From NCBI GenBank assembly GCA_000004695.1, contig CM000153.2, positions 704,001 through 768,000 of the forward strand: DNA of 64,000 nt, written 5' to 3'. The notes beneath the pieces were generated by a model. The model was not told the origin of the DNA. It did no database searches and was given only the letters and a program-made list of their open reading frames with translations. Shown here one piece after another: positions 1-64,000 of this stretch. Source of the DNA: Dictyostelium discoideum (lineage: Eukaryota). Numbering within the stretch: position 1 is the first letter of the stretch; every line of letters begins with the position of its first letter. The position numbers were made by a program, and so were the translations under genes.

Positions 1-1884
1 CATCGTGAGGAGATGAAAAGGTTGCGTGAGGATCTATTGAATGCCTCATCAAGGAATGAGTATCTCTCTATAGAGTTGAATAACGAGCAAGCTTTGAAGT
101 CGGATTTATTGGAGAACCGAAAGAAGATACAAACCAATGTGAACCAATTGGAGAGGGATGTCGATAGTGAGAAGAGGGATTTAAGCCAAATCCAAAAGGC
201 AAAGGACAAACTATCAGCATCGGTCAAGAAGACCTTAATGGAACTAGAACAAGAGACAAAGACCTACAATTTACGTGACAAGACTAAAAAAGAGATTGAG
301 CGTGAGAAGGAGATACTTCGTCAAGAACGTGAGAAAGAGCAAATGGAGAAGCTTCGTGTAGAGAAAGAGAAAAGAATTGCACAGAATCAATTGGATGGGT
401 TGAAGGATGATCATGATAATGAGCGTGTTAAAGTTAGAGAATTGAAATTCACAATTGCAGATTTAGATAGAAAGATTGATGTCACTGAAACTGATATAAT
501 CGATGAAACTAAAAGAACCAATAAATTGATAGATTATTTCGAAGAGAAGGCAAAAATTCAACAAGATAAAGTAAAACAAAGAAACGATCAACGTGTAAAG
601 AAATTAGAGGATTTGAAAGGCGGATTCGCAAGACAGAATTCTCACAATTCCGAGCAGTTAAAGAAAGAGATGGAACGTATGTCTAGTTTAAATAAAGAAA
701 AGATTGAGCTATCTTCAAAAGATTCAGATTTACAACACCAATATCAACAAGAGAGAAAAGAAAAGAAGAATAGTGAAAAGTTGAAAAGAAATTTAGATGA
801 TCAATTAAATCAAGTGAAACATTTACTTAATCTTGAGAATAAGGGTAGAGTTGCAAGAGAGAATTCTAAAACCAAATTAGAGATTGAAACTAAACAAATG
901 AAATCCACACTCTCTGATGAACATCACAAGAGGGAACAAGCAAAAGAAAGAAATCAAACATTACAAAATGATACAGAATCGGTTGAAAAGAAATTACAAC
1001 AATCAAAACAACAATTTGATCAATTAAAAGAACAACGTGAACAATTGAAATTGGAAGCAATCTCATTGGATAGTGAAATCACCAATGTCGTAACAGAGAA
1101 AATCATAGCTCAATCTGAAGCGGATTCACGTATTCGTGAGAATATTGAAAAACTTGAAGAAAAGTATAAATCAGAGATTAAAGCTAGAGAAGAATCCAAA
1201 TTACAATTGGAAACTAAACAATTCTTGGCAAATCAAAAACTTCAAGATAGAATTGACCAACAGAAACAATTGGAACAACAAAGAATTGATCGTGATAAAG
1301 AGTTGAGATTATTGAATGAGAAATTGGAGCAATTGGAAACCGACTCTGAAATCTCTGATACTCCACTACAAAAACTTCGTGAAGAAATTAGATCTTTGAA
1401 AATTCAAGCTGAAAAAGATAAAGAAGAATGTGAAGATTCCCAAGAATTAGTACAACAGATGGAATCTGATATCAAAAGATTAGAATATGAAGTATTGGAT
1501 GAATCAAGTGAAGCCTCCTTACATCAAAGACAACTTGAAATACTTGAAAAGAAATTACGTGAGGCTGAAGATGAATTACACTCTCATAATTTACAATTAC
1601 AACAACAACAAATAGAATTTGAACAAAAAATTCAAAAAGAAAAAAGAAGACAAAAAAAAGAAGCTGCAAAACAAGAAAAAGAATTAAAAGATTCAATGAT
1701 TGAAGAACACCAAAGAAAATTAGATCTTTTAAATTTAAAATTTAATCGTTCAAAAGCAACAATTGATGATGAAAATAAAGAATCTGATAAAAAAGTTTTA
1801 GAAAAAAGAAAATTATTAATGAATTTAATGGAATTAAATAATAGTAATAATAATAGTAATAATAATTTAAATAATAAATAAATA
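1..1884 (+). CDS. 3' portion of a long coiled-coil protein (myosin/kinesin-tail-like heptad-rich region). The reading frame is already open at nt 1, so the 5' end lies upstream of the window.
   Basis: 622-aa ORF rich in E/K/R/L/Q with heptad character (ELEQETKTY..., LEKKLREAEDELHSHNLQLQQQQ). The frame is open from position 1. It ends in an Asn-rich tail with stop TAA at 1882-1884. Confidence 0.55.
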
Positions 1885-2024
1885 AATAAATAATTAATGT
1901 ATATCTTTTTTTTTTTTTTTAATTTAAATATATTTTATTTAATTATCACCCCCTCTCCTCCCCCCTGTTCATGTTTTTTAAAAATATTGAAAGTTGGCAT
2001 TTTCTTTTTTTTTTTTTTAATTAA

Positions 2025-3206
2025 TTAATTATTAATTGGTTCTTTCCAATGACAAAAATTACAAATTCTTTGAATTTTGTTGAAAGGTGGTAAATATAAA
2101 ATACCAGTACATTTAATTGATTGATTTTTACAAGTGTAATTTTCAATTGTTTTTTCAATTTCTAATGATAAATTTGATAATGGTGGTAGTGTACATCTTT
2201 TACATTTACATTCAAAATAATAAATTTCCTTTAAATGTAAAAGTCTATCATTTTTTGACATTCTAATATCAATATATGAAATTGATAATTCATCACCTTT
2301 TTTAATTGGAATTAAACTATAAATACTTATTGATTGATTTTCTTGTACTCTAACACAATTTGGAAAACAACTATGATTAAAATATGATATACTAATATTA
2401 TCATCTTTATCATTATTATTATTATAGATTGTTTGATTACCATACATACTTAGTCCAAAACATTCATCACTATTTTTCCAAAGTCCAAATGAATTTCTTT
2501 GAGATTTTGCATATAATTCTTCAATAATAACTTTATCAATATTAAAAAAGAAATTATTAAATAATTTTCTTAAATTAAATGATTTATTTTTTATATTCTT
2601 AATTTCATTTAATGATAATGTTTGATTATTATTATCATTATTAAAATCACCAATAAGTTGATTCATTTCAATTAATAATAATTTAAATTTATTATTATTA
2701 TTAGTTGAATATGCAATTTTTGATAAATAATTTATAATCATTCTATTTTCAGTTTGATCATGTAATGTATTTATTTTCGGAGATATGGTTTGGTCATGAT
2801 AATTTGATAAAATTAAACATTCTAATGGTGTATGAATATTTGTTGAGGTTGAATCTTGAAATGATTCTATTGACATTACTTTTTCAAAACATTCATCTGA
2901 ACAAAAATAAATTAATTTACAATTATTACATCTAATTATATAGTTTTTATTAATATCAACTTTAAATTTATTAAATTTTGCATTGTTGATTTCATGAGAA
3001 TTTGAAAAACAATTAAAACAAAATTGGTTAACTAAATGTTTATGAAAACTAAAACACATTGGTGATTGGACTTTTATAATTAATTCACCAAGTTTCATAT
3101 CAATTTTACTTTCAATAAATTTACCACTTTCTAATGTTTCATTAATTTCAATTTTTTTAAAATTAATTTCATTATCATTTTTATTATTATTATTATTATT
3201 TTCCAT
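2025..3206 (-). CDS. SET and MYND domain-containing protein (SMYD-like lysine methyltransferase).
   Basis: 393-aa ORF. It has a MYND-type Cys cluster (CFNCFSNSHE...CNNCKLIYFCSDECFEKV) and the SET C-terminal signature NHSCFPNC...GDELSISY followed by a post-SET FECKCKRC. Confidence 0.7.
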   Translation of the reverse strand: MENNNNNNKNDNEINFKKIEINETLESGKFIESKIDMKLGELIIKVQSPMCFSFHKHLVNQFCFNCFSNSHEINNAKFNKFKVDINKNYIIRCNNCKLIYFCSDECFEKVMSIESFQDSTSTNIHTPLECLILSNYHDQTISPKINTLHDQTENRMIINYLSKIAYSTNNNNKFKLLLIEMNQLIGDFNNDNNNQTLSLNEIKNIKNKSFNLRKLFNNFFFNIDKVIIEELYAKSQRNSFGLWKNSDECFGLSMYGNQTIYNNNNDKDDNISISYFNHSCFPNCVRVQENQSISIYSLIPIKKGDELSISYIDIRMSKNDRLLHLKEIYYFECKCKRCTLPPLSNLSLEIEKTIENYTCKNQSIKCTGILYLPPFNKIQRICNFCHWKEPINN

Positions 3207-3431
3207 AAACTATATTATTTAATACCAAATTTTTTTTTTTTTTTTTTTTAGATATTATGTTTTCATTGTGGAATTTATTTTTTTTTTTCTTTTTTTTTTT
3301 TTAATTTTTTTATTTTTATTTTCATTTTATCAAAAAACGACTTTTTTTTTTTTTTTTTTTTAATTTTTATTTTTAATTTTTATTTTAATCAAAAACGATT
3401 CTGTTTTTTTAAAAAAAAAAATAAATAAATA

Positions 3432-4214
3432 ATGTCAACATTTAAAATTTCTGATAATAAAGATGAAAAATGTCGTGTTGGTACAATAGAAATTGGTGAA
3501 AAGAGTTATTCAACTCCATCATTTTTGTTATATACTAAAGAAGGTAGTCCAATCAATTTGACAAAAGATCTTTTAAATCAATTACCACATGAAAAAACTC
3601 ATTCATTACAATTATTATTTTCAGATTTGTAATATATTAACACTTTTAAAAAAAAAAAAAAAAAAAAAGAAAAAGTTCTAATTTTTATTTATTATTTTAA
3701 AAAAAAAAAAAGATTTCAATTTACAGATGTTTTAGAAAAATTTGAAAAAGGTGTACATAAATTTTTAGCATTACAAGATCATTTATTATTTTTATTAATT
3801 AGAGATTCAAGTAGTTTTGTTGAAGCAGAATTTAATGATGATTCAATTTCAGTTACAACTAGAAAAGGTAAAACAAAAATAACAATTCAAGATTATGTAA
3901 AATTGGTTAAAATTATTAAACCAGATTTTGCAACATCTCTATCTGTTGATATTGCATGGGAAACTTCAAGAAAGAAAGCAACTAAAATTGTAAATTCTTC
4001 ATCAGTTTGGTTAGAGAAATTCTTGGATTCAAATACCACCACTGCTATCAATACATTTGGTGTTATTCAAGGTGGTAAATTTGATGATCTTAGAATGAAA
4101 TCACTTCAAGATTTATTAAAACATAAAGATAAATTATTTGGTACAATTTTAAGTGGTTTTGGTACTGGTGAAACAAATGATGAAAGAAATCAAATTATTA
4201 AAAAATTAATTGTA

Positions 4215-4295
<81 letters not shown>

Positions 4296-4851
4296 TTTAT
4301 TTTTATAAATATATTAATTAAAATTGATTATTATTTATTTATTTATTTAGGATGAATTACCAAAAGAACATGTAAAATTAATTAGTGGTGTTGGATCACC
4401 TGAAGAAATTTTAAATTTAGTTGAATTAGGTGTTGATTTATTTAGTACAAATTATCCAAATTTAATGACAGAATGGGGTAATGCTTTAACATTTAATTTT
4501 AAATTTGATGATAAATTAAAAGAAGAATCTGATGATAATGTTGAAAATAAAATTAATTTATGGGATAGTAAATATGTAATTGATGCAACACCAATCATTA
4601 AAGGTTGTGATTGTTTCACTTGTATTCAACATACTAAAGCATATATTCATCATTTATTAAATACTCATGAAATGTTGGCTGAAGTATTATTAACAATTCA
4701 TAATGTTTCTCATTATCTTGGTTTCTTTGAAGAAATTAGAAGAGTTATTAAAGATTCTAAATTTCCAGAATATAAAAAATTATTTTTAGAAAAAAGAATT
4801 CAAATAAATGATAATAGTAATAATAATAATAATAATAATAATATTAACAAC

Positions 4852-4918
<67 letters not shown>

Positions 4919-4938
4919 GTAATAATAATGAAAAGTAA
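3432..4938 (+). CDS. qtrt2: Queuine tRNA-ribosyltransferase accessory subunit (QTRT2/QTRTD1-like). Three exons: 3432-3628, 3713-4211, 4351-4938.
   Basis: Exon 1 (MSTFKISDNKDEKCRVGTIEIGEKSYSTPSFLLYTKEGSP) aligns to the human QTRT2 N-terminus (CRLGKIKNLGK...GCLLYTKTGSAP). Exon 2 contains VLEKFEKGVHKF and GVIQGG. Exon 3 contains LISGVGSPEEILNLVELGVDLFST and the Zn motif CDCFTCIQHTKAYIHHLLNTHEMLAEVLLTIHNVSHYLGFFEEIR, close to human [41 protein letters not shown]. The introns are gtaat..ag; intron 2 is essentially a pure (ATT)26 tract. Splice phases check out. Confidence 0.75.
4213..4290. repeat. (ATT)n microsatellite of about 26 units, forming intron 2 of the QTRT2-like gene.
   Basis: A perfect ATT tandem array, seen directly in the sequence. 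Confidence 0.9.
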
Positions 4939-5016
4939 TAATGAAAAATAATAATGAAAAATAAATTAATAAATTAATTTATCTGAATATTTTTTTTATT
5001 CAATTTTTTGATTTTT

Positions 5017-5069
<53 letters not shown>

Positions 5070-5168
5070 CATTTTTTTTTTTTTTTTTTCATTTTTTATT
5101 AATTAAATTAAACTTCACTTCAGCTATATATATATACACCCACACACAATATAAATAAATACACTCCA

Positions 5169-7416
5169 ATGAGTAGTGGTACCAACCCGTCATCAATAAA
5201 AAAATCAGAAACTAGAGTTAATAATAATAATAATCAATATTTGACGTCACCACTAACTAAAGATACTCCTACTAGGAAATTATCATCAAAAAAACAAGAG
5301 CAACAACAACAACAACCTGTAAATTTTATTTAAACAAAATAAATTATAGTGGAATAAAATTAAATAATAACTTTTTTTTATTTTTTTTATTTTTTTATTT
5401 TTTTTTTTTTATTATTTTTAATATTTTCATTAAAAAAAAGGATTCAACTGTACATATAACTAAAGTTTTATCAAAAACTTCAATTCAAACACAACCACAA
5501 CAACAACAATCACAACAGTCTCAACAACAACAACAGCAGCAACCACAACAACAACAACAACCACAACAACCACAACAACAGCAGCAACAACAACAGCAAC
5601 AACCATCAACAACCTCAACTTCAACAAACTCAACAGTAACCTCAACTTCAACAACATCACAGATTAGAGATAATAAATATTTATCAAAAACTCCAATTAA
5701 TAATGAACCAATTAAAATATTATCAAAACAATTAAAATTTCAAAACTATGAAACTGTATATAATATATTAAGTAGATCTAATACCCAATTCACTGTTATA
5801 GGTGTAATTGGTGGTCAATCTTGTGGTAAATCTACATTACTATCATCTTTAATTAAAAGATCACATGATAATAGTCAAACTCAACAACAGCAACAACAAA
5901 CGAATGATTCAACAACAACAACAACAACAACATCAAATACTACTTCAACTACTACAACACCATCATCATCATCATCAACAACAACAGTATCAAATAATAA
6001 TGCAAAATTATTTGAAATTCAAACTGATAATAACTTTGGATTAGGTAAACATCAAACAATTGGTATTGATTTATTTGTATCAGAAGAAGAGAGGATTATT
6101 TATTTAGATACTCAACCACTTCAAAGTTTATCAATTATTTGTGAAATGATTGAAGACAATTTTCATTTACCCAATCAATTCAACTCATATGAACAATATC
6201 ATCATATGCAATGTTTAAGATTAATAGTTTATCTTTTATCAATTTGTAATGTAGTATTGGTAGTTCAAGAGAATAAATCATTGGATATACCGTTTTGTAA
6301 ATTATTAAGATCAGCTTCTCTAATCTTAAAAAATAAAACACCCGATATTTCTAATCCATCTCAAACTGGTTTACCCTATAATTTTGAAAATGATATTTTA
6401 GAATCAACTGCTAGACAATGTAATGTATAATAAATAATAATAAATAATAATAAATAATAATAAATAATTATTATTTTTACAAAAGTACTCTTATTAATAA
6501 TTATTTTATATTAAATTAATCAATAGTATTTATTTTTAATAAATTAACAGAGATAGATACCAATGAAACTTGTTTTGATAAATCATTATCAGTTTTATTT
6601 TCAAATCCAAAGAATTTATATCAATCATTTATATCAAATTTATCAAATAATAATAATAATAATAATTCCACAAACAGCAGTAATAATTCGAATATGAGTG
6701 GTAGTGGTAGTGGTAGTGGTGATCAACAACAACAAAATACAATAGGTAGTAAATATCAATTAATGAATCATTTTGATAGTTTTTTCATACCAGACAGATA
6801 TTTACAAGAGATAGCAAATAATGCCACCACTGAAATATTAGGTGTTAATAGTTCAGATATTAATCCAAACACTATTAATGGTACAAAGAAAAGACAACAA
6901 CAACAAACCAATACAAAATTACAACCTACTTTTAATGAATCCATTGAATATCTTCATAAACATTTACTACTAATGAGATCAGTCTCCAAATTCACTCATG
7001 AAATCTCTGAAAGACAATGGCTTGAAAACGCTCAAAACCTTTGGAATTACCTTCAAGATTGTGATCTTTTATCATCTTATAACCATCAACTTTCAAAATC
7101 AAAATTTAGTATTAATAATACTCAACAAATTAATAAAAAAAGTAATCAACATCAACATCAACATCAACATCAACAACATCAACAACATCAACAACATCAA
7201 CAACATCACCAACATCAACATCAACAACATCAACATCAACATCAACAACATCAACATCAGAATCAAAATCAACATCAACAACATCAACATCAAAATCAAC
7301 ATCAACAACATCAACACCAACATCAAAATCAAAATCCAAATCCACATACACACCAACAATATCAACAACATCAAAATCCACATTCATACCAACAACAACA
7401 AAACCAATATAAATAA
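5169..7416 (+). CDS. smg9: SMG9 homolog (NMD factor with a degenerate P-loop NTPase fold). Three exons: 5169-5318, 5441-6424, 6553-7416. Long poly-Q/T/S linkers and a C-terminal (HQ)n tail.
   Basis: FTVIGVIGGQSCGKSTLLSSL, GIDLFVSEEERIIYLDTQPLQSLSII and LLSICNVVLVVQEN match the SMG9 core as I recall it (VVGVLGGQSSGKST, GIDFFITQERIVFLDTQPILSPSIL, CHVVIVVQDW). Donors are CCT|gtaaat and AAT|gtataa, acceptors aaaag| and acagag|. Phases are consistent. Stop is at 7414-7416. Confidence 0.6.
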
Positions 7417-7472
7417 AGATTATAGTTTTTTTTTTTATTTTTTTATTTTCTAAATTTTAAAGTTTTAAAGTT

Positions 7473-7809
7473 TTAAATTAATTTATTTCCATTTAGCTGT
7501 ACCACTTCCTGAGCCACTTCCTGAACCACCTGTTGATCCTGAACCACTTCCTGATCCGCTGTAACTTGAACCCTATTTATTATTTAAAAAAGATAACCAA
7601 AAAATGTGTTAGTTTTATGTGAAAAAAAAAAAAGATAAAATAAATAAAAATGTAATAATTACAGTATTGATTGAACTATCTGTTCCACTTGTACCACCAC
7701 TAGAGCTAGTAGTTGTTGTGGTTGAACTAGAGTGGAATAAATGAGGATCCTCAGCTGAACAAAGAACTGAAGCAATTAATGCAAAAATTAAGAAAATAAT
7801 TGATAATTT
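7473..7809 (-). CDS. Small secreted Ser/Thr/Gly-rich protein. Two exons: 7809-~7675 and ~7574-7473.
   Basis: The minus strand reads MNKKLSIIFLIFALIASVLCSAEDPHLFHSSSTTTTTSSSGGTSGTDSSINT (a signal peptide). A gtaatt intron follows, then an acceptor ataaatag|, then GSSYSGSGSGSGSTGGSGSGSGSGTAKWK*. Confidence 0.4.
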
Positions 7810-8042
7810 CTTATTCATTTTTATTTTTATTTTGTTTAGTATTATAAAATAAGAAAATGGTGATTGGGAAAAAAAAAAATAAAATAAAAAAAAAAATAAA
7901 AAAAAAAAAAGTGAAAATGACTGAGTTTTTTTTTGGAAATATCTCAAAAAAATATCTTGGGCCTAGCAATGGTTTGATTTTTTTTTACAACAAAATTTCT
8001 TTTTTTTTTTTCATTTTTTATTTTTTATTTTTTATTTTTATT

Positions 8043-9657
8043 TTATTTTTTATTATTTATCTTTTTATGATGATTTTGATTAATTTCAAATAAGAAAGGA
8101 TTTTCAGATAAAAAGTTCTCTTCATATAATTTACAATTTGAATAAGAGTTACCAGTTACATTTACAAAACCATAAGTATCACAACAAGTATTGTATTGTT
8201 CTTTGGCTTGTGGTAAATGAGAGGAAGGAGTGATTTCAGTTGAACCATCATCAAAACGAAGATAAGTTGAGATAGAGAATGGATTAGCTGTGATTTCTAA
8301 AACACGAGCACCATGTTTCCAACCAGTTGGGGGACCATAACCACCATAACCCGATTTTCTACCATAACCTAATTGAACACCATTGTATTCACCAATGAAA
8401 TCATTGTCGTGGTCATGACCACAATGCATTGAAATGATGTCACCCATCTCTTTGAAAGCTGCGAATAAACCAGTGTTTACAGAGAAACAGCAAACACCAG
8501 TATCGTATAAACTACCATTTACAGGATAAAAATTCCACATATCCATGTACTCTGGAATTGGGATGTGCATGAAAGCAATTGCAGGTACTACACGACCATA
8601 CTTTTCACGTAGTCCCATTGAGACTGTACGATACCATTCGATTTGGTCTGGGTAAACACAACCCCAGCCTTCGACACCTTGGCAATTATCATCACCACTA
8701 TCGAAAAAGTAAAGTATGGTTGCAACCTCTCCACTTGAAGGATCAGTAATTGGTAAATAGTAGTTGGTTGCACCTCTAATATCTGATGGACCTCTTTGAG
8801 TTAAACTTAAATTAAAAGTATTATCCAACTCTACGATTTGAACACGATCTAAATCAGCTTCATCATCATGATTACCCAATGTAAATGCCCAACGTATATT
8901 ATGTTTAATCATTGGTTCAACCAAATGAATCCATTTTTCAATGAACCAACCCTCTGTACCATTCCATGCATATCCACTAACTGAATCACCTGTCATTACA
9001 ACTAAATCACCATCTGGTTCTGCTGTTAATACTCCATTTTGAACTTGATTTGATAAATCATCTTTATAATCTGCTTCACCATAATGTAAATCTGTGAATT
9101 GAATTATTTTAAATTTACCATTTGAATTAAATTCTAAATCTCTAATAATTAAAATAATATTAAAAAAAAAAAAATAATAATAATAATAATATTAAAAAAA
9201 AAAAAATAAATAATAATAATAATATTAAAAAATAAAATAATAATTAATTATTTATTTATTTATTTATAATATATGTATTAAATTTTTATTTTTATTATTA
9301 TTTTTTTTTTTTTTTTTTTTTTTGTTTTTTAATTAAAAAATTTATTATAATTGAAAACAAGTTAATATCTGAATTTTATTTATTTTTATTTATATGTCTA
9401 TTTAATTATTAAATAAAAGTGTTATTTCTATTTATTATTATTGTTTTTTAATATTAATATTTTCACATTATAACAATCATCCAACAAATTATTTGTTTAT
9501 TTATAATAATGAGTTATGGTGATGATGATGATGTATTTATTTATTTATTTAAATTTATTTAAATTTATTTATTTAAATTTAAATTTATTTATTTATTTTT
9601 ATATTTATTTAATTTGTTTGATTGGTGGGATGTATTGCTGGTTTTTAAATTTTTTAA

Positions 9658-9696
<39 letters not shown>

Positions 9697-9824
9697 TATG
9701 CTTATTACTTTTGAATAGGTTGAGGGGTATTAGGTCCAAAGATTACTTTGGATAAAACACTTTCATAAAAGATTGTTAAAATTAAAATTATAAAAATAAC
9801 GGTATTGTTTTTTATCTTATTCAT
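8043..9824 (-). CDS. Calcineurin-like metallophosphoesterase (purple-acid-phosphatase/Dcr2-like), probably secreted. Exon 2 is 9141-8043; the proposed signal-peptide exon 1 is 9824-9709.
   Basis: Exon 2 carries the metallophosphatase motifs FKIIQFTDLHYGE, VVMTGDSV, GNHDDE, MHIP and GHDHDND. The ORF continues upstream of the annotated Met to an acceptor (attag|AGATTTAGAA) at 9141. The candidate exon 1 (MNKIKNNTVIFIILILTIFYESVLSKVIFGPNTPQPIQK) ends at donor AAAA|gtaataag and joins in phase 2. The intron would be about 570 bp of A/T-rich DNA, long for this genome, so exon 1 is less certain than exon 2. Confidence 0.65.
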
Positions 9825-10041
9825 CCTTTTCTTTTTTCAAAAAAAAAAAAATAAAAATAAAATAAAAATATATATATATATGCACAAAAATATAATACCA
9901 AATTGATTTGTTATTACAACAATTAAACTAACCTAATAAAAAAGAAAAAAAAAACAAAAACAAAACAAAATAGATTAACTGTTAATGTGTGAGAAAATAT
10001 ATAAACAAATGGTGAACATTTTTTTTTTTTTTTTTTTGGCC

Positions 10042-10084
<43 letters not shown>

Positions 10085-11202
10085 CATTCCGAGCTAACCG
10101 CAGTAGTATTTTAACATTTTTTTTTATTTTTAGTCATCAAAGCACAAATAAACAGATCACGTGAAATTTTTTTTTTTATTATTTTTTTTTTTTTTTTTTA
10201 TTATTTTTTTTTTTTTTTTTATTATTTTTTATTTTTTTTTTATTTTTTTTTATTTTTTTTTATTTTTTTTTGGCTTTAAAAAAATAACAATAATTACACA
10301 ATTACAAGCAACTTGTTAACAATCACCCACACACCCACACACATTTAATATCGAATGAAAACAATAACAACAACAAAAAAAAAAAAACAATTGTTGGTAA
10401 AAATAGCTCTATTTGTGCAAATCAACAAAAGTCTATTGTTTTGGATATCCAAAATTTATATGGTTTATTTTTTCTTTAAAAAATGAAAATAAAAATAAAA
10501 ATTTTTAATTGAGTAAAGACTTATACAGTAACCTTGTGTATAAATATAGATTACTATTTAAATGGATAATTAATATTAATTAACCTACTTACAAAGATAG
10601 ATTAAAAAAAATTTATTGTTATTATTTTTTACAGTTATTATAATAGTAATTTTTATTATTATTATTATTATTTTTGTCTTTTCTTTTTTTTTTTTTTTTT
10701 TTTTTTTTGGGTCTTTTTTTTTTTTTATTTTTTGGTCAAAAAAAAAAAAAAAAAATAATTCAATTGAAGTTTCAATAAACCATTAGTGAGAAACTTTTTA
10801 TATATATGGGTAAATAATAGAATATTAATAATATTTGAATTTAAAAAAGGACAAACCACACCACACATACACTATATATAGTTATTTTGGTGTGGTTTGT
10901 GTGTGTGTATGTATGTAATTTATGATGATAGGTACCTCTTTTGGAAATTTAATCTCTTTCAATCTATCCTTCCTACCCATCAAAGATACCAAGTAATTTT
11001 AAAATAATAAAAAAAAAAAAAAAAATAATCAAATAAAAAAAAATATTCCTGAGGATTATGATGTATTATTTATTAAAATAAAATATTTGTTTAATAAATT
11101 TTTTTTTTTTTTTTTTAATTATTTTTAATTTTATTTTTTAAAATAAAAAAAAAAAAAATAAATACAAATAATATTTTTAATATAAAAACAATCATTTCAT
11201 TT

Positions 11203-11235
<33 letters not shown>

Positions 11236-11264
11236 TTTTAATTTTTATTGGGGGGGGAAATTTT

Positions 11265-11303
<39 letters not shown>

Positions 11304-11528
11304 TGGGAAAAGTATGATTCTAAAAATAATAATAATAAAACCACACAAATAATACCACCAAATATAAATATACCTTATAATCCCACAAAACCACCTTTTG
11401 GATATTCAAAAAATGTAAAAAAAAAAAAAAAAATCCAAAGTATAATGATGATAATAATACAACATAATTAATTATTATTTTTTTATAATCATTTTTTTTT
11501 TATTTATGTATTTATTTAATTTTTTTTT

Positions 11529-11581
<53 letters not shown>

Positions 11582-11639
11582 TTTCTTTTTTTTTTTTTTT
11601 TTAAAAAAAAAATATATATTTATATATTTAAAATTGAAT

Positions 11640-12583
11640 TTAATTTTTTTCAAATTCAACAACATTTATTTGACTAATTCCTTTTTTCATTTGATACATT
11701 TTTTCATCGGCAGATTTAATAATTGAAGAAACTTTAGTTTCAGATTTTTTAAAGACAACACCACCATATGAAAAGAAAATTGGAAGAATGGTTGAACTTG
11801 ATTCACCGTCGACAGTGAAGCTACTTGAAGAGACGTTTTTAGTGAATTGTGAAATGAAATGATCAGCATGATCAACATTTTCAACACCTCTTTTAATGAT
11901 TAAAAATTCATCACCACTTAATCGAATTGGAAGAACATTGGAATCCTTTTGTGCTTTGAATTGATTGGAAACATGTTTTAAGACCAAGTCACCGACTTCA
12001 TGACCATAGGTATCATTGATTGATTTGAATTTATTTAAATCCATGAAATAGAGTGCACAAAGATCAGTTTCAGATTTGTTACAAAACTTTTGAATCTTTT
12101 CATCGAGACGATAACGATTTGGTAAACCAGTTAATGGGTCATGAGCCAAAATGTATTTCAATTTCTTTAATTCAGATACTTCTTCACTAATATCCAAAAC
12201 CAATCCTCTAAATACTGATTTATTACATTTTCCAGAGAAACGATATTTCTTGGTACCATCAATTGATTTCAATACGATTCCTTTGGAATTTTGAATATCT
12301 TGTTCATCATTATTACTATTATTATTTAATGCTAATACAAAATCATTTGGATCAATATTTAATGATTCACAAAATGATTGGATACTAAAATATTTATCAG
12401 ATGTTGTTTGTGTTTGTTCAATATTATTATTATTATTATTTGAATTATTATTATTATTATTATTAAATTCTTCGGTAGAATTATTATTATTATTATTTAC
12501 AATTTTAACACTTTTATTTAAAATATTATTATTATTTAAAATATTAATATTATTACTACTACTATTATTATTATTATTACTAC

Positions 12584-12614
<31 letters not shown>

Positions 12615-13001
12615 TATATTATTATTATTATTATTTTCATTATTATTTGTATTTGTATTTGTATTTGTATTTGTATTTGTATTTAAATATTGAGTTAAAT
12701 TATTTGATGAATTTGATTTTGTCAAAACTGGATTGATGGTATTTACAACTTTTTGAGCAAAATTAATTTCTAATACAATAAGAGTTGGTGTATAATTTAA
12801 AATTTGTTTGAAAGTGTTTGTTTCGGATAACATTTTTCTTTCTCTTTGAATAAAAGTATATATTAAAACAACTACAATTAAAAGGAATAACATATTATCT
12901 TTTGTAATATACAAATTACTATTATTATTCATTTGATTATATTGCATATAATTATTATTATAATTATAATTATTATTATTATTATTATTATTTATATAGT
13001 A

Positions 13002-13057
<56 letters not shown>

Positions 13058-13205
13058 CATGATTATATGTAGTGGAATCAATTGTATCATTAACTTTATT
13101 ATTCGAAATTTGTGATTTATATAAAGTTGAAGTTGGATTACCACTATTAATATATGAATAAATATTTAATGTTGATAAAAATAATTCTTGAATTGATTTT
13201 TCCAT
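11640..13205 (-). CDS. dgcA: GGDEF-domain diguanylate cyclase (Dictyostelium DgcA, the c-di-GMP synthase). N-terminal Asn-rich region plus one predicted TM segment.
   Basis: The C-terminal domain reads DPLTGLPNRYRLDEKI...ALYFMDLNKFKSINDTYGHEVGDLVLKHV...IRLSGDEFLII...ADEKMYQMKKG, a canonical GGDEF fold with the motif as SGDEF. A hydrophobic segment (MLFLLIVVVLIYTFI) precedes it. Stop is at 11640-11642. Confidence 0.85.
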
Positions 13206-13319
13206 TTTTTTTTATTATTTATTTTTTATTTATTATTATATTTTTTAATATTATTTTTTTTTGTACTTGTTATTTTTTAATATTTTATTATTATTATTAT
13301 TTTTTTTTTTTACTTGTTT

Positions 13320-13358
<39 letters not shown>

Positions 13359-13983
13359 TACTTGTTTATGCTTAAATTGATTGAAAAAAAAAAAAAAAAA
13401 TAAAATAAAATAAAAAATAAATAAAAATATTATTTGGGTTTATTTTTTTGGTTTTTTTTTTTTTTTTTGATATGTATAAAATTGTACAATTTAATTATTA
13501 TATTTAATATTATAATTAGTATTATTATTATTATTTAATTTTAATTTTTTTTTTTTAATTGCTGGTGATTTAGTTGTGATTTAAAAAATTAAATATTATA
13601 ATGTTGACGATTTTTATTTTATAATCAGTGATTGAGTTGGTGTTAGATCTTATATAGATTAAAAACTAATTTTTTTTTTTTTTTATTTTTATTATTATTT
13701 TTATTATTATTATTATTATTATTTTAATCTTATCTATTTAAATGAAAAAAAATTAGTATAAATTGATCAGTTTAAAAAAATAAAATAAAAAGTTGACGAT
13801 AAAATAATTTTATGTTTAAACAAAAAAAAAAAAAAATAAAAAAAAAATAAAATAAAAATTAAAATTTTATTTTAAAAAAAAAAACAAAAAAAAGTGTAAT
13901 GTAAAAAAAAAACAAAACAAACAAATTAATTTAAAAGTTTAATAAAAATAAATGATGATTACTAAATTGAGATTAAATGTGGT

Positions 13984-14016
<33 letters not shown>

Positions 14017-14233
14017 AAATAAATTTAGTTGTTTTGGTGGATATTTTATTTTTAAAATCTTAATCTTTTAAGATCTTTATTGAAAAAGAAATAATTGTTA
14101 ACCACAAATATTGAACAGATTTAAAAAGATAGAATGTATTTGTGTAAAAAATTATGATTGATGATGTTTTTTACTGTTTTTTTTTTTTTTTTTTTATTTA
14201 TGTTTTTCATTTTTTTTTTCATTTTTTTTTTTT

Positions 14234-14271
<38 letters not shown>

Positions 14272-14344
14272 CCGGGAGGGGGGGGATTTAAATTTTTTAT
14301 TTGAACGGAATCAAAACAACCGTTCAAATATCAATCAAAAACCC

Positions 14345-14383
<39 letters not shown>

Positions 14384-15458
14384 TTTTATTTTATTTTTTT
14401 TTTTTTTTATTTGGGTTGCCGATTTATAATAAAAGTGGGCGAAAAAATGGTAAATTACCGTTGCAATTTTACATATTATAAAATACAAAAAAAAAAAAAA
14501 ATGTAATTCAGTATTATTTTTACTATTATTAATTACAAAATTAATAAAATATGTAATTCAATATTATTATTAATTATTATTATATTTAATAATAAAATAT
14601 AAAAAAATGTAAAAAATTCATTTGAAAAAAAAAAAAAATAAATCGGAAAAAGAGAAAAAGATATAAAGGTGAAAATTATTTTTTGGGAGAGTGATTTTTA
14701 AAATATCTTTTTTTTTTTTTTTTTCGTTTTTTTTTTTTTTGTCGTTTTTTTTTTTTTTTTCTTAAAAATAAAATCGAATTTCAAAAAAAAAAAGTGGTGA
14801 ACATGAAAAAAATTGTAAATACTTTTTTTTTTTTTTTTAAACAAATTATTATTGTTTTTTTTTTTTTGTTAACAAGTTATTATTTATTTTTTTTTTTTTT
14901 TGATGGTTGTGATGATGATTAAAATTATAAACTTTTTAGAAATTATAAAACAATTATATATTTAAAAAAACAAACATACACAAAAATGATTGTTTATTGG
15001 AGAGGAGGAGTTTTTATTTTTTATAGTAGTATATATATATTAATATAAATATAATAAAATATAAATATGAATATATATATATATAAATATAACAATATAT
15101 TGTTGGTTTTTTAAATACTTTTTTTGGTTTTTTTTTGTTTTATTTGGGTTTTTAGGTAAATTTAAATTAATGGTTTTTATTTTTTTGTTTTTTTAAAAAT
15201 GATTAATCTTTGGATTTTTATAATTGCAAATGGTTATCAATATAAACCAATATATATAAATGTATATAAATGTATATAATATAATTATCAAAGAATAAAA
15301 GGTGTTCTTTAAGCGACCGATAGTAAATAAAGTGATTATGTTACTCTTATTTTAATGGGGCAAACAGTGTGTGTGAGTGTGAGTGTGAGTGTACATATTA
15401 GATTAATTTATGAAAAAAATTATTTCCATAACCTTTTCATTATTATTTTATATATATT

Positions 15459-15507
<49 letters not shown>

Positions 15508-17651
15508 AAAAGAATGTAGAGAATATAAATTTGTAATTTACAAAAAGGTTTTTTTATTTTTTTTTAAATTTAATTATAATGATTGTTAGGTTGGGTTATT
15601 TATTTAATTCTTTTTTTTTTTTTTTTTTTTATTTTTCAAAAAATAAAATCAAAAATGGAATCCAGAAAAATCTCCCCAACTGAATTAGAGTAAATAAAAA
15701 AAAAAAATCCAATAATAAATGAAACCAAATAAAAACAAAAAAATATTTTAATTAAATTAACTCCACAAAGGTAACGAGCTTAATCTTTTTTTTTTTTTAA
15801 AAATAAAAAAACAAAAAAAAAATATGATGATACTTACTCTTTATTAGTATAGTTTTTATTTAAAAAACTAGATATTTTATGTTTAATCTTGTTTTACTTT
15901 TTTTAAAATAAAGAGTTTAAATAATTCAAACTATTCGGAACTATTTTTATTTTATTTTTAAAAGGTAATAAATATATGTATAGGTATAAAAAAAATAAAA
16001 TAAAATAAAATAAAATAAAATAAAATAAAATAAAATAAAATAAAATAAAATTAAATAAATAAAATAAAATAAAATTTTTTAAAAATAAAAAAAAACTTTT
16101 TTTAATTTAAAAAAAAAAAAAATTTACCATGGCCATTTCCTGACTTTTCATAATTTCAAAACCATTCTCAAACACACATACACACACACACACACATACA
16201 CACATATATGCACATTTATATACATAGACACCATATTTAAATTTAGTTCTATATTTATAACAATAAATTGAATATTAAATTTACAATAAAATTTTACTCG
16301 TTTTAAAATAATTAATTACAATATGAATAGGTACATCATTTTTTGATTTAAATTTACTATTTCCCAATAAATCACCTTTGTTTTTAATTTTATTTGTTTA
16401 AATAGAAACAAAAATAAAATTAAAAAAAATTTGGAAAAATTGTTTGTGCTCTACATATTAATTTCGAGTGTGGGTGTGTTTATGAAAAAATAGAGTGGTA
16501 GTGGTGTGCGTTGTGAGTGAGTGGTATAAAATATTAATATTAAAATTTAAAATTTAAAAGTAGGTAGTTGGTGTGAAATATTTAAAAAAATAAAAAAAAT
16601 ATTTAATCTTTAAACTATTTAATATTTTTTTGAATTAGATCTCTGTGAAAAAGGCAAGATTAATGTGGGTGTGGTAATGACATTTAATAATAATAATTGG
16701 TGTAAGTATTAATAAAATTAATACCTCCTCTTTGTGTAAACACATACTTAAAAATTCTCAAAATAAATTAAATAACCATATATATTTTTATATGTTTCCA
16801 CATAAAAAAAAATTATAATTTATTTATAAAATAAATAATAATTTAAAAATTTAAAAATTAATTATTAATTACTATAACTACCTACTATTATTATTATTAT
16901 TATTATTATTATTTATTATTATTACTATTATATTCTGGTATAAAAAAATTTAAAACCTAGATATAAATTAAAATATTAAATAAGGAATTGATTATTATAA
17001 ATTTTGGGGGGTGGGGTTATTTGATCTTTTTATTTAGCTTTTAATCGACTACCCTTTTATATTTTAAAATTTCATTATTTTTTCAATAATTGTTTTTTAA
17101 TCTTACATTTTTGGTTTTTTATTATTTTTTGGAAAAAATAAAACAAAAGAAAAACTAAAAATATAATATATTACCCCCAATATTTATTCGATAAAATATA
17201 TAAAAAAAAATAGATGACACTATCGATTTATTATTTTATATATTTTTATAAAGAAAAGAAGTATTTGAATAATATCTTGGGAATTATTATTAATTACAAT
17301 AATTGGTAAAATGGACGATTCATTAAATTTAAAATTAGATAATAATAATTAATGATACCCATCAATCTTTAATTTTCGATTTTTCGTTTTATCATAAAGC
17401 AAAACAAAAATAAAAATAAAAAATAAAAATAAAAACTAAAAACAAAACAAACAACAATAACAATAAATTAAGAAATAAAAAAAAGAAATAAATACAAACC
17501 CATAATAATTATATCAATAATAACAACCAATATATATAATTTTAATAGAGAATACAAAAAATATATTCTTACATTCCATTTGGTTTTTTTCCCGATCTAT
17601 AGGTTTAATTCTAAAATATTTTAGTTAACACAATAATAAAAATCTATAAAC

Positions 17652-17688
<37 letters not shown>

Positions 17689-17880
17689 AAAAAAAAAAAA
17701 AAAATAATTAAATCTGATTTTATCAAAGGTTATTAAATAAAAACAAATTTATTTTTTATTATTATTATTGTTAAAAAGATTAGAAAAATGAAAAAATGGT
17801 AAAAAGATTAAAAAAAAAAAAATATGATGTAACATTTTTTCCAATGGGTGACATTATAGATGTTAAGTTTTCCATTATAA

Positions 17881-17960
17881 TTTTCAATTCCATTTTATTG
17901 TGTTTGTGTGTGTGTGTCTGTGTGTCTGTGTGTCTGTGTGTTTGTGTGTGTGTGTGTTAC
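17881..17960. repeat. (GT)n / (GTGTCT)n dinucleotide-type microsatellite.
   Basis: Seen directly. Similar (CA)n/(GT)n tracts lie at 15361-15395 and 16160-16210. Confidence 0.85.
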
Positions 17961-18603
17961 AAGTTAATCAATTTTTTACGTATTCCAAATATAGAAAAAA
18001 AAAAAAAAAAAAAAAAAAAGTTTTAATTTAAAATAAAAAAAGAATAAAATCTTACAAATATGGTAGATTTTAATATTATTTTTTTTTAAATTAATTATTT
18101 GTAAAAGCTTTGAATTTTTTTTTAATTATTTAATTTTTTTTTCAATTAATTATTTTGTAACTACTAAATTTTTAATTTTTCCAAAATTGTAAATGTGAAA
18201 TTAAAAAAAAAAAAAAACAAAAAAATTTTTACTAAAGATTTTACAATTAATGGTGTATGATTGATATTTTAAAAAATTAAAAATATTTTTAAAACCCAAA
18301 TTAAGTAATTCCAATGAGATAATTTATGAAAATTCTACGTAAGGTAATTTGGTCGGCTAATTTTTTATTTTTTAATAATTTTTTTTTTTTTTTTAAAAAA
18401 ACATTTTTATTTTTTTAAGTTAATTATTATTTAAAAATAACACAACAATAATAATGTGGTAATTTTCAACAATAAACACAATTTTTTAATAAATAAAAAA
18501 TTTTTAAATAAAAAATAATTAAAAAAATTTCCAATTTTAAATAATCTAAAAACGACATTATGTCATCCTTTATATTTGAATGAAAATTTGACAATGATTA
18601 ATT

Positions 18604-18642
<39 letters not shown>

Positions 18643-20417
18643 TAAAAAAACAATAGATTATTAAAAAAAAAAATTTTAATATATTTAAATTAAGAATTGA
18701 TATTATTAATAATAAAAAAAAACTGATTGGGTACAATTTTATTTTTTAGAATTGATCCATAAAAAATAAAATTAAATCACGTGGTTTTAGATTTATATAA
18801 AACTAAAATAATAATTTCCACGTGATTTAGAAAAATAAAAATAAAAAAAATAAAATTTGGCCTTAAAAATAAAAAATCGAATAAAAAATAATTTAAATAA
18901 AATTGGCATCGAATCATAAATCCAAACGATTTAAAAGTAAAATTCTGGCGCCATCAACTTTTTACAAATGGATCATGTGAAAAAAAAAAAAAAAAAAAAA
19001 TTTGTGGTTTTTATAAAAAATAATAACATCATTATTATTTATCTATTTTTATATAAAATAATTTATTTTATTTAAAAAAAAAAAAAAAAATAATAATATT
19101 AAGATCTTCAAATTTTTTTCATTTTCTAATTTTTATTTTTATTTTTATTTTCATTTTTATTTTTATTTTTTTTTTTTTTGGCTACCTCTCTCTTTGGTAT
19201 TATTTTATTTTATTTATTTTATTTTCTTTTTAAATTCAATTATTTTTAAAAATTCAAGTCAAATTAAATATAAAAATGGTTAAAAAAAACAATTATTTTT
19301 TTTTTATTGGGTAAAAAAAAAAAAAAAAATTAAAGATTATTAATTGGTTTGTACAAGTTTTTAGTTTTTTTAATTTTGGGAAGATTTTACAATTTTATTG
19401 TAAGTAATGAGTTTATAGAATTTATAAAAAAAACTTCACAATTCATAACATTAAAAAATAATTAACTTTGTAAAAAAAAAAAAAAAAAAAAAAAAACATA
19501 GAATTATAAAAATAATAATTTGTAATAATATATCCTGAAAATTAAAAAAATTTACCCAAATGGGTATAATTTGATGTGATTAATTGATGGCTCAGGAAAA
19601 TAATTGATATTAAAGTGGAAATAAAAAAAATTGAATTTGTAGATTTTGTTTTTTTTTTTTTTTTTTAGTTTTAATTGGTTGGATTGATAATATTTTTCAA
19701 ATAAAATATTATAATCTATATAAAGAAGTTATAAGGGGTGTCCAAAACACAGCATTTTTTTATTATTTCTATTATTAAAATATTTTAAGATAAAAATATT
19801 TTTATCTTTTTTTTTTTTTTTTTTAAACATTTTCAAAAAAAAAAAATAATAAATTTTTTAGATTATAATAATAGAAATAAAAAAACAGTAAAAATTAGGA
19901 ACATTATAATAAATGATTGTTTTTATTTTATTGTTTTTAGTTTGATAAATGAGCGGTTATTGCTTATCTTTCTTTGATAAAAATAAAATTAATAATATTA
20001 AAATATTGGTTACCTGATATCTGTATTATATATAGAAAAAAAATAATAAAAAAATTTAATAAATAAATTAATTAATTTAGATTTTTTTTTTTTTTAACAA
20101 TTTCAAAATCCAGATTAACTAATCGGCATAAACACACAAACACATTTCTAAAATTACATCAACATCAAAAAAAAAAAATTAAATAAAAAAAAAATAAAAA
20201 AAAAATTGGTGTGCAAGTGAAAGGTTATGGAAATAAGTAAGATAAAAAGGTTTTTTTGTTTAAAAAAAAAAAAATATTAAAGATTTATTCTTTTGTTTTT
20301 TTTTTTTTTTTATTTAATTTTTTTTTTTTTTTTGGAAAATATGTAATGTATACATATTGGTTTTATTTGAATATTAATCATAATAGTTTATAAATTTTTG
20401 AAATTTTTTTTATAAAA

Positions 20418-20472
<55 letters not shown>

Positions 20473-20619
20473 TTTTTTTTTTTTTTTTTTTTTTTTTTAT
20501 TTTTTTAAAAAAATTATTTACAATTGGATAAATATATATGAATATATATTTTTAAAAAAAAAAGATGGGAAATGTTATTATATTACTAATATATGAATTA
20601 TGTTGAAAATAAATTATTT

Positions 20620-20830
20620 TTAATCAAACTGTTCAACATCTTTTGGAACCATCTTTTTGATTTTTTTTTGAGCCTTATGGATATTTGCTGCCCCTTCAGT
20701 TTCAATTGAACTTAATCCATGTGTCTTTTGTTTTTCAGCTTGTTTGATTATTTCATTAACTCTTTCATCAGGAAGATCTTGTTTCTTTATTTTATCTAAT
20801 TTTTCATTACTTTTATAATATCTTTTAAAG

Positions 20831-20867
<37 letters not shown>

Positions 20868-20960
20868 AGTTTACAATGATTATTTTTTTTAAAAAAATAA
20901 AAATAATAATTACCCTCCAGTTGAAACAGATCTAACAGTAGTTCCTCTCAATGAGAGCAT
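20620..20960 (-). CDS. Small (~82 aa) protein with a mitochondrial-presequence-like N-terminus. Two exons: 20960-20914 and 20821-20620.
   Basis: Exon 1 (MLSLRGTTVRSVSTGG) ends at donor |gtaatt. The acceptor ttaaaag| gives exon 2 YYKSNEKLDKIKKQDLPDERVNEIIKQAEKQKTHGLSSIETEGAANIHKAQKKIKKMVPKDVEQFD*. It sits in a local GC-rich patch. Phase 2/1 is consistent. Confidence 0.4.
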
Positions 20961-21650
20961 AAAATTCTTTGTTGTTGTTTTATTCTAATAAAAAGTAATT
21001 TAAAAAAAAAAAAAAAGAAATTATGTTAATAATAATAATATATAAAATAAAAAAAAGAATAATTCTTTAATTAGTAAATCAACCAATGATTATTATTTTA
21101 AAATTGTTTTTTTTTTTTTTTTGATGTTATTATTATAATATTAATTATAATAATTAAATTAACTAACTTACTAATTGTCTAAACATATTAAAATTTTTGA
21201 AATTATTAATTATAAAAAAAAAAGTTATATATTTCTATAAATGTATTTTTTAATTTTTGTTTATTGATAAAAATGAAGTGAAAAAAAAAAAAATAAAAAT
21301 AAAAAATAAAAATAATAAATGGTGTTGGAATTCGGTGTGTGAAAAAAAAAAAAAAAAAAAAAAAAAACCAAAATAAAAAAAATAAAAATAAATTTTTAAT
21401 ATAAAAAAATAAAAAAAAATATTATTATAATTTTTTTTGATATAAAGATTTGAAGGGGATAATCATTGTTTTTTTCTATTTCCTTCTCACAAAATTTTTT
21501 TGGATATTTTTTTAATTTTATTTTTTTTTATTTTTATTTTTATTTTTTTTTTAAAAATTTTTTTTTTTATTTGAAAAATAGAGATCTTAGTATCATTGAC
21601 ATTTTAGGATATTTTTTTTGTGCCCAATATAGTTATGAATATAAATTCAC

Positions 21651-21681
<31 letters not shown>

Positions 21682-22005
21682 ATTTACCCCAAGTTTGATT
21701 AAAAGGTTATATTGATATTTTAATTTTGAACATTGTTATAAAAATGATTTTTTTTAAAATAAAAAAAAATAAACAATTAATGTGAACAAGCATATTTTTT
21801 ATTATTATTATTATTATTATTATTTTTGTTTTTCATTGATGGTTTTTTTTTATTTTGACTTCTTTTTTTGGTATTTTATTATTTAATTAATTTTATTATT
21901 TAATTAATTTTTTTATAAAGATTTCTTTTTTTATTTTTATTTTTTTTATTTTTATTTTTTATTTGTTGGTATTTACATTTTTTTTACTTTTTAAAGTAAT
22001 TAATT

Positions 22006-22042
<37 letters not shown>

Positions 22043-22059
22043 TTTAAATTAATTTTTTT

Positions 22060-22872
22060 TTAATTTTTAATAATATAAATTTTATCACCAAATTTTTTCC
22101 AATTTGAATTAATTTGAAAATTTGAATTCTTTGGAAAATAATAAAATTCTATTGAATTATGAACAGACCAAAAAATTACTAAATTTGAATTTTGACAAAT
22201 TTCATAATCTTTTAACCAAGTTTCGTATAAAATTTGAAATGGTTTCTTTGATTTAAATATTCCAGAATTAAAATTACTTTTATTATGGTCAACAACATCA
22301 AAATGAGCATTACTATAACCACTATTAAATTGAAATACAGTATCACCATAACAACCATAAAAAGAAAAATCTGGACATTTTGATTGATTAAAAAAGCAAT
22401 TTACTGATAAAAATTGTTGTTTTTTTAAATTATTATTTGAATTATAATTTGAATTTGAATTTAAATTTGTTTTAATTAATTTATATTCAATATCATTTAA
22501 TTTATTAACATAATGAAATGAATTTTGAAATTGTATTGGAATTAATGATTCTAAGAATTTAAAATGTTGAAATGAAATTCTTTTTGTTTCTAAATTACAC
22601 ATTGAACAAATACATTCAGTTTTTATAATTGTTAAACCATAATAATCAATCTTTTCAATTACTGATTTTAAATTCTCTTGAAAAATATTACCACTCTCTA
22701 AACAAACAAACCATAAAACTTTATTTGAATCAAAATTATATTTATATAAATCATTTTCATTATATAAATATAATTTTAAAATTGGATATTTTGAAATTAA
22801 TCTTTTATCATTTTCATTTGGTATAATATTAATAACTAAACTATTATTTAATTTTAAATTTAATTCTTCCAT
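22060..22872 (-). CDS. Hypothetical protein (270 aa), no recognisable domain.
   Basis: Uninterrupted ORF with typical Dictyostelium codon usage: MEELNLKLNNSLVINIIP...CICSMCNLETKRISFQHFKF... Confidence 0.45.
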   Translation of the reverse strand: MEELNLKLNNSLVINIIPNENDKRLISKYPILKLYLYNENDLYKYNFDSNKVLWFVCLESGNIFQENLKSVIEKIDYYGLTIIKTECICSMCNLETKRISFQHFKFLESLIPIQFQNSFHYVNKLNDIEYKLIKTNLNSNSNYNSNNNLKKQQFLSVNCFFNQSKCPDFSFYGCYGDTVFQFNSGYSNAHFDVVDHNKSNFNSGIFKSKKPFQILYETWLKDYEICQNSNLVIFWSVHNSIEFYYFPKNSNFQINSNWKKFGDKIYIIKN

Positions 22873-23118
22873 TTATTATTAAAATAATAATAAAAAAAAT
22901 AAAGAAAATAAAAAATAAAAAAAATAAAAAAAAAATATTTATAAATGTTAAAAAAAATAAAAAAAAAAAAAAAATAAAAAAATGTATAGATAATTGGCCT
23001 CCCCCCATTTCCTTTTTTTTTTTTTTTTTTGGTTTTTTTTTAAAAATGAATATTGAAAATAATGTAAAAAATCAAATTAAAAATCTATTTTAAAATTTTA
23101 TTTTTATTTTTATTTTTT

Positions 23119-24207
23119 TTAAATTTTTAAATTATTTACTAAATTTTTACAATATTTTTCTAAACGATCTGCGTTATCATAATAAGGTGAATTTTCACCA
23201 TTAAATTCTCTACAATTATTACACATTCTTTTAAGATCAGCTAAAAAGATATTTTTAGTGATATAATAATTTCCAGTTGCTAAACGATCAGAGATCATTT
23301 GAAGGTCGACAGGATCTTTGACAGTTGTATAATAGGTTGGTACTTCTTCAATTGAAACTGGTTGAAGAAAAGGCCATGAATCATCATGATTTTTAATACT
23401 TTGTAATACAACTGCCAATTGTTGTTGAAGTGAATTTATTTGTTGTTGTTGTTGATCAACATTTCCAACATTATTAATCCAACCAGCTTCTAATATACCA
23501 GGTATCTTTTCAATGGGTATGCGTCTTTGACCATGATTAAAACATTGTAAACCTGAATAAACTAAATGTGAGGTACTAATAGTACGAATCTTTTCATTCA
23601 ATGCATTTCTCTGCGCTTTTACCATAGTCGGTATATCTAAATAGGTTACATTTGGGTGTACAACACACTCCATTAATGAACCACCATCATACTCTTGGAT
23701 GAAACCTTTCCATTTCTCTTTTAGCAATGTTATATCATGAGTGAATCCTTGTTTTTGAAAATATTCAATTGCAAAGTTATCTGCAAACGTTAGGAAATGG
23801 TAAATTCCAACTTTTCTATTATGTTCTTTTAAATGAGTCATTAGGAATGAACCATAGCCTTTCACTTGTTCACTGCTTGTGATTGCACAAAATGCAATCT
23901 CTATGAAACCTTGTTGTTGAAATGGTCTAAAACAAATACCACCAATTACATTGTTATTTTTAATAATCAATAATGAATGATGAAATCTATCAAACATTAA
24001 TCTAACAATATATTCTCTTGGCATCTTTGGTAATTGTTTAGAGAATACATTCTTTAAATTCATTAATAATTCTAAATTCTTTGAACTACTATCATTTGTT
24101 ATAACTTCAAATCTTAATATACCTCTTTCTTTCTCTTCTTTTGCTGTTATACCTCTTGAATTATCAATTTGTAAACCATCTTCTGGTCCTAATAATTGTT
24201 GTGGTGG

Positions 24208-24244
<37 letters not shown>

Positions 24245-24357
24245 ATTTGTGGTGGATGTTGATTCACTATATCATTATTACCTATATTTAAATTATAATT
24301 ATTATTATTATTATTATTGTTATTATCTTGTAATAATGTTGGTTGTTGTGTTTCCAT
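23119..24357 (-). CDS. gcn5: Histone acetyltransferase GCN5 (GNAT catalytic domain plus C-terminal bromodomain).
   Basis: The GNAT core FEVITNDSS...IVRLMFDRFHHSLLIIKNNNVIGGICFRPFQQQGFIEIAFCAITSSEQVKGYGSFLMTHLKEH matches GCN5/PCAF closely. The C-terminus has a bromodomain (WPFLQPVSIEEVPTYYTTVKDPVDLQMISDRL...YYDNADRLEKY). There is an N-terminal poly-Q/N. Confidence 0.85.
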
Positions 24358-24856
24358 TGTACATTGTTTTAAATTTTATTAGTGAAAAATGAAAAAAAAA
24401 AAAAAATAAAAAAAAAAAAAAAAATTATTTTCACTTTTTTTTTTTTTATTTTTTTTTTTTTATTTTTTTTAATTTGTTTTAAATTTTTTATTTTTTTTTA
24501 TTTTTTTAAATTTATTTCTAAAAATAAAATTTCTTTTTTTAATAATAAAATCAATTATTTTGATTTTTTTTTTTTTTGATTTTTTTGGCAATAAAATTTT
24601 AAATGTATGAAATATCTTATAAATGGTAAATTAGATTTTAAAATATAAAAAAATTTAAAAAATAGAAAAAAAAAAAAAAAAAAAATAAAATTATAAGTTC
24701 ATTTGTATTAAAATGGTTAAAATCGTTTTTTTAAAAAAAAAAAAATAATCAAAAAAAAAAATAAAAAAAAATAAAAAAAAAATCCAAATAGAAAAAGTGC
24801 TCGAAAATCACCTACTCACTTTTTCTGAAAAAATTTTGTTTTTTTTTTATTTTTTT

Positions 24857-24893
<37 letters not shown>

Positions 24894-25166
24894 GAATAAA
24901 TAATAAATAATAATAATATTACCCACATTATCACATTATTTAATTTATTATCACATCAACAACAAAAATTATTTTTTTTAAAAAATAAGAATATCTTAAA
25001 TATTATAACTTTTTTTTTTTTTTTATTTTTTAAAAAGAAACACTTAACTTTTTTTTTTTATTTTTTTTTAATATATTATTATATTATATTTTATATCACT
25101 AAAAACATCATTATCATTAGATCACAATTCAAAAATTACATAAATAAATAAAATATTACATATAAA

Positions 25167-26191
25167 ATGAATTTTTTCGAATCTATTATAAATTTTTTTA
25201 AAAGTTTGTTTTGGAAACAAGAAATGGAGTTGACACTCGTTGGTTTACAAGGTAGTGGTAAAACTACTTTAGTCAATGTTATCTCTGTACGTATTTTTTA
25301 AAATTATATGAGATCAACATTAAATAATAGGTTAAAATGATAGTAATAGTAACAATATCAATTTACCCAATAGCTAATAACAATCAATAATAATATTAAA
25401 CTAACTTTTTTTAAAAATTTAAAATAATAATAATAATAATAAAGAATGGTGGATTTATTGAAGATACTATTCCAACTATTGGTTTTAATATGAAAAAAGT
25501 TACAAAAGGAAATGTTACTATAAAACTGTGGGATATTGGTGGTCAACCACGTTTCAGAAGTATGTGGGAAAGATATTGTAGAGGTGTTAATGCAATTGTG
25601 TAAATATCATATAGATATCTTTTAATTAAAATAGATAAATACATTCTGATCATTCAATTATAATCATAATGATCATAATCCAATCAATATCAATTAATAT
25701 CAATTATTGATTTAATCAAATCATGATTATTTATATTTTATTTTATTATTATTATTATTATTATATAGTTTTGTAGTAGATTCAGCAGATAGAGAGAAAT
25801 TTGAACAATCAAAACAAGCATTACAAGATTTAATTAATAAACCACCTTTAGCAAAAATTCCACTTTTAGTTGTTGCAAATAAAAATGATTTACCAAATTC
25901 TGCTGGTGTAGATGAAATGATTCAAAATTTGTATGTAGTAATTACAATAATAATAATAATAATAATAATAATTAATAATTTTTTAGATTTGGTCACCTAC
26001 CTACATTTTAGTTATTTTATTTGTTATATTGCTAACACTCACAATCATTTTTTAAAAATAAAATAAATAGGGATTTGAGAGGTATCGTTGGCAGAGAAGT
26101 TTGTTGTTATTCAATTTCTGCAAAAAATAGCGTTAATATTGATATTACTTTAGATTGGTTAATTAAACATAGTTCATCTGTTAAAAATTAA
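25167..26191 (+). CDS. arl8: ADP-ribosylation factor-like GTPase ARL8. Four exons: 25167-25286, 25445-25599, 25769-25930, 26071-26191.
   Basis: [40 protein letters not shown] | [52 protein letters not shown] | [55 protein letters not shown] | [39 protein letters not shown] is near-identical to human ARL8A/B. Donors are gtacgt, gtaaat and gtatgt, with AG acceptors after AT-rich introns. The exon 2/3 junction may be off by one codon. Confidence 0.85.
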
Positions 26192-26239
26192 AAAAATAAA
26201 TAAATAAATATAAACCATGAAATATAAAAATAAATAATG

Positions 26240-26278
<39 letters not shown>

Positions 26279-26639
26279 TTGAATTAATTGCAATTTATCT
26301 TGATATTTTTTACTTTGAAATCATCAAAGGTTGGTTTTTAAATTCTAAAAATTAAAAATCTGGAAAATATCAGTTTTTTTTTTTTTTTTTTTTTAAGTAT
26401 ATTTTATTCCTATTCTTAGAAAAAAAAAAAAAAAAAAAATTAAAAAAAAAAAAACTGTTAAAAATTTTAGTATAAAAATGAAAAGTTTTTTTAAAATCAT
26501 TACTTATAATCACAACATTGAATAAGTTTATATTTTTTACAAATAAAATGGGTAAAAATATTAAATTAAGAATATAATGACAAAAAAAAAAAAAAAAAAA
26601 AAAAAAAATAATAATAATAAATAAATAAAGATACTGATT

Positions 26640-28052
26640 TCCTAAAAAGATACAAGTATTATTGAGTGAAATGAAACAATGGGTAAGTTTCATTACCTCT
26701 TTTAATATTTTTAAACTTAATAGATATATTAATAATAATAATAATAATTATAATACTAACAATAATAATATTATTAACATATTATAATTAGTAAAATTAA
26801 TGAAGGAAACAGAAGGTACTATGAATTGGGTATTTGTTTAAGATATAGAGTCGTTGATAATGTCCATACATTTCAAATAAGATCGTCTAAGGTAAAATAT
26901 CTTGATGAAAGATATGTTTTCGTGTATTTATTAGATGGTCATTTTGTAGGTCATGGATTTTTTATGAATATCAAAGATTTGGAGATATAAGATTAAATCA
27001 AGGTGTCTATGTATGGATTATTACTAATTTTATAATTTAATTTTATAATTTAATTTTAATAAACCAATAAACTAACATATATTATTAAACATCTTTTTTC
27101 ATAAATTTAGGTTGTCAAAGGTTTCATAGTTGATTTCTTATAAAAAGAGGTGATTCAAAATCATTTATTCTTTGCACTTGTTGTTTGAAATGGTTACATA
27201 TGGATAGCTTTAACGATACAAAAACTGGTCATCCTTCCCATTATCAATTTTGCTTTGATTGTATTACAGAAATAAAAATAAACACCAAATTTCTGGCTGG
27301 ATTTTATAACATTAATTTAGAGTACTGTTGCAAATTGCTCATAATTTATAAATACAGATGTGCCACAGTCAATGCAATTTTTTCATTTAAAAGGTTAAAA
27401 AGCTTCGAGCTCAGATTCGATAGAATTTCAAGCCTTGAACATATATGGTTGGGAATATTCAACTATTATCACATGAATTAAACAACCCTCAAGATATAAA
27501 GAAGATGAGGAAATTATTAGACAGAGGGCAAATAGTATTATGTACGACAAAAGATTCCCTCGAAATACCACAACGAATATTCAACTTTTCTATCTTTAAA
27601 AAATCAATATTTCACAAAGATGGAGATGTTTTATAACAAATAAATTACTTTTTAAGATAATAATGGATCAAGTAAAAAGAGAAAGAGAGAAGATTATGAA
27701 AAGAAAAAAATAAGTTATGGAATATCAAAAAATAGATTAATGGGTTGGGTTGGTTATTTCAAAAATAACACAGTTTTTACATGTAGTTTTATTAAAGTCA
27801 GTGATTATACTGCAAAAAGATTCGAAAAGAATAGTGAATTGTCATATGATGAAAATAATGATGTCCACAAGCTACTATCAACATATTGGTTATCAAGATA
27901 TTTCAGTTTCAAAGTACAAATACATTTGTGACCCAAAAGATAAAGTTATTTTAAATAGTGTTTCTTGGGAAGAGTATAAAGTAAAAAACAACATCAATAG
28001 AATTAATGACTACATCAATCCTCATTATCCTATTCATAAACTTTTAGAATAG
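26640..28052 (+). pseudogene. Degenerate coding remnant: several frameshifted ORF fragments on the + strand, possibly a decayed DNA-transposon (BED-zinc-finger-like) or other pseudogene.
   Basis: GC content is higher than the surroundings. Fragments are ...KINEGNRRYYELGICLRYRVVDNVHTFQIRSSKVKYLDERYVFVYLLDGHFVGHGFF (26800-26990); LCTCCLKWLHMDSFNDTKTGHPSHYQFCFDCITEIK (C..C..H..H / C..C pattern, 27150-27300); 27445-27636; and 27750-28052. They lie in three different frames and no clean splice pattern joins them. Confidence 0.3.
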
Positions 28053-28890
28053 ATATTTATTTTAAATTATAGTTTTTGTTTTCTTTACAAAAAAATAATA
28101 AAAAATAAAATAAAATAAAAAAAGTGTTATAAATTTTTTATAGCTTGGAATTATCTTAATTTTTGCTTTACCTAAACTTTATTTTTTCTGATATCTTTAT
28201 CTTTACTTTTTTTGACTGCTATTTTTTTTTTTTAAAAAAAAAAAAAAAACATAAAATAAACAAATTATATTACTATTATTATAATATATTATTATTATTA
28301 TTATATAATGCAAATAATTTATTTTGCACGCAAATTGATGCATTCTTTTATATAAACTTATTTCAGTACACTCTAAATTGCTTTTTGATTTTTCTTTATT
28401 TTACTATTTTTGATTTATTATTAATACTTTAAAAATTTAAATTAATTACCGGATTTGTAGTTTTAATTTCTTCTTAATTCTCATTTAGATTAAATCCTGT
28501 ATTTCGATTTTTTTTCTAATACAATTATTATTTAAATTATTTATTAAATTGGTTGAATTATTTTCATCCGGTAATTATTAAATTTTCTTGTTGCAGTTTT
28601 TACCTAACCTGTGTTTGATTATATGCACGATATCCAATACATAGATTGTTTGTACCAAATCTACCAATTGTTTAATTAATATAGTGATTTCATAATATTA
28701 TAAATTTTTTTTTTTTTTTATTATCAAAAACTATTTATTAAAAAAAAATAACTAGTTATTTGATTGTTTAAAAATTAAATAAAAATTTACTTTGAAGTTT
28801 GCTCCAAATATTTTTTTTTTTTTTTAATAAATAAACTATTATTATTTTTAATTAAAATCTATAGATTACTTTTACTTTTTATTGAAATAC

Positions 28891-29103
28891 CACTATTACT
28901 ATTATTACTATACTATTTACTATTACTATTTATTACTATTACTATTACTATTAATTATTACTATTACTATTACTATTACTATTACTATTACTATTACTAT
29001 TACTATTACTATTACTATTACTATTACTATTACTGTTACTATTACTATTACTATTACTGTTACTATTACTATTACTATTACTATTACTATTACTATTACT
29101 ATT
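28891..29103. repeat. (TATTAC)n hexanucleotide microsatellite of about 35 units, with occasional TGTTAC variants.
   Basis: Seen directly; it generates the artefactual ORFs 28882-29145(+) and 28926-29111(-). Confidence 0.9.
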
Positions 29104-30815
29104 CTTTCCAATTGGTGTTATCATCTGAAGTTAAATTTCTATTGAATCCATAACCTATCTCTAATTTAGTAACTGATTCAAGTTTTAACATTTAAAATAG
29201 AGTGTGTAAAGTTAAATAATCTGTTGTTGATGTTGTTGCTGTTGTTCCTGTTTTTGTAGTAGTTGTTGCTATTGTGGTGTTGTTGCTGTTGTGGTGGTGT
29301 TGTTGTGGTGCTTTTGTCGCTTTTGTTGTGAAACATGATTAATAATTCATCTAAAGTTAGAGAGAATGGTGAATCTTATGATGTGTGTTTTTAAAACATA
29401 TAAAAAAATCAAAAAAACAAATGATTACATTCATTTTTTTTATTTTTTATATCATTTTGTTTGTGTATTTTTGAGTGCTCTCCTATCTACACTAAATTAA
29501 TATTAAAATAAAAAGAGACCTCGTAGTCAATTTGACTGTTAAAATACGATTTTTCAGAGAATGGATCAACTTTATTTTCGTCATTTATGTCGGTGACTAT
29601 GGTTAGGAGGCAAAGAACTCACCTGGATCCCTCTGATAGTCGCCAACCTAGGAGACTCAAGTTGCGATATTCATTTCATCATAAATATAACAATTAAAAA
29701 TATAATTTCAACTTTTGTTCGTTCGGTTTTATTATATTTTTTTTTTTATGGGACATTTGCAAAAAATAGTTATTTTTTTTTTAAAAATTTTTAGTTTAAA
29801 ATTAAAATTTATTTTCCAAAAATTTCATTTTATTAATCAGAATTTAAATCTCATTTTCCAACAACACAATAATTTTTTCAAAGTGTGGAAAAAACATAAT
29901 TCCAACACACCCAGATTTTTTTTAAAAAAATAATAAAAAAAAAAAAAAATTAAAAAAAAAATAATAATAAAAAAGATAAACATTAACTTTTTTGTAATTT
30001 CATTTTGTGAAGAGATGAATCATGACCCTACAACTGATAAACAGTATCATCATGCAATGTTACAAATATTTCAAATGAAAAAAAAATAAAACAAAATTCA
30101 CTTTTTTTTTTTTCAATAATTTTCATTTTTTTTTTTTTTTCGTTTTTTTGATATTTCAAGATATTTTCAAAATATGATTTTGATTTTTTTTTTTGATTTT
30201 TTTTTTTTTTTTTTTTTAAATAATAAAATAAATAACCATTATTATTTATTTATTTTAATTTTTAATTAATTTTAGATTCGTTGCTTTTAATAGGTCTGAT
30301 ATAAAATCATAATAAATCTTATGATCTTTTTTTAAATTTTTTTCATTTTTTATTTCATTTTTTTTTTTATCTCAAAAAAATATCTCATAATAAAATTAAT
30401 TCAAATTCTAAAAATAATATATTTGTTTCCGTACTTTTAATTTTTTTTTTTTTTTTAAAAAAAAAGTTTTAGTTTGTTTCAAAAAAGTTAAGTTATTTTT
30501 TAGAAAGTTTATACTTGAAAAAATATATCTTATCTATAATTTTATTAGATTCCCTTTTATTAATTTATTTATTTATTTATTTTTTTTATTTTTTTTTTTT
30601 GCCCCCATCATGATTGTTTAATTTGACAATAATTTTTTTTTAATAATGAACCTATTAAATGTGAGTGGGTTTTTATTTTAAACTGATTTTGTAAAACATT
30701 AAAATAAAATTAAAAAAACTAAAAAAAAAAAAAAAAAAAAAACTATAAAAAGAAATTTTTTTTTTTTTTAAAACCAGAATTCTCTCTCTTCTTACTAATT
30801 AATTAAATTTCAAAA

Positions 30816-30836
30816 ATGTTATTCAGTAAGTAATTT

Positions 30837-30935
<99 letters not shown>

Positions 30936-30976
30936 TAATATTTAAAATAGTAAAGGGTATTAATAAAAGTATAATA

Positions 30977-31016
<40 letters not shown>

Positions 31017-31193
31017 AAAATTATTTTAGAATCATTACAATCAATCACAAGTGTAAACTCAATTCAAAAGAATCAAATTTCTTCAATTTCATTAGGAAGC
31101 TCACAATCAAATAATAATGCAGCACTCTTAGATGCAGCAGCATTTGTTGCAATTCCAGGTTTATTAACTGCTGCTGCTGTTGCTCATATTTAA
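30816..31193 (+). CDS. Small (57 aa) Ser-rich protein, possibly hssA/2C/7E-like. Two exons: 30816-30825 and 31030-31193.
   Basis: ATGTTATTCA|gtaagt donor. An intron of (AAT)n plus poly-A ends at acceptor ttattttag|. Exon 2 reads KSLQSITSVNSIQKNQISSISLGSSQSNNNAALLDAAAFVAIPGLLTAAAVAHI*. Phase 1 is consistent. Confidence 0.35.
30841..30930. repeat. (AAT)30 microsatellite, intronic or intergenic.
   Basis: Seen directly. Confidence 0.9.
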
Positions 31194-31334
31194 ATTTTTA
31201 AAGATTTAATTATGAATTGTTTATTATAATTCATAAATTAATTATTAAAAACACACACAAACAAAATTATATGAATATTAAATTGTAAAATTAATAAATA
31301 AATAATTATATTCATTCATTTTATAAAAAAAAGT

Positions 31335-31370
<36 letters not shown>

Positions 31371-31551
31371 ATTAAATCAATTTTTTATTTTTTATTTAAA
31401 TGATTGTTATAAAAGTTGTTATTGTTATTATTGCTTTATGATAATTTTAGTGCTATTGTTATAGCTCTTATATGAATGTCAATATCTATTGATCACGATT
31501 GTAAGTTTTTAATAGAAACTACCCACAAAAAAATACTACCACGATAAATTA

Positions 31552-31705
31552 ATGATGTTGATGTTGATGTTGATGTTGATGTTGATGTTGATGTTGATGT
31601 TGATGTTGATGTTGGTGTTGATGATGTTGATGTTAATGTTGTTGTTGATGTTGATGTTGATGTTGATGTTGATGTTGATGTTGATGTTGGTGTTGATGTT
31701 GATGG
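31552..31705. repeat. (ATGTTG)n hexanucleotide array of about 25 units.
   Basis: Seen directly; it sits immediately 5' of the palindromic element. Confidence 0.9.
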
Positions 31706-32040
31706 TTCATTTGCTCATACTAGGCCACTGCCCACCAGTTGGTGACAGACTGCCGTTTGCCAATAATAGGTAAGTGTCAGCTTAATGTTCGCAGACTGGG
31801 GTTTGCCCATGCTATACAAATGACCGCTAACTGGTGGCAGATGGTCATTTACTCATACTAGGCCATTGCCCGCTAGCAGCCAGAAGACGGCCAGTGGTCT
31901 AGTGTGAGTAAACTGAGGTCTGCCAGCAATTAACGACCACTTATATAGTATAAGCAAACGGAAGTCTGCTACCAGCTATAGGGCACTGACCTATTATTGG
32001 CAAACAGTAGTCTGTCGCCAACTGGTGGGCAGGGGCTTTG
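31706..32040. mobile_element. ~330-bp GC-rich quasi-palindromic element (MITE-like, thug-like), a non-coding hairpin repeat.
   Basis: The terminal arm ggccactgcccaccagttggtgacagactgccgtttgccaataatagg (31725-31772) is the near-perfect reverse complement of cctattattggcaaacagtagtctgtcgccaactggtgggcagggg (31989-32034). The interior also self-complements (gtttgcccatgctatacaaatgaccgctaactggtggcagatggtcatttactcatactaggccattgcc vs the revcomp of ...ggccagtggtctagtgtgagtaaactgaggtctgccagcaattaacgaccacttatatagtataagcaaac). There is no ORF. About 50% GC within 22% GC surroundings. Confidence 0.45.
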
Positions 32041-32711
32041 TATAAACAAATGAACCATCTGTTGAAATCTATTTAAAATTGAAATTTAAAATATGAAAAA
32101 AAAAAAAAAAAAAAAAATTAATGAAAATGGAATGAGATTATTCATTTTTGTTACCAGTTTATGATTATTTTTAAATGAATTTCAAAAAAAAAATAAACAA
32201 AATTTAATTTTAATTTATACAAAAAAGAACACAATAAAAAAAAATAAAAAAAATTAAAATTTTTAACTTAATCTTTAGAAAAACAATTTTTTTAATTTTT
32301 TTTTTTGTTATAATTTTTATTATTTATTTTATTTTATTTTTAACCATCAAAAAATATTACATAAAAATATTGTAACTATTTTTAGGAAAAATGGTGGTTT
32401 TTTTTTTTTTTTTTTATTGTGTGCTTTTTTGTTGCTGTGTTTACAAATTCATTTTAAATGAATAAAAAATTAAATCATAATATTTTGGTGGTTCCAATAA
32501 TAGATTTTTCTAATCAAAAAATAAAAAGAAAAAAAAAAAAATGAACTTTGAGATTGTTTTTTTCTTTTTTATTTTTTATTTTTTTTTCTTTTTTTTTAAT
32601 TTTTAATATTTTTTTTTTTAATATTATTAATAAATAAGGTAATTACAAAATGATCTATTTTTCAACTGATATCATTGGGGTTGAACGTAATTAAATTTAT
32701 AATAATATTTT

Positions 32712-32751
<40 letters not shown>

Positions 32752-33090
32752 TTTAATTTTAGAACCATTGTTTCATCTTAAAATTAAAAAAAATAAAATA
32801 AAATAAAATAATAATAATAATATTAATAATATTAAAAACAATCATAAAAATAATAATAAAAATAATCATAATTGGTGATAATGTTTTTTTTTTGGAAATA
32901 TTAAAAAAAAAAAAATAATAAATAAATAAATAAATTAATTTTCAAACTTCACATCTTTATATTTTTATTTTTTCCTCTAAATATTAATTATATATATATA
33001 TTTTTCCTGAAAAAATTTTACCTAAAAAATAGGATGTAAAACTTTGAAAGTAAATTATATTTTTTATTAATTAATTTCAAAATAAAAAGA

Positions 33091-33124
33091 ATGAGAACCC
33101 CAAATTATATAAATAATAATTATT

Positions 33125-33219
<95 letters not shown>

Positions 33220-33534
33220 CAAACAAATTTAAATGAAGAAAACAATGATCAATACGATATGATGAGAGAAAATTTGAAAATTAGAAATATTACAGTTATA
33301 TTAAAATTATTAATAACAATGAAAGCTGGTATCACAAGAAATTCATCTGATACAACTGGTATGACAATGACTCCATCTGATCAAGTTCCAACACCTGGAG
33401 TATCAAAGGATGATTTTAATACTTTAATAATACGCCATTTTCGTTTATACAATAATTATCCATCTCCATCACCAACTACTTCATTTAACTCAACAAATCC
33501 CCAAAACACACACCAAACGCGAAAAAGTAATTAG
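33091..33534 (+). CDS. Hypothetical low-complexity protein (147 aa, poly-Asn tract).
   Basis: An ORF with a long (AAT)n-encoded N tract followed by non-repetitive sequence (DQYDMMRENLKIRNITVILKLLITMKAGITRNSSDTTGMTMTPSDQVPTPGVSKDDF...). No domain recognised. Confidence 0.3.
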
Positions 33535-33625
33535 AAATAAGAATTAGTTGTTTTAGTCATTTTATTTGCTCTTTAAAAAAAAAAAAAATTAATAAAATTT
33601 ATAAAAATAAAAAAAAAAGAAAAGA

Positions 33626-33670
<45 letters not shown>

Positions 33671-33987
33671 AACCAAATTAATTGTTTTAGTCATATTATT
33701 CATATTTATAAATTTAGTTTATTATTAAGAAGATTTTCTTCATTTTATTTTTAATAGTTATTTTCATCATTTTAATCACTTTAGTTTTTATTATATATTT
33801 TCATCATTTTAATAATATTATTTTAATTACAAATTTTCATCATATTAATCATTTTAATTTTTTTTATTTTTTTCATAAAGAGACTTAACAAAAAAAGAAT
33901 CATCATTTTATTAAACATTACACCACTTTTTATTTTTAATACTAAATAAAGATAATAAAAAATTAATTAAAAAGTGAATTCTTTTTT

Positions 33988-34019
<32 letters not shown>

Positions 34020-34037
34020 TTATTTTTACTATTAAAA

Positions 34038-38939
<4,902 letters not shown>

Positions 38940-38965
38940 TCTATTTCGGCCTAAACAGTGTTTTT

Positions 38966-39008
<43 letters not shown>

Positions 39009-39133
39009 CAATAATTTATAAAAAAAAGCCCGGAATCCCATTTTATTGAGTTGCGAGTGGCGAAAATTAAATTTGATTAGTTTTTATTTTATTTTTATTT
39101 TTATTTTATTTTTTTATTTTTTGATAAAAGAAA

Positions 39134-39277
39134 TTAAATTAATAATAAATCTTCAACTAACTTTCGTATGTAGGATTTATTAGAACCAAGATAGCTATTA
39201 ATTTTTTCACCATTTTTATATGTAACAAAACATGGAACACCTGAAACTAAATATTGAATTAAAAATTGAATTATTAA

Positions 39278-39324
<47 letters not shown>

Positions 39325-39490
39325 ATATTATATATACCATTTTTACAAACTTCTATATTGGGTAATTTGTCTAGGTCAACCTTTATAAACATGATTTGTT
39401 GTTGAGACTCTGCATAGATTTTTAAAACTTTTTCACATTCTTTACATTTATCACCTAAAAATTAAATAATTGATTTGGTTAATTTATTTA

Positions 39491-39521
<31 letters not shown>

Positions 39522-40418
39522 GAAAAAAAAAATACATACACCACAATGTTGATAAAAATACCATTACTAAATTTCTTTTTGAAAATTCATTTTCAAATTC
39601 ATCAATACTTTTTGGTTCTGTATAATTCTTTGAGTTTTTATTATTTAAAAAATCCATTGTAAATTGTGATAACCCAGGTGGAGGTTCTAATTGTGGTCCT
39701 GATAGTTTAACAATATCAGGTATGGTTTGTGGAATAAACATTGGTTTTGAAAAAATTTGATTTATTTTTGTTGTTGGTATTGGTAATTGTTCTTGTTGCT
39801 CTTGTTGTTGTTCTTGTTGAAGTTTTTGTAATTTTAGATTTGCTAAAATTAAATCATTTTCTAATTTTGTAATTTTTAAATCTTTTTCTTTATTTGACTC
39901 AATTAAATTAATTAACATTGATTGTAATAAAACATGTGGACATGTTATTTCATGAATTGATACAATTGATCTAATTGAAGAGAATTTACAATTCACATTT
40001 TCACCTTTACAATTTATTATGATTGATTCACATTGATTTGTAATATGATTATTAATTTCTGTATTTTTAAATAACTTTCCACAACCTAATGAACATAGTT
40101 GAGTTTTACAATCATTTTTTAAATGATAATTAATGAAATTATTACACCTTTTAATTGGTATAATATCATCACATTCATCACAAACAACTAAAATCTCATT
40201 AAATTTACCAATATTAAAATCTTGTGAAATTTCTATTTTATTTACAATTTTTGTGGTTGTTGTTGTTGTTTTTATTTCACACGTTGGACATATATCTCTA
40301 CCATTTAAACATTCCCTACAAAATATTTTACCACATTGTTTCTCCTGTACAGGGTCATTTAAATAATTAGAACAAATTTGACATTTTAATTCATTACCAA
40401 TTTTATTAATTTTAATAA

Positions 40419-40464
<46 letters not shown>

Positions 40465-40500
40465 ATTACTATTCATATTTTTATTATTATTTTTTAACAA
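39134..40500 (-). CDS. RING/TRAF-type zinc-finger protein with coiled coil and a C-terminal thioredoxin-fold domain (CxxC = CDKC). Three exons: 40500-39540, 39454-39338, 39246-39134.
   Basis: Exon 1 has CQICSNYLNDPVQEKQCGKIFCRECLNGRDICPTC (RING-like), then TRAF-type fingers (CKTQLCSLGCGKLF...H...C; CKGENVNCKF...H..CPH), then a coiled coil (LENDLILANLKLQKLQQEQQQEQQ). Donor W|gtatgt (phase 1) joins exon 2, giving NLVMVFLSTLW-CDKCKECEKVLKIYAESQQQIMFIKVDLDKLPNIEVCKNG. Exon 3 reads VSGVPCFVTYKNGEKINSYLGSNKSYIRKLVEDLLLI*. This aligns to thioredoxin VVVDFWAEWCGPCK...KLNIDQNP...YGIRGIPTLLLFKNGE... Confidence 0.6.
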
Positions 40501-40508
40501 TTGTTTAT

Positions 40509-40539
<31 letters not shown>

Positions 40540-41495
40540 CCTGTTTAGATCATAACATCGTCATAATGGTTTTTTTTTTTTTATTTTTTTTTTTTTTTAA
40601 AAATATCAAAAAAAAATCAAAAATTAAAAAATTAATAAAACCAAAATAAAAAATTAAAAAAAATTAAAAAAAATTAAAAAAATTAAAAAAAAAGTGTAAA
40701 AAAGAAATATATTTTTAAAAATGATTGACTTTTTTTAAAAAAAAAATATGCAAAATGAAAGTTTTAAATATTTATTTCATTTTTATTCTTTTTCTTAAGT
40801 TTTATTTAATTTTTTTTATTTTGTATAAAATTCTTATTATTATTGATTTGATTTTAAAAAAGATAAAAAGTTTATAATTTTTTTTTTTTATTTTGTATAG
40901 AACTCTTATTATTATTGATTGACAATAATATTATAAAAAATAAAAAAAATAAAATAAAAAAATAAAAAAAAAAAAAAAAAAAAAAGAAATTAAGGAATAT
41001 ATATACCCTATCCTCTTTTAAATAATTGCAATCAAATGAAAAAAAAATTAAAATATTGATTAAAAAAAAATTAAAAAAAATGAGATGATTTTCTTGAAAT
41101 TAATTTTCCCAAAAATATGTAATCAAAACAAAACAATAAAATAAATAAGGAATTAATGATAATAAAAATTATAAAATAATAATGGTATATTATAACAAAA
41201 TAGTAATATTTATAATAATTACAAGGATGAAATTTTAGAAATAATTTTTATATTTTTTTGAAATTTAACCCATTTCACACTTGTATAAAAGACACCCCAT
41301 AAAAAAAAAAAAAGAAAAAAAAAAAAAAAACTAAAAATTATAAGAACTTTTGAACAAATATTTTTGTTTTTAAATATCTTTTTTTTTTTTTTTTTTTTTT
41401 TTTTTTCATGAATAATTACCAAAATGTTTTTCAAAAATATCCCGATTTTTAAACCCAGGGTTTTAATTTTCGGTTTTGAATTAATTAACTGACAC

Positions 41496-41535
<40 letters not shown>

Positions 41536-41871
41536 AAAAAAAAAATTAAAAAAAAAATTAAAAAAAAATAATTTTTTAATCTGATTTATTTTTTTTTTAT
41601 GGAGTGTCCAAACCTTACTGATTCACTAAACCGAACCCTATTTACACCTATTTTTTATTAAAAAACAATCGTTAATTTAATATTTATTTTATTTTTATTT
41701 TTTTTCATTTTTTTTTATTTTATTTTAATTTTATTTTATTTTATTTTATTTTATTTTTTTTTTTCTATACAAAAAAAAAAAAAAATTACCTATAAATTTT
41801 TTTAGTATAAATAAAAATAACATTTATATCAATTTTAGTTTAAAGACAATTTTAGATTTGGTGTGGGTTTG

Positions 41872-41905
<34 letters not shown>

Positions 41906-42463
41906 TGTATTCTAATTTTGTGGTTTTTAGTCATCATTTTACTTTAAATATCTTTTTTTTTATTTTATTTTAAAATTCATACACAAACAATAAAATAAAT
42001 AATATTATTTCTTTTTTATTATTATTTTTTTGTTTTTCTAATAGTACAAACCTGTGATACCATTTTAATTTTGTCGTTCAGATTTCACCACAAATAATTA
42101 ATTAATTCACTCTTTGTTTATTATTAAATTAAAATAAAAAAAAAATAAAATAAAAAAAAATAAAAAAAAATAAAAAATAATAAAAATAAAAATAAAAATA
42201 AAAATAAAAAAAAGTAATAATATCTTTAAAAAATATTTATTTATAATTTTTAAAAATATTTATTTTTAATTTTTTTAATTTTTATTTTTAATTTTTATTT
42301 GTTTGAAAGTAAAAAAAAAAATAAAAAGCAAATAAAAAAAAAAAAAAAAAAAAAGAAAGCAAAATTAAAATAATTATTTTAAAAATAAGTTAAGAGTGTA
42401 TAACAACAAAAAAAAAAAAAAAATTAATTCCAGAAAATAAAAAAAATAATAATAATAATTATA

Positions 42464-44248
42464 ATGGATTTTTTAAATAAAAAAATTCAAAAAATATTAT
42501 TTATTTGTATTTTATCATTTTTAATTGTAAATTTAACTAAATCAGAAATTAGTGAAGTTAAAGATGTTAGTAAATTTTTATCAGTAGGTGGAGGAGGTAC
42601 AGGAGGATGTCAACATCCAATTTATTGTAATGGTACATTATTAAAAACAATACAATTGACACAAGTATTTAATGATTCAAAGACATTTGTCGATATGCCA
42701 ATGAGAACATCAATAGAGAATGTTAATGAATTGTTCAACCAACTTTTATTGAACACCAGTAAAAATGGTGGACCAAATAAAGAGGAGTTGGCAGCATTCC
42801 TCAGTGAAAATTTCTACCCAGCAGGGTACGAAGTTGAGCCGGTTACACCAGTAGATTGGGTGCCAAATCCAAGTTTTTTAGATGAAATCACTGATCCGAA
42901 TTTAGTGGATTTCGCAAGAAGCATCCATGGCAAATGGCTGGAATTAACCAGAGTATTCAACACCAGTGGATTGTGTGACGGTTGCTATAGTTCAATACCT
43001 GTGAATAATCCATTCGTAATTGCAGGTTCAAGATTCCGTGAGTTCTACTATTGGGATAGTTATTGGATCATTCAAGGTTTATTAGTATCTGATATGACTA
43101 CAACTGCCAAAGGCATGTTAAGAAATTTCGGTGATATGATAACTGAATTTGGGTTCATTCCAAATGGTGGTAGAATCTATTACTTAAATAGAAGTCAACC
43201 ACCACTTTTCACCCAAATGGTGAATAAATATTTTGAAGCAACCAATGGTAGTGATATTGAATTCCTTCAAGAGATATTACCAATTTTAGACCAAGAATAC
43301 CAATGGTGGATGACCCATCGTACAACAGAGTTGACCAATGGGGAAACTGGCGAAAGTGTGATTTTGAATCTTTATAATGTAAGCAACAATTCACCACGTC
43401 CAGAATCCTATTATGAGGATTTCACCGACGCTCAGTCATTTTCAAGTGTTGAAGAAAAGGATTATTTCTATAGTTCAATTGCCAGTGGTGCAGAGAGTGG
43501 TTGGGATTTCTCAAGTCGTTGGATGAGTCCATCTGACAATACCAATTTAACAACCATCCAAACCGTTGATGTAGTACCTGTGGATTTAAATTCCATACTT
43601 TATTTAAATGAAAAGATTCTTTCATCATTCCATAGAACACTTGGCAACAATTCAATGGCAGTCTATTACCAAGCTCAATCCGAGTCAAGAGTGGATGCAA
43701 TGCAACAAGTGTTTTTCAATGAGGATACTTACCAATGGAATGATTATAACTTGAAAACTAGCACAAACAATGAGGCTTGGTATACTTCAAATATTTTACC
43801 ATTGTTTGCCGACATTCAATCCTCAATCGATATGGATAACCAAGAGATTGATCTCATCTTTAAGAGTTTGGCAAATGTTTTAATAGCCTATCCAGGTGGT
43901 GTCCCTACTTCACTTATCTCTGCCCAAAGTTTACAATGGGATGGTTTAAACGTTTGGCCACCACTTCAATATTGGATCATTGAATCAATTATGACTCCAA
44001 ATACTACATTTTCAAATATGATTGGTAAAAATTTAATTGATCGTTGGATCACTACAAACTTTTGTGGTTGGAATTCAACTTTGGAATCTGAAGGTGGTAT
44101 GATGTTTGAAAAATATAATGCAAACTATATTGGTGTACCTGGTGGTGGTGGTGAATATGTTGTTCAAAATGGTTTTGGTTGGACAAATGGTGTTGATTTA
44201 TATTTATTAAAAAAATATGGTAAATCAATAACTTTAAATAGTTGTTAA
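42464..44248 (+). CDS. treh: Trehalase (GH37 alpha,alpha-trehalase), secreted/lysosomal.
   Basis: Signal peptide MDFLNKKIQKILFICILSFLIVNLTKSE. Trehalase signatures are IAGSRFREFYYWDSYW (PGGRFxExYxWDxY) and SLQWDGLNVWPPLQ (QWDxPxGWAPxQ). It is a full-length 594-aa ORF with no intron needed. Confidence 0.9.
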   Translation: MDFLNKKIQKILFICILSFLIVNLTKSEISEVKDVSKFLSVGGGGTGGCQHPIYCNGTLLKTIQLTQVFNDSKTFVDMPMRTSIENVNELFNQLLLNTSKNGGPNKEELAAFLSENFYPAGYEVEPVTPVDWVPNPSFLDEITDPNLVDFARSIHGKWLELTRVFNTSGLCDGCYSSIPVNNPFVIAGSRFREFYYWDSYWIIQGLLVSDMTTTAKGMLRNFGDMITEFGFIPNGGRIYYLNRSQPPLFTQMVNKYFEATNGSDIEFLQEILPILDQEYQWWMTHRTTELTNGETGESVILNLYNVSNNSPRPESYYEDFTDAQSFSSVEEKDYFYSSIASGAESGWDFSSRWMSPSDNTNLTTIQTVDVVPVDLNSILYLNEKILSSFHRTLGNNSMAVYYQAQSESRVDAMQQVFFNEDTYQWNDYNLKTSTNNEAWYTSNILPLFADIQSSIDMDNQEIDLIFKSLANVLIAYPGGVPTSLISAQSLQWDGLNVWPPLQYWIIESIMTPNTTFSNMIGKNLIDRWITTNFCGWNSTLESEGGMMFEKYNANYIGVPGGGGEYVVQNGFGWTNGVDLYLLKKYGKSITLNSC

Positions 44249-45040
44249 AAAAATAATAAAAAAATAAAAAAATATTTAAATAAATAATAATAATATATAA
44301 AATTAATTTTTTTTTTTTTTTTAAAAAAAAATTTATTTATAATAAAAATAATAATAATAAATAATAATAATAGTAAAAATAAAACAAATTACTGAAAAAA
44401 AAAAAAAAGAATAAAAAAAATACAATAAAAAGAATAAAAAAATAAAAACTTAAGGTCCGAATATTTTATTTTAGGCATAAAAAAAATAAAAAAGTAATAA
44501 AAAATTAAAATAAGAAATTTATACAATTTAAAAAAATAAAATAATTTAATTAAATCAATTTGGGTTTTTTTTTTTAATTGTCCTTTAAAATAAAAAAAAT
44601 AATTACAAAAAATATGGATGATAAATAATTAAATTCTAAAAATAAAATTTTTGATTAAAAAATAAAAAATAAGAAAAAACAGAATGATTACATTCATTTT
44701 TTTTTTTTTTTATATTTAATATCATTTTGTGTATTTTTGAATATTATATTTATCTTTTTTTATTGATATTAAAAATAAATAAAATTAAATTATTGTTAAA
44801 AACAAAAAGAAAAAAAGGAAAAAATAAAATCATATTAAATTTTTTTTTTGTTTTATTTTTTTTTTTTTTTTTTGACATATCTAAAAAATAATATTATAAA
44901 TGATCAAAAAAAAAATAAGGGTCCAAAATTTAACTGAAAATAAAAATAAAAAAAATAAAAAAAAATAAAAAAAAATAAAAAATAAAAAAAAAAAAAAAAA
45001 AAAGATATTTTTTTTTGATTTTAATTTTTTTTTTTTTTTG

Positions 45041-45086
<46 letters not shown>

Positions 45087-45171
45087 CTCTCACACAAAAA
45101 ATAAAAAAAAATAAAAAAAATAAAAAATAAAAAACATAAAACGATTATCAAAAATAGATAAAGCCATTGTA

Positions 45172-45212
<41 letters not shown>

Positions 45213-45415
45213 TTTTATTTATTTGAATTTATTTTTATTTTATATATAAAGTCTTAAATTTTATTTATTTATTTATTTATTTTTTTTATTCAAATATCTC
45301 AAATACACACACTCACACTAATTTACACACAAAATACACGCTCATCAAAAATAATAATAAAAAACACAATAATAATAATAATAATTGTAATATACATATT
45401 AAATAATAATTTAAA

Positions 45416-47376
45416 ATGGGATCAGTTGATACATCAGTCCCATCATTCGATAGAGCATGGAGTATAAAATATGAAGATTTAGATTTTATTTCTGAAATTG
45501 GTTCAGGTGGTTTTGGAAAAGTAAGTTAGTTTATGATTTATTTATTTTTTTTTTTTTATTATTAGTTTACTTATAATCGGGGATTTTTTTTTTTTTTTTT
45601 TTATAAAAAAAAGGTTTTCAAAGGTGAATATTTAGGTGCACCAGTTGCAATTAAGAAAATTCATATTTTACCTGATGATCCAAATCGTGTTGATTTAGAG
45701 AAATTTTTAAATCGTGAAATTGAAACTATTAAATTATTCACTCATCCAAATGTAATTCAATTTGTTGGTATCTCTGAAAATAATGGTATTCTTTTCATTG
45801 TTACTGAATTAATCGAAGGTAAATATATAAATATATAAAAATAAATAAAAAATATATATAATAAAACTAATAATTATTTTTATTTTATAAATTATTACAC
45901 AGGTGGTGATTTACAATATTATTTAAAGAATCAATCAATTGATTTACCATGGTTTTTAAGAGCAAACATCGCTCTTGATGTCTCTTTAGCAATGTCATAT
46001 CTTCATTCAAAATCAATTGTTCATAGAGATTTAAAATCTACAAATTTATTAGTTGATAAAAATTGGAAGATTAAAGTTTGTGATTTTGGGTAAGATACAT
46101 AATTATAATTATAATAGTTGTTATTTATTTTTCATATTATTAATTTTTTTTTTTTTTTTTTTTGTTTTTTTTATAGTTTTGCAAGAATCGTTGAAGAAGA
46201 TAATAATAAGTCAATGACAATTTGTGGTACTGATAATTGGATGTCACCAGAGATGATAACTGGATTAGATTATGATGAGAGATCAGATATCTTTTCATTT
46301 GGTATTGTTTTATTAGAGATTATAAGTAGAGTTAAACCAGCACCTTATATGAGAGATGCATCATTTGGATTAGCAGAAGATATCGTTAGAAATCAATTGA
46401 TACCAACTGATTGTCCAGAGAGTTTAATTGATTTAACATTTAATTGTTGTTCAGTTGATCCAAATAATAGACCTTCATTCAAAGAGATTTCCCAAACTTT
46501 AAAACAAATTAAAACTACTTTAGATTCAAATATAGTTTATCCAGAAATTCGTGATTTTGAACAACAACAAAAAATTTCAACAACAAATGGTAATAATAAA
46601 CAAAATGGAGGCGCTCCAAAAATTAATAATTTACCACTTCAATATAGTAATAATAATAATAATATTTATGATGATGATGATGATGACGATGATGACGATG
46701 ATGATAATGATTCATTCCCAAGACCATATTCAGATAATAGTAATAGTAATGTAACTTTAGAATCAAATTCAAATTATAATTCATCAACTATAAATGGACA
46801 AGAGCAACAAGAACAACAAGAACAACAACAACAACAACAAGTAAAAGAAGAAAGGGATGAAGGTGAAATTGAACAAGATGATGATAATATTGAGGTATAT
46901 GATAGTGATTATCAAAAGAAATTAGAAGAACATCAAAAAGAATTATTAGAAAGACAAAATCAAAATCAAGAAGGATCAACTGATGAGAATGAAGTTTATG
47001 AACAAGAAGAAGAAGAAGAAGAAGAGGATGAGGAAGAACAAGTTATTTCAACACCAGCTAAAAAGAGAATTTCATTTGGGCAAGATACTTTCCACACATA
47101 TGAAGCATATAGAACTGATGATGAAGATGATGATGATGATGAAGAGGATGAAGAAGAGGGTGATGAATATGACCATGGTTATGATGATTTCGATGAAGAT
47201 GATGAAGATGATGAAGAATATGATGAAGATGAAGATGATGAAGATGAAAGACAAATTCAATATTATCAACAACAATTACAATATCAACAACAATTACAAA
47301 AGCAACAAGAACAAGAATATCAAAGACAACAACAATTACAATTACAAAGAGAAGAAGAAGAATATCAAAGACAATT

Positions 47377-47427
<51 letters not shown>

Positions 47428-48964
47428 TCAACAACAATATGATGATGATGATGATGACGATGATGAAGAAGAAGAAGAGTATGATGATGTAATTAGACAT
47501 GATACTGATTCTGAAGAAGAATCAAAAGATAAAACTCCACTTCCATGGGATCAACACTTTGAAAAACAAAAAGAATCTGAAAATAAAGTTGAACAAGAGG
47601 AAACTAATGTAGTTGTTGCTAATAGTCAAGAAACTGAGCAACAACAACAACAACAACAACAACCAAAAGAAGAAGAAGAAGAAGAACCAACTAAAGTTGA
47701 AGATGTTAAAGTTGAAACTGAAGAACAAACCAAAGAAGAGCATGATGTTAAGGTTGATGAAGAATCAACTAAAGTTGATGAACCAGTTGATGAACCAACT
47801 AAAGTTGAAGAATCAGTTGAACAAGTTAAAGCTGAAGAACCAAATAAAGTTGAAGAATTGGTCGAAGAAGTTAAAGTTGAAGAAGAACCAACTAACGTTG
47901 AAGAAGTTAAAGCTGAAGAACCAGTAGAAGAAGTTAAAGTTGAAGAACCAGTTGAAGAAGTTAAAGCTGAAGAACCAGTTGAAGAAGTTAAAGCTGAAGA
48001 ACCAGTTGAAGAAGTTAAAACTGAAGAACCAGTTGAAGAAGTTAAAGTTGAAGAACCAGTTGAGGAAGTTAAAGTTGAAGAACCAGTTGAAGAAGTTGAA
48101 GCTGAAGAATCAGTCCAAGAACCAGTTGAAGAAGTTAAAGTTGATGAACCAACTAAAGTTGAAGAACCAACTAAAGTTGAAGAACCAATCGAAGAGGTTA
48201 AAGTTGAAGAACCAACTAAAGTTGAAGAATCAATTGAAGAAGTCAAAGTCGAAGAACCAACCAAAGTTGAAGAACCAGTTGAAGAAATTAAACCTGAAGA
48301 ACCAACCAAAGTTGAAGAATCAGTTGAAGATGTTAAAGTTGAAGATGTTAAAGTTGAAGAAGTTAAAGCTGAAGAACCAACTAAAGCTGAAGAATCAGTT
48401 GAAGATGTTAAAGTTGAAGAACCAATTAAGGTTGAAGAACCAGTTAAAGTTGAAGAACCAGTTAAAGTTGAAGAACCAGTTAAGGTTGAAGAACCAATTA
48501 AAGTTGAAGAACCAATTAAAGTTGAAGAACCAATTAAAGTTGAAGAACCAATTAAAGTTGAAGAACCAATTAAGGTTGAAGAACCAGTTAAGGTTGAAGT
48601 TGCCTCACCAGTTGTTCAAGAACAACCACCACAACAAGAAGAAAAACCAGAAGTCGTTTCAACTTCAACGATTACAATTGCATCATCACCACAACAATCA
48701 TCTAATTCACCACCATCAACTCCAGTTAAACAACCACAACAACAAGAAATCGAAGTAAATTCAACTCCAATTAAACAACAACAACAACAACAACAAACAC
48801 CAACACAACAAACACAAACACCAACTAAACAACACACTGAAATTAATGTCCAACCAACTCCAACTAAAACTCCACCATTACCACCTCAAACAAATGAAAA
48901 AATACCACTTATTTCACCAAATAATAAATCAAATAGAGGTTGTTGTTCCTGTTTCATCCAATAA
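45416..48964 (+). CDS. Protein kinase (TKL-like Ser/Thr kinase) with a ~700-aa acidic low-complexity tail carrying tandem EEPVEEVKV / EEPIKV repeats and a C-terminal CCSCFIQ lipidation motif. Four exons: 45416-45520, 45614-45818, 45903-46089, 46177-48964.
   Basis: Kinase subdomains read across the introns: GSGGFGK|VFKG...VAIKK...; ...TELIE|GGDLQYY...[12 protein letters not shown]...KVCDFG|FARIV...GTDNWMSPE...[12 protein letters not shown]. Donors are gtaagt, gtaaat and gtaaga; acceptors are aaag| and cacag| (ttatag| for the last). Phases are consistent. The repeat region 47900-48600 has perfect 27-nt and 18-nt tandem units. Confidence 0.8.
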
Positions 48965-49546
48965 TCTCTGAAATTAAAAATTAAAAATTCCAAAATTTTA
49001 ATCTTGGAAATTAAAAATTCCAAATTTGGAAAAAAAAAAAAACAAAAAAAACAAAAAAAAAAAAATAAAAATAAAAATAAAAAAAAATAAAAATATATAA
49101 ATTAATTAAAAAAAAAAATAAAAATAAAAAAAATATATTGTTCAGGATTTCGTTTTTTTTTTTCATTGCAATTTAATCATTGAGAAATAGTAGAGAATGA
49201 GTTTCGTTTGCACACTTTTTTTATTTTTTTTTATTTTTATTTTTTTTTTTTTTTATTAATTTTTACATTTTTTTTTTAATTTTTTTTTTTTTTAATTTTT
49301 TTTTTTTTAATTTTTTTTTATTTTTTTTTTTTTTTTACTTTTTTTTTCAAAATTTTTTTTTTTTTTTTTTTGACCGGCAAAATCGACATTCATTATTTTC
49401 AAAACACAAATAATAATAAAAATTAAAATAATAATAATAATATAATAATAATAATAAATAATTAGTTTTTTTTTTTTTTTAAACAATTTTAAATAATAAA
49501 ATAATAAATAAATAAATAAAAATAAATATAAAAAATTCAATAATAA

Positions 49547-51174
49547 ATGAATTTTAATTTAAATTTAGAATATCTAAATAGTGATCCAAATTCTATCATT
49601 GAATATTTAACACAAATATGGAAAGAGGATGAATCATTAGGATATTATAAAGAATTTCTTGACGTTTGTTTGAAAATTGTTGCAGGTACCGATCAGCCAG
49701 AAACATTTTTCAAAGAATTAACTGATAAAAAACTTTTAAATTTCGGAGCATGTGAAACTAAATGGAGTTTCGGTGACTCTGCTTATAAATGTAGAACTTG
49801 TCAACTTGACCCAACAAGTGCATTATGTATTGCATGTTTTAAAGAAGGTGATCATGAAGGTCATGATTGTAAGTTAAATTTATTTATTATTTATTTTTTT
49901 TTTCCCCATATAAAATATTTTATACTAATTTTTTTTAAATTTTTTTTTTTTTTTTTTAAAAAAAAAGATGCATTACAAAGTGTTGGAGGTGGATTTTGTG
50001 ATTGTGGTGATCCAGCAGCATTTAGACCAAATGGATTTTGTATTAAACATAAGGAACAAAAGATAGATATTAACAAGTATCCAGAAAGATTTATATTGGC
50101 ATTAAGTTTTGTAATACAGTTTATGTTGAAAAGGATATATGTGTTTTATGATAAGAATAATAGGGTATTGTTTGAAATGTTAATTGAATGGTTATTGAAA
50201 TTAGCACAACGTGGTGACATTATAAAGGTAGTGGTAATTAAATACATTAGTAACACAGACATTGGTAACACGAATTTATTACCACCATCACCATTTGCAG
50301 TACCATTGATTCAATTGTTCTATTCACCAGATTTACACGAATCAGTATCACGTTCAATGAAAGAGACAATCGCCAACTTTTGTGTGTTTTTACGTGGTTC
50401 AGTGGAATTTATCGAGTCGTTCATATCATTGATGTTACCAATTTACAAGAAATGTATCATCGAATGTAAGAAACATATCCTTTTATCATCATTTAGTATA
50501 TTTTCATCGACTGCAGTGGGTCCATTACTATTGTCAACCAACGCCGCTGAGATCGTGATGGATACTATCACAGAGTATTTTAGTAAACATTTTTATATTA
50601 GAGATGAATTCATTTCACCATCATCATCAGATTCAAAGTCAAAGAAAAAGAGATCATTACGTTTCAAAGATCCTTACCTTTATCCACAATTTAAACAATT
50701 GACAAAATTACATGAAACACCTTTAGCCACCCAAGTATTACGTACCGATATCTCTTTTATACTTGGTAATCAACCCGTTGCAAAGAGTGTCGTTGAGTCT
50801 AAACATCTTCTTTCCCTTTGGATCAATATGATTGCAATCGCTCAAGGTATGAATCCAAATGTTAAATATAAGATCACCTCCCCTGATGATTGGTCACCTG
50901 CTTTCAATGTTGATTTCTCCTTTAGTAATACCATTTTCTCCATAGTAAATTCAATATCACAAGATAAATTATCATTGGATCAAATTTTATTATTCTCAAC
51001 TCAATATCTTGGTAAATGGATTTTAGGTTGGTTAGAATATAGAAATAATTATCAAGTTGAAAAATTAAAAAGATTAGAAGAAAAAGAAAAAGAAGAAAAA
51101 GAAAAAGAAGAAAAAGAAAAAGAAATTGATTCAAAAGAATTAAAAACAACAACTACTACTACTACTAATACTAC

Positions 51175-51233
<59 letters not shown>

Positions 51234-53404
51234 CAATACCACATTATTTAACAAATATTAAACAATTATTATCATTACATTTAAAACGTGAAGGATTTTC
51301 ATTCCATTTACCATTACATAGATTAGTATCAGCTATTTTATTTAAATGTTTAAATAATGTTGAATTAGCAAAACAGTATAAAGATGATGGTGGTTTGAAA
51401 TCATTGTTTACTCAAATCATTGGTTCAGATTCATTGATTAGCATTTCAGATTATGCAAGAGGTACAACTTATCATCCATTCAAGATCATTGCCTCTTTAG
51501 GTGAAATTAAATCTGGTATGTGGAGATCACATGGTAGAGAAGAGGATATGACATTACAAACTGTCGTTTATCAAAGTTTACATTATCAAAAGTATTTCGA
51601 TTTAGATATTTTCTTAATTCAAATCGGTGCTGCAATTATGGGTTCAAATCAATTCATTCAACATGCTATCAATATCTATAATCTTGAAGATTGGTTTGAA
51701 ATTGAACCTTTTAATGGTTCATTAAATAAATCAACTGAGGGCACTCCTACTACCACCTCATCACAACCACCTTCAACTCCTTCAAAACAAACTTCATTAC
51801 GTAATAGTGCTGGTACTGTACCAACCACTCCTTCTCAATCTTCTTCAACTATAGTTCCAACTTTAGATACAATTGGTGAAACTACCACTACTACTACCAC
51901 CACAGCAACAACTACCACCACCACTGATGGTATAATTACAGAACCAAAAAAAGAAACTAAAGAAGAGAAAAAAATTAGAAAAGAAAAACAAAAGATTCAA
52001 GAAGATTTACAAAAGAGAAAAGGTTTAGCAGAGGATTTCTTACAAAATGTTATTATGTTTTCAACAAATAAATTAATGTGTGGTATGACAGAGGATCAAG
52101 TAATTAGAAAGGAGTTAATTCATAGATTATGTTTAGGTGATAATACTCATAGTCAATTGACAAGAGCAATCAAGAAGAAATTGGTTAATCATGAAAACTT
52201 TGAAACTATATTAAAGGAAATTTCAGTCTACCATCAACCACAAAAGACCGAACAAGGTAAATATCAATTACGTGAGCAATGTTGGTCAGAGTTTGATCCA
52301 TACTTTTCACATTACAACACTCAAGATTTACAAACTGCCGAAGAGAGATACTCTGAATTTCAATCCAAAACCAAGTCAAATATCGCTCGTGGTACCTATA
52401 TAAATTATCAAACTTCACCTTGTTTCGAAGAGATTGATCAATTACTTTGCTCAAAGACTTTACATCAAATCGTTTTCACTATCTTACAAAACCAATTGGT
52501 GGATGGTGCAAAATCAACTGATACCATATTCACCCATTGTTTACACGCTTTGGAGTTATGTATCAATCAAACTTTGGCCAATCCAGAGTTGAAGGCTGAA
52601 GCTATCAGCTCTGCAATCGTGGTTCAAACACCTTCAAAACAAACACCATTGGTTAAACCATCTTCTGCAACTCCACCAACTTCAATTCCAAAGAATTATT
52701 CAGAGATTGAATTACCATCTAAAAAGAATATCTTTTTGAATGCTTTTGTCGATGTTCCAGTTTCAGAGCAAAAGAGATTCTCTTTGATCATTTTATTGGT
52801 AAAACTTACAACCTCTCAACAAATCAATGCCGATCATAAACAACAAATTCAAAATATCATTAACATCTTGATGGAGAATAATGTCAATTGTAAACAAACC
52901 ATTGAAAATTATTGGGCTGCAATTAAAGCAAAGAAACAACCACAATCTGCACGTAAAGAGGATCCAGAGGAAGAAAAGAAACGTTTAGCTCGTGCTAGAC
53001 AAGCAGCGATTTTAGCTCAAATGAAAACTCAACAATCTGCTTTCAAATTTGAAGATGGTGAAGATGATGAAGATTACGAAGATGATTATGAAGATGCTAG
53101 CACAAAAGGTTCATCAGCTAGCGCAGCACATAAAGATAAAAAACAAAAACAAAAAGAATCAAATGCATTGGTTGTTGATGGTCATGAATCCATTACAACT
53201 TGTGCACTTTGTCGTGAACCAGGTTCATTGGATCGTCCAATGGGTAGAGTTGCTTTCATTCAACCATCTTCAATCATTATGTTATCAAAATTAACACCTG
53301 AAGAAAGAAAGAAACGTATGACTGAAGCAATAATGAAAGAACTTTATCAAGGTGTAAAAGGTAGAGAAACTATAATTTCAAATAATGATAATATAATTAA
53401 TTTA

Positions 53405-53441
<37 letters not shown>

Positions 53442-56191
53442 TTAACAACAATAATAATAATAATAATAATAATAACAATAATAATGTAAATAGTATTAAT
53501 AACAATATTGGAGGTATTCCAATTGTAAATAATGGTAATGATGGTGGTGTTAATGGTTTAACAGATTATATTCATCCAGATATGGATGAAATGGATGGTG
53601 ATGATATGGGTGATGTTGATATGGGTGGTATGGCAGTTGAGGATGATGGAGAGGATGATAGTGAGGATGAAGTAAATAAAGCTATCTCTTTCCTTAATCG
53701 TGTTTCACATTCAAATGATTTCATGGGTGGATTTGGTGATTTCGAAGATGGTATGGGTATGGATATTGAAGGTGGTGATGATGATGATGATGACGATGAT
53801 GACGCCGAAGATGATGATATGATGATGGGTGAATTGGGTGGAGTTCGTCACCATCACCACCATCATCATGGTGAGGAAGATGAAGATGGTGAAGAAGATG
53901 AAGATGGTGAAGAAGATGAAGGATCAGATTCAGATTCAGATTTGGATTTAGAAGATTTAAATGGTTCCGACGATTCAGATGATGAATTTGATTTTGGTGA
54001 TGAAGAAGGATCTGATGAATATATTTTAGAAGACGGTATGCCACGTTTACGTAGATTGGCCGGTACAAGTACTCAACAAGGAACTACTAGTACTAATAAC
54101 ACCACTGCAACATCAACCAATGATATAGCTCAAACTTTATTGAGAGCTCTAGAAAGAATACCAACAGGTACAGGAAATGTTAATAGTCGTAATATCATTA
54201 GCCAATTAACAACTCAATTATCACAAGGTAACGCAAGAGTACACATTCAAGCAAGAGATAACAATGGTAGAGCATTTTCAGAGATTAATTTTGATCAACT
54301 TCTTAGCCAATTAAATAATCAAACAAATGTTCCAATCTCTGTTCATGATAATGGTCGTAATAGAGCATCTGTAACTCTTCAATTAAATTCAACTCCTCCA
54401 ACTACAACTACCACCACAGCAACTTCACCAGCAACAACAACAACTACAACAACTACTACAGCAACAGCACCAAAACCAAATGATAATGGTGGTAGTGATG
54501 ATGAGGATTCAGATGATATGGGTGATATTGATGGGGATGATGAAGATGACTTATTTGGAGATGACGATGATTTCTTCTTTGATGATGATGAAGCAAACGA
54601 TGATGTTTTCCTTAAATTTGATGCAGCAACTGAACCAGTCACAGGTAAACCATGGTCAAATAAATTTAGTAAACAAGAAATCTTTAGAAACATTGAGGAA
54701 TCAGTAAACCTTAATTTATCATTCTGTGGTCATCAAATTCATGAAAGTTGTTTCTCTGAATACTCTTGGTCATTGTTAAAGAATAATGAAGGTGTTGAAT
54801 ATGTCGATCCAGAAAAGAATGAATTCCTTTGTGTATTATGCCGTAGAATTGGTAATGCGATCGTACCAGTTGTACCAGATTCAGGATTTTGTTCACACGA
54901 ACATACCGCATCACCACAACCAATCATCACACCAGCAATGGCAAGAAATAATAAGAATAAAGATGTTCAATGTTATTCCGAATTTTATCAAGCATTGGGT
55001 AATAGATTAATGGGTAAAGATGAAGAGCATAAAAAAGCATTGGATGCTCCAAACCCACAACCATTAAGAAATATTAGACAAGCAATCGATCAATTCTCAT
55101 CCAGAGTCTATGGTGTTAGATATGATTTGAATTTCTATAAATCAAAATCTGATGCAACCGTCATACCATTCCTTTGTTCATCTTTAGCTTCAACCATTGC
55201 AAGCACTGAACTTTCAATTCGTGTTCATGATCCAGAACAACAACAACAACAGCAACAACAACAACAACAATCAAGTCTTTATCCATTATTCTCAATGAGT
55301 GATTCAAATCGTGTTGACCTTCGTTCACTCTTTAGATATATGATTGTTCATTCACATATGTATCCATCATTGGCATATCAAGGTCAATTACTTTGGAAAT
55401 CAATATCTGGTTCACAACATACTCAATTATTACCAACTGAAGAGGAGTTGGAAGAAATTGAAAGAAAAGAAAATGAAGAAAAAGAAAAACTTTCAAAAGC
55501 AAAACTTGATCAAAAAGAAAAAGAGAAAGAAAGAGAGAAAGAAAAAGAAAAGAATGAGAGAGAAAGAACTCAAAAACTTTATCCAGAGGTTTATGATCAA
55601 GGTGTTTATGGTGAGGCATTCCCACCATTACTTTCATTAGATCTTTTCAATACTTTTATTCAAGTGTTTTTAAGATACTCTGATACTAATCTTTCATTGA
55701 ATGTTGAGAAATTCTATATGGTAGCAAGAATGTTTTATGATGCATCAATTACTCAATCGATTTTACAACATTTCAAAACCACCGATACTACTTTCACCAC
55801 CGATGATACCTATGTATCAACCATTAACAATTTAATCACAACAACCTATGAAACAGTAACACCAATCTTATCAATTCCACCAGTTCATTTGACTGCAATT
55901 AAAACTAATTCTCTAATCTTTTTAAGAAGATTATCAATCTTTTTGTTTAGTTGTTTAAAGATTGATCCAATCTCTTCAAATCAAACTACATTGGATGGTG
56001 AAATCGATTATTTAGTTGATTATTTAAATTTACCATCATTTGATCAACATTGTTTATCAGTTTTAAATGCTATCACTTCTCATACTGAAAATATTGTACC
56101 ATTGGTTTCAACTTGGACTGAACAAATATTATTTATTTCTGCTATTACTTCAAGTGTTGAAGATTCAAAAAATAATGTTGAAGATTTATCA

Positions 56192-56235
<44 letters not shown>

Positions 56236-56773
56236 AACTACTACAACAACTACTACTACAACTTCACCAAATGATAATCAAACTGTAGTTTCTTCACCAA
56301 TAAAACAATCAATTTTACCAAATCCATCAATTCCAAATCCATTCCTATTAATTCAATTACCAGAACAATACAATATTGTATCACAATATTATTCATCAAT
56401 TCCATGCCTTCAATGTAAAACCATTTCAAATAATCAAGCACTTTGTTTGGTTTGTGGTACATTATGTTGTTTGGGTGGTTGTTGTAAGAGATTCTTTGAT
56501 CAAAAGAGTGAAGCTGTTTTACATGCTGAAAAATGTAATGCTGGAACTGGTATTTTCTTACTTATCAAAACTAGTTCAACTTTATTAATTCATTTACCAA
56601 GAAAAACTTTATGGATTTCTCCTTATCTTGATGATCATGGTGAGGAAGATCCAAACTTAAGAAGAGGTAGACCATTACTTTTAAATGCTAATCGTTATAG
56701 TCAATTAAATTCATTACTCGTTAAACATCAAATCGATCAAGACTCAAAGATTGCAGAAATGTCTCAAAGATAA
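49547..56773 (+). CDS. UBR-box E3 ubiquitin ligase (N-recognin, UBR1/2/3 family), 2408-aa ORF. Two exons: 49547-49868 and 49971-56773, the intron lying inside the UBR box.
   Basis: UBR box CRTCQLDPTSALCIACFKEGDHEGHD | [28 protein letters not shown] (human UBR1: [21 protein letters not shown]). The intron is gtaagt...aaaaag, 102 nt, phase 1. A mid-protein RING-like CGHQIHESCF...CVLC is present, as is the C-terminal UBR autoinhibitory/Cys-rich region CLQCKT...CLVCGTLCCLGGCC...LHAEKCNAGTGIFL. The long ORF is continuous and also contains poly-Q/T/N and acidic/His-rich tracts. Confidence 0.8.
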
Positions 56774-56787
56774 ATTCAAATATCTCT

Positions 56788-56829
<42 letters not shown>

Positions 56830-56907
56830 TTAATAAACATAAAATTTATATATATATAAAAAAAAAAAAAAAAAAGATTTTATTTTATTAAATAATTTTT
56901 TTTTTTA

Positions 56908-58889
56908 TTAACTATTAAAAAATTTAATTATTTCATTATTAATAAAAGTTATTGATTTATTTCTTTTATTTTTTAATTGTAAATTTGAAAAAGTTGTTTT
57001 GTTGTGTAAATATCCTAATGAATGTGTTGGTTGACTTTTAATAAAATCTTTAATATATTTACAATTACCTGTACTAATTACATGATTGATATCATTAATT
57101 GGATTGAAAAGACTAATTAATTTTATTTCAGATTGAAATCCTACCAAAGTGTTATTTGTTATTAAACCATTTCTATATAGATTATAAATAAATTTACGTT
57201 GTTTAAAATTCCTATAAATATCCAAACCAATTGAAATTTCAATTTTTGGTTTTGATTCTTCTAAAGAATTATTATATTCAATTAATTTTTGAATGGAATA
57301 ATAAAATAAATAACCAGATTCCCATTCATTTAATTCAGAGATATTATTTAATGAACCACTAAATCTATAACCAAGTTTTTCATACATAAACTTTGCAACT
57401 TGAATAGTTTCACTATGATTAATTGATGTTTGTTTATTAATTCCTCCAATATTATTATCGTGAATATATTCTATAAAATTTAAATTATTTGATTTTATAA
57501 TTAATTTACTAATTGATTCATGATCCCATATAAAAAGATCTCTATTATTTTCATAAAAATATTTAAAAATATTTTCATTACCAACTAATAAATTACCATT
57601 TAAATATTCTGGTTTTGTTGAAATATTTGAAAAATAATAAGATTTTATTATTAATGCAATTTTTTTGAAATTTTCATTATCGTCACCACTATCACTATCA
57701 CCACCGTCTCCATCACCATTTGTCTTTAGTTTATCTTGTGTATTATTGTTTATTATATGTTTAAAAATTGTTTCTTTAATATTTGTATTATACTTAAATA
57801 AAACATCTAAAAAATTTAATTGCTTTGATATTGGAGTGGTTTTTGGGTTGAAAAATAGATCTTGTGGTAATTTTATTAAATGAGATATAGCTAATCCTCT
57901 ACTATGATCAAAATGATAACCCTCTTTAAATAAATCCTTTATTCTATCAATTATTTGGGAATCTGCATATTTCATTGATACATCAATAATCATTGAACTA
58001 GTTACATCATTATTTATCCATTGACTGTTTATTTCTTCAAATAAATAATTATAATCACCATATTGACAAATAAAATTTAAAATTAATTTTACCCAATCTT
58101 CATTTGTTAATAATACCATATCTTTAACTTTTTTTAAAAATTCAAATAAAAATATTCTTTTTATTTCTCTTTCAAATATAAAATTATTATTATTATTTAA
58201 ATTATTATTAATAAGATTATTTATTTTATTTAAAGTTTCAGAATAGTAAAGTGAATCTGATTTTTGGATTTGTGATAAAAGGTATAATCCATTTTGTAAA
58301 TGATTTAAAAAGGTATTAAATGTTATTAATTGATTATTATGGTGATTATAGGTTATAAACTGAGAACAATTGACAGTTATTGAACTAAATTTATTTGTTA
58401 CTGAATTTTGTTTAAATCTATCTAATAAAGATTCAACCCAACCCATATTATATAACCTTTTAAATAGATTAAACTCTAAAAGTATTAATTTATAATTATT
58501 ATTATCATTAAGTTTTTTTGATTTTGGTGATAATTTTAATTCATCTAATAAATAACTTAATACTTCATTTCTATTTGGTAATTCTAATACATTTGAAATT
58601 AATAGTAACTCTTGTTGTAAATTTTTTTTATTTAAATAATTTTTTTTATTTTTAACAATTTCATTATTAATATATTTTATAATATCCAAATTACCGCATT
58701 TGAATGCTAAATCTAATAATATTGAACTATCTTCAACTATTTCTTGATTAATAATAATATCTTTATGAATTATTTTAACAAATTCTAAATTATTTGTACT
58801 TATAGAGAATGAAAATAATTTATTTTCACCATTCTTTAAAAAAAGTGCTTTTATTTGTTTTTTATTCTTTTGATAAAATTTATTTAAAA

Positions 58890-58962
<73 letters not shown>

Positions 58963-59256
58963 TTTATTTATTAAATGTTGAATAAAAAGTTTTAATTCAT
59001 TTTCTTCAATTTCATTCTCTTCAAATTCTATACCAATTTTAACTTTATCATATAATAGTTCAAAAAAATTATTTTTTATCATCCAACAAAATGTTGCTTC
59101 ATCAAATCTTAATCTTTGTGTATAACTCTTATTTTTAATATTACTATTGGTAATTTGTCGATTTATACCTCTAACGATTTTAAATATTTTTTTTAATAAA
59201 AATATATTATTAAAAACTGATTTATATAATGTATAGATTTTATCACTGCATTCCAT
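56908..59256 (-). CDS. Hypothetical protein (782 aa), F-box-like N-terminus plus ankyrin-like repeats. Paralog of the adjacent gene.
   Basis: MECSDKIYTLYKSVFNNIFLLKKIFKIVRGINRQITNS... is shared with the neighbour (RFDIYKLYKLVFNDIYLCKKIYKFVRGINRQFTNS). Repeats resemble LDLAFKCGNLDIIKYINN (ank-like). The C-terminal INHSETIQVAKFMYEKLGYRF matches the neighbour's INHCKTRQVAELMYEKLGYKF. Contains a poly-N. Confidence 0.55.
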
Positions 59257-59324
59257 ATTTAATCAATAACTTGTTGTGGTAATATTATTGAAAAAAAAAA
59301 AAAAAAATTAAAAAAAAATTTAAA

Positions 59325-59356
<32 letters not shown>

Positions 59357-59554
59357 TGAAACCTTCAAATGGGTGTTTATTATTAGATTCACTTTATTAA
59401 TTTTATAAATCTTAATTTTTTAAACAAATGAATATTAAATAGTATTATTAAAAACATGTAATTAATTAAAAATCAAAAATTTAAAAAAATCAAAAAAAAA
59501 AAAAATTAATTAAAAATACATTATTTTATTATTTTTTTTTTTTAAAAAATATGT

Positions 59555-61178
59555 TTATAATCTTGAGGTTTTAATATTAAAATAATTAATTATAAAGTTA
59601 TTATTTACAGGGAAAGATTTACAAAAATTATCATCAAATATTATTTTTGAATTATTTTCTTTAATGTATTGATTTATATATGATAAATTACCAAATTTTT
59701 TTAAAGATTCTAATGAGTTTAAAGAGTTTAAAAATTCATTTACTTGATTATCACCAATTGAAATGTTATTAAAATTTAATTTCCCATCAATGATTAATTT
59801 TGATAAAAATTTCAATTTTTTATAATCATTTCCTACTTTATTACTTGTGATAATTAATAAATTACTTGAAGAATCTGATTGATTATCTTTAATGATTTTA
59901 TTAATTGCATAATAAAATAAATAATTTGAATTCCAATCATTTAGATTTGAAATATCAATAAGTTGACTATCGAATTTATAACCCAATTTTTCATACATTA
60001 ATTCAGCAACTTGTCTAGTTTTACAATGATTAATTGAAGAATTTAAATCCAATGAACCAATTTCATTATTATGAATAAATTCAATTAATTCTAAATTACT
60101 TGATTTAATTATTGATTCACTAATATTCTTATCATTCCAATCAAATAATTCATAATGATTTTTAAAATAATATTTAAAAATCATTTCATTTCCAGTAAAT
60201 AAATTTGCAGTTAGTTTCGTAGTAGTACTACTACTGGTGGTGGTAGTGCTAGTGGTAGAATTGTAATTTTTAATAATTTCAATAATTTTATTTGCATGGT
60301 CGACAATTGTTAAATCAATAAAATTATCAAATATATTCTTTAAAATGATTTCTTTACATTGGAAATTATATTTGTAAATGGTTTCAATAAATATTAATTG
60401 TTGATTGATATTAACTAATTTTGGATTATAATAATAATTGTTTGTTGATGTGTCATTGTGATGTCTAACATATGATTCATCTAAATAACGTTGAAAATAT
60501 TGTTCATAAAATGTTGGTATAACTTCAATGAAATTTGGGTCACCATGTTGTACAGCTATTTGGATAACCAATGATGAAAACATTTTCTCTGGTGATTTTA
60601 ATTTTACATTTATATCTTCAATCTTTTTAATATTTAATTCATCTTGAATTAAATTATATTCTTGACTTTCTCTTGAATAATTTAATATAATAAGTGTCCA
60701 TTCATCTTGTGAAAATATTAATTCTTTAATTTCTTTTAAAAAATCAATTAAAATAATTCTTTTTAATTGAATTTCAATTTTATTTCCACTAAAATTAATT
60801 TCATCATCATCATCACTATTAATTTCAACAATTGATTTAACTTTATTTGAAATTACTGATTTAATATTTGAAAATAAATTTGTTATTTTAAATTCTGCCT
60901 GTTGTTCATATTTCTCATTTTGCTGGTCTTCTTCTTGTTGTTGGTCTTGTTGTTGTAATAATTTATTTATATTTTTTAAAGGCTGACAATATTTAGATTT
61001 AATAGTTGATAAAAATAAAATTGTATTTTGGAAAAAATTTAAAACATTATTAAATGGAATAAAATCTTTTCCATTATTATAATTTATTAAATATTTTGAA
61101 TAAAGTCTAATTCTTGTGCAAAGTTTACTAATTATTAAATCATGTGAACTTTTATTAATAATAAAATTATTATTATTA

Positions 61179-61213
<35 letters not shown>

Positions 61214-62074
61214 GGTTGGTATTGAAATTAAACCAATTTCAAATAACTTTTTAAATAATGATGATTCTAAATTAAAAAAATCAGTGAATAATGATTTTGG
61301 ATCGTATGGATAATTATCATCTCTTTCCGATTTTATTGGTTTGAAATTAATTTCATTTAATAAATATTTAATTATTTTGTTTTTATTATTAATAGTAGTG
61401 GTTGATGCAATTATATTATTTATTGTTTTCTCTCTGTCAACAAATTCAATACCTAATGTATTATGAACAAATTTAATTATTTCTAAATTTCCATTCTTTA
61501 TTGCACTATCCATTAGAAAGTTAAATGGGTTATTCGTTTTTTCAAGTTTAAATTCTTTATTTATAAACTCTTGTTGATATATTATTTCAATAAAATCCAA
61601 ATTTTGTGAATCTACTGCAAATTTTAAAATTCCATCTATCGAAGCCAATTCTTTAATTAATTTTTTATTTGTTTCATAAAATGTATTTAAAATTTCTTTT
61701 GTAATAATTAATGATGGTGTTGATGTTGGTGTTGGTGTTGGTGTTGGTGATGTTGATGATGTTGATGATGTTGATGTTAATGTTAAAAATAATGAAATGT
61801 TTGGTAACGTGAAATCATCATTTTCTTCTTTAAATTGTTTACCAATTTTGATTTTATCTTTTAATAATTGAAAATGAGCATTTTTAACCATCCAAATAAA
61901 TGTTGCTTCATTGTATCTACATCTTTGTGTGAATGATTTATTTTCTATCATACTATTTGTAAATTGTCTGTTTATACCTCTAACAAATTTATAAATCTTT
62001 TTACATAAATAAATATCATTAAATACTAATTTATATAATTTATAAATGTCAAATCTATGAGAACTAACAACCAT
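59555..62074 (-). CDS. Hypothetical protein (839 aa), tandem paralog of 56908-59256. F-box-like N-terminus plus ankyrin-like repeats.
   Basis: Collinear similarity to the downstream paralog along the whole length (about 30-35% identity by eye): F-box-like N-terminus, FAVDSQNLDFIEIIYQQ / MDSAIKNGNLEIIKFVHN, and the shared C-terminal block GNEMIFKYYFKNHYELFDWNDKNISESIIKSSNLELIEFIHNNEIG. Confidence 0.55.
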
Positions 62075-62652
62075 TTTTTATTTTTTATTTTTTATTTTTT
62101 ATTTTTTTTATTCAAGATTAAGAAATATAATAATAAAAAAAAAAAAAAAAAAAAAATTCCATAAAAAATATGGAAATTCAAAAAAAAAATTAAAATAAAA
62201 ATTAAAAAAAAAAATAGATATTTTTTTTTTTTTTTTCAAATAAAAGAACCACATATGCAAATATTGGTTTGTTTTGTTTGTGTGTTTTAAAACACCTTTT
62301 TCAAATGACTCATTATCTATTTTTAACTTTTTTTAAAAAATAACACATCATTCAAAAATATCTAAGAACATTAAAAATATATTTATCATTTTTAAAAAAA
62401 AAAAATAAATGATTATTTATTAATTTATTTATTTATTTAATAATAAATGGTGAATGGAAAAAAAAAGAAATTGTTTTTTTTTATTTTCCCCCACTGAATG
62501 TGTTCGAATCACGCCAAAAAGTTTTTATTTTATTTTATTTTTTTTCTTTTTTTTTTTTTTTTTTTTTTATCCCCACCAAATTATTTTTTTTATTGGGTGT
62601 TTCAAAACTTTTTTTAATTATTTAATATAAAAAAAAAAAAGGAAAAAAAGGA

Positions 62653-63474
62653 ATGTCAAATGTTTTATTTTTTATTTCTTTATATTTATTATCGAATAGT
62701 TTTGTAAATTCTCAAGGATCTCCATCTAGTTGTACTTTTAATGGTATAAATTATGGTTCATTAAGTAATGGTAGTTATTCAGCATTAAGTGCAGCCTCAA
62801 GTGTAAATCCTCAAGGTAAATATAGATACTATTGGAATATATGCGGTGATGCAACTCAATGTAAATCATATGGGAGTTGGTCAGCATGTCAACTTCAAGT
62901 TGGTTCAACAGGTAATCCAAATCCTGTAGGTTTAACAAGTCTTGGTTCATTTGGTACATCAAACTCAGGTGATACACAATTAAAATACACCACATCCTTA
63001 AAATGCGCAAATGGAAATAATAGAACTTTTATTATGACATTTACCTGTTCTAATAATCAAGTAATTTCATCCTCATTAGTTTCAGAGAATAATTGTATTT
63101 ATACTGTAGAAATGAGTGGAAACATTTTTTGTCCCACTCCAACTCCAACTCCAACTCCAACTCCAACTCCTACTCCTAATCCAACTTCAAATGTAACCTG
63201 TAAATCATCCAATGGAATTTCAATAACTAGTTCAGATATCATTACATGTATTGGATATGGTCAATCAATATGTACAACATCATCAGGCTATTCATGTGAA
63301 ACCAATCAAACTAATGGAGTTCTTAAATGTATTTCACCTGATAATTCAATTTCATGTATTGGTAATCAATTCTATTGTTATACTCAATCTTATACATGCT
63401 CAGTTGATTTTAAATCTTATGATGGATTACAAGTGAATGGTAAAATCATTAATTCAACTTATTTTTCATCATAA
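62653..63474 (+). CDS. Secreted Cys-rich protein: signal peptide, MRH-like (mannose-6-phosphate-receptor-homology-type) Cys/Trp/Tyr pattern, (TP)n linker, and a second Cys-rich C-terminal module.
   Basis: MSNVLFFISLYLLSNSFVNSQ is a signal peptide. YRYYWNICGDATQC...WSACQ...CANGNNRTFIMTFTC...CIYTVEMSGNIFC recalls MRH/Yos9-type domains. TPTPTPTPTPTPTPNP is a linker. The C-terminal part has 8 Cys. Confidence 0.5.
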   Translation: MSNVLFFISLYLLSNSFVNSQGSPSSCTFNGINYGSLSNGSYSALSAASSVNPQGKYRYYWNICGDATQCKSYGSWSACQLQVGSTGNPNPVGLTSLGSFGTSNSGDTQLKYTTSLKCANGNNRTFIMTFTCSNNQVISSSLVSENNCIYTVEMSGNIFCPTPTPTPTPTPTPTPNPTSNVTCKSSNGISITSSDIITCIGYGQSICTTSSGYSCETNQTNGVLKCISPDNSISCIGNQFYCYTQSYTCSVDFKSYDGLQVNGKIINSTYFSS

Positions 63475-63689
63475 TTTACTTCAAAATGCTCCTTTTTACG
63501 ATGCCAAGTAATTCATTAAAAACTTAAAAAGTAATAAAAAATAGCTTATATTTATTTAAATATTAATTCTAATTTTAAAAGGTTTTTTAAACATTTGATT
63601 AAAATATTTAAAAAAATTTTTTTTTTTTTTTTTTTTTTTTTGGTTTTATTTTCAAGAAGAAAATTTTTTTTTTTTTTTTTTTTTCTTGA

Positions 63690-64000
63690 AAGGTCCTCAA
63701 GGTAAATATAGATACTATTGGAATATATGCGGTGATGTAATTTAATGTAAATCCATTGTTGTATCAGCATGTCAACTTTACGTTGGTTCAACATATTCTC
63801 CAACTCCTATAGGTTTAACAAGTCGTGGTTCTTTTGGTACATCAAATTCAACTACACAATTAAAATACACCACAAATTCAAGATGTTCTAATGGGAATTT
63901 TAGATCTTCTGTTATGTCATTTACTTGTTACAATAGTAAAGAAATTACATCCACACTAGTTGTAGACAATCAATGTATTTATAATGTAGAAATGAGTGGC
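63690..64000 (+). pseudogene. 5'-truncated tandem duplicate of the 62653-63474 gene carrying an in-frame TAA. Probable pseudogene, though it continues past the window end.
   Basis: The 43 nt cctcaaggtaaatatagatactattggaatatatgcggtgatg are identical to 62809-62851. The copy then reads GDVI* (CAA>TAA relative to the intact copy, plus a small deletion). It still encodes ...SACQLYVGSTYSPTPIGLTSRGSFGTSNSTTQLKYTTNSRCSNGNFRSSVMSFTCYNSKEITSTLVVDNQCIYNVEMSG. It has no signal-peptide exon and is preceded by poly-T. Confidence 0.4.

Follow-up and report, generated by a model that had tools for sequence, protein, structure and literature searches.

Genes and features of the locus

The element described here is intergenic and lies on chromosome 4 of D. 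discoideum AX4, in a 64-kb stretch of DNA that was analysed as a whole and is called the window below. DDB_G0283465 is found on one side and a poly-Asn ORF of 147 aa (33091-33534, + strand) on the other. Two ORFs of the window are identical to the AX4 proteins DDB_G0283457 and DDB_G0283473 (trehalase), and the spliced neighbours Arl8 and DDB_G0283465 match AX4 when reconstructed. Coordinates are collected in Table 1.

Table 1. Features of the intergenic region and its neighbourhood (positions in the window)
Feature	Position	Strand	Basis and remarks
DDB_G0283465, 57 aa, 2 exons	30816-31193	+	Orthology anchor; spliced model matches AX4
TATAAAAAAAAG followed by a T30 run	31322-31366	+	Possible Pol II promoter of a transcript through both hairpins
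Hairpin A remnant (loop and 3' arm), AT-rich	31473-31551	+	Intact in wild isolates and sister species; 5' arm deleted in AX4/AX2
DUSE-like octamer ACCCACAA	31521-31528	+	Chance-level match inside the hairpin A remnant
(TGATGT)25.8 microsatellite	31553-31704	.	TRF: period 6, 90% matches; outside the element, abutting it
GC-rich imperfect palindrome (GATGGTTCATTTG...CAAATGAACCATC)	31701-32059	.	Repeat, folding, pairing and GC analyses
Left arm	31701-31872	.	U1 31708-31754, U2 31755-31800, U3 31801-31845, U4 31846-31888; autocorrelation, gapless alignment, unit HMM
Central hairpin, 95 nt	31833-31927	+	Sole part conserved in all five lineages
5' stem of central hairpin (CATTTACTCATACTAGGCCATTGCCCG)	31846-31872	+	Identity 27/27 in both wild isolates, 24/27 in L005
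3' stem of central hairpin (CGGCCAGTGGTCTAGTGTGAGTAAACT)	31888-31914	+	Identity 27/27 and 26/27 in the wild isolates, 22/27 in L005
Right arm	31888-32059	.	V4 31871-31913, V3 31914-31959, V2 31960-32005, V1 32006-32052 (minus-strand reading)
A22 run	32097-32118	.	Downstream of the element; conserved among orthologues

An earlier note on this DNA, made from the sequence alone, had described a GC-rich palindrome in AT-rich DNA, without an ORF and placed directly behind a hexamer array. All of this holds. The palindrome spans 359 nt and has a GC content of 0.48 (about 0.48-0.50), compared with 0.21 in the window and 0.08-0.15 in the flanks, and the array that precedes it was recovered by TRF. A repeat search divides the palindrome into two arms of 172 nt each, 76% complementary, and a 15-nt centre. 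The interior halves pair as well, as the note had proposed, and its near-perfect outer 45 nt are also found: just 3 positions are not Watson-Crick between 31727-31771 and its partner. When the arms are paired without gaps, 131 positions are Watson-Crick, 23 are of the G.U type and 18 are other combinations. Mismatches compatible with G.U pairing show no strand bias over the whole palindrome (10 on the + strand, 13 on the - strand).

Each strand is predicted to fold into a single long hairpin. The minimum free energy (MFE), which the note had suggested computing for both strands, is about -204 kcal/mol on either one (-203 on +, -204.5 on -), with z scores of -16 and -20, respectively, and was equalled by none of 100 shuffled sequences.

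No sign of coding capacity was detected. The ORFs of the element are limited to TTG ORFs of 34-40 aa and a 73-aa (ML)n ORF whose start lies in the microsatellite. Comparison of the six-frame translation with 5.8 billion proteins yielded no relative, and the longest stop-free peptide (45 aa) gave one chance match, to a bacterial repeat protein, among 1.84 billion representatives. No Rfam family matched the 64-kb window at the gathering threshold; around the element, the best match at E <= 1 was mir-1684, with 23.7 bits (gathering score 60; E = 0.12). A tRNA scan found none.

The palindrome is an inverted duplication of a four-unit array

Autocorrelation of both arms showed peaks at lags of 46, 92 and 138 nt, above those of all shuffles. 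Eight units of 46 nt can be aligned without gaps, four in the left arm (U1-U4) and four, read as the reverse complement, in the right arm (V1-V4). The best match of every U unit is the V unit opposite it (identities of 0.83, 0.78, 0.70 and 0.70), and identity among non-partner units is generally lower (mostly 0.52-0.74). This mirror-wise pairing of closest relatives identifies the palindrome as a four-unit array that was duplicated in inverted orientation. Its history thus began with formation of a four-unit tandem array, continued with inverted duplication of the array and ended with divergence of the arms by about 17-30%. In structural terms, an inverted duplication of a GC-rich array of four 46-bp units, in the order U1-U4, V4-V1, is secure; it was found at one locus in the DNA searched.

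The element is inherited in the discoideum clade

Syntenic regions in other assemblies, taken from the genomes described in bioRxiv 10.1101/2025.08.01.668227, were reached through 90%-identity protein clusters of Arl8, DDB_G0283465, DDB_G0283457 and trehalase. A homology search with the neighbouring 2013-aa protein was dominated by low-complexity words and returned paralogues or nothing, with no orthologous loci.

The element was present in 5 of 5 discoideum-clade assemblies. In GCA_054883475.1, which is probably an AX2 assembly, both the element and the microsatellite are identical to those of AX4. Two wild D. discoideum isolates, L004 (GCA_054859385.1) and L008 (GCA_054859355.1), carry it at the same place with 86-87% identity; both lack exactly one unit (V1, 46 nt) as well as 8 nt at the left end. 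A full-length element with 75% identity is found in L005 ('D. cf. discoideum', GCA_054859205.1), one of two cryptic sister species. All that can be recognised in the other, L011 (also 'cf. discoideum'), is the central hairpin in a decayed state, and about 690 bp of extra sequence separate the hexamer seed from the element.

The T-run upstream is present in all orthologues. The hexamer repeat has only 2-3 units in L005, and the homologous hexamers of L011 are coding, as the Q-rich tail of an ORF that occurs at this site in L011 only. A coding exon was considered for AX4 too, since (CAACAT)n reads as (QH)n on the minus strand; this candidate was discarded, as the AX4 repeat has no ORF context.

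The element was not found in D. firmibasis (L006), two assemblies of D. citrinum (L009 and L010) or D. dimigraforme (L013). These outgroup loci also lack DDB_G0283465 and the surrounding gene block, and do not therefore provide a clean empty site.

A fortuitous palindrome, an outcome that the earlier note had named as fatal to its proposal, is at odds with the existence of orthologues. As they occupy the same place across the clade, the element is neither a chance palindrome nor a recent insertion. It is an inherited locus, older than the split of the discoideum clade.

Outer units drift and the central stem is conserved

The sequences of AX4, L004, L008 and L005 were compared in a four-way alignment. 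The 3' UTR and the AT-rich flanks show 85-95% identity to the wild isolates and 78-89% to L005. In the outer units, identity falls to 83-91% and 63-74%, respectively. The outer units thus diverge more rapidly than the flanking AT-rich DNA, and signs of constraint are confined to the centre. Changes from GC to AT outnumber those from AT to GC by about 2:1.

Self-complementarity also differs among lineages: it is 75% over 361 nt in AX4 and 62-68% elsewhere. The MFE per nucleotide is -0.59 in AX4, and -0.41, -0.34 and -0.27 in the other orthologues. Of the AX4 pairs, 28% are broken in L005. Double changes that keep a pair are in excess among the four full-length orthologues: 9 were observed, whereas shuffling of the columns gave 4.6 ± 1.5 (1/500) and sliding of the partners gave 0-3. 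Arm-to-arm gene conversion at the DNA level would likewise yield double changes. Several of them are concentrated in U1/V1, where the derived string ACCAGTTGG is common to the two arms of AX4, a pattern for which gene conversion between the arms seems the simplest explanation.

Relevant observations on the central hairpin can be summarized as follows:

(i). In AX4, the hairpin has a predicted energy of -53.8 kcal/mol on the + strand, with about 24 consecutive pairs that include 3 G.U, and of -41.1 kcal/mol on the - strand. The + strand hairpin is 10-13 kcal/mol more stable throughout D. discoideum sensu stricto, and the difference is due to the three G.U pairs. L005 shows the opposite preference, with better folding of the - strand, and the L011 hairpin folds weakly.

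(ii). The two stems differ from AX4 at 0/54 and 1/54 positions in the wild isolates, compared with about 14-15% elsewhere (binomial P = 2e-4 and 2e-3, two values that are not independent because the isolates are close relatives). In L005, the figures are 8/54 and 31% elsewhere in the element (binomial P = 5e-3). The stems are the only part that can still be aligned in L011.

(iii). The hairpin is kept by invariance rather than by covariation: there is 1 compensatory pair, and the covariation term is positive. The locus contains, as expected of a miRNA gene, an imperfect hairpin whose duplex of about 21 bp is shared by its relatives.

These observations bear on a neutral interpretation, in which template switching during replication produced an inverted duplication of a small array and gene conversion within the palindrome has partly maintained it; sampling, or a local cold spot for mutation, would in that case account for the conserved centre. 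Such a history would accommodate the lack of strand bias in the G.U mismatches, the lineage-to-lineage variation in self-complementarity, the dispensability of an outer unit in natural isolates and the derived string shared by U1 and V1 of AX4, which fits arm-to-arm conversion. Gene conversion, however, leaves the divergence between lineages unreduced, and the central stems show 0-1 differences per 54 nt in the wild isolates against about 14% elsewhere. In addition, the stems are the only recognisable part in the most distant lineage, and the element has kept a GC content of about 48%, compared with about 21% for the genome. We thus regard a purely neutral palindrome as quite unlikely. It is also structurally secure that the element is clade-specific and subject to concerted evolution, its outer units being dispensable and its core constrained.

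The DUSE-like motif belongs to a second hairpin

The earlier note had pointed to a DUSE-like string upstream of the element, a motif that marks ncRNA promoters, and had remarked that its distance does not fit a simple ncRNA gene. The string ACCCACAA is real. It has no statistical weight, however, as the 64-kb window contains WCCCAYAA about as often as chance predicts (8 observed, 8.6 expected). Functional DUSEs lie about 60 nt upstream of the transcription start site and have three consecutive Cs in Group 4 species (PMC7919456). Here, the distance to the element is 172 nt, and 3 of 5 orthologues carry mutations in the CCC core (ACCGACAA in L008 and L005, ACAGACAA in L004).

In the wild isolates and the sister species, the motif turned out to be part of the 3' arm of another hairpin, hairpin A, of which AX4 retains a relic. 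The intact hairpin has 52-nt arms that are 79-83% complementary, and RNAalifold predicted 41 pairs from four sequences, 9 of them with compensatory double changes. Sub-threshold Rfam matches of hairpin A to many unrelated AT-rich miRNA families were detected, and we read them as a probable reflection of generic hairpin shape. The presence of this second conserved hairpin next to the palindrome suggests that the intergenic DNA may be a non-coding transcription unit rich in hairpins.

A small ncRNA gene driven by the DUSE (Class I-like or similar), with the palindrome as its RNA, can be considered on the grounds that the motif lies upstream of the element on the + strand, and that in L011 the sequence AAATGTA, one mismatch away from a TGTG box (PMC7919456), lies about 50 nt downstream of ACCCACAA. 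Several observations speak against it. The motif is as frequent as chance predicts and is accounted for as the 3' arm of hairpin A, its CCC core is lost in L004, L005 and L008, and the position 60 nt downstream of it falls in the interior of the microsatellite. Furthermore, Rfam gives no match, and an element of 359 nt is far above the size of Class I RNAs (about 60 nt; PMC7919456). We consider this explanation highly improbable.

Relationship with thug and foldback elements

The element had also been labelled thug-like, thug being understood as a small palindromic non-autonomous element. Thug elements make up about 0.1% of the genome (PMC5633606). Thug-S has gene models ('thugS element', PMC12405889; also PMC3386910), and an intron of it yields a multicopy miRNA (PMC4894637, PMC6161686); given these gene models and the intron, thug-S is more than a short non-coding palindrome. 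Among the entries of table S4 in PMC4894637, miRNA_can_D3 is the only such multicopy miRNA besides the telomere-proximal D4, which is treated separately in the text. Its six genomic loci are on chromosomes 2, 3 and 5, with none on chromosome 4 (PMC4894637), and the consensus of Rfam family RF03716 (mir-7131) includes its sequence.

The miRNA marker of thug-S was not detected. RF03716 had no match in the window, and the 5p and 3p sequences of miRNA_can_D3 were found neither in the window at up to 3 mismatches nor in the fetched loci at up to 4. The six-frame translation of the element gave no protein in databases where the presence of thugS gene models is uncertain. With a profile of the 46-nt unit, units were found only at the orthologous element in the 64-kb window and 256 kb of related loci, and the window holds no second copy of the element. 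Exact patterns of the outer arm and the core had 0 matches in JGI metagenome and GTDB contigs, collections that are essentially prokaryotic and contain hardly any amoeba DNA. A flanking target-site duplication (TSD) of 2-8 bp, which the earlier note had proposed to look for, exists as a possible 4-bp TGTT...TGTT in AX4 only. The other isolates and the sister species (L004, L008 and L005) have TATT...TGTT, and the left TGTT copy of AX4 belongs to the microsatellite. Because the mir-7131/miRNA_can_D3 marker is absent, the units occur only at this locus in the DNA searched and the TSD is confined to AX4, the element cannot be assigned to thug-S, and the thug-like MITE label is left without positive support. 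There is a likeness insofar as both are Dictyostelium repeats with hairpins, and other isolates have an AT-rich hairpin beside a GC-rich segment; thug-S differs in having gene models, of which none was recognised in the element. Hairpin A of L011 was examined as a possible link with thug-S and rejected: its match to mir-7131 scored 23.8 bits (gathering score 74), both strands matched equally, unrelated plant and animal miRNA families scored as well, and L008 had no such match.

Foldback elements have terminal inverted repeats built from tandem subrepeats. The palindrome resembles FB-type foldback elements and MITEs in its two inverted arms, its tiny centre, its 4 x 46 bp of subrepeats and its non-coding nature, as well as in the gain or loss of whole units between strains. 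It differs in that it is found at one locus (64 kb plus 256 kb), has no reproducible TSD and no partner transposase, and shows no presence/absence polymorphism inside the discoideum clade.

The element might be the relic of a non-autonomous foldback or MITE-like DNA transposon, either thug-T-like or of an undescribed family. A single insertion would have occurred before the discoideum-clade split, the element would now be immobile and decaying, and the 46-bp subrepeats would once have been binding sites for a transposase. Terminal inverted repeats are indeed present and make up the whole element, with tandem subrepeats as in foldback elements. Its GC content is foreign to the surrounding DNA, AX4 has a possible TSD, outer units evolve fast with a 2:1 GC-to-AT excess and the deletion of whole units, and three outgroup species lack the element. 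On the other hand, no second copy or stray unit appeared in the window or the related loci, the translated searches of about 5.8 and 1.8 billion proteins gave no relative, and the exact-pattern scans, run on collections almost devoid of amoeba DNA, were empty. Other isolates do not show the TSD, the outgroups, which lack the whole gene block, provide no empty site, and the thug-S marker is missing. Simple decay leaves the selective conservation of the central stem unexplained. We therefore view a transposon relic as rather unlikely. The centre of such a relic could later have been exapted as an RNA hairpin, so this origin does not exclude the interpretation presented below.

A candidate hairpin-RNA locus

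The interpretation that we favour, with a probability of roughly 0.4, is that the element is a candidate young hairpin-RNA (miRNA- or hpRNA-like) locus with foldback architecture. It is favoured by the constrained duplex of about 21-27 bp in a hairpin of about 95 nt, by the presence of a second hairpin with compensatory changes and by the TATA/oligo-T stretch upstream. Orthology at one intergenic place, the excess of pair-keeping double changes and the greater + strand stability of the central hairpin in D. discoideum sensu stricto also count in its favour. Long hairpins that give rise to small RNAs are known in D. discoideum (PMC2175303), and a T-rich motif or T-runs are found upstream of the transcription start sites of its pri-miRNAs (PMC6161686).

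We infer transcription, its strand, small-RNA processing and any target along the following lines. In the ancestor of the discoideum clade, a 46-bp tandem array underwent inverted duplication, and the resulting palindrome would serve as the template of a hairpin RNA. A Pol II transcript may start behind the conserved TATA/oligo-T stretch, at about 31370 on the + strand, and cross first hairpin A, which is AT-rich and lost in AX4, then the hexamer array and finally the palindrome. The central hairpin of about 90 nt, with its conserved stem of about 21-27 bp, would be cut by the Dicer-like DrnB/RbdB microprocessor into 21-nt RNAs, of which a candidate 5p species would map at about 31845-31865 and a candidate 3p species at about 31896-31916. 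The outer units would form a lower stem that can be dispensed with; it would be subject to drift, to the loss of entire units and to homogenisation through gene conversion between the arms.

Like miRNA loci of D. discoideum such as mir-1176, mir-1177 and mir-7097 (PMC6161686, PMC11014262), the element is intergenic, GC-richer than its surroundings and preceded by a T-rich run. Listed pri-miRNA hairpins have 101-162 nt and energies of -0.43 to -0.70 kcal/mol/nt; the central hairpin, with about 95 nt, has -0.57 kcal/mol/nt, within the energy range. Unlike those loci, it lies inside a 359-nt repeat palindrome, is not on the published lists and has no Rfam match above threshold.

A second comparison can be made with the hpRNA loci of Drosophila and with young plant MIR genes, which are born by inverted duplication. 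The likeness lies in a long, imperfect, lineage-restricted intergenic inverted repeat with rapid turnover and conservation of a short duplex segment only. A difference is that the arms of the element have no similarity to any protein-coding gene, and hence show no sign of a 'founder target gene'.

A k-mer look-up of the stem sequences matched none of the miRNA candidates or hairpins given in Table 2 of PMC4894637 and in the supplements of PMC11014262 and PMC6161686, and a full-text literature search with core k-mers retrieved unrelated papers only. Neither the known D. discoideum miRNAs (PMC4894637) nor mir-1177 were found in the window or the fetched loci at up to 4 mismatches, and the 64-kb window contains no complementary 21-mer target sites of the central stem.

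The fallback proposal of the earlier note, a new hairpin-RNA locus, is consistent with a single orthologous locus that has a conserved central hairpin, though the absence of its sequences from the candidate lists speaks against it. Other observations that weigh against a hairpin-RNA locus are the single compensatory pair, the better folding of the - strand in L005, the weak fold of L011, the balance of G.U mismatches between strands (10 and 13), the fraction of AX4 pairs broken in L005, gene conversion as another source of double changes and the lack of 21-mer target sites in the 64-kb window.

A bolder version of the hairpin-RNA interpretation, which we consider unlikely, is that the whole intergenic region is a two-hairpin non-coding gene specific to the discoideum clade, composed of hairpin A and the palindrome (B), and representing a young miRNA/hpRNA locus. 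AX4/AX2 would then have lost A and homogenised and extended B, and the small-RNA repertoire of the reference strain would differ from that of wild isolates.

Significance

Altogether, the feature is real, more structured and older than the sequence-only reading had seen, while the thug and DUSE labels are unsupported. The anatomy of the 46-nt units is newly described. If the element is a transposon relic or a neutral palindrome, its interest is limited to local annotation. It offers a clear, small-scale instance of concerted evolution between the arms of a palindrome, in a genome that is extremely AT-rich.

Amoebozoa have so far yielded very few miRNA or hairpin-RNA genes, and their origin is an open question (PMC11014262). 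If the locus is transcribed and diced, it records stages in the birth and decay of a hairpin gene across close genomes. Such stages, if the interpretation is true, would include a tandem array, its inverted duplication, a conserved core duplex and a drifting lower stem, together with loss of a unit in wild isolates and loss of the neighbouring hairpin in the laboratory strain.

A recently expanded hexamer array beside the palindrome

The (GATGTT)n array that adjoins the GC-rich palindrome is an expansion of recent date: about 21-26 units are found in D. discoideum, compared with only 2-3 in the sister species L005. In L011, the second sister species, a Q-rich ORF on the minus strand has the homologous hexamers as its final codons (..QCQYQLQPQS*). 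The tail of this ORF, annotated as fused with the adjoining 2056-aa gene, is carried on the minus strand of a stretch of ~690 bp that separates the hexamer seed from the hairpin in GCA_054859235.1 only (L011 14430-15100), and no homologue of the stretch was found in the other loci.

Window 28882-29145 holds another long hexamer microsatellite. It lies upstream of the element at a distance of about 2.5 kb, and several of its frames are open (ITITIT, NSNSNS and VIVIVI).

Positions of the hexamer repeats and of hairpin A
Feature	Locus	Position
(GATGTT)n array	AX4 (window)	31553-31704
(GATGTT)n array	L004, wild isolate	8903-9026
(GATGTT)n array	L008, wild isolate	~19096-19228
(GATGTT)n hexamers	L005, sister species	~8820-8836
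(GATGTT)n-homologous hexamers	L011, sister species	~14436-14462
Hairpin A remnant	AX4 (window)	31473-31551
Hairpin A, duplicated	L004	~8640-8770
Hairpin A	L008	18860-18965
Hairpin A	L005	8596-8701
Hairpin A	L011	~14184-14350

A gene block confined to the discoideum clade

Comparison of window 30816-33534 with the loci of D. firmibasis (L006), D. citrinum (L009 and L010) and D. dimigraforme (L013) indicated that DDB_G0283465 (57 aa), the hairpins and a 147-aa poly-Asn ORF form a block confined to the discoideum clade. Arl8 directly adjoins the gene for a large membrane protein in D. firmibasis; in D. citrinum, the interval between Arl8 and trehalase also lacks this membrane-protein gene. One exact-sequence look-up placed the 412-aa Gcn5-like protein and the 147-aa protein on a contig, while a second, of cluster membership, found neither in its collection. 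Because the two look-ups conflict, a negative from either exact-sequence look-up is not proof of absence.

Nearly the whole DDB_G0283465 intron is filled by an (AAT)~30 array (window 30838-30930), and the gene is flanked by homopolymer runs, A30-like and T30 (window 30975-31015 and 31337-31366).

A second hairpin and a marker of thug-S

Upstream of the palindrome, the wild isolates and the sister species harbor a second, AT-rich hairpin (hairpin A) with arms of 52 nt, whose 5' arm is deleted in AX4 and AX2. Compensatory double changes were detected in nine of its 41 predicted pairs. Hairpin A has the size of a pre-miRNA, and it matched many miRNA families, all below threshold. The consensus of Rfam mir-7131 (RF03716), one of the families matched below threshold (L011 14216-14317), contains UAUGGCUGCUGAAAUUAAU. 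This segment is the multicopy miRNA_can_D3 of PMC4894637, located according to that study in the intron carried by thug-S, a DNA transposon. The mir-7131/miRNA_can_D3 sequence is a useful marker of thug-S copies.

Follow-up and report, generated by a model that had tools for sequence, protein, structure and literature searches.

The window, a 64,000-nucleotide stretch of Dictyostelium discoideum DNA, carries on its minus strand a gene that comparative sequence data establish as a stand-alone, three-exon and protein-coding one. Its predicted product, 388 aa when read from the first ATG (40476), combines an N-terminal RING and TRAF-type zinc-finger module with a C-terminal thioredoxin fold (Table 1). 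The features listed in the initial annotation of this DNA were all located where they had been placed, and its exon and intron coordinates were confirmed, but the span of 39134–40500 that it assigned to the gene reaches too far upstream: position 40500 is a TTG at the start of a mechanical open reading frame (ORF) and not the start codon of the 388-aa product, which takes the place of the 393-aa product projected there. No signal peptide and no transmembrane segment were found in the 388-aa product. The trehalase gene DDB_G0283473 (AX4) adjoins the gene in divergent orientation, and downstream follows a gene for a 1633-aa protein, for which Pfam returned no family. The ORFs of the window between 25 and 34 kb held nothing notable.

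Table 1. Features of the gene and its predicted product, in window coordinates
Feature	Position	Strand	Details
RING-type finger	40279–40383	−	residues 32–66: C32, C35, [E45], C48, C53, C56, C63, C66
Three C2HC TRAF-type fingers	39940–40182	−	residues 99–179
Long single helix, presumed coiled coil	39790–39939	−	residues 180–229; AlphaFold secondary structure
Linker	39637–39789	−	residues 230–280; disordered, length variable, Q/P/T-rich, then conserved block GPQLEPPPGLSQFTMDFLNNKN.KNY.EPKS
Thioredoxin domain	39137–39636	−	residues ~281–388, both introns inside; Pfam PF00085, PDB sequence matches, pLDDT, Foldseek
Exon 1	40476–39540	−	937 nt; residues 1–312 and first base of Cys313; ATG at 40476
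Exon 1, encoded content	40476–39540	−	poly-Asn N-terminus, RING, three TRAF-type fingers, coiled coil, linker, first thioredoxin beta-alpha-beta
Intron 1	39539–39455	−	85 nt, GTATGT...TTTTTAG, phase 1
Exon 2	39454–39338	−	117 nt; encodes ...C(DKC)KECEKVLKIYAESQQQIMFIKVDLDKLPNIEVCKN
Intron 2	39337–39247	−	91 nt, GTATAT...ATATTTAG, phase 1
Exon 3	39246–39134	−	113 nt including TAA stop (39136–39134); encodes VSGVPCFVTYKNGEKINSYLGSNKSYIRKLVEDLLLI*
Second in-frame acceptor	39241–39246	−	TTTCAG; exon 3 from 39240, drops Val-Ser to give 386 aa
Annotated "intron" of merged models	38941–39161	−	221 nt, GTTAGT...AAATAG; joins K380 to Met1 of the 1633-aa protein; judged an artefact

Both junctions are in phase 1 and keep the reading frame, as the initial annotation had proposed from the gtatgt and gtatat donors. 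The last bases of exon 1, up to 39540, read ...TTG TGG T, and the codon of the first active-site cysteine, that of the W-C-D-K-C motif, is interrupted by intron 1 as T/GT; intron 2 contains a (TTTA)n microsatellite. Starting exon 3 at 39246 gives a gap-free alignment to thioredoxins, and the same acceptor is chosen by the D. citrinum gene model. The 386-aa form, made with the acceptor 6 nt downstream, leaves a two-residue gap against thioredoxins and was set aside as at most a minor form.

Conservation and Gene Models

Orthologues, for which the initial annotation had suggested a search among other dictyostelids, were found in four further genomes (D. citrinum, D. dimigraforme and two of D. 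cf. discoideum), with 79–93% identity to the D. discoideum protein. All five genomes share the same junctions, an exon 2 of exactly 117 nt and a stop at the identical position, written as TAA, TAG or TGA, and in the orthologues intron 1 measures 53–89 nt with GT..AG retained and intron 2 73–98 nt. Compared with D. citrinum, the exons are 86–92% identical, exons 2 and 3 reaching 91–92% with no indels (91.5% for exon 2), and the introns are 75–78% identical with indels (75% for intron 1, in which a 4-nt indel lies just past the donor). Substitutions in exons 2 and 3 against D. citrinum number 4, 1 and 14 at codon positions 1, 2 and 3, and dN/dS in the spliced frame is 0.05–0.18 in the orthologue comparisons; at the level of substitution patterns, the gene is under purifying selection across the D. 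discoideum species complex. Public D. citrinum models of 384 and 388 aa, with Pfam RING and Thioredoxin matches, have identical junctions, and introns 1 and 2 are present in every public gene model that we reconstructed. The splicing of these two introns is supported by this comparative genomics together with the gene models.

It is at the 3′ end that public annotations depart from the 388-aa gene. A 2013-aa model in D. discoideum assembly GCA_054883475.1, which was reconstructed uniquely, and models of 1960 and 2056 aa in the two D. cf. discoideum assemblies merge the gene with its neighbor through the annotated "intron" of Table 1 (211 nt in GCA_054883475.1), and this step omits the last 8 codons, the stop, an AATAAA-rich 3′ region and the promoter of the next gene. 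In the D. dimigraforme annotation the two genes are separate, but there is another false tail, in which a 337-nt intron leads to an exon encoding poly-Asn; as this tail differs from the merged models, the predictors disagree at the 3′ end and concur only on introns 1 and 2. Were the merged model correct, the true 2013-aa product would be the RING, zinc-finger, coiled-coil and thioredoxin protein minus its last 8 residues, continued by a 1633-aa membrane protein, and for this speak the three assemblies that carry merged models, the in-frame splice (GTTAGT...AAATAG) and the absence of any D. discoideum record in exact look-ups of the 388-, 386-, 330- and 1633-aa proteins as stand-alone forms. 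We nevertheless judge the merged model to be an annotation artefact and hold its being the true gene for very improbable. Its acceptor lies 1 nt before the downstream initiator Met, which opens a signal peptide (MKARILLFLSIF...) that would be topologically implausible in mid-protein, and the segment it skips holds both the position-conserved stop of the five genomes and several AATAAA motifs. Moreover, the 8 skipped codons finish the last thioredoxin helix and are conserved (LVEDL), and the donor GT, degraded in D. dimigraforme, is missing in D. citrinum, where the 1633-aa neighbor is absent altogether as well and an Arf gene lies 1.1 kb downstream. In the recent automated annotations inspected, which span four assemblies, the 3′ end is mis-modeled in two different ways. 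One of these buries the protein in a 2013-aa chimera, and surveys that rely on predicted proteomes would thus overlook or misinterpret it.

Domain Composition of the Predicted Protein

The C-terminal part of the 388-aa protein is modeled as a thioredoxin of the classical cytosolic type, complete in its fold and atypical in its W-C-D-K-C site. Pfam Thioredoxin (PF00085) scores 36.0 bits on the full protein (E 7e-9, gathering threshold 23.5) and 40.6 bits on the isolated domain (E 2.8e-10); the threshold is passed by the spliced product only, with a match that begins at residue 292. The best sequence match to a solved structure is P. falciparum thioredoxin (E 2e-11) and the best single-domain thioredoxin match is P0032; the thioredoxin match is far beyond chance. 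AlphaFold gives the C-terminal 108 residues a pLDDT of 92–98 and the order beta-alpha-beta-alpha-beta-beta-alpha, and Foldseek against the PDB aligns this part with P. falciparum, human and yeast thioredoxins at target-normalised TM scores of 0.88–0.90 and an rmsd of 1.5–1.7 Å. These data bear out the complete fold that the initial annotation had recognized, along with its assignment of W-C-D-K-C to the place of W-C-G-P-C and of GVPCF to the cis-Pro region, both of which fall into gap-free register with thioredoxins. W312-C313-D314-K315-C316 opens helix 2 and lines up with WCGPC, and the spliced product contains G354-V355-P356-C357-F358 with Pro356 at the cis-Pro alignment position and Cys357 next to it. 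The active-site motif and Pro356 are invariant in the five species, as are the full stretches WCDKCKEC, in which a further Cys319 makes up a C-x2-C-x2-C pattern, and GVPCF. The conserved thioredoxin Gly is retained. The canonical Gly-Pro dipeptide of CGPC is replaced by Asp-Lys, Phe307 aligns with the buried Asp26 of the E. coli protein so that the buried acid is absent, and the Pro five residues past the second Cys (Pro40, the helix-kink Pro) is absent as well.

Several bona fide thioredoxins among the matches also lack the buried Asp or the helix Pro. With the WCDKC motif and the cis-Pro position kept and the buried acid missing, redox activity of the domain is plausible; that the cysteines are invariant says little in favor of catalysis, because the orthologues are close (79–93% identity).

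The last 25–30 residues or so encoded by exon 1 already belong to the thioredoxin fold, and for this reason the downstream exons are part of the RING/zinc-finger ORF and cannot form a separate thioredoxin gene, a candidate rejected on the Pfam match from within exon 1 and on the mid-codon opening of exon 2. The reading in which nothing is spliced, so that the mechanical ORF of 338 aa, which is indeed present, ends in its poly-Phe tail (...LSTLWCMYFFFQFFFFFFFFYFK) and the thioredoxin-like pieces downstream form a gene of their own or the relic of one, retains next to no probability against a Pfam Thioredoxin match that begins inside exon 1, downstream pieces that open mid-codon within the CxxC motif with no start codon of their own, a read-through tail of poly-T intron sequence that is not conserved and is frame-shifted in D. 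citrinum by the 4-nt indel after the donor, a dN/dS of 0.05–0.17 for exons 2 and 3, and the use of introns 1 and 2 by every public gene model reconstructed. The initial annotation had named a separate thioredoxin gene and unspliced termination as the outcomes that would count against it; the former proved structurally impossible, and the latter fails on the comparative evidence.

Homologue profiles identify the N-terminal half as a TRAF-type adaptor/E3 module, in which a RING-like finger is followed by three C2HC fingers and a helix some 50 residues long; this agrees with the RING/TRAF zinc fingers and coiled coil that the initial annotation had read from the sequence. The RING/TRAF-finger label is less directly supported, through evidence at the profile level. 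In the HMMER check that had been suggested, Pfam Thioredoxin rose above its threshold, but the Pfam RING models, at 17–26 bits, all stayed just below theirs on the 388-aa sequence and zf-TRAF did not match that sequence. Among 29 homologues, zf-TRAF matches 18, zf-TRAF_2 is also matched, and the homologue profile finds the TRAF6 RING-ZnF1-3 structure 5vo0 (E 1.4e-18) and LNX2 (E 1.6e-19). The seven RING cysteines are invariant in the 29 homologues, 18 of which have His at ligand position 3, the position of Glu45 in this protein, in its orthologues and in the paralogue P0011. The three fingers conform to C-x(2-6)-C-x(11-15)-H-x(3-4)-C, with ligands C99/C102/H118/C123, C128/C132/H144/C149 and C156/C163/H175/C179, and all 12 are invariant or nearly so in the 29 homologues. 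AlphaFold gives the RING region a pLDDT of ~90 and residues 230–269 of the linker, ahead of the conserved block seen in the five-species alignment, one of <50; its inter-domain arrangement is not confident (pTM 0.37). No Pfam MATH match was obtained in the 388-aa product at E values up to 1, and since MATH is absent and the C-terminus is a thioredoxin, the protein is TRAF-like in its N-terminal module only.

In an exhaustive HMMER search of 1.84 billion representative proteins, both halves occur together only in the orthologues among the best 150 matches, and the initial annotation was right to call the architecture non-standard. As far as these sequence searches reach, the combination of a RING/zinc-finger/helix module with thioredoxin is confined to the species group of D. 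discoideum, and it appears to be previously undescribed: no description was found in the literature on RING-thioredoxin fusions and on WCDKC. Six neighboring DDB_G identifiers were likewise without mention in full-text literature searches. Word-index searches lose true homologues (a 152-aa C-terminal query missed P0001, 93% identical there, and neither the known paralogue nor the D. dimigraforme model was recovered with a profile built from the five orthologues), and such negatives were not used.

Discussion

We propose, as a tentative reading whose chances we put somewhat below even, that the parts of the protein act jointly, with the helix oligomerising, the RING/zinc-finger end recruiting an E2 or acting as adaptor, and the thioredoxin redox-gating ubiquitination or assembly. 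The helix would oligomerise the protein in a TRAF-like manner, and the thioredoxin end would be the client-facing or sensing domain. Through thiol-disulfide exchange between its Cys313/Cys316 pair and oxidised partners, ubiquitination or complex assembly would come to be gated by redox state, be it that of a client or the protein's own. The D-K dipeptide, Phe307 and the absent helix-kink Pro suggest a site that is slower and probably less reducing than that of a CGPC thioredoxin, and sensing or trapping would therefore fit better than bulk reduction. It is in this sense that we infer "redox-active" and "redox-regulated E3" for the protein. As for its origin, a RING/zinc-finger/coiled-coil gene may have been duplicated, one copy acquiring or retaining a thioredoxin C-terminus and the paralogue without it, P0011, surviving at another genome locus. 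Overall, a three-exon gene for a RING, zinc-finger, helix and thioredoxin protein, with the mechanism and origin just proposed, is the best explanation and, in our estimate, a fairly probable one.

The strongest competing view, a serious one even if we consider it unlikely, is that the thioredoxin domain is redox-inert, a structural or binding module with its CxxC buried or unused that serves for docking in place of MATH. Precedents are the thioredoxin domain of PICOT/Grx3 and Eps1p Trx2. The D-K dipeptide is the same as in the buried KNCDKC of Eps1p Trx2 (PMC4249923). Phe307 in place of the buried acid and the lack of Pro in or after CxxC point the same way, and the extra conserved C319, C349 and C357 could make structural disulfides. 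Such disulfides would, however, be unusual in a protein predicted to be cytosolic, and Asp or the helix Pro is missing from several bona fide thioredoxin matches. Against an inert domain also stand the Trp kept before CxxC and the lack of insertions, both unlike Eps1p Trx2, and the gap-free alignment to classical thioredoxins with a TM of 0.9.

Less likely again is that the thioredoxin works in cis on the RING and TRAF fingers, keeping their ~19 Cys/His zinc ligands reduced or resetting them once oxidation has released the zinc, and so making a self-repairing or self-switching E3 in place of a client-trapping one. The zinc-rich N-terminus is tethered to the thioredoxin by a flexible linker of 40–50 residues, and there are precedents, by analogy, in the zinc-finger-plus-thioredoxin of E. 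coli (Trx2) and in SAG/RBX2, which are redox-sensitive RINGs. On the other hand, no inter-domain contact is predicted (pTM 0.37), a paralogue, P0011, carries this zinc module but no thioredoxin, and a client-directed model fits the same data equally. At a still lower level of likelihood, C313, C316 and C319 of helix 2 and C357, placed by homology around the classical active site, could serve as ligands of a metal or an Fe-S centre or run an internal disulfide relay, making the protein a self-contained sensor of redox state or metal that directly switches a TRAF-like ligase; if so, social amoebae would have evolved independently, in one polypeptide, a counterpart of the thioredoxin-ASK1-TRAF logic of animals.

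Returning to the redox-gated adaptor or ligase that we propose, its interest lies in the fact that the coupling between ubiquitin ligases and thiol-redox enzymes is as a rule indirect and in trans. A TRAF-type RING and a thioredoxin naturally joined in one chain would be a simple, genetically tractable model of redox read-out as ubiquitination or adaptor assembly, and knockouts are feasible in D. discoideum. TRAF-like E3s of this organism are already known to act in its responses to membrane damage and infection (PMC10181826). The protein would also indicate that the MATH domain of TRAF-like proteins is replaceable by an enzymatic fold, and apparently recently so, within the D. discoideum species complex.

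Comparison with Known Systems

TRAFs have a receptor-binding MATH/TRAF-C domain at the C-terminus. Like TRAF6 and the TRAF family at large, the D. discoideum protein has its RING near the N-terminus, with C2HC TRAF-type fingers and then a long helix behind it; unlike them, it continues with a flexible linker and a thioredoxin where TRAFs have MATH/TRAF-C, and it differs from TRAF6 also in its RING subfamily, with a His ligand three residues before the third Cys that is Glu here. Five "stereotypical" TRAF-like proteins, TrafA–E, have been described for D. discoideum, and the 388-aa protein is not among them (PMC10181826). Its best non-orthologous match (E 4e-38) is the paralogue P0011 (KAM9958919.1, a hypothetical protein of 284 aa), which also has RING, three fingers and coiled coil, is 45% identical over the N-terminal module and likewise has Glu at ligand position 3. 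Unlike the 388-aa protein, P0011 ends in a Q-rich tail and is encoded by a single-exon gene at another locus, where tblastn detected no hidden thioredoxin exons.

With classical thioredoxins (P. falciparum Trx1 1syr/2mmn, human TRX1, yeast Trx1/2) the C-terminal domain shares the full-length fold at 24–30% identity, with W-C-x-x-C, the cis-Pro position and the conserved Gly in gap-free register. It differs from them in having CDKC for CGPC, Phe for Asp26, no Pro40 and Cys for Thr after the cis-Pro, as well as in the extra Cys of its C-x2-C-x2-C pattern and in its fusion to a 280-residue zinc-finger module. The sole other C-D-K-C thioredoxin-fold domain that we found in the literature is yeast Eps1p Trx2 (KNCDKC), an ER-lumenal domain with a buried non-catalytic disulfide, a trans proline, no Trp and two 13-residue insertions (PMC4249923). 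The two have the C-D-K-C dipeptide in common, and in neither is the resolving Cys accompanied by a buried acid (PMC4249923). In contrast to Eps1p Trx2, the Dictyostelium domain has the Trp, is free of insertions and is predicted to be cytosolic.

Thioredoxins joined to other functions are known from E. coli thioredoxin 2 (TrxC), which combines a thioredoxin domain and a zinc-binding CxxC module in a single chain, and from TXNL1, a proteasome-bound thioredoxin within the ubiquitin-proteasome system. Neither has a RING, TRAF finger or coiled coil, and with no homology beyond the thioredoxin fold the likeness to the D. discoideum protein is one of analogy only. Finally, the animal thioredoxin-ASK1-TRAF2/6 signalosome ties the redox state of thioredoxin to TRAF-type RING adaptors. 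There the components are separate proteins that act in trans, whereas the D. discoideum gene is predicted to bring a thioredoxin and a TRAF-like module together in one polypeptide.

Spliced Product and Thioredoxin Fold

Explicit splicing of the minus strand in this AT-rich window reproduces the coordinates and donor sequences that the initial annotation had assigned to the RING-Trx gene, with both introns in phase 1 and the frame kept across the junctions. The product is 388 aa, slightly shorter than the 393 aa proposed, and the proposed start at 40500 is merely the TTG of a mechanical ORF, the first ATG being that given in the table. Intron 1 splits the codon of the first active-site Cys (TGG T/GT GAT AAA TGT, reading W C D K C). 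Intron 2 ends in tandem in-frame acceptors 6 nt apart (ATATTTAG/TTTCAG/, window 39241-39246), of which TTTCAG is kept in all five genomes compared (D. discoideum, D. citrinum, D. dimigraforme and two D. cf. discoideum). The upstream acceptor gives CKNVSGVPCF, gap-free against, for example, VKNVLGVPTF of the best single-domain match, and the downstream one gives a 386-aa product with a two-residue gap relative to thioredoxins precisely at the junction; alternative splicing that would add or remove Val-Ser beside the cis-Pro loop is possible. The upstream neighbours are two plus-strand ORFs unrelated to the RING-Trx gene: in one (46118-48964) a protein-kinase C-lobe precedes very long acidic tracts and tandem VEEP/KVEEP repeats, and the other (49547-56773, 2408 aa) resembles, to judge by its sequence, a UBR-box-type E3.

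Coordinates of the RING-Trx gene, its zinc fingers, adjacent genes and its paralogue
Feature	Position	Strand	Description
Exon 1	40476-39540	minus	first ATG at 40476
Intron 1	39539-39455	minus	85 nt, GTATGT...TTTTTAG, phase 1
Exon 2	39454-39338	minus	117 nt
Intron 2	39337-39247	minus	91 nt, GTATAT...ATATTTAG, phase 1
Exon 3	39246-39134	minus	TAA at end
Zinc finger 1	C99/C102/H118/C123		C2HC, homologue alignment
Zinc finger 2	C128/C132/H144/C149		C2HC, homologue alignment
Zinc finger 3	C156/C163/H175/C179		C2HC, homologue alignment
1633-aa gene	34038-38939	minus	signal peptide, long Asn tract, many N-x-S/T sites, C-terminal multi-TM region
Trehalase ORF	42464-44248	plus	intronless, divergent from RING-Trx gene; identical to AX4 DDB_G0283473 / TREA_DICDI
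Paralogue P0011	L003:6001-6855 (D. discoideum GCA_054859355.1)		single exon, RING with Glu, three fingers, coiled coil

With the spliced protein as query, Pfam Thioredoxin (PF00085) reaches 36.0 bits, above its gathering threshold of 23.5, and spans residues 292-379, almost the entire model; phmmer against PDB sequences puts P. falciparum thioredoxin first (E 2e-11), with dozens of classical thioredoxins behind it. The AlphaFold model, with a composite alignment as input, has pLDDT 92-98 across residues ~280-388 with its elements in canonical order, and Foldseek matches it to solved thioredoxins at a target-normalised TM of 0.88-0.90 and an rmsd of 1.5-1.7 Å over ~100 residues. The claim that splicing yields a complete thioredoxin fold is borne out by all four comparisons. 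The opening helix and strand of the thioredoxin fold (residues ~291-309) already lie in exon 1, in one uninterrupted ORF with the zinc fingers, and exon 2 opens mid-codon, so that a separate thioredoxin gene in exons 2 and 3 is impossible.

N-Terminal Module and Linker

Profiles were used for the N-terminal half, with 28 homologues from an exhaustive HMMER search, because the sequence taken alone reaches 17-26 bits with the Pfam RING models, in each case slightly below threshold, does not match zf-TRAF and matches Sina_ZnF marginally. In the homologue alignment the seven RING Cys and the twelve C2HC ligands of the three fingers are invariant or nearly so, and Pfam matches in the N-terminal family comprise zf-TRAF (18 of 29), zf-TRAF_2 (16 of 29) and Sina_ZnF (19 of 29). 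The N-terminal profile matches TRAF6 RING-ZnF constructs (5vo0, E 1.4e-18, in an alignment spanning the RING and all three fingers), as well as LNX2 (1.6e-19) and TRAF5, and AlphaFold predicts a single long helix at residues 180-229 followed by a disordered linker (230-269). Profiles and helix uphold the RING, TRAF-type finger and coiled-coil module of the initial annotation; the protein, which has no MATH domain, is not strictly a TRAF because the defining TRAF-C domain is missing.

In this RING subfamily the His ligand sits three residues ahead of the third Cys (18 of 29 members), and the canonical His column holds Gln or Asn; that ligand position is Glu45 in the RING-Trx protein, and likewise Glu in all orthologues and in the D. 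discoideum paralogue P0011 (KAM9958919.1). This ligand change bears on function, the E3 activity being putative. The linker block SGPQLEPPPGLSQFTMDFLNNKNSKNYTEPKS (window 39637-39702, residues ~259-280) is almost invariant in the five species, and the Q/P/T-rich stretch preceding it varies greatly in length, from ~10 to 60 residues across orthologues. The block could serve as a docking motif, or it could extend the thioredoxin domain at its N-terminus.

Architecture and Proposed Function

An exhaustive hmmsearch covered 1.84 billion representatives, which stand for ~15 billion proteins clustered at 50%, and yielded 1680 matches at E up to 1e-3. The D. citrinum cluster alone matched over the full length, and any orthologue more than 50% identical would sit unseen within it. 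When the retrieved proteins were scored locally with separate N-terminal and thioredoxin profiles, 41 carried the former, 116 the latter and only two, both D. citrinum orthologues, carried both, in agreement with the view that this architecture is not a standard one. The next best match is P0011 (284 aa; RING, fingers, coiled coil and Q-rich tail), at whose locus, elsewhere in the genome, no thioredoxin exons were found, and which is usable as a natural "minus-Trx" control. A word-index protein search proved insensitive, with a 152-aa C-terminal query missing a 93%-identical protein and neither P0011 nor the D. dimigraforme model ever returned, and its negatives do not equate to absence. Literature searches found no description of a RING-thioredoxin fusion, the TRAF-like proteins that the TrafE paper describes all carry the full set of domains (PMC10181826), and the protein has no database name beyond "hypothetical protein". 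Among the genomes and representatives covered, the fusion has so far turned up solely in the D. discoideum species complex. The RING-Trx protein is an apparently lineage-restricted, TRAF-like RING protein in which thioredoxin replaces MATH.

This conserved, selected and apparently cytosolic protein joins a TRAF-like zinc/coiled-coil module, through a flexible linker terminating in a strikingly conserved block (GPQLEPPPGLSQFTMDFLNNKN...), to a complete thioredoxin fold whose CxxC is intact. We tentatively propose, giving the whole scheme rather less than an even chance, that the helix would oligomerise the protein, that the RING/zinc-finger end would engage an E2 or partner proteins, and that the thioredoxin, at the position of the TRAF receptor-binding domain, would be the client-facing or sensing end, through which thiol-disulfide exchange would be linked to ubiquitination or to the assembly of complexes. 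That the thioredoxin is an inert docking domain is only slightly less likely, and that it services the protein's own zinc sites is doubtful. The RING-Trx protein is one among many odd fusions in a fusion-rich genome, and it offers a neat case in which a connection of redox chemistry with ubiquitin signalling can be put to the test.

Gene Models and Comparative Evidence for Splicing

The D. discoideum assembly GCA_054883475.1, which shares 99.78% identity with the window, carries a single 2013-aa gene model at the locus (L002:1598-8026). This length is reproduced by one splice combination only, introns 1 and 2 plus a third intron (211 nt there; 221 nt in the window, 39161-38941, minus) that runs from a GTTAGT donor within exon 3 to an AG ending at 38941 and makes Lys380 the residue just ahead of Met1, at which the 1633-aa protein downstream begins with its signal peptide. 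Comparable chimeras of 1960 and 2056 aa occur in the two D. cf. discoideum assemblies (L005:1-5178 and L006:1-5306). We judged these models false merges, in which the splice skips the stop onto the neighbour's initiator Met, because the acceptor lies one base ahead of a start codon with its signal peptide; the stop that is conserved in position, several AATAAA motifs and a promoter-like region (TATAAA/oligo-A) all fall in the stretch spliced out; so do eight conserved codons (LVEDLLLI) that complete the last thioredoxin helix; the place of the donor is taken by AAATTAGT in D. citrinum and by GTTGAT in D. dimigraforme; and the large gene is not downstream in D. citrinum, where synteny jumps from window 39095 to ~26268 (an Arf gene). 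Exact look-ups returned nothing on record for the stand-alone RING-Trx forms or the stand-alone neighbour, which is compatible with a merged AX4/dictyBase reference model without proving it. A true merged gene is very improbable. The merge is probably false, and it keeps both proteins out of sight in searches of the proteome.

The D. dimigraforme model (417 aa, L004:3225-4966) keeps the two genes separate and is a second, different artefact, in which a weak GTTATC donor within exon 3 opens a 337-nt intron leading to a poly-Asn exon that truncates the thioredoxin fold. Introns 1 and 2 are common to all predictors, which disagree at the 3′ end only; the natural stop is the sole ending common to the five genomes, in three of which automated annotation mis-models the gene. 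Pfam, scanned at E up to 0.01, assigns the 1633-aa protein to no family. D. citrinum has probably lost or relocated the large gene, since it adjoins the RING-Trx gene in D. dimigraforme. Between the RING-Trx and Arf genes lie ~12.8 kb (window ~26300-39090), comprising the 1633-aa gene plus ~8 kb without long ORFs, versus ~1.1 kb in D. citrinum (L001:9369-10450).

Orthologous loci, as sought from the initial annotation, were reached via the single homologue found (P0001 of D. citrinum) and by walking from trehalase orthologues (L004, L005 and L006), and all retain GT...AG introns. Alignment with D. citrinum shows 91.5% identity for exon 2 and 92% for exon 3, both free of indels, whereas the introns reach 75-78%, gapped at 4 and 17 positions, and the 3′ flank 56%; differences in exons 2 and 3 fall 4/1/14 at codon positions 1/2/3. 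Throughout the five genomes exon 2 is exactly 117 nt, intron 1 ranges from 53 to 89 nt and intron 2 from 73 to 98 nt, and the stop is identical in position with its codon varying (TAA/TAG/TGA). Nei-Gojobori dN/dS for all ten pairs is 0.07-0.18 over the last 108 codons and 0.05-0.17 over exons 2 and 3 only. As judged from sequence comparison, this is the pattern of a selected spliced coding sequence, and we strongly infer that introns 1 and 2 are spliced. An unspliced ORF ending in a read-through tail has next to no probability, because a 4-nt indel immediately past the first donor in D. citrinum leaves no conserved read-through frame. The gene is real and its initial reading essentially right.

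Active Site

Trp312, Cys313, Cys316, Pro356 (the cis-Pro position) and the conserved Gly are invariant in the five species and in register with classical thioredoxins, so that W-C-D-K-C does lie where thioredoxin carries W-C-G-P-C, and GVPCF is the cis-Pro region, gap-free with the upstream acceptor. The CGPC of classical thioredoxins is CDKC here, Phe307 replaces the buried Asp (E. coli Asp26), the Pro five residues past the second Cys is missing, Cys357 stands in place of the Thr following the cis-Pro, and Cys319 creates a C-x2-C-x2-C string. A full-text literature search found C-D-K-C in one other thioredoxin-fold domain, Trx2 of yeast Eps1p, in whose crystal structure the disulfide is buried, the proline is trans and the buried acid is lacking, so that motif conservation did not signify a functional site there (PMC4249923). 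Redox activity of the Dictyostelium domain has only a somewhat better than even prospect because of this comparison: the two domains have C-D-K-C and the missing buried acid in common, and the Dictyostelium domain differs in retaining the Trp and having no insertions.

Follow-up and report, generated by a model that had tools for sequence, protein, structure and literature searches.

We analysed a window of 64,000 nucleotides of the Dictyostelium discoideum genome, which carries two genes arranged head-to-tail on the minus strand. Gene B (59555..62074) is the upstream member of this tandem pair and gene A (56908..59256) the downstream member; each is an intact single-exon open reading frame (ORF), of 839 and 782 amino acids, respectively. 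A preliminary description had placed genes of these lengths here and the ORF list agrees with it exactly. The spacer between them (59257..59554), read directly from the sequence, is 298 bp long and AT-rich and presumably holds the 3' end of B together with the promoter of A. Gene B is DDB_G0283477 (XP_639100.1, UniProt Q54QZ1) and its product is 100% identical to P0001. A tblastn search revealed no third copy of the family in the window.

The products of A and B are collinear. BLASTP with compositional adjustment aligns them over their full length at 31% identity and 51% positives, within the range of about 30–35% estimated in the preliminary description, and since the E value is 4e-96 the low-complexity tracts in both proteins do not bring the match anywhere near chance. 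The conserved blocks that had been quoted are present verbatim, N-terminally as LYKSVFNNIFLLKKIFKIVRGINRQITNS and LYKLVFNDIYLCKKIYKFVRGINRQFTNS and towards the C-terminus as INHSETIQVAKFMYEKLGYRF and INHCKTRQVAELMYEKLGYKF. A motif of the GNL-IIK type occurs three times in each protein (residues 154, 187 and 589 of A; residues 156, 194 and 658 of B). Both proteins also share one more conserved block, E(R/I)(E/Q)(I/L)KRIxLxxFLK, which had been overlooked.

The proteins appear to share a layout in which an N-terminal helical module of about 75 residues is followed by a low-complexity linker, three to four degenerate ankyrin (ANK) repeats, a middle domain, a second and more eroded ankyrin-like block and finally a variable tail. 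The N-terminal module (N-module) spans residues 7–80 of A (59017..59238, minus strand) and 10–83 of B (61826..62047, minus strand) and in both is assigned on the same evidence; in A it reads YxLYKxVFxNxYLxxxIFxxV, a variable loop and then ATFxWMxKNxxFELLxDKIK. No other region of the family is as conserved, with 66% identity between A and B and a mean of 42% among the paralogs. Profile comparison with hhalign detected no similarity of this module to ANK repeats or to F-boxes, and a word-indexed search with a clean alignment of the module scored none of its 914 word-sharing candidates. A profile search of the PDB gave a single match, of 15 residues, to LYAIYKQVFGNTYV, a motif that recurs in phycobilisome linkers; we rejected it as coincidence because the per-domain E values are 28 or greater.

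The middle domain, of some 300–350 residues, is built of longer helices and contains the invariant motif E-x-x-x-KRI-x-L. The motif occurs as EREIKRIFLFEFLKKVK in A (residues 362–378; 58123..58173, minus strand) and as the aligned EIQLKRIILIDFLKEIK in B (residues 434–450; 60725..60775, minus strand), and the invariant columns of alignment A1 are E361, K365, R366, I367, L369, L373 and K374. By hhalign the middle domain shows no similarity to ANK repeats, and it matches nothing known; together with the N-module it constitutes a pair of orphan domains. The two proteins are soluble and all-alpha. Their maximal hydropathy over 19 residues is about 1.0, neither has a signal-like N-terminus and the AlphaFold2 (AF2) models are entirely helical, with short helix pairs within both ankyrin-type blocks.

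The proximal ankyrin block comprises residues ~121–246 of A (58519..58896, minus strand; about three to four degenerate repeats, including FSISTNNLEFVKII and LDLAFKCGNLDIIKY) and residues 125–262 of B (61289..61702, minus strand; including FAVDSQNLDFIEII and MDSAIKNGNLEIIKF). The distal block covers residues ~546–660 of A (57277..57621, minus strand), where GNENIFKYFYENNRDLFIW, IIKSNNLNFIEYIHDNNIG, INHSETIQVAKFMYEKLGYRF and WESGYLFYYSIQKLI are found, and residues ~615–730 of B (59885..60232, minus strand), supported by hhalign, the AF2 model and conservation. With 52% identity between A and B the distal block is the second most conserved region, and it is modelled in B with a pLDDT of 85–93. 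Compared with the family's own proximal block it gives an hhalign probability of 88% (P = 3e-6), but only 21% (P = 1e-3) against canonical ANK repeats. It therefore reads as a second, more degenerate copy of the ankyrin block.

A and B share with the Pfam clan Ank (PF00023, PF12796, PF13606, PF13637) the helix-2 signature A-x-x-x-G-(N/H)-L-(D/E)-(I/V)-(I/V)-K-(Y/F)-(L/I), a similar repeat spacing of ~30–38 residues and the prediction of a non-catalytic alpha-solenoid. Successive signatures lie 33 residues apart in A (154 to 187) and 38 apart in B (156 to 194), and the AF2 helix pairs recur with a period of about 30 residues at a pLDDT of 75–88. The differences from the clan are nonetheless considerable. 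Only ~30–40% of each protein is ANK-like, the N-module and the long-helix middle domain have no ANK counterpart, and TPLH has been lost, being replaced by (L/M)-(L/D)-(D/S)-(L/A) as read from the repeats. Neither protein reaches a Pfam gathering threshold or has any Pfam Ank match even at E ≤ 10, and comparison with solved structures did not confirm the ANK solenoid fold. At the same position the paralogs P0010, P0012 and P0014 have sub-threshold matches to Ank_2 or Ank_3, scoring 18–20 bits against cut-offs of 22–27. A single-repeat ANK HMM found just one or two repeats per protein; it is too narrow and was superseded by hhalign.

Could the proteins instead be generic helical repeats of the HEAT, ARM, TPR or PPR type, in which GNLxIIK resembles ANK helix 2 by chance in an AT-rich, Asn/Ile/Lys-rich proteome? 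We regard this as very unlikely. The family profile of the proximal block, aligned to canonical four-repeat ANK segments, gives an hhalign probability of 96.6% (P = 6.2e-10) over 104 columns, that is about three repeats and not a single motif. In an exhaustive HMMER profile search over 1.84 billion representatives, all 145 significant domain matches to some 40 unrelated bona fide ANK proteins fall within this one block, at profile positions 120–245. The real sequences outscore shuffled ones by 16 to 0.4, the structural neighbours in BFVD are nearly all ANK proteins and a homologue from Acytostelium carries canonical ANK repeats after the same N-module. The ankyrin-like character noted in the preliminary description thus stands, and the database label 'ankyrin repeat-containing' gains a firmer basis. 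The suggestion that the family is F-box-like fared differently. The F-box is a three-helix motif of ~40–50 residues with the pattern LPxE(I/L)...L...V(C/S)KxW, and if the N-module were a cryptic, Skp1-binding version of it, the pair would serve SCF ubiquitin ligases as F-box/ankyrin substrate receptors, with the ANK solenoid recruiting substrates. A short, highly conserved N-module followed by divergent repeats would suit the logic of a substrate receptor, a few weaker BFVD neighbours are annotated as F-box plus ANK, and the West-lab study (PMC9485057) describes Dictyostelium F-boxes as very divergent and under-predicted. Against this, none of 19 family members has a Pfam match at E ≤ 1 to an F-box, F-box-like or F-box_5 model (PF00646, PF12937, PF18511) or to the FNIP repeat (PF05725). 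When the N-module (alignment A4) is compared with an alignment of seven Pfam-validated F-boxes, hhalign returns a probability of 0.1% over one aligned column, whereas an F-box versus F-box control reaches 97.3%; an HMM built from the same seven scores at most 3.3 bits against family members. The N-module lacks the LPxE signature, its predicted structure opens with long helices of 14 and 19 residues in place of three short ones, its PDB profile search returns no F-box protein, and the paper on the Dictyostelium Skp1 interactome (PMC9485057) lists none of the family's gene IDs in its text or in one supplement file. We accordingly assign the F-box reading a very low probability, and an F-box/FNIP expectation that might have misled annotation is removed. 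In layout alone, A and B resemble the F-box–ANK, ASB (ANK–SOCS box) and poxvirus ANK–PRANC proteins, which also join a short, highly conserved terminal module to divergent ANK repeats and have expanded into families of paralogs; this is an analogy only, the similarity of the N-module to F-boxes being 0.1% as above and the Pfam scans yielding no SOCS-box or PRANC match.

No strong Pfam match to a well-characterized family was found, and for this reason the family stays uncharacterized. No Pfam or NCBIfam model describes it, a PDB sequence search with the full profile was also empty and a literature search covering nine gene IDs and two further identifiers found no paper, all of which accords with the family having gone unrecognized in the preliminary description. 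Pfam matches to Glyco_hydro_59M (E = 0.042), HEPN_RnaseLS (E = 0.64) and nsp3 PLpro (E = 0.87) were dismissed as chance. It is nonetheless a divergent offshoot of a class of repeats that is very familiar.

Low-complexity words dominated the word-indexed searches run with the complete proteins; these searches returned only near-orthologues and one paralog and missed the tandem partner. The exhaustive profile search gave about 16 full-length matches in which the N-module, ANK block, EREIKRI middle domain and C-terminal block (C-block) are collinear; the remaining matches are ordinary multi-repeat ANK proteins confined to the proximal block. The ten full-length matches whose source was checked come from D. 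discoideum, D. citrinum or D. cf. discoideum, together with one Acytostelium protein. The full-length collinear members include DDB_G0285707, DDB_G0285701, DDB_G0267740, DDB_G0273245/DDB_G0273653 and DDB_G0290999, with orthologues in D. citrinum, D. firmibasis and, probably, D. purpureum; the D. firmibasis member had come from a word-indexed search. The family is small and unnamed, with at least eight loci in D. discoideum, and was found full-length only in group-4 Dictyostelium. The only relative found outside group 4 is SAMD00019534_041160 of Acytostelium subglobosum (XP_012756075.1; P0028; E = 2.6e-8). It has the same N-module (LYRGVFRSIYLRNKVFQHV ... AQWMIHNGYIELLIDKI) with ANK repeats directly after it, but these are canonical (Pfam Ank_4, 1e-27) and the signature motifs of the middle domain and C-block are missing. 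A Dictyostelium gene family that is lineage-restricted and had not been named before is thereby defined, along with its domain layout.

The tandem duplication is older than the split between D. discoideum and D. firmibasis, and A and B are sister paralogs. In a neighbour-joining tree A groups with its D. firmibasis orthologue at 100% bootstrap, and that clade joins B at 99%. A second strain of D. discoideum keeps the tandem order, as does D. firmibasis. A is 94–97% identical to a 758-residue gene of the D. discoideum strain assembly GCA_054859385.1 and 61–67% identical to the D. firmibasis orthologue (P0005), while B is 59% identical to the 863-residue gene that occupies the syntenic position in D. 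firmibasis. Purifying selection acts on both copies. For A the dN/dS ratio is 0.37 between strains and again 0.37 between species; for B the corresponding values are 0.23 and 0.37. The neighbouring UBR1-type gene has a dN/dS of 0.08–0.11, the comparison being made at a dS of ~0.6, and the nonsynonymous divergence of A and B is about three times that of this gene. The preliminary description had proposed an old duplication retained under selection, and the pair indeed provides a clean case of one: it has stayed syntenic from species to species, and its two copies evolve fast while under constraint.

A sceptic might hold that one of the duplicates is decaying or without function, on its way to becoming a pseudogene. 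The dN/dS of 0.37 does exceed that of the neighbouring gene, and the exact 782-residue product of A is missing from both the protein collection and the gene index, whereas that of B is in the protein collection; an exact-product look-up showed that B is likewise not on record in the gene index. Yet both ORFs are intact, with conserved lengths, in three genomes (the window, the second D. discoideum strain and D. firmibasis), A is called as a gene in the two others, and dN/dS lies well under 1 in A and B alike and in each of their sub-regions, a scan for positive selection having found no region at or above 1. Decay of either copy is thus highly improbable. It is scarcely credible, in our judgement, that giant viruses infecting amoebae were the source of the family or took part in an exchange of it. 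The genomes of such viruses are rich in long degenerate ANK proteins, and in a Foldseek search of BFVD the best neighbours of A and B were nearly all of this kind (from Pandoravirus, Orpheovirus, Mimivirus and Tupanvirus), with probabilities near 1.0. Like A and B, proteins such as Pandoravirus salinus S4VWT6 and Mimivirus L764/R840 are long (500–750 residues), degenerate and members of rapidly evolving multigene families in an amoebal setting. However, the fold matches have marginal E values (3e-4 at best) and TM-scores of just 0.15–0.3, no relationship to the viral proteins was detected at the sequence level, and neither the N-module nor the EREIKRI motif occurs in them. When 2.9 million viral contigs were scanned with the N-module no relative came up, no viral protein is among the full-length matches of the exhaustive profile search, and the loci are syntenic across species with a GC content of 0.15–0.22, typical of the surrounding genome.

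We consider that the observations as a whole are probably best explained by sister tandem paralogs, duplicated before the species split, which belong to a small family of group-4 Dictyostelium and encode soluble, all-alpha, non-catalytic scaffolds or adaptors. A role in protein binding is likely by analogy with other ANK solenoids, which act as non-catalytic scaffolds or adaptors in protein–protein interactions. On this model some partner shared by the whole family would be contacted through the conserved N-module and C-block, and the faster-evolving repeat surfaces and middle domain would differ among paralogs. We propose that subfunctionalization of binding specificity would explain why both duplicates have been kept. 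Lineage-expanded, divergent ANK families are common in amoebae and their viruses, and the pair represents real but fairly ordinary biology that leaves current understanding unchallenged.

A bolder version of the scaffold model, which we think unlikely, would make the N-module a dictyostelid-specific adaptor box that docks divergent ANK solenoids onto one shared machine, for example a cullin-type ligase. Its members would in that case be substrate receptors that are specific to the lineage and multiply in tandem, with A and B a neofunctionalized pair, and the N-module could be functionally analogous, and not homologous, to the F-box, SOCS box or PRANC motif. The highly conserved pattern of the module, YxLYKxVFxNxYL...W-I-x-K-N-x-x-Y-E-L-L-x-D-K-I-K, matches no known domain.

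Genes A (56908–59256, 782 aa) and B (59555–62074, 839 aa) lie head-to-tail on the minus strand of an extremely AT-rich window (GC 0.14–0.33), separated by an AT-rich spacer of 298 bp, and both are readable without any intron. Their products give one collinear BLASTP alignment (31% identity, 51% positives, E = 4e-96, compositional adjustment on), in agreement with the preliminary description of collinear paralogs of roughly 30–35% identity, and the conserved N- and C-terminal blocks that it quoted were both found verbatim. There is no third copy within the window. The product of B is 100% identical to DDB_G0283477 (XP_639100.1, UniProt Q54QZ1); this gene already has public database entries, which describe its product as hypothetical or as ankyrin (ANK) repeat-containing; one source labels it 'Ankyrin repeat-containing protein'. 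The exact 782-aa product of A is absent from the gene index and from a 15-billion-sequence protein collection in which that of B is present, and the public AX4 model for A may therefore be different or missing. Gene calls for the reading frame of A exist in a second D. discoideum strain (758 aa, the difference being mostly poly-Asn length) and in D. firmibasis. Strain lengths for B are 839 versus 825, 818 and 858 aa. Since tract lengths vary between strains, most of the length polymorphism of A and B resides in homopolymer tracts. Tracts occupy an equivalent linker position in both proteins (minus strand, 58891–58968 in A and 61700–61790 in B), that of A being a run of about 25 Asn and that of B Ser/Thr/Pro-rich.

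The family is unnamed and, as first described, uncharacterized: neither protein has a meaningful match in Pfam, NCBIfam or PDB sequences, and no literature was found by gene identifier. Word-indexed homolog searches, dominated by poly-Asn and poly-Ser/Thr words, gave only D. discoideum-complex orthologs (86–94% identity), an ortholog of A from D. firmibasis (61%) and one paralog, DDB_G0285707. An exhaustive HMMER search with a seven-sequence profile against 1.84 billion cluster representatives (E ≤ 1e-3) returned 57 matches in two classes. About 16 are full-length and collinear. Of the ten that were named, nine belong to D. discoideum AX4, to further strains of the D. discoideum complex or to D. 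citrinum, and the tenth, P0028, is a distant protein from Acytostelium subglobosum. In AX4 the loci are DDB_G0285707, DDB_G0285701, DDB_G0267740, DDB_G0273245/DDB_G0273653 and DDB_G0290999, which with A and B makes at least eight in D. discoideum. The full-length architecture is restricted to group-4 Dictyostelium. A further member, P0052, is probably from D. purpureum, which we take to be the source of assembly GCA_000190715.1. It lies at 1204–3141 of a locus on GL871456.1 and lacks the distal ANK-like block; directly upstream (48–959) is a 303-aa partial paralog that matches the middle domain only. Tandem arrangement and domain loss are thus recurrent in the family.

The second class comprises ordinary multi-repeat ankyrin proteins by Pfam (Ank_2, E from 1e-13 down to 1e-161), matched in several stretches per protein, each on profile positions of about 120–245 only. 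When 40 of these remote ANK proteins were searched locally with the family profile (hmmsearch), all but one of 145 significant domain matches fell on positions 120–245. With hhalign the corresponding block (B residues 125–262) aligned with canonical four-repeat ANK segments at a probability of 96.6% (P = 6e-10, 104 columns), which upholds at the profile level the internal ank-like repeats reported earlier. The motif GNL-IIK occurs three times in each protein. The C-terminal block (B residues 615–839) reached 21% against canonical ANK (P = 1e-3, 136 columns) and 88% against the family's own proximal block (P = 3e-6, 105 columns). Each protein thus has a proximal block of some three to four degenerate ANK repeats plus a second ANK-like block, distal and more eroded, the two together being about one third of its length. 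The conserved N-terminal module (N-module, about 75 aa) and two parts of the helical middle domain scored at most 0.5% against canonical ANK (P ≥ 0.13). No relatives of known function were detectable for the N-module, the middle region (about 300–350 aa, with longer helices and an invariant E-x-x-x-K-R-I-x-L motif) or the variable tail. In P0028 the same N-module is joined directly to canonical ANK repeats, which suggests descent from an N-module plus ANK ancestor. The ankyrin-repeat superfamily is the closest known kind, to which A and B belong at the profile level but not at the Pfam threshold, and the family is a lineage-restricted addition to it.

AlphaFold2 models of both proteins are all-alpha (A: pLDDT 68, pTM 0.46; B: pLDDT 69, pTM 0.57, with 85–93 pLDDT in the distal block). 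Comparison of the full-length models with solved structures did not confirm an ANK fold. Among predicted viral structures, long ANK proteins from giant viruses that infect amoebae make up nearly all of the top 35 or so neighbours, with probabilities near 1.0 but marginal E-values (best 3e-4) and low TM-scores; a scan of viral contigs with the N-module found no sequence relative. In appearance and predicted mode of action A and B resemble the long, degenerate ANK proteins found in amoebae and in the giant viruses that infect them.

The preliminary description also proposed an old duplication retained under selection, and this holds. The order B–A followed by a convergent UBR1-type gene (49547–56773, plus strand) is kept in another D. 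discoideum strain (858 and 758 aa) and in D. firmibasis (863 and 775 aa), whose upstream copy shares 59% identity with B. In a neighbour-joining tree on 643 well-occupied columns the D. firmibasis protein grouped with A in 100% of bootstraps, with B sister to that clade in 99%. The duplication is therefore older than the split of the two species. Between D. discoideum strains dN/dS was 0.37 for A, 0.23 for B and 0.08 for the UBR1-type neighbour; against D. firmibasis (dS about 0.6) the values were 0.37, 0.37 and 0.11. No sub-region of A or B reached 1 (range 0.18–0.56), and all reading frames are intact in the genomes compared. Both genes are constrained but have gathered roughly threefold the amino-acid change seen in the neighbour (59–61% versus 82% identity). 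The N-module is best conserved (66% A versus B, 42% across paralogs), followed by the distal block (52 and 33%).

A and B carry no catalytic features, transmembrane segment or signal-like N-terminus. Judging by established ANK solenoids, they are probably non-catalytic ANK-type protein-binding scaffolds or adaptors, and doubt concerns mostly function rather than identity. The conserved termini probably contact something common to the family, and divergent surfaces would bind paralog-specific partners; different partners are a plausible reason for both duplicates having been kept.

The N-module bears on two other proposals. We consider it unlikely that the module serves as an adaptor box specific to dictyostelids, in analogy with an F-box or SOCS box. 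That it is itself an F-box (the family was initially called F-box-like) is very improbable: none of 19 family members matched F-box, F-box-like, F-box_5 or FNIP in Pfam at E ≤ 1, its profile retrieved no F-box protein from all PDB sequences, and hhalign gave 0.1% against an alignment of seven F-boxes (each validated by Pfam), compared with 97.3% for an F-box versus F-box control. By every test applied A and B are not F-box or FNIP proteins. The family's gene identifiers do not appear in the text or one supplement file of a Dictyostelium Skp1-interactome paper (PMC9485057); the same paper emphasizes how cryptic Dictyostelium F-boxes can be, and for this reason we retain a slight residual likelihood for the F-box. 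The sole PDB match of the N-module was to phycobilisome linkers: its motif YxLYKxVFxNxYL (minus strand, 59190–59229 in A, 61999–62038 in B) matches, over 15 residues, the LYAIYKQVFGNTYV motif that is repeated in cyanobacterial CpcN and CpcJ (PDB 8imn, 8iml), a likeness judged to be chance because per-domain E-values are ≥ 28.

Among the neighbouring genes, the UBR1-type N-recognin E3 ligase is a 2408-aa reading frame (Pfam zf-UBR, UBR1-like_wing and PRT6_C). Its 99-nt intron (49869–49967, plus strand, canonical GTAAGT...AG) is in frame and stop-free, and a mechanical reading frame runs straight across; the intron splits the UBR box, which is why the zf-UBR match ends at position 43 of the 69 in the profile. 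Also on the plus strand are a complete trehalase gene (42464–44248, Pfam Trehalase, E = 4.5e-143), a reading frame matching the C-lobe only of a protein kinase domain (46118–48964), presumably a single exon of a kinase gene that has several, and a Cys-rich 273-aa reading frame (62653–63474) whose N-terminus is hydrophobic and whose further features are a (PT)n tract and a weak PRKCSH_1/MRH-like match (E = 1.8e-7). The last diverges fast between D. discoideum strains (88.9% amino-acid identity, dN/dS 0.40).
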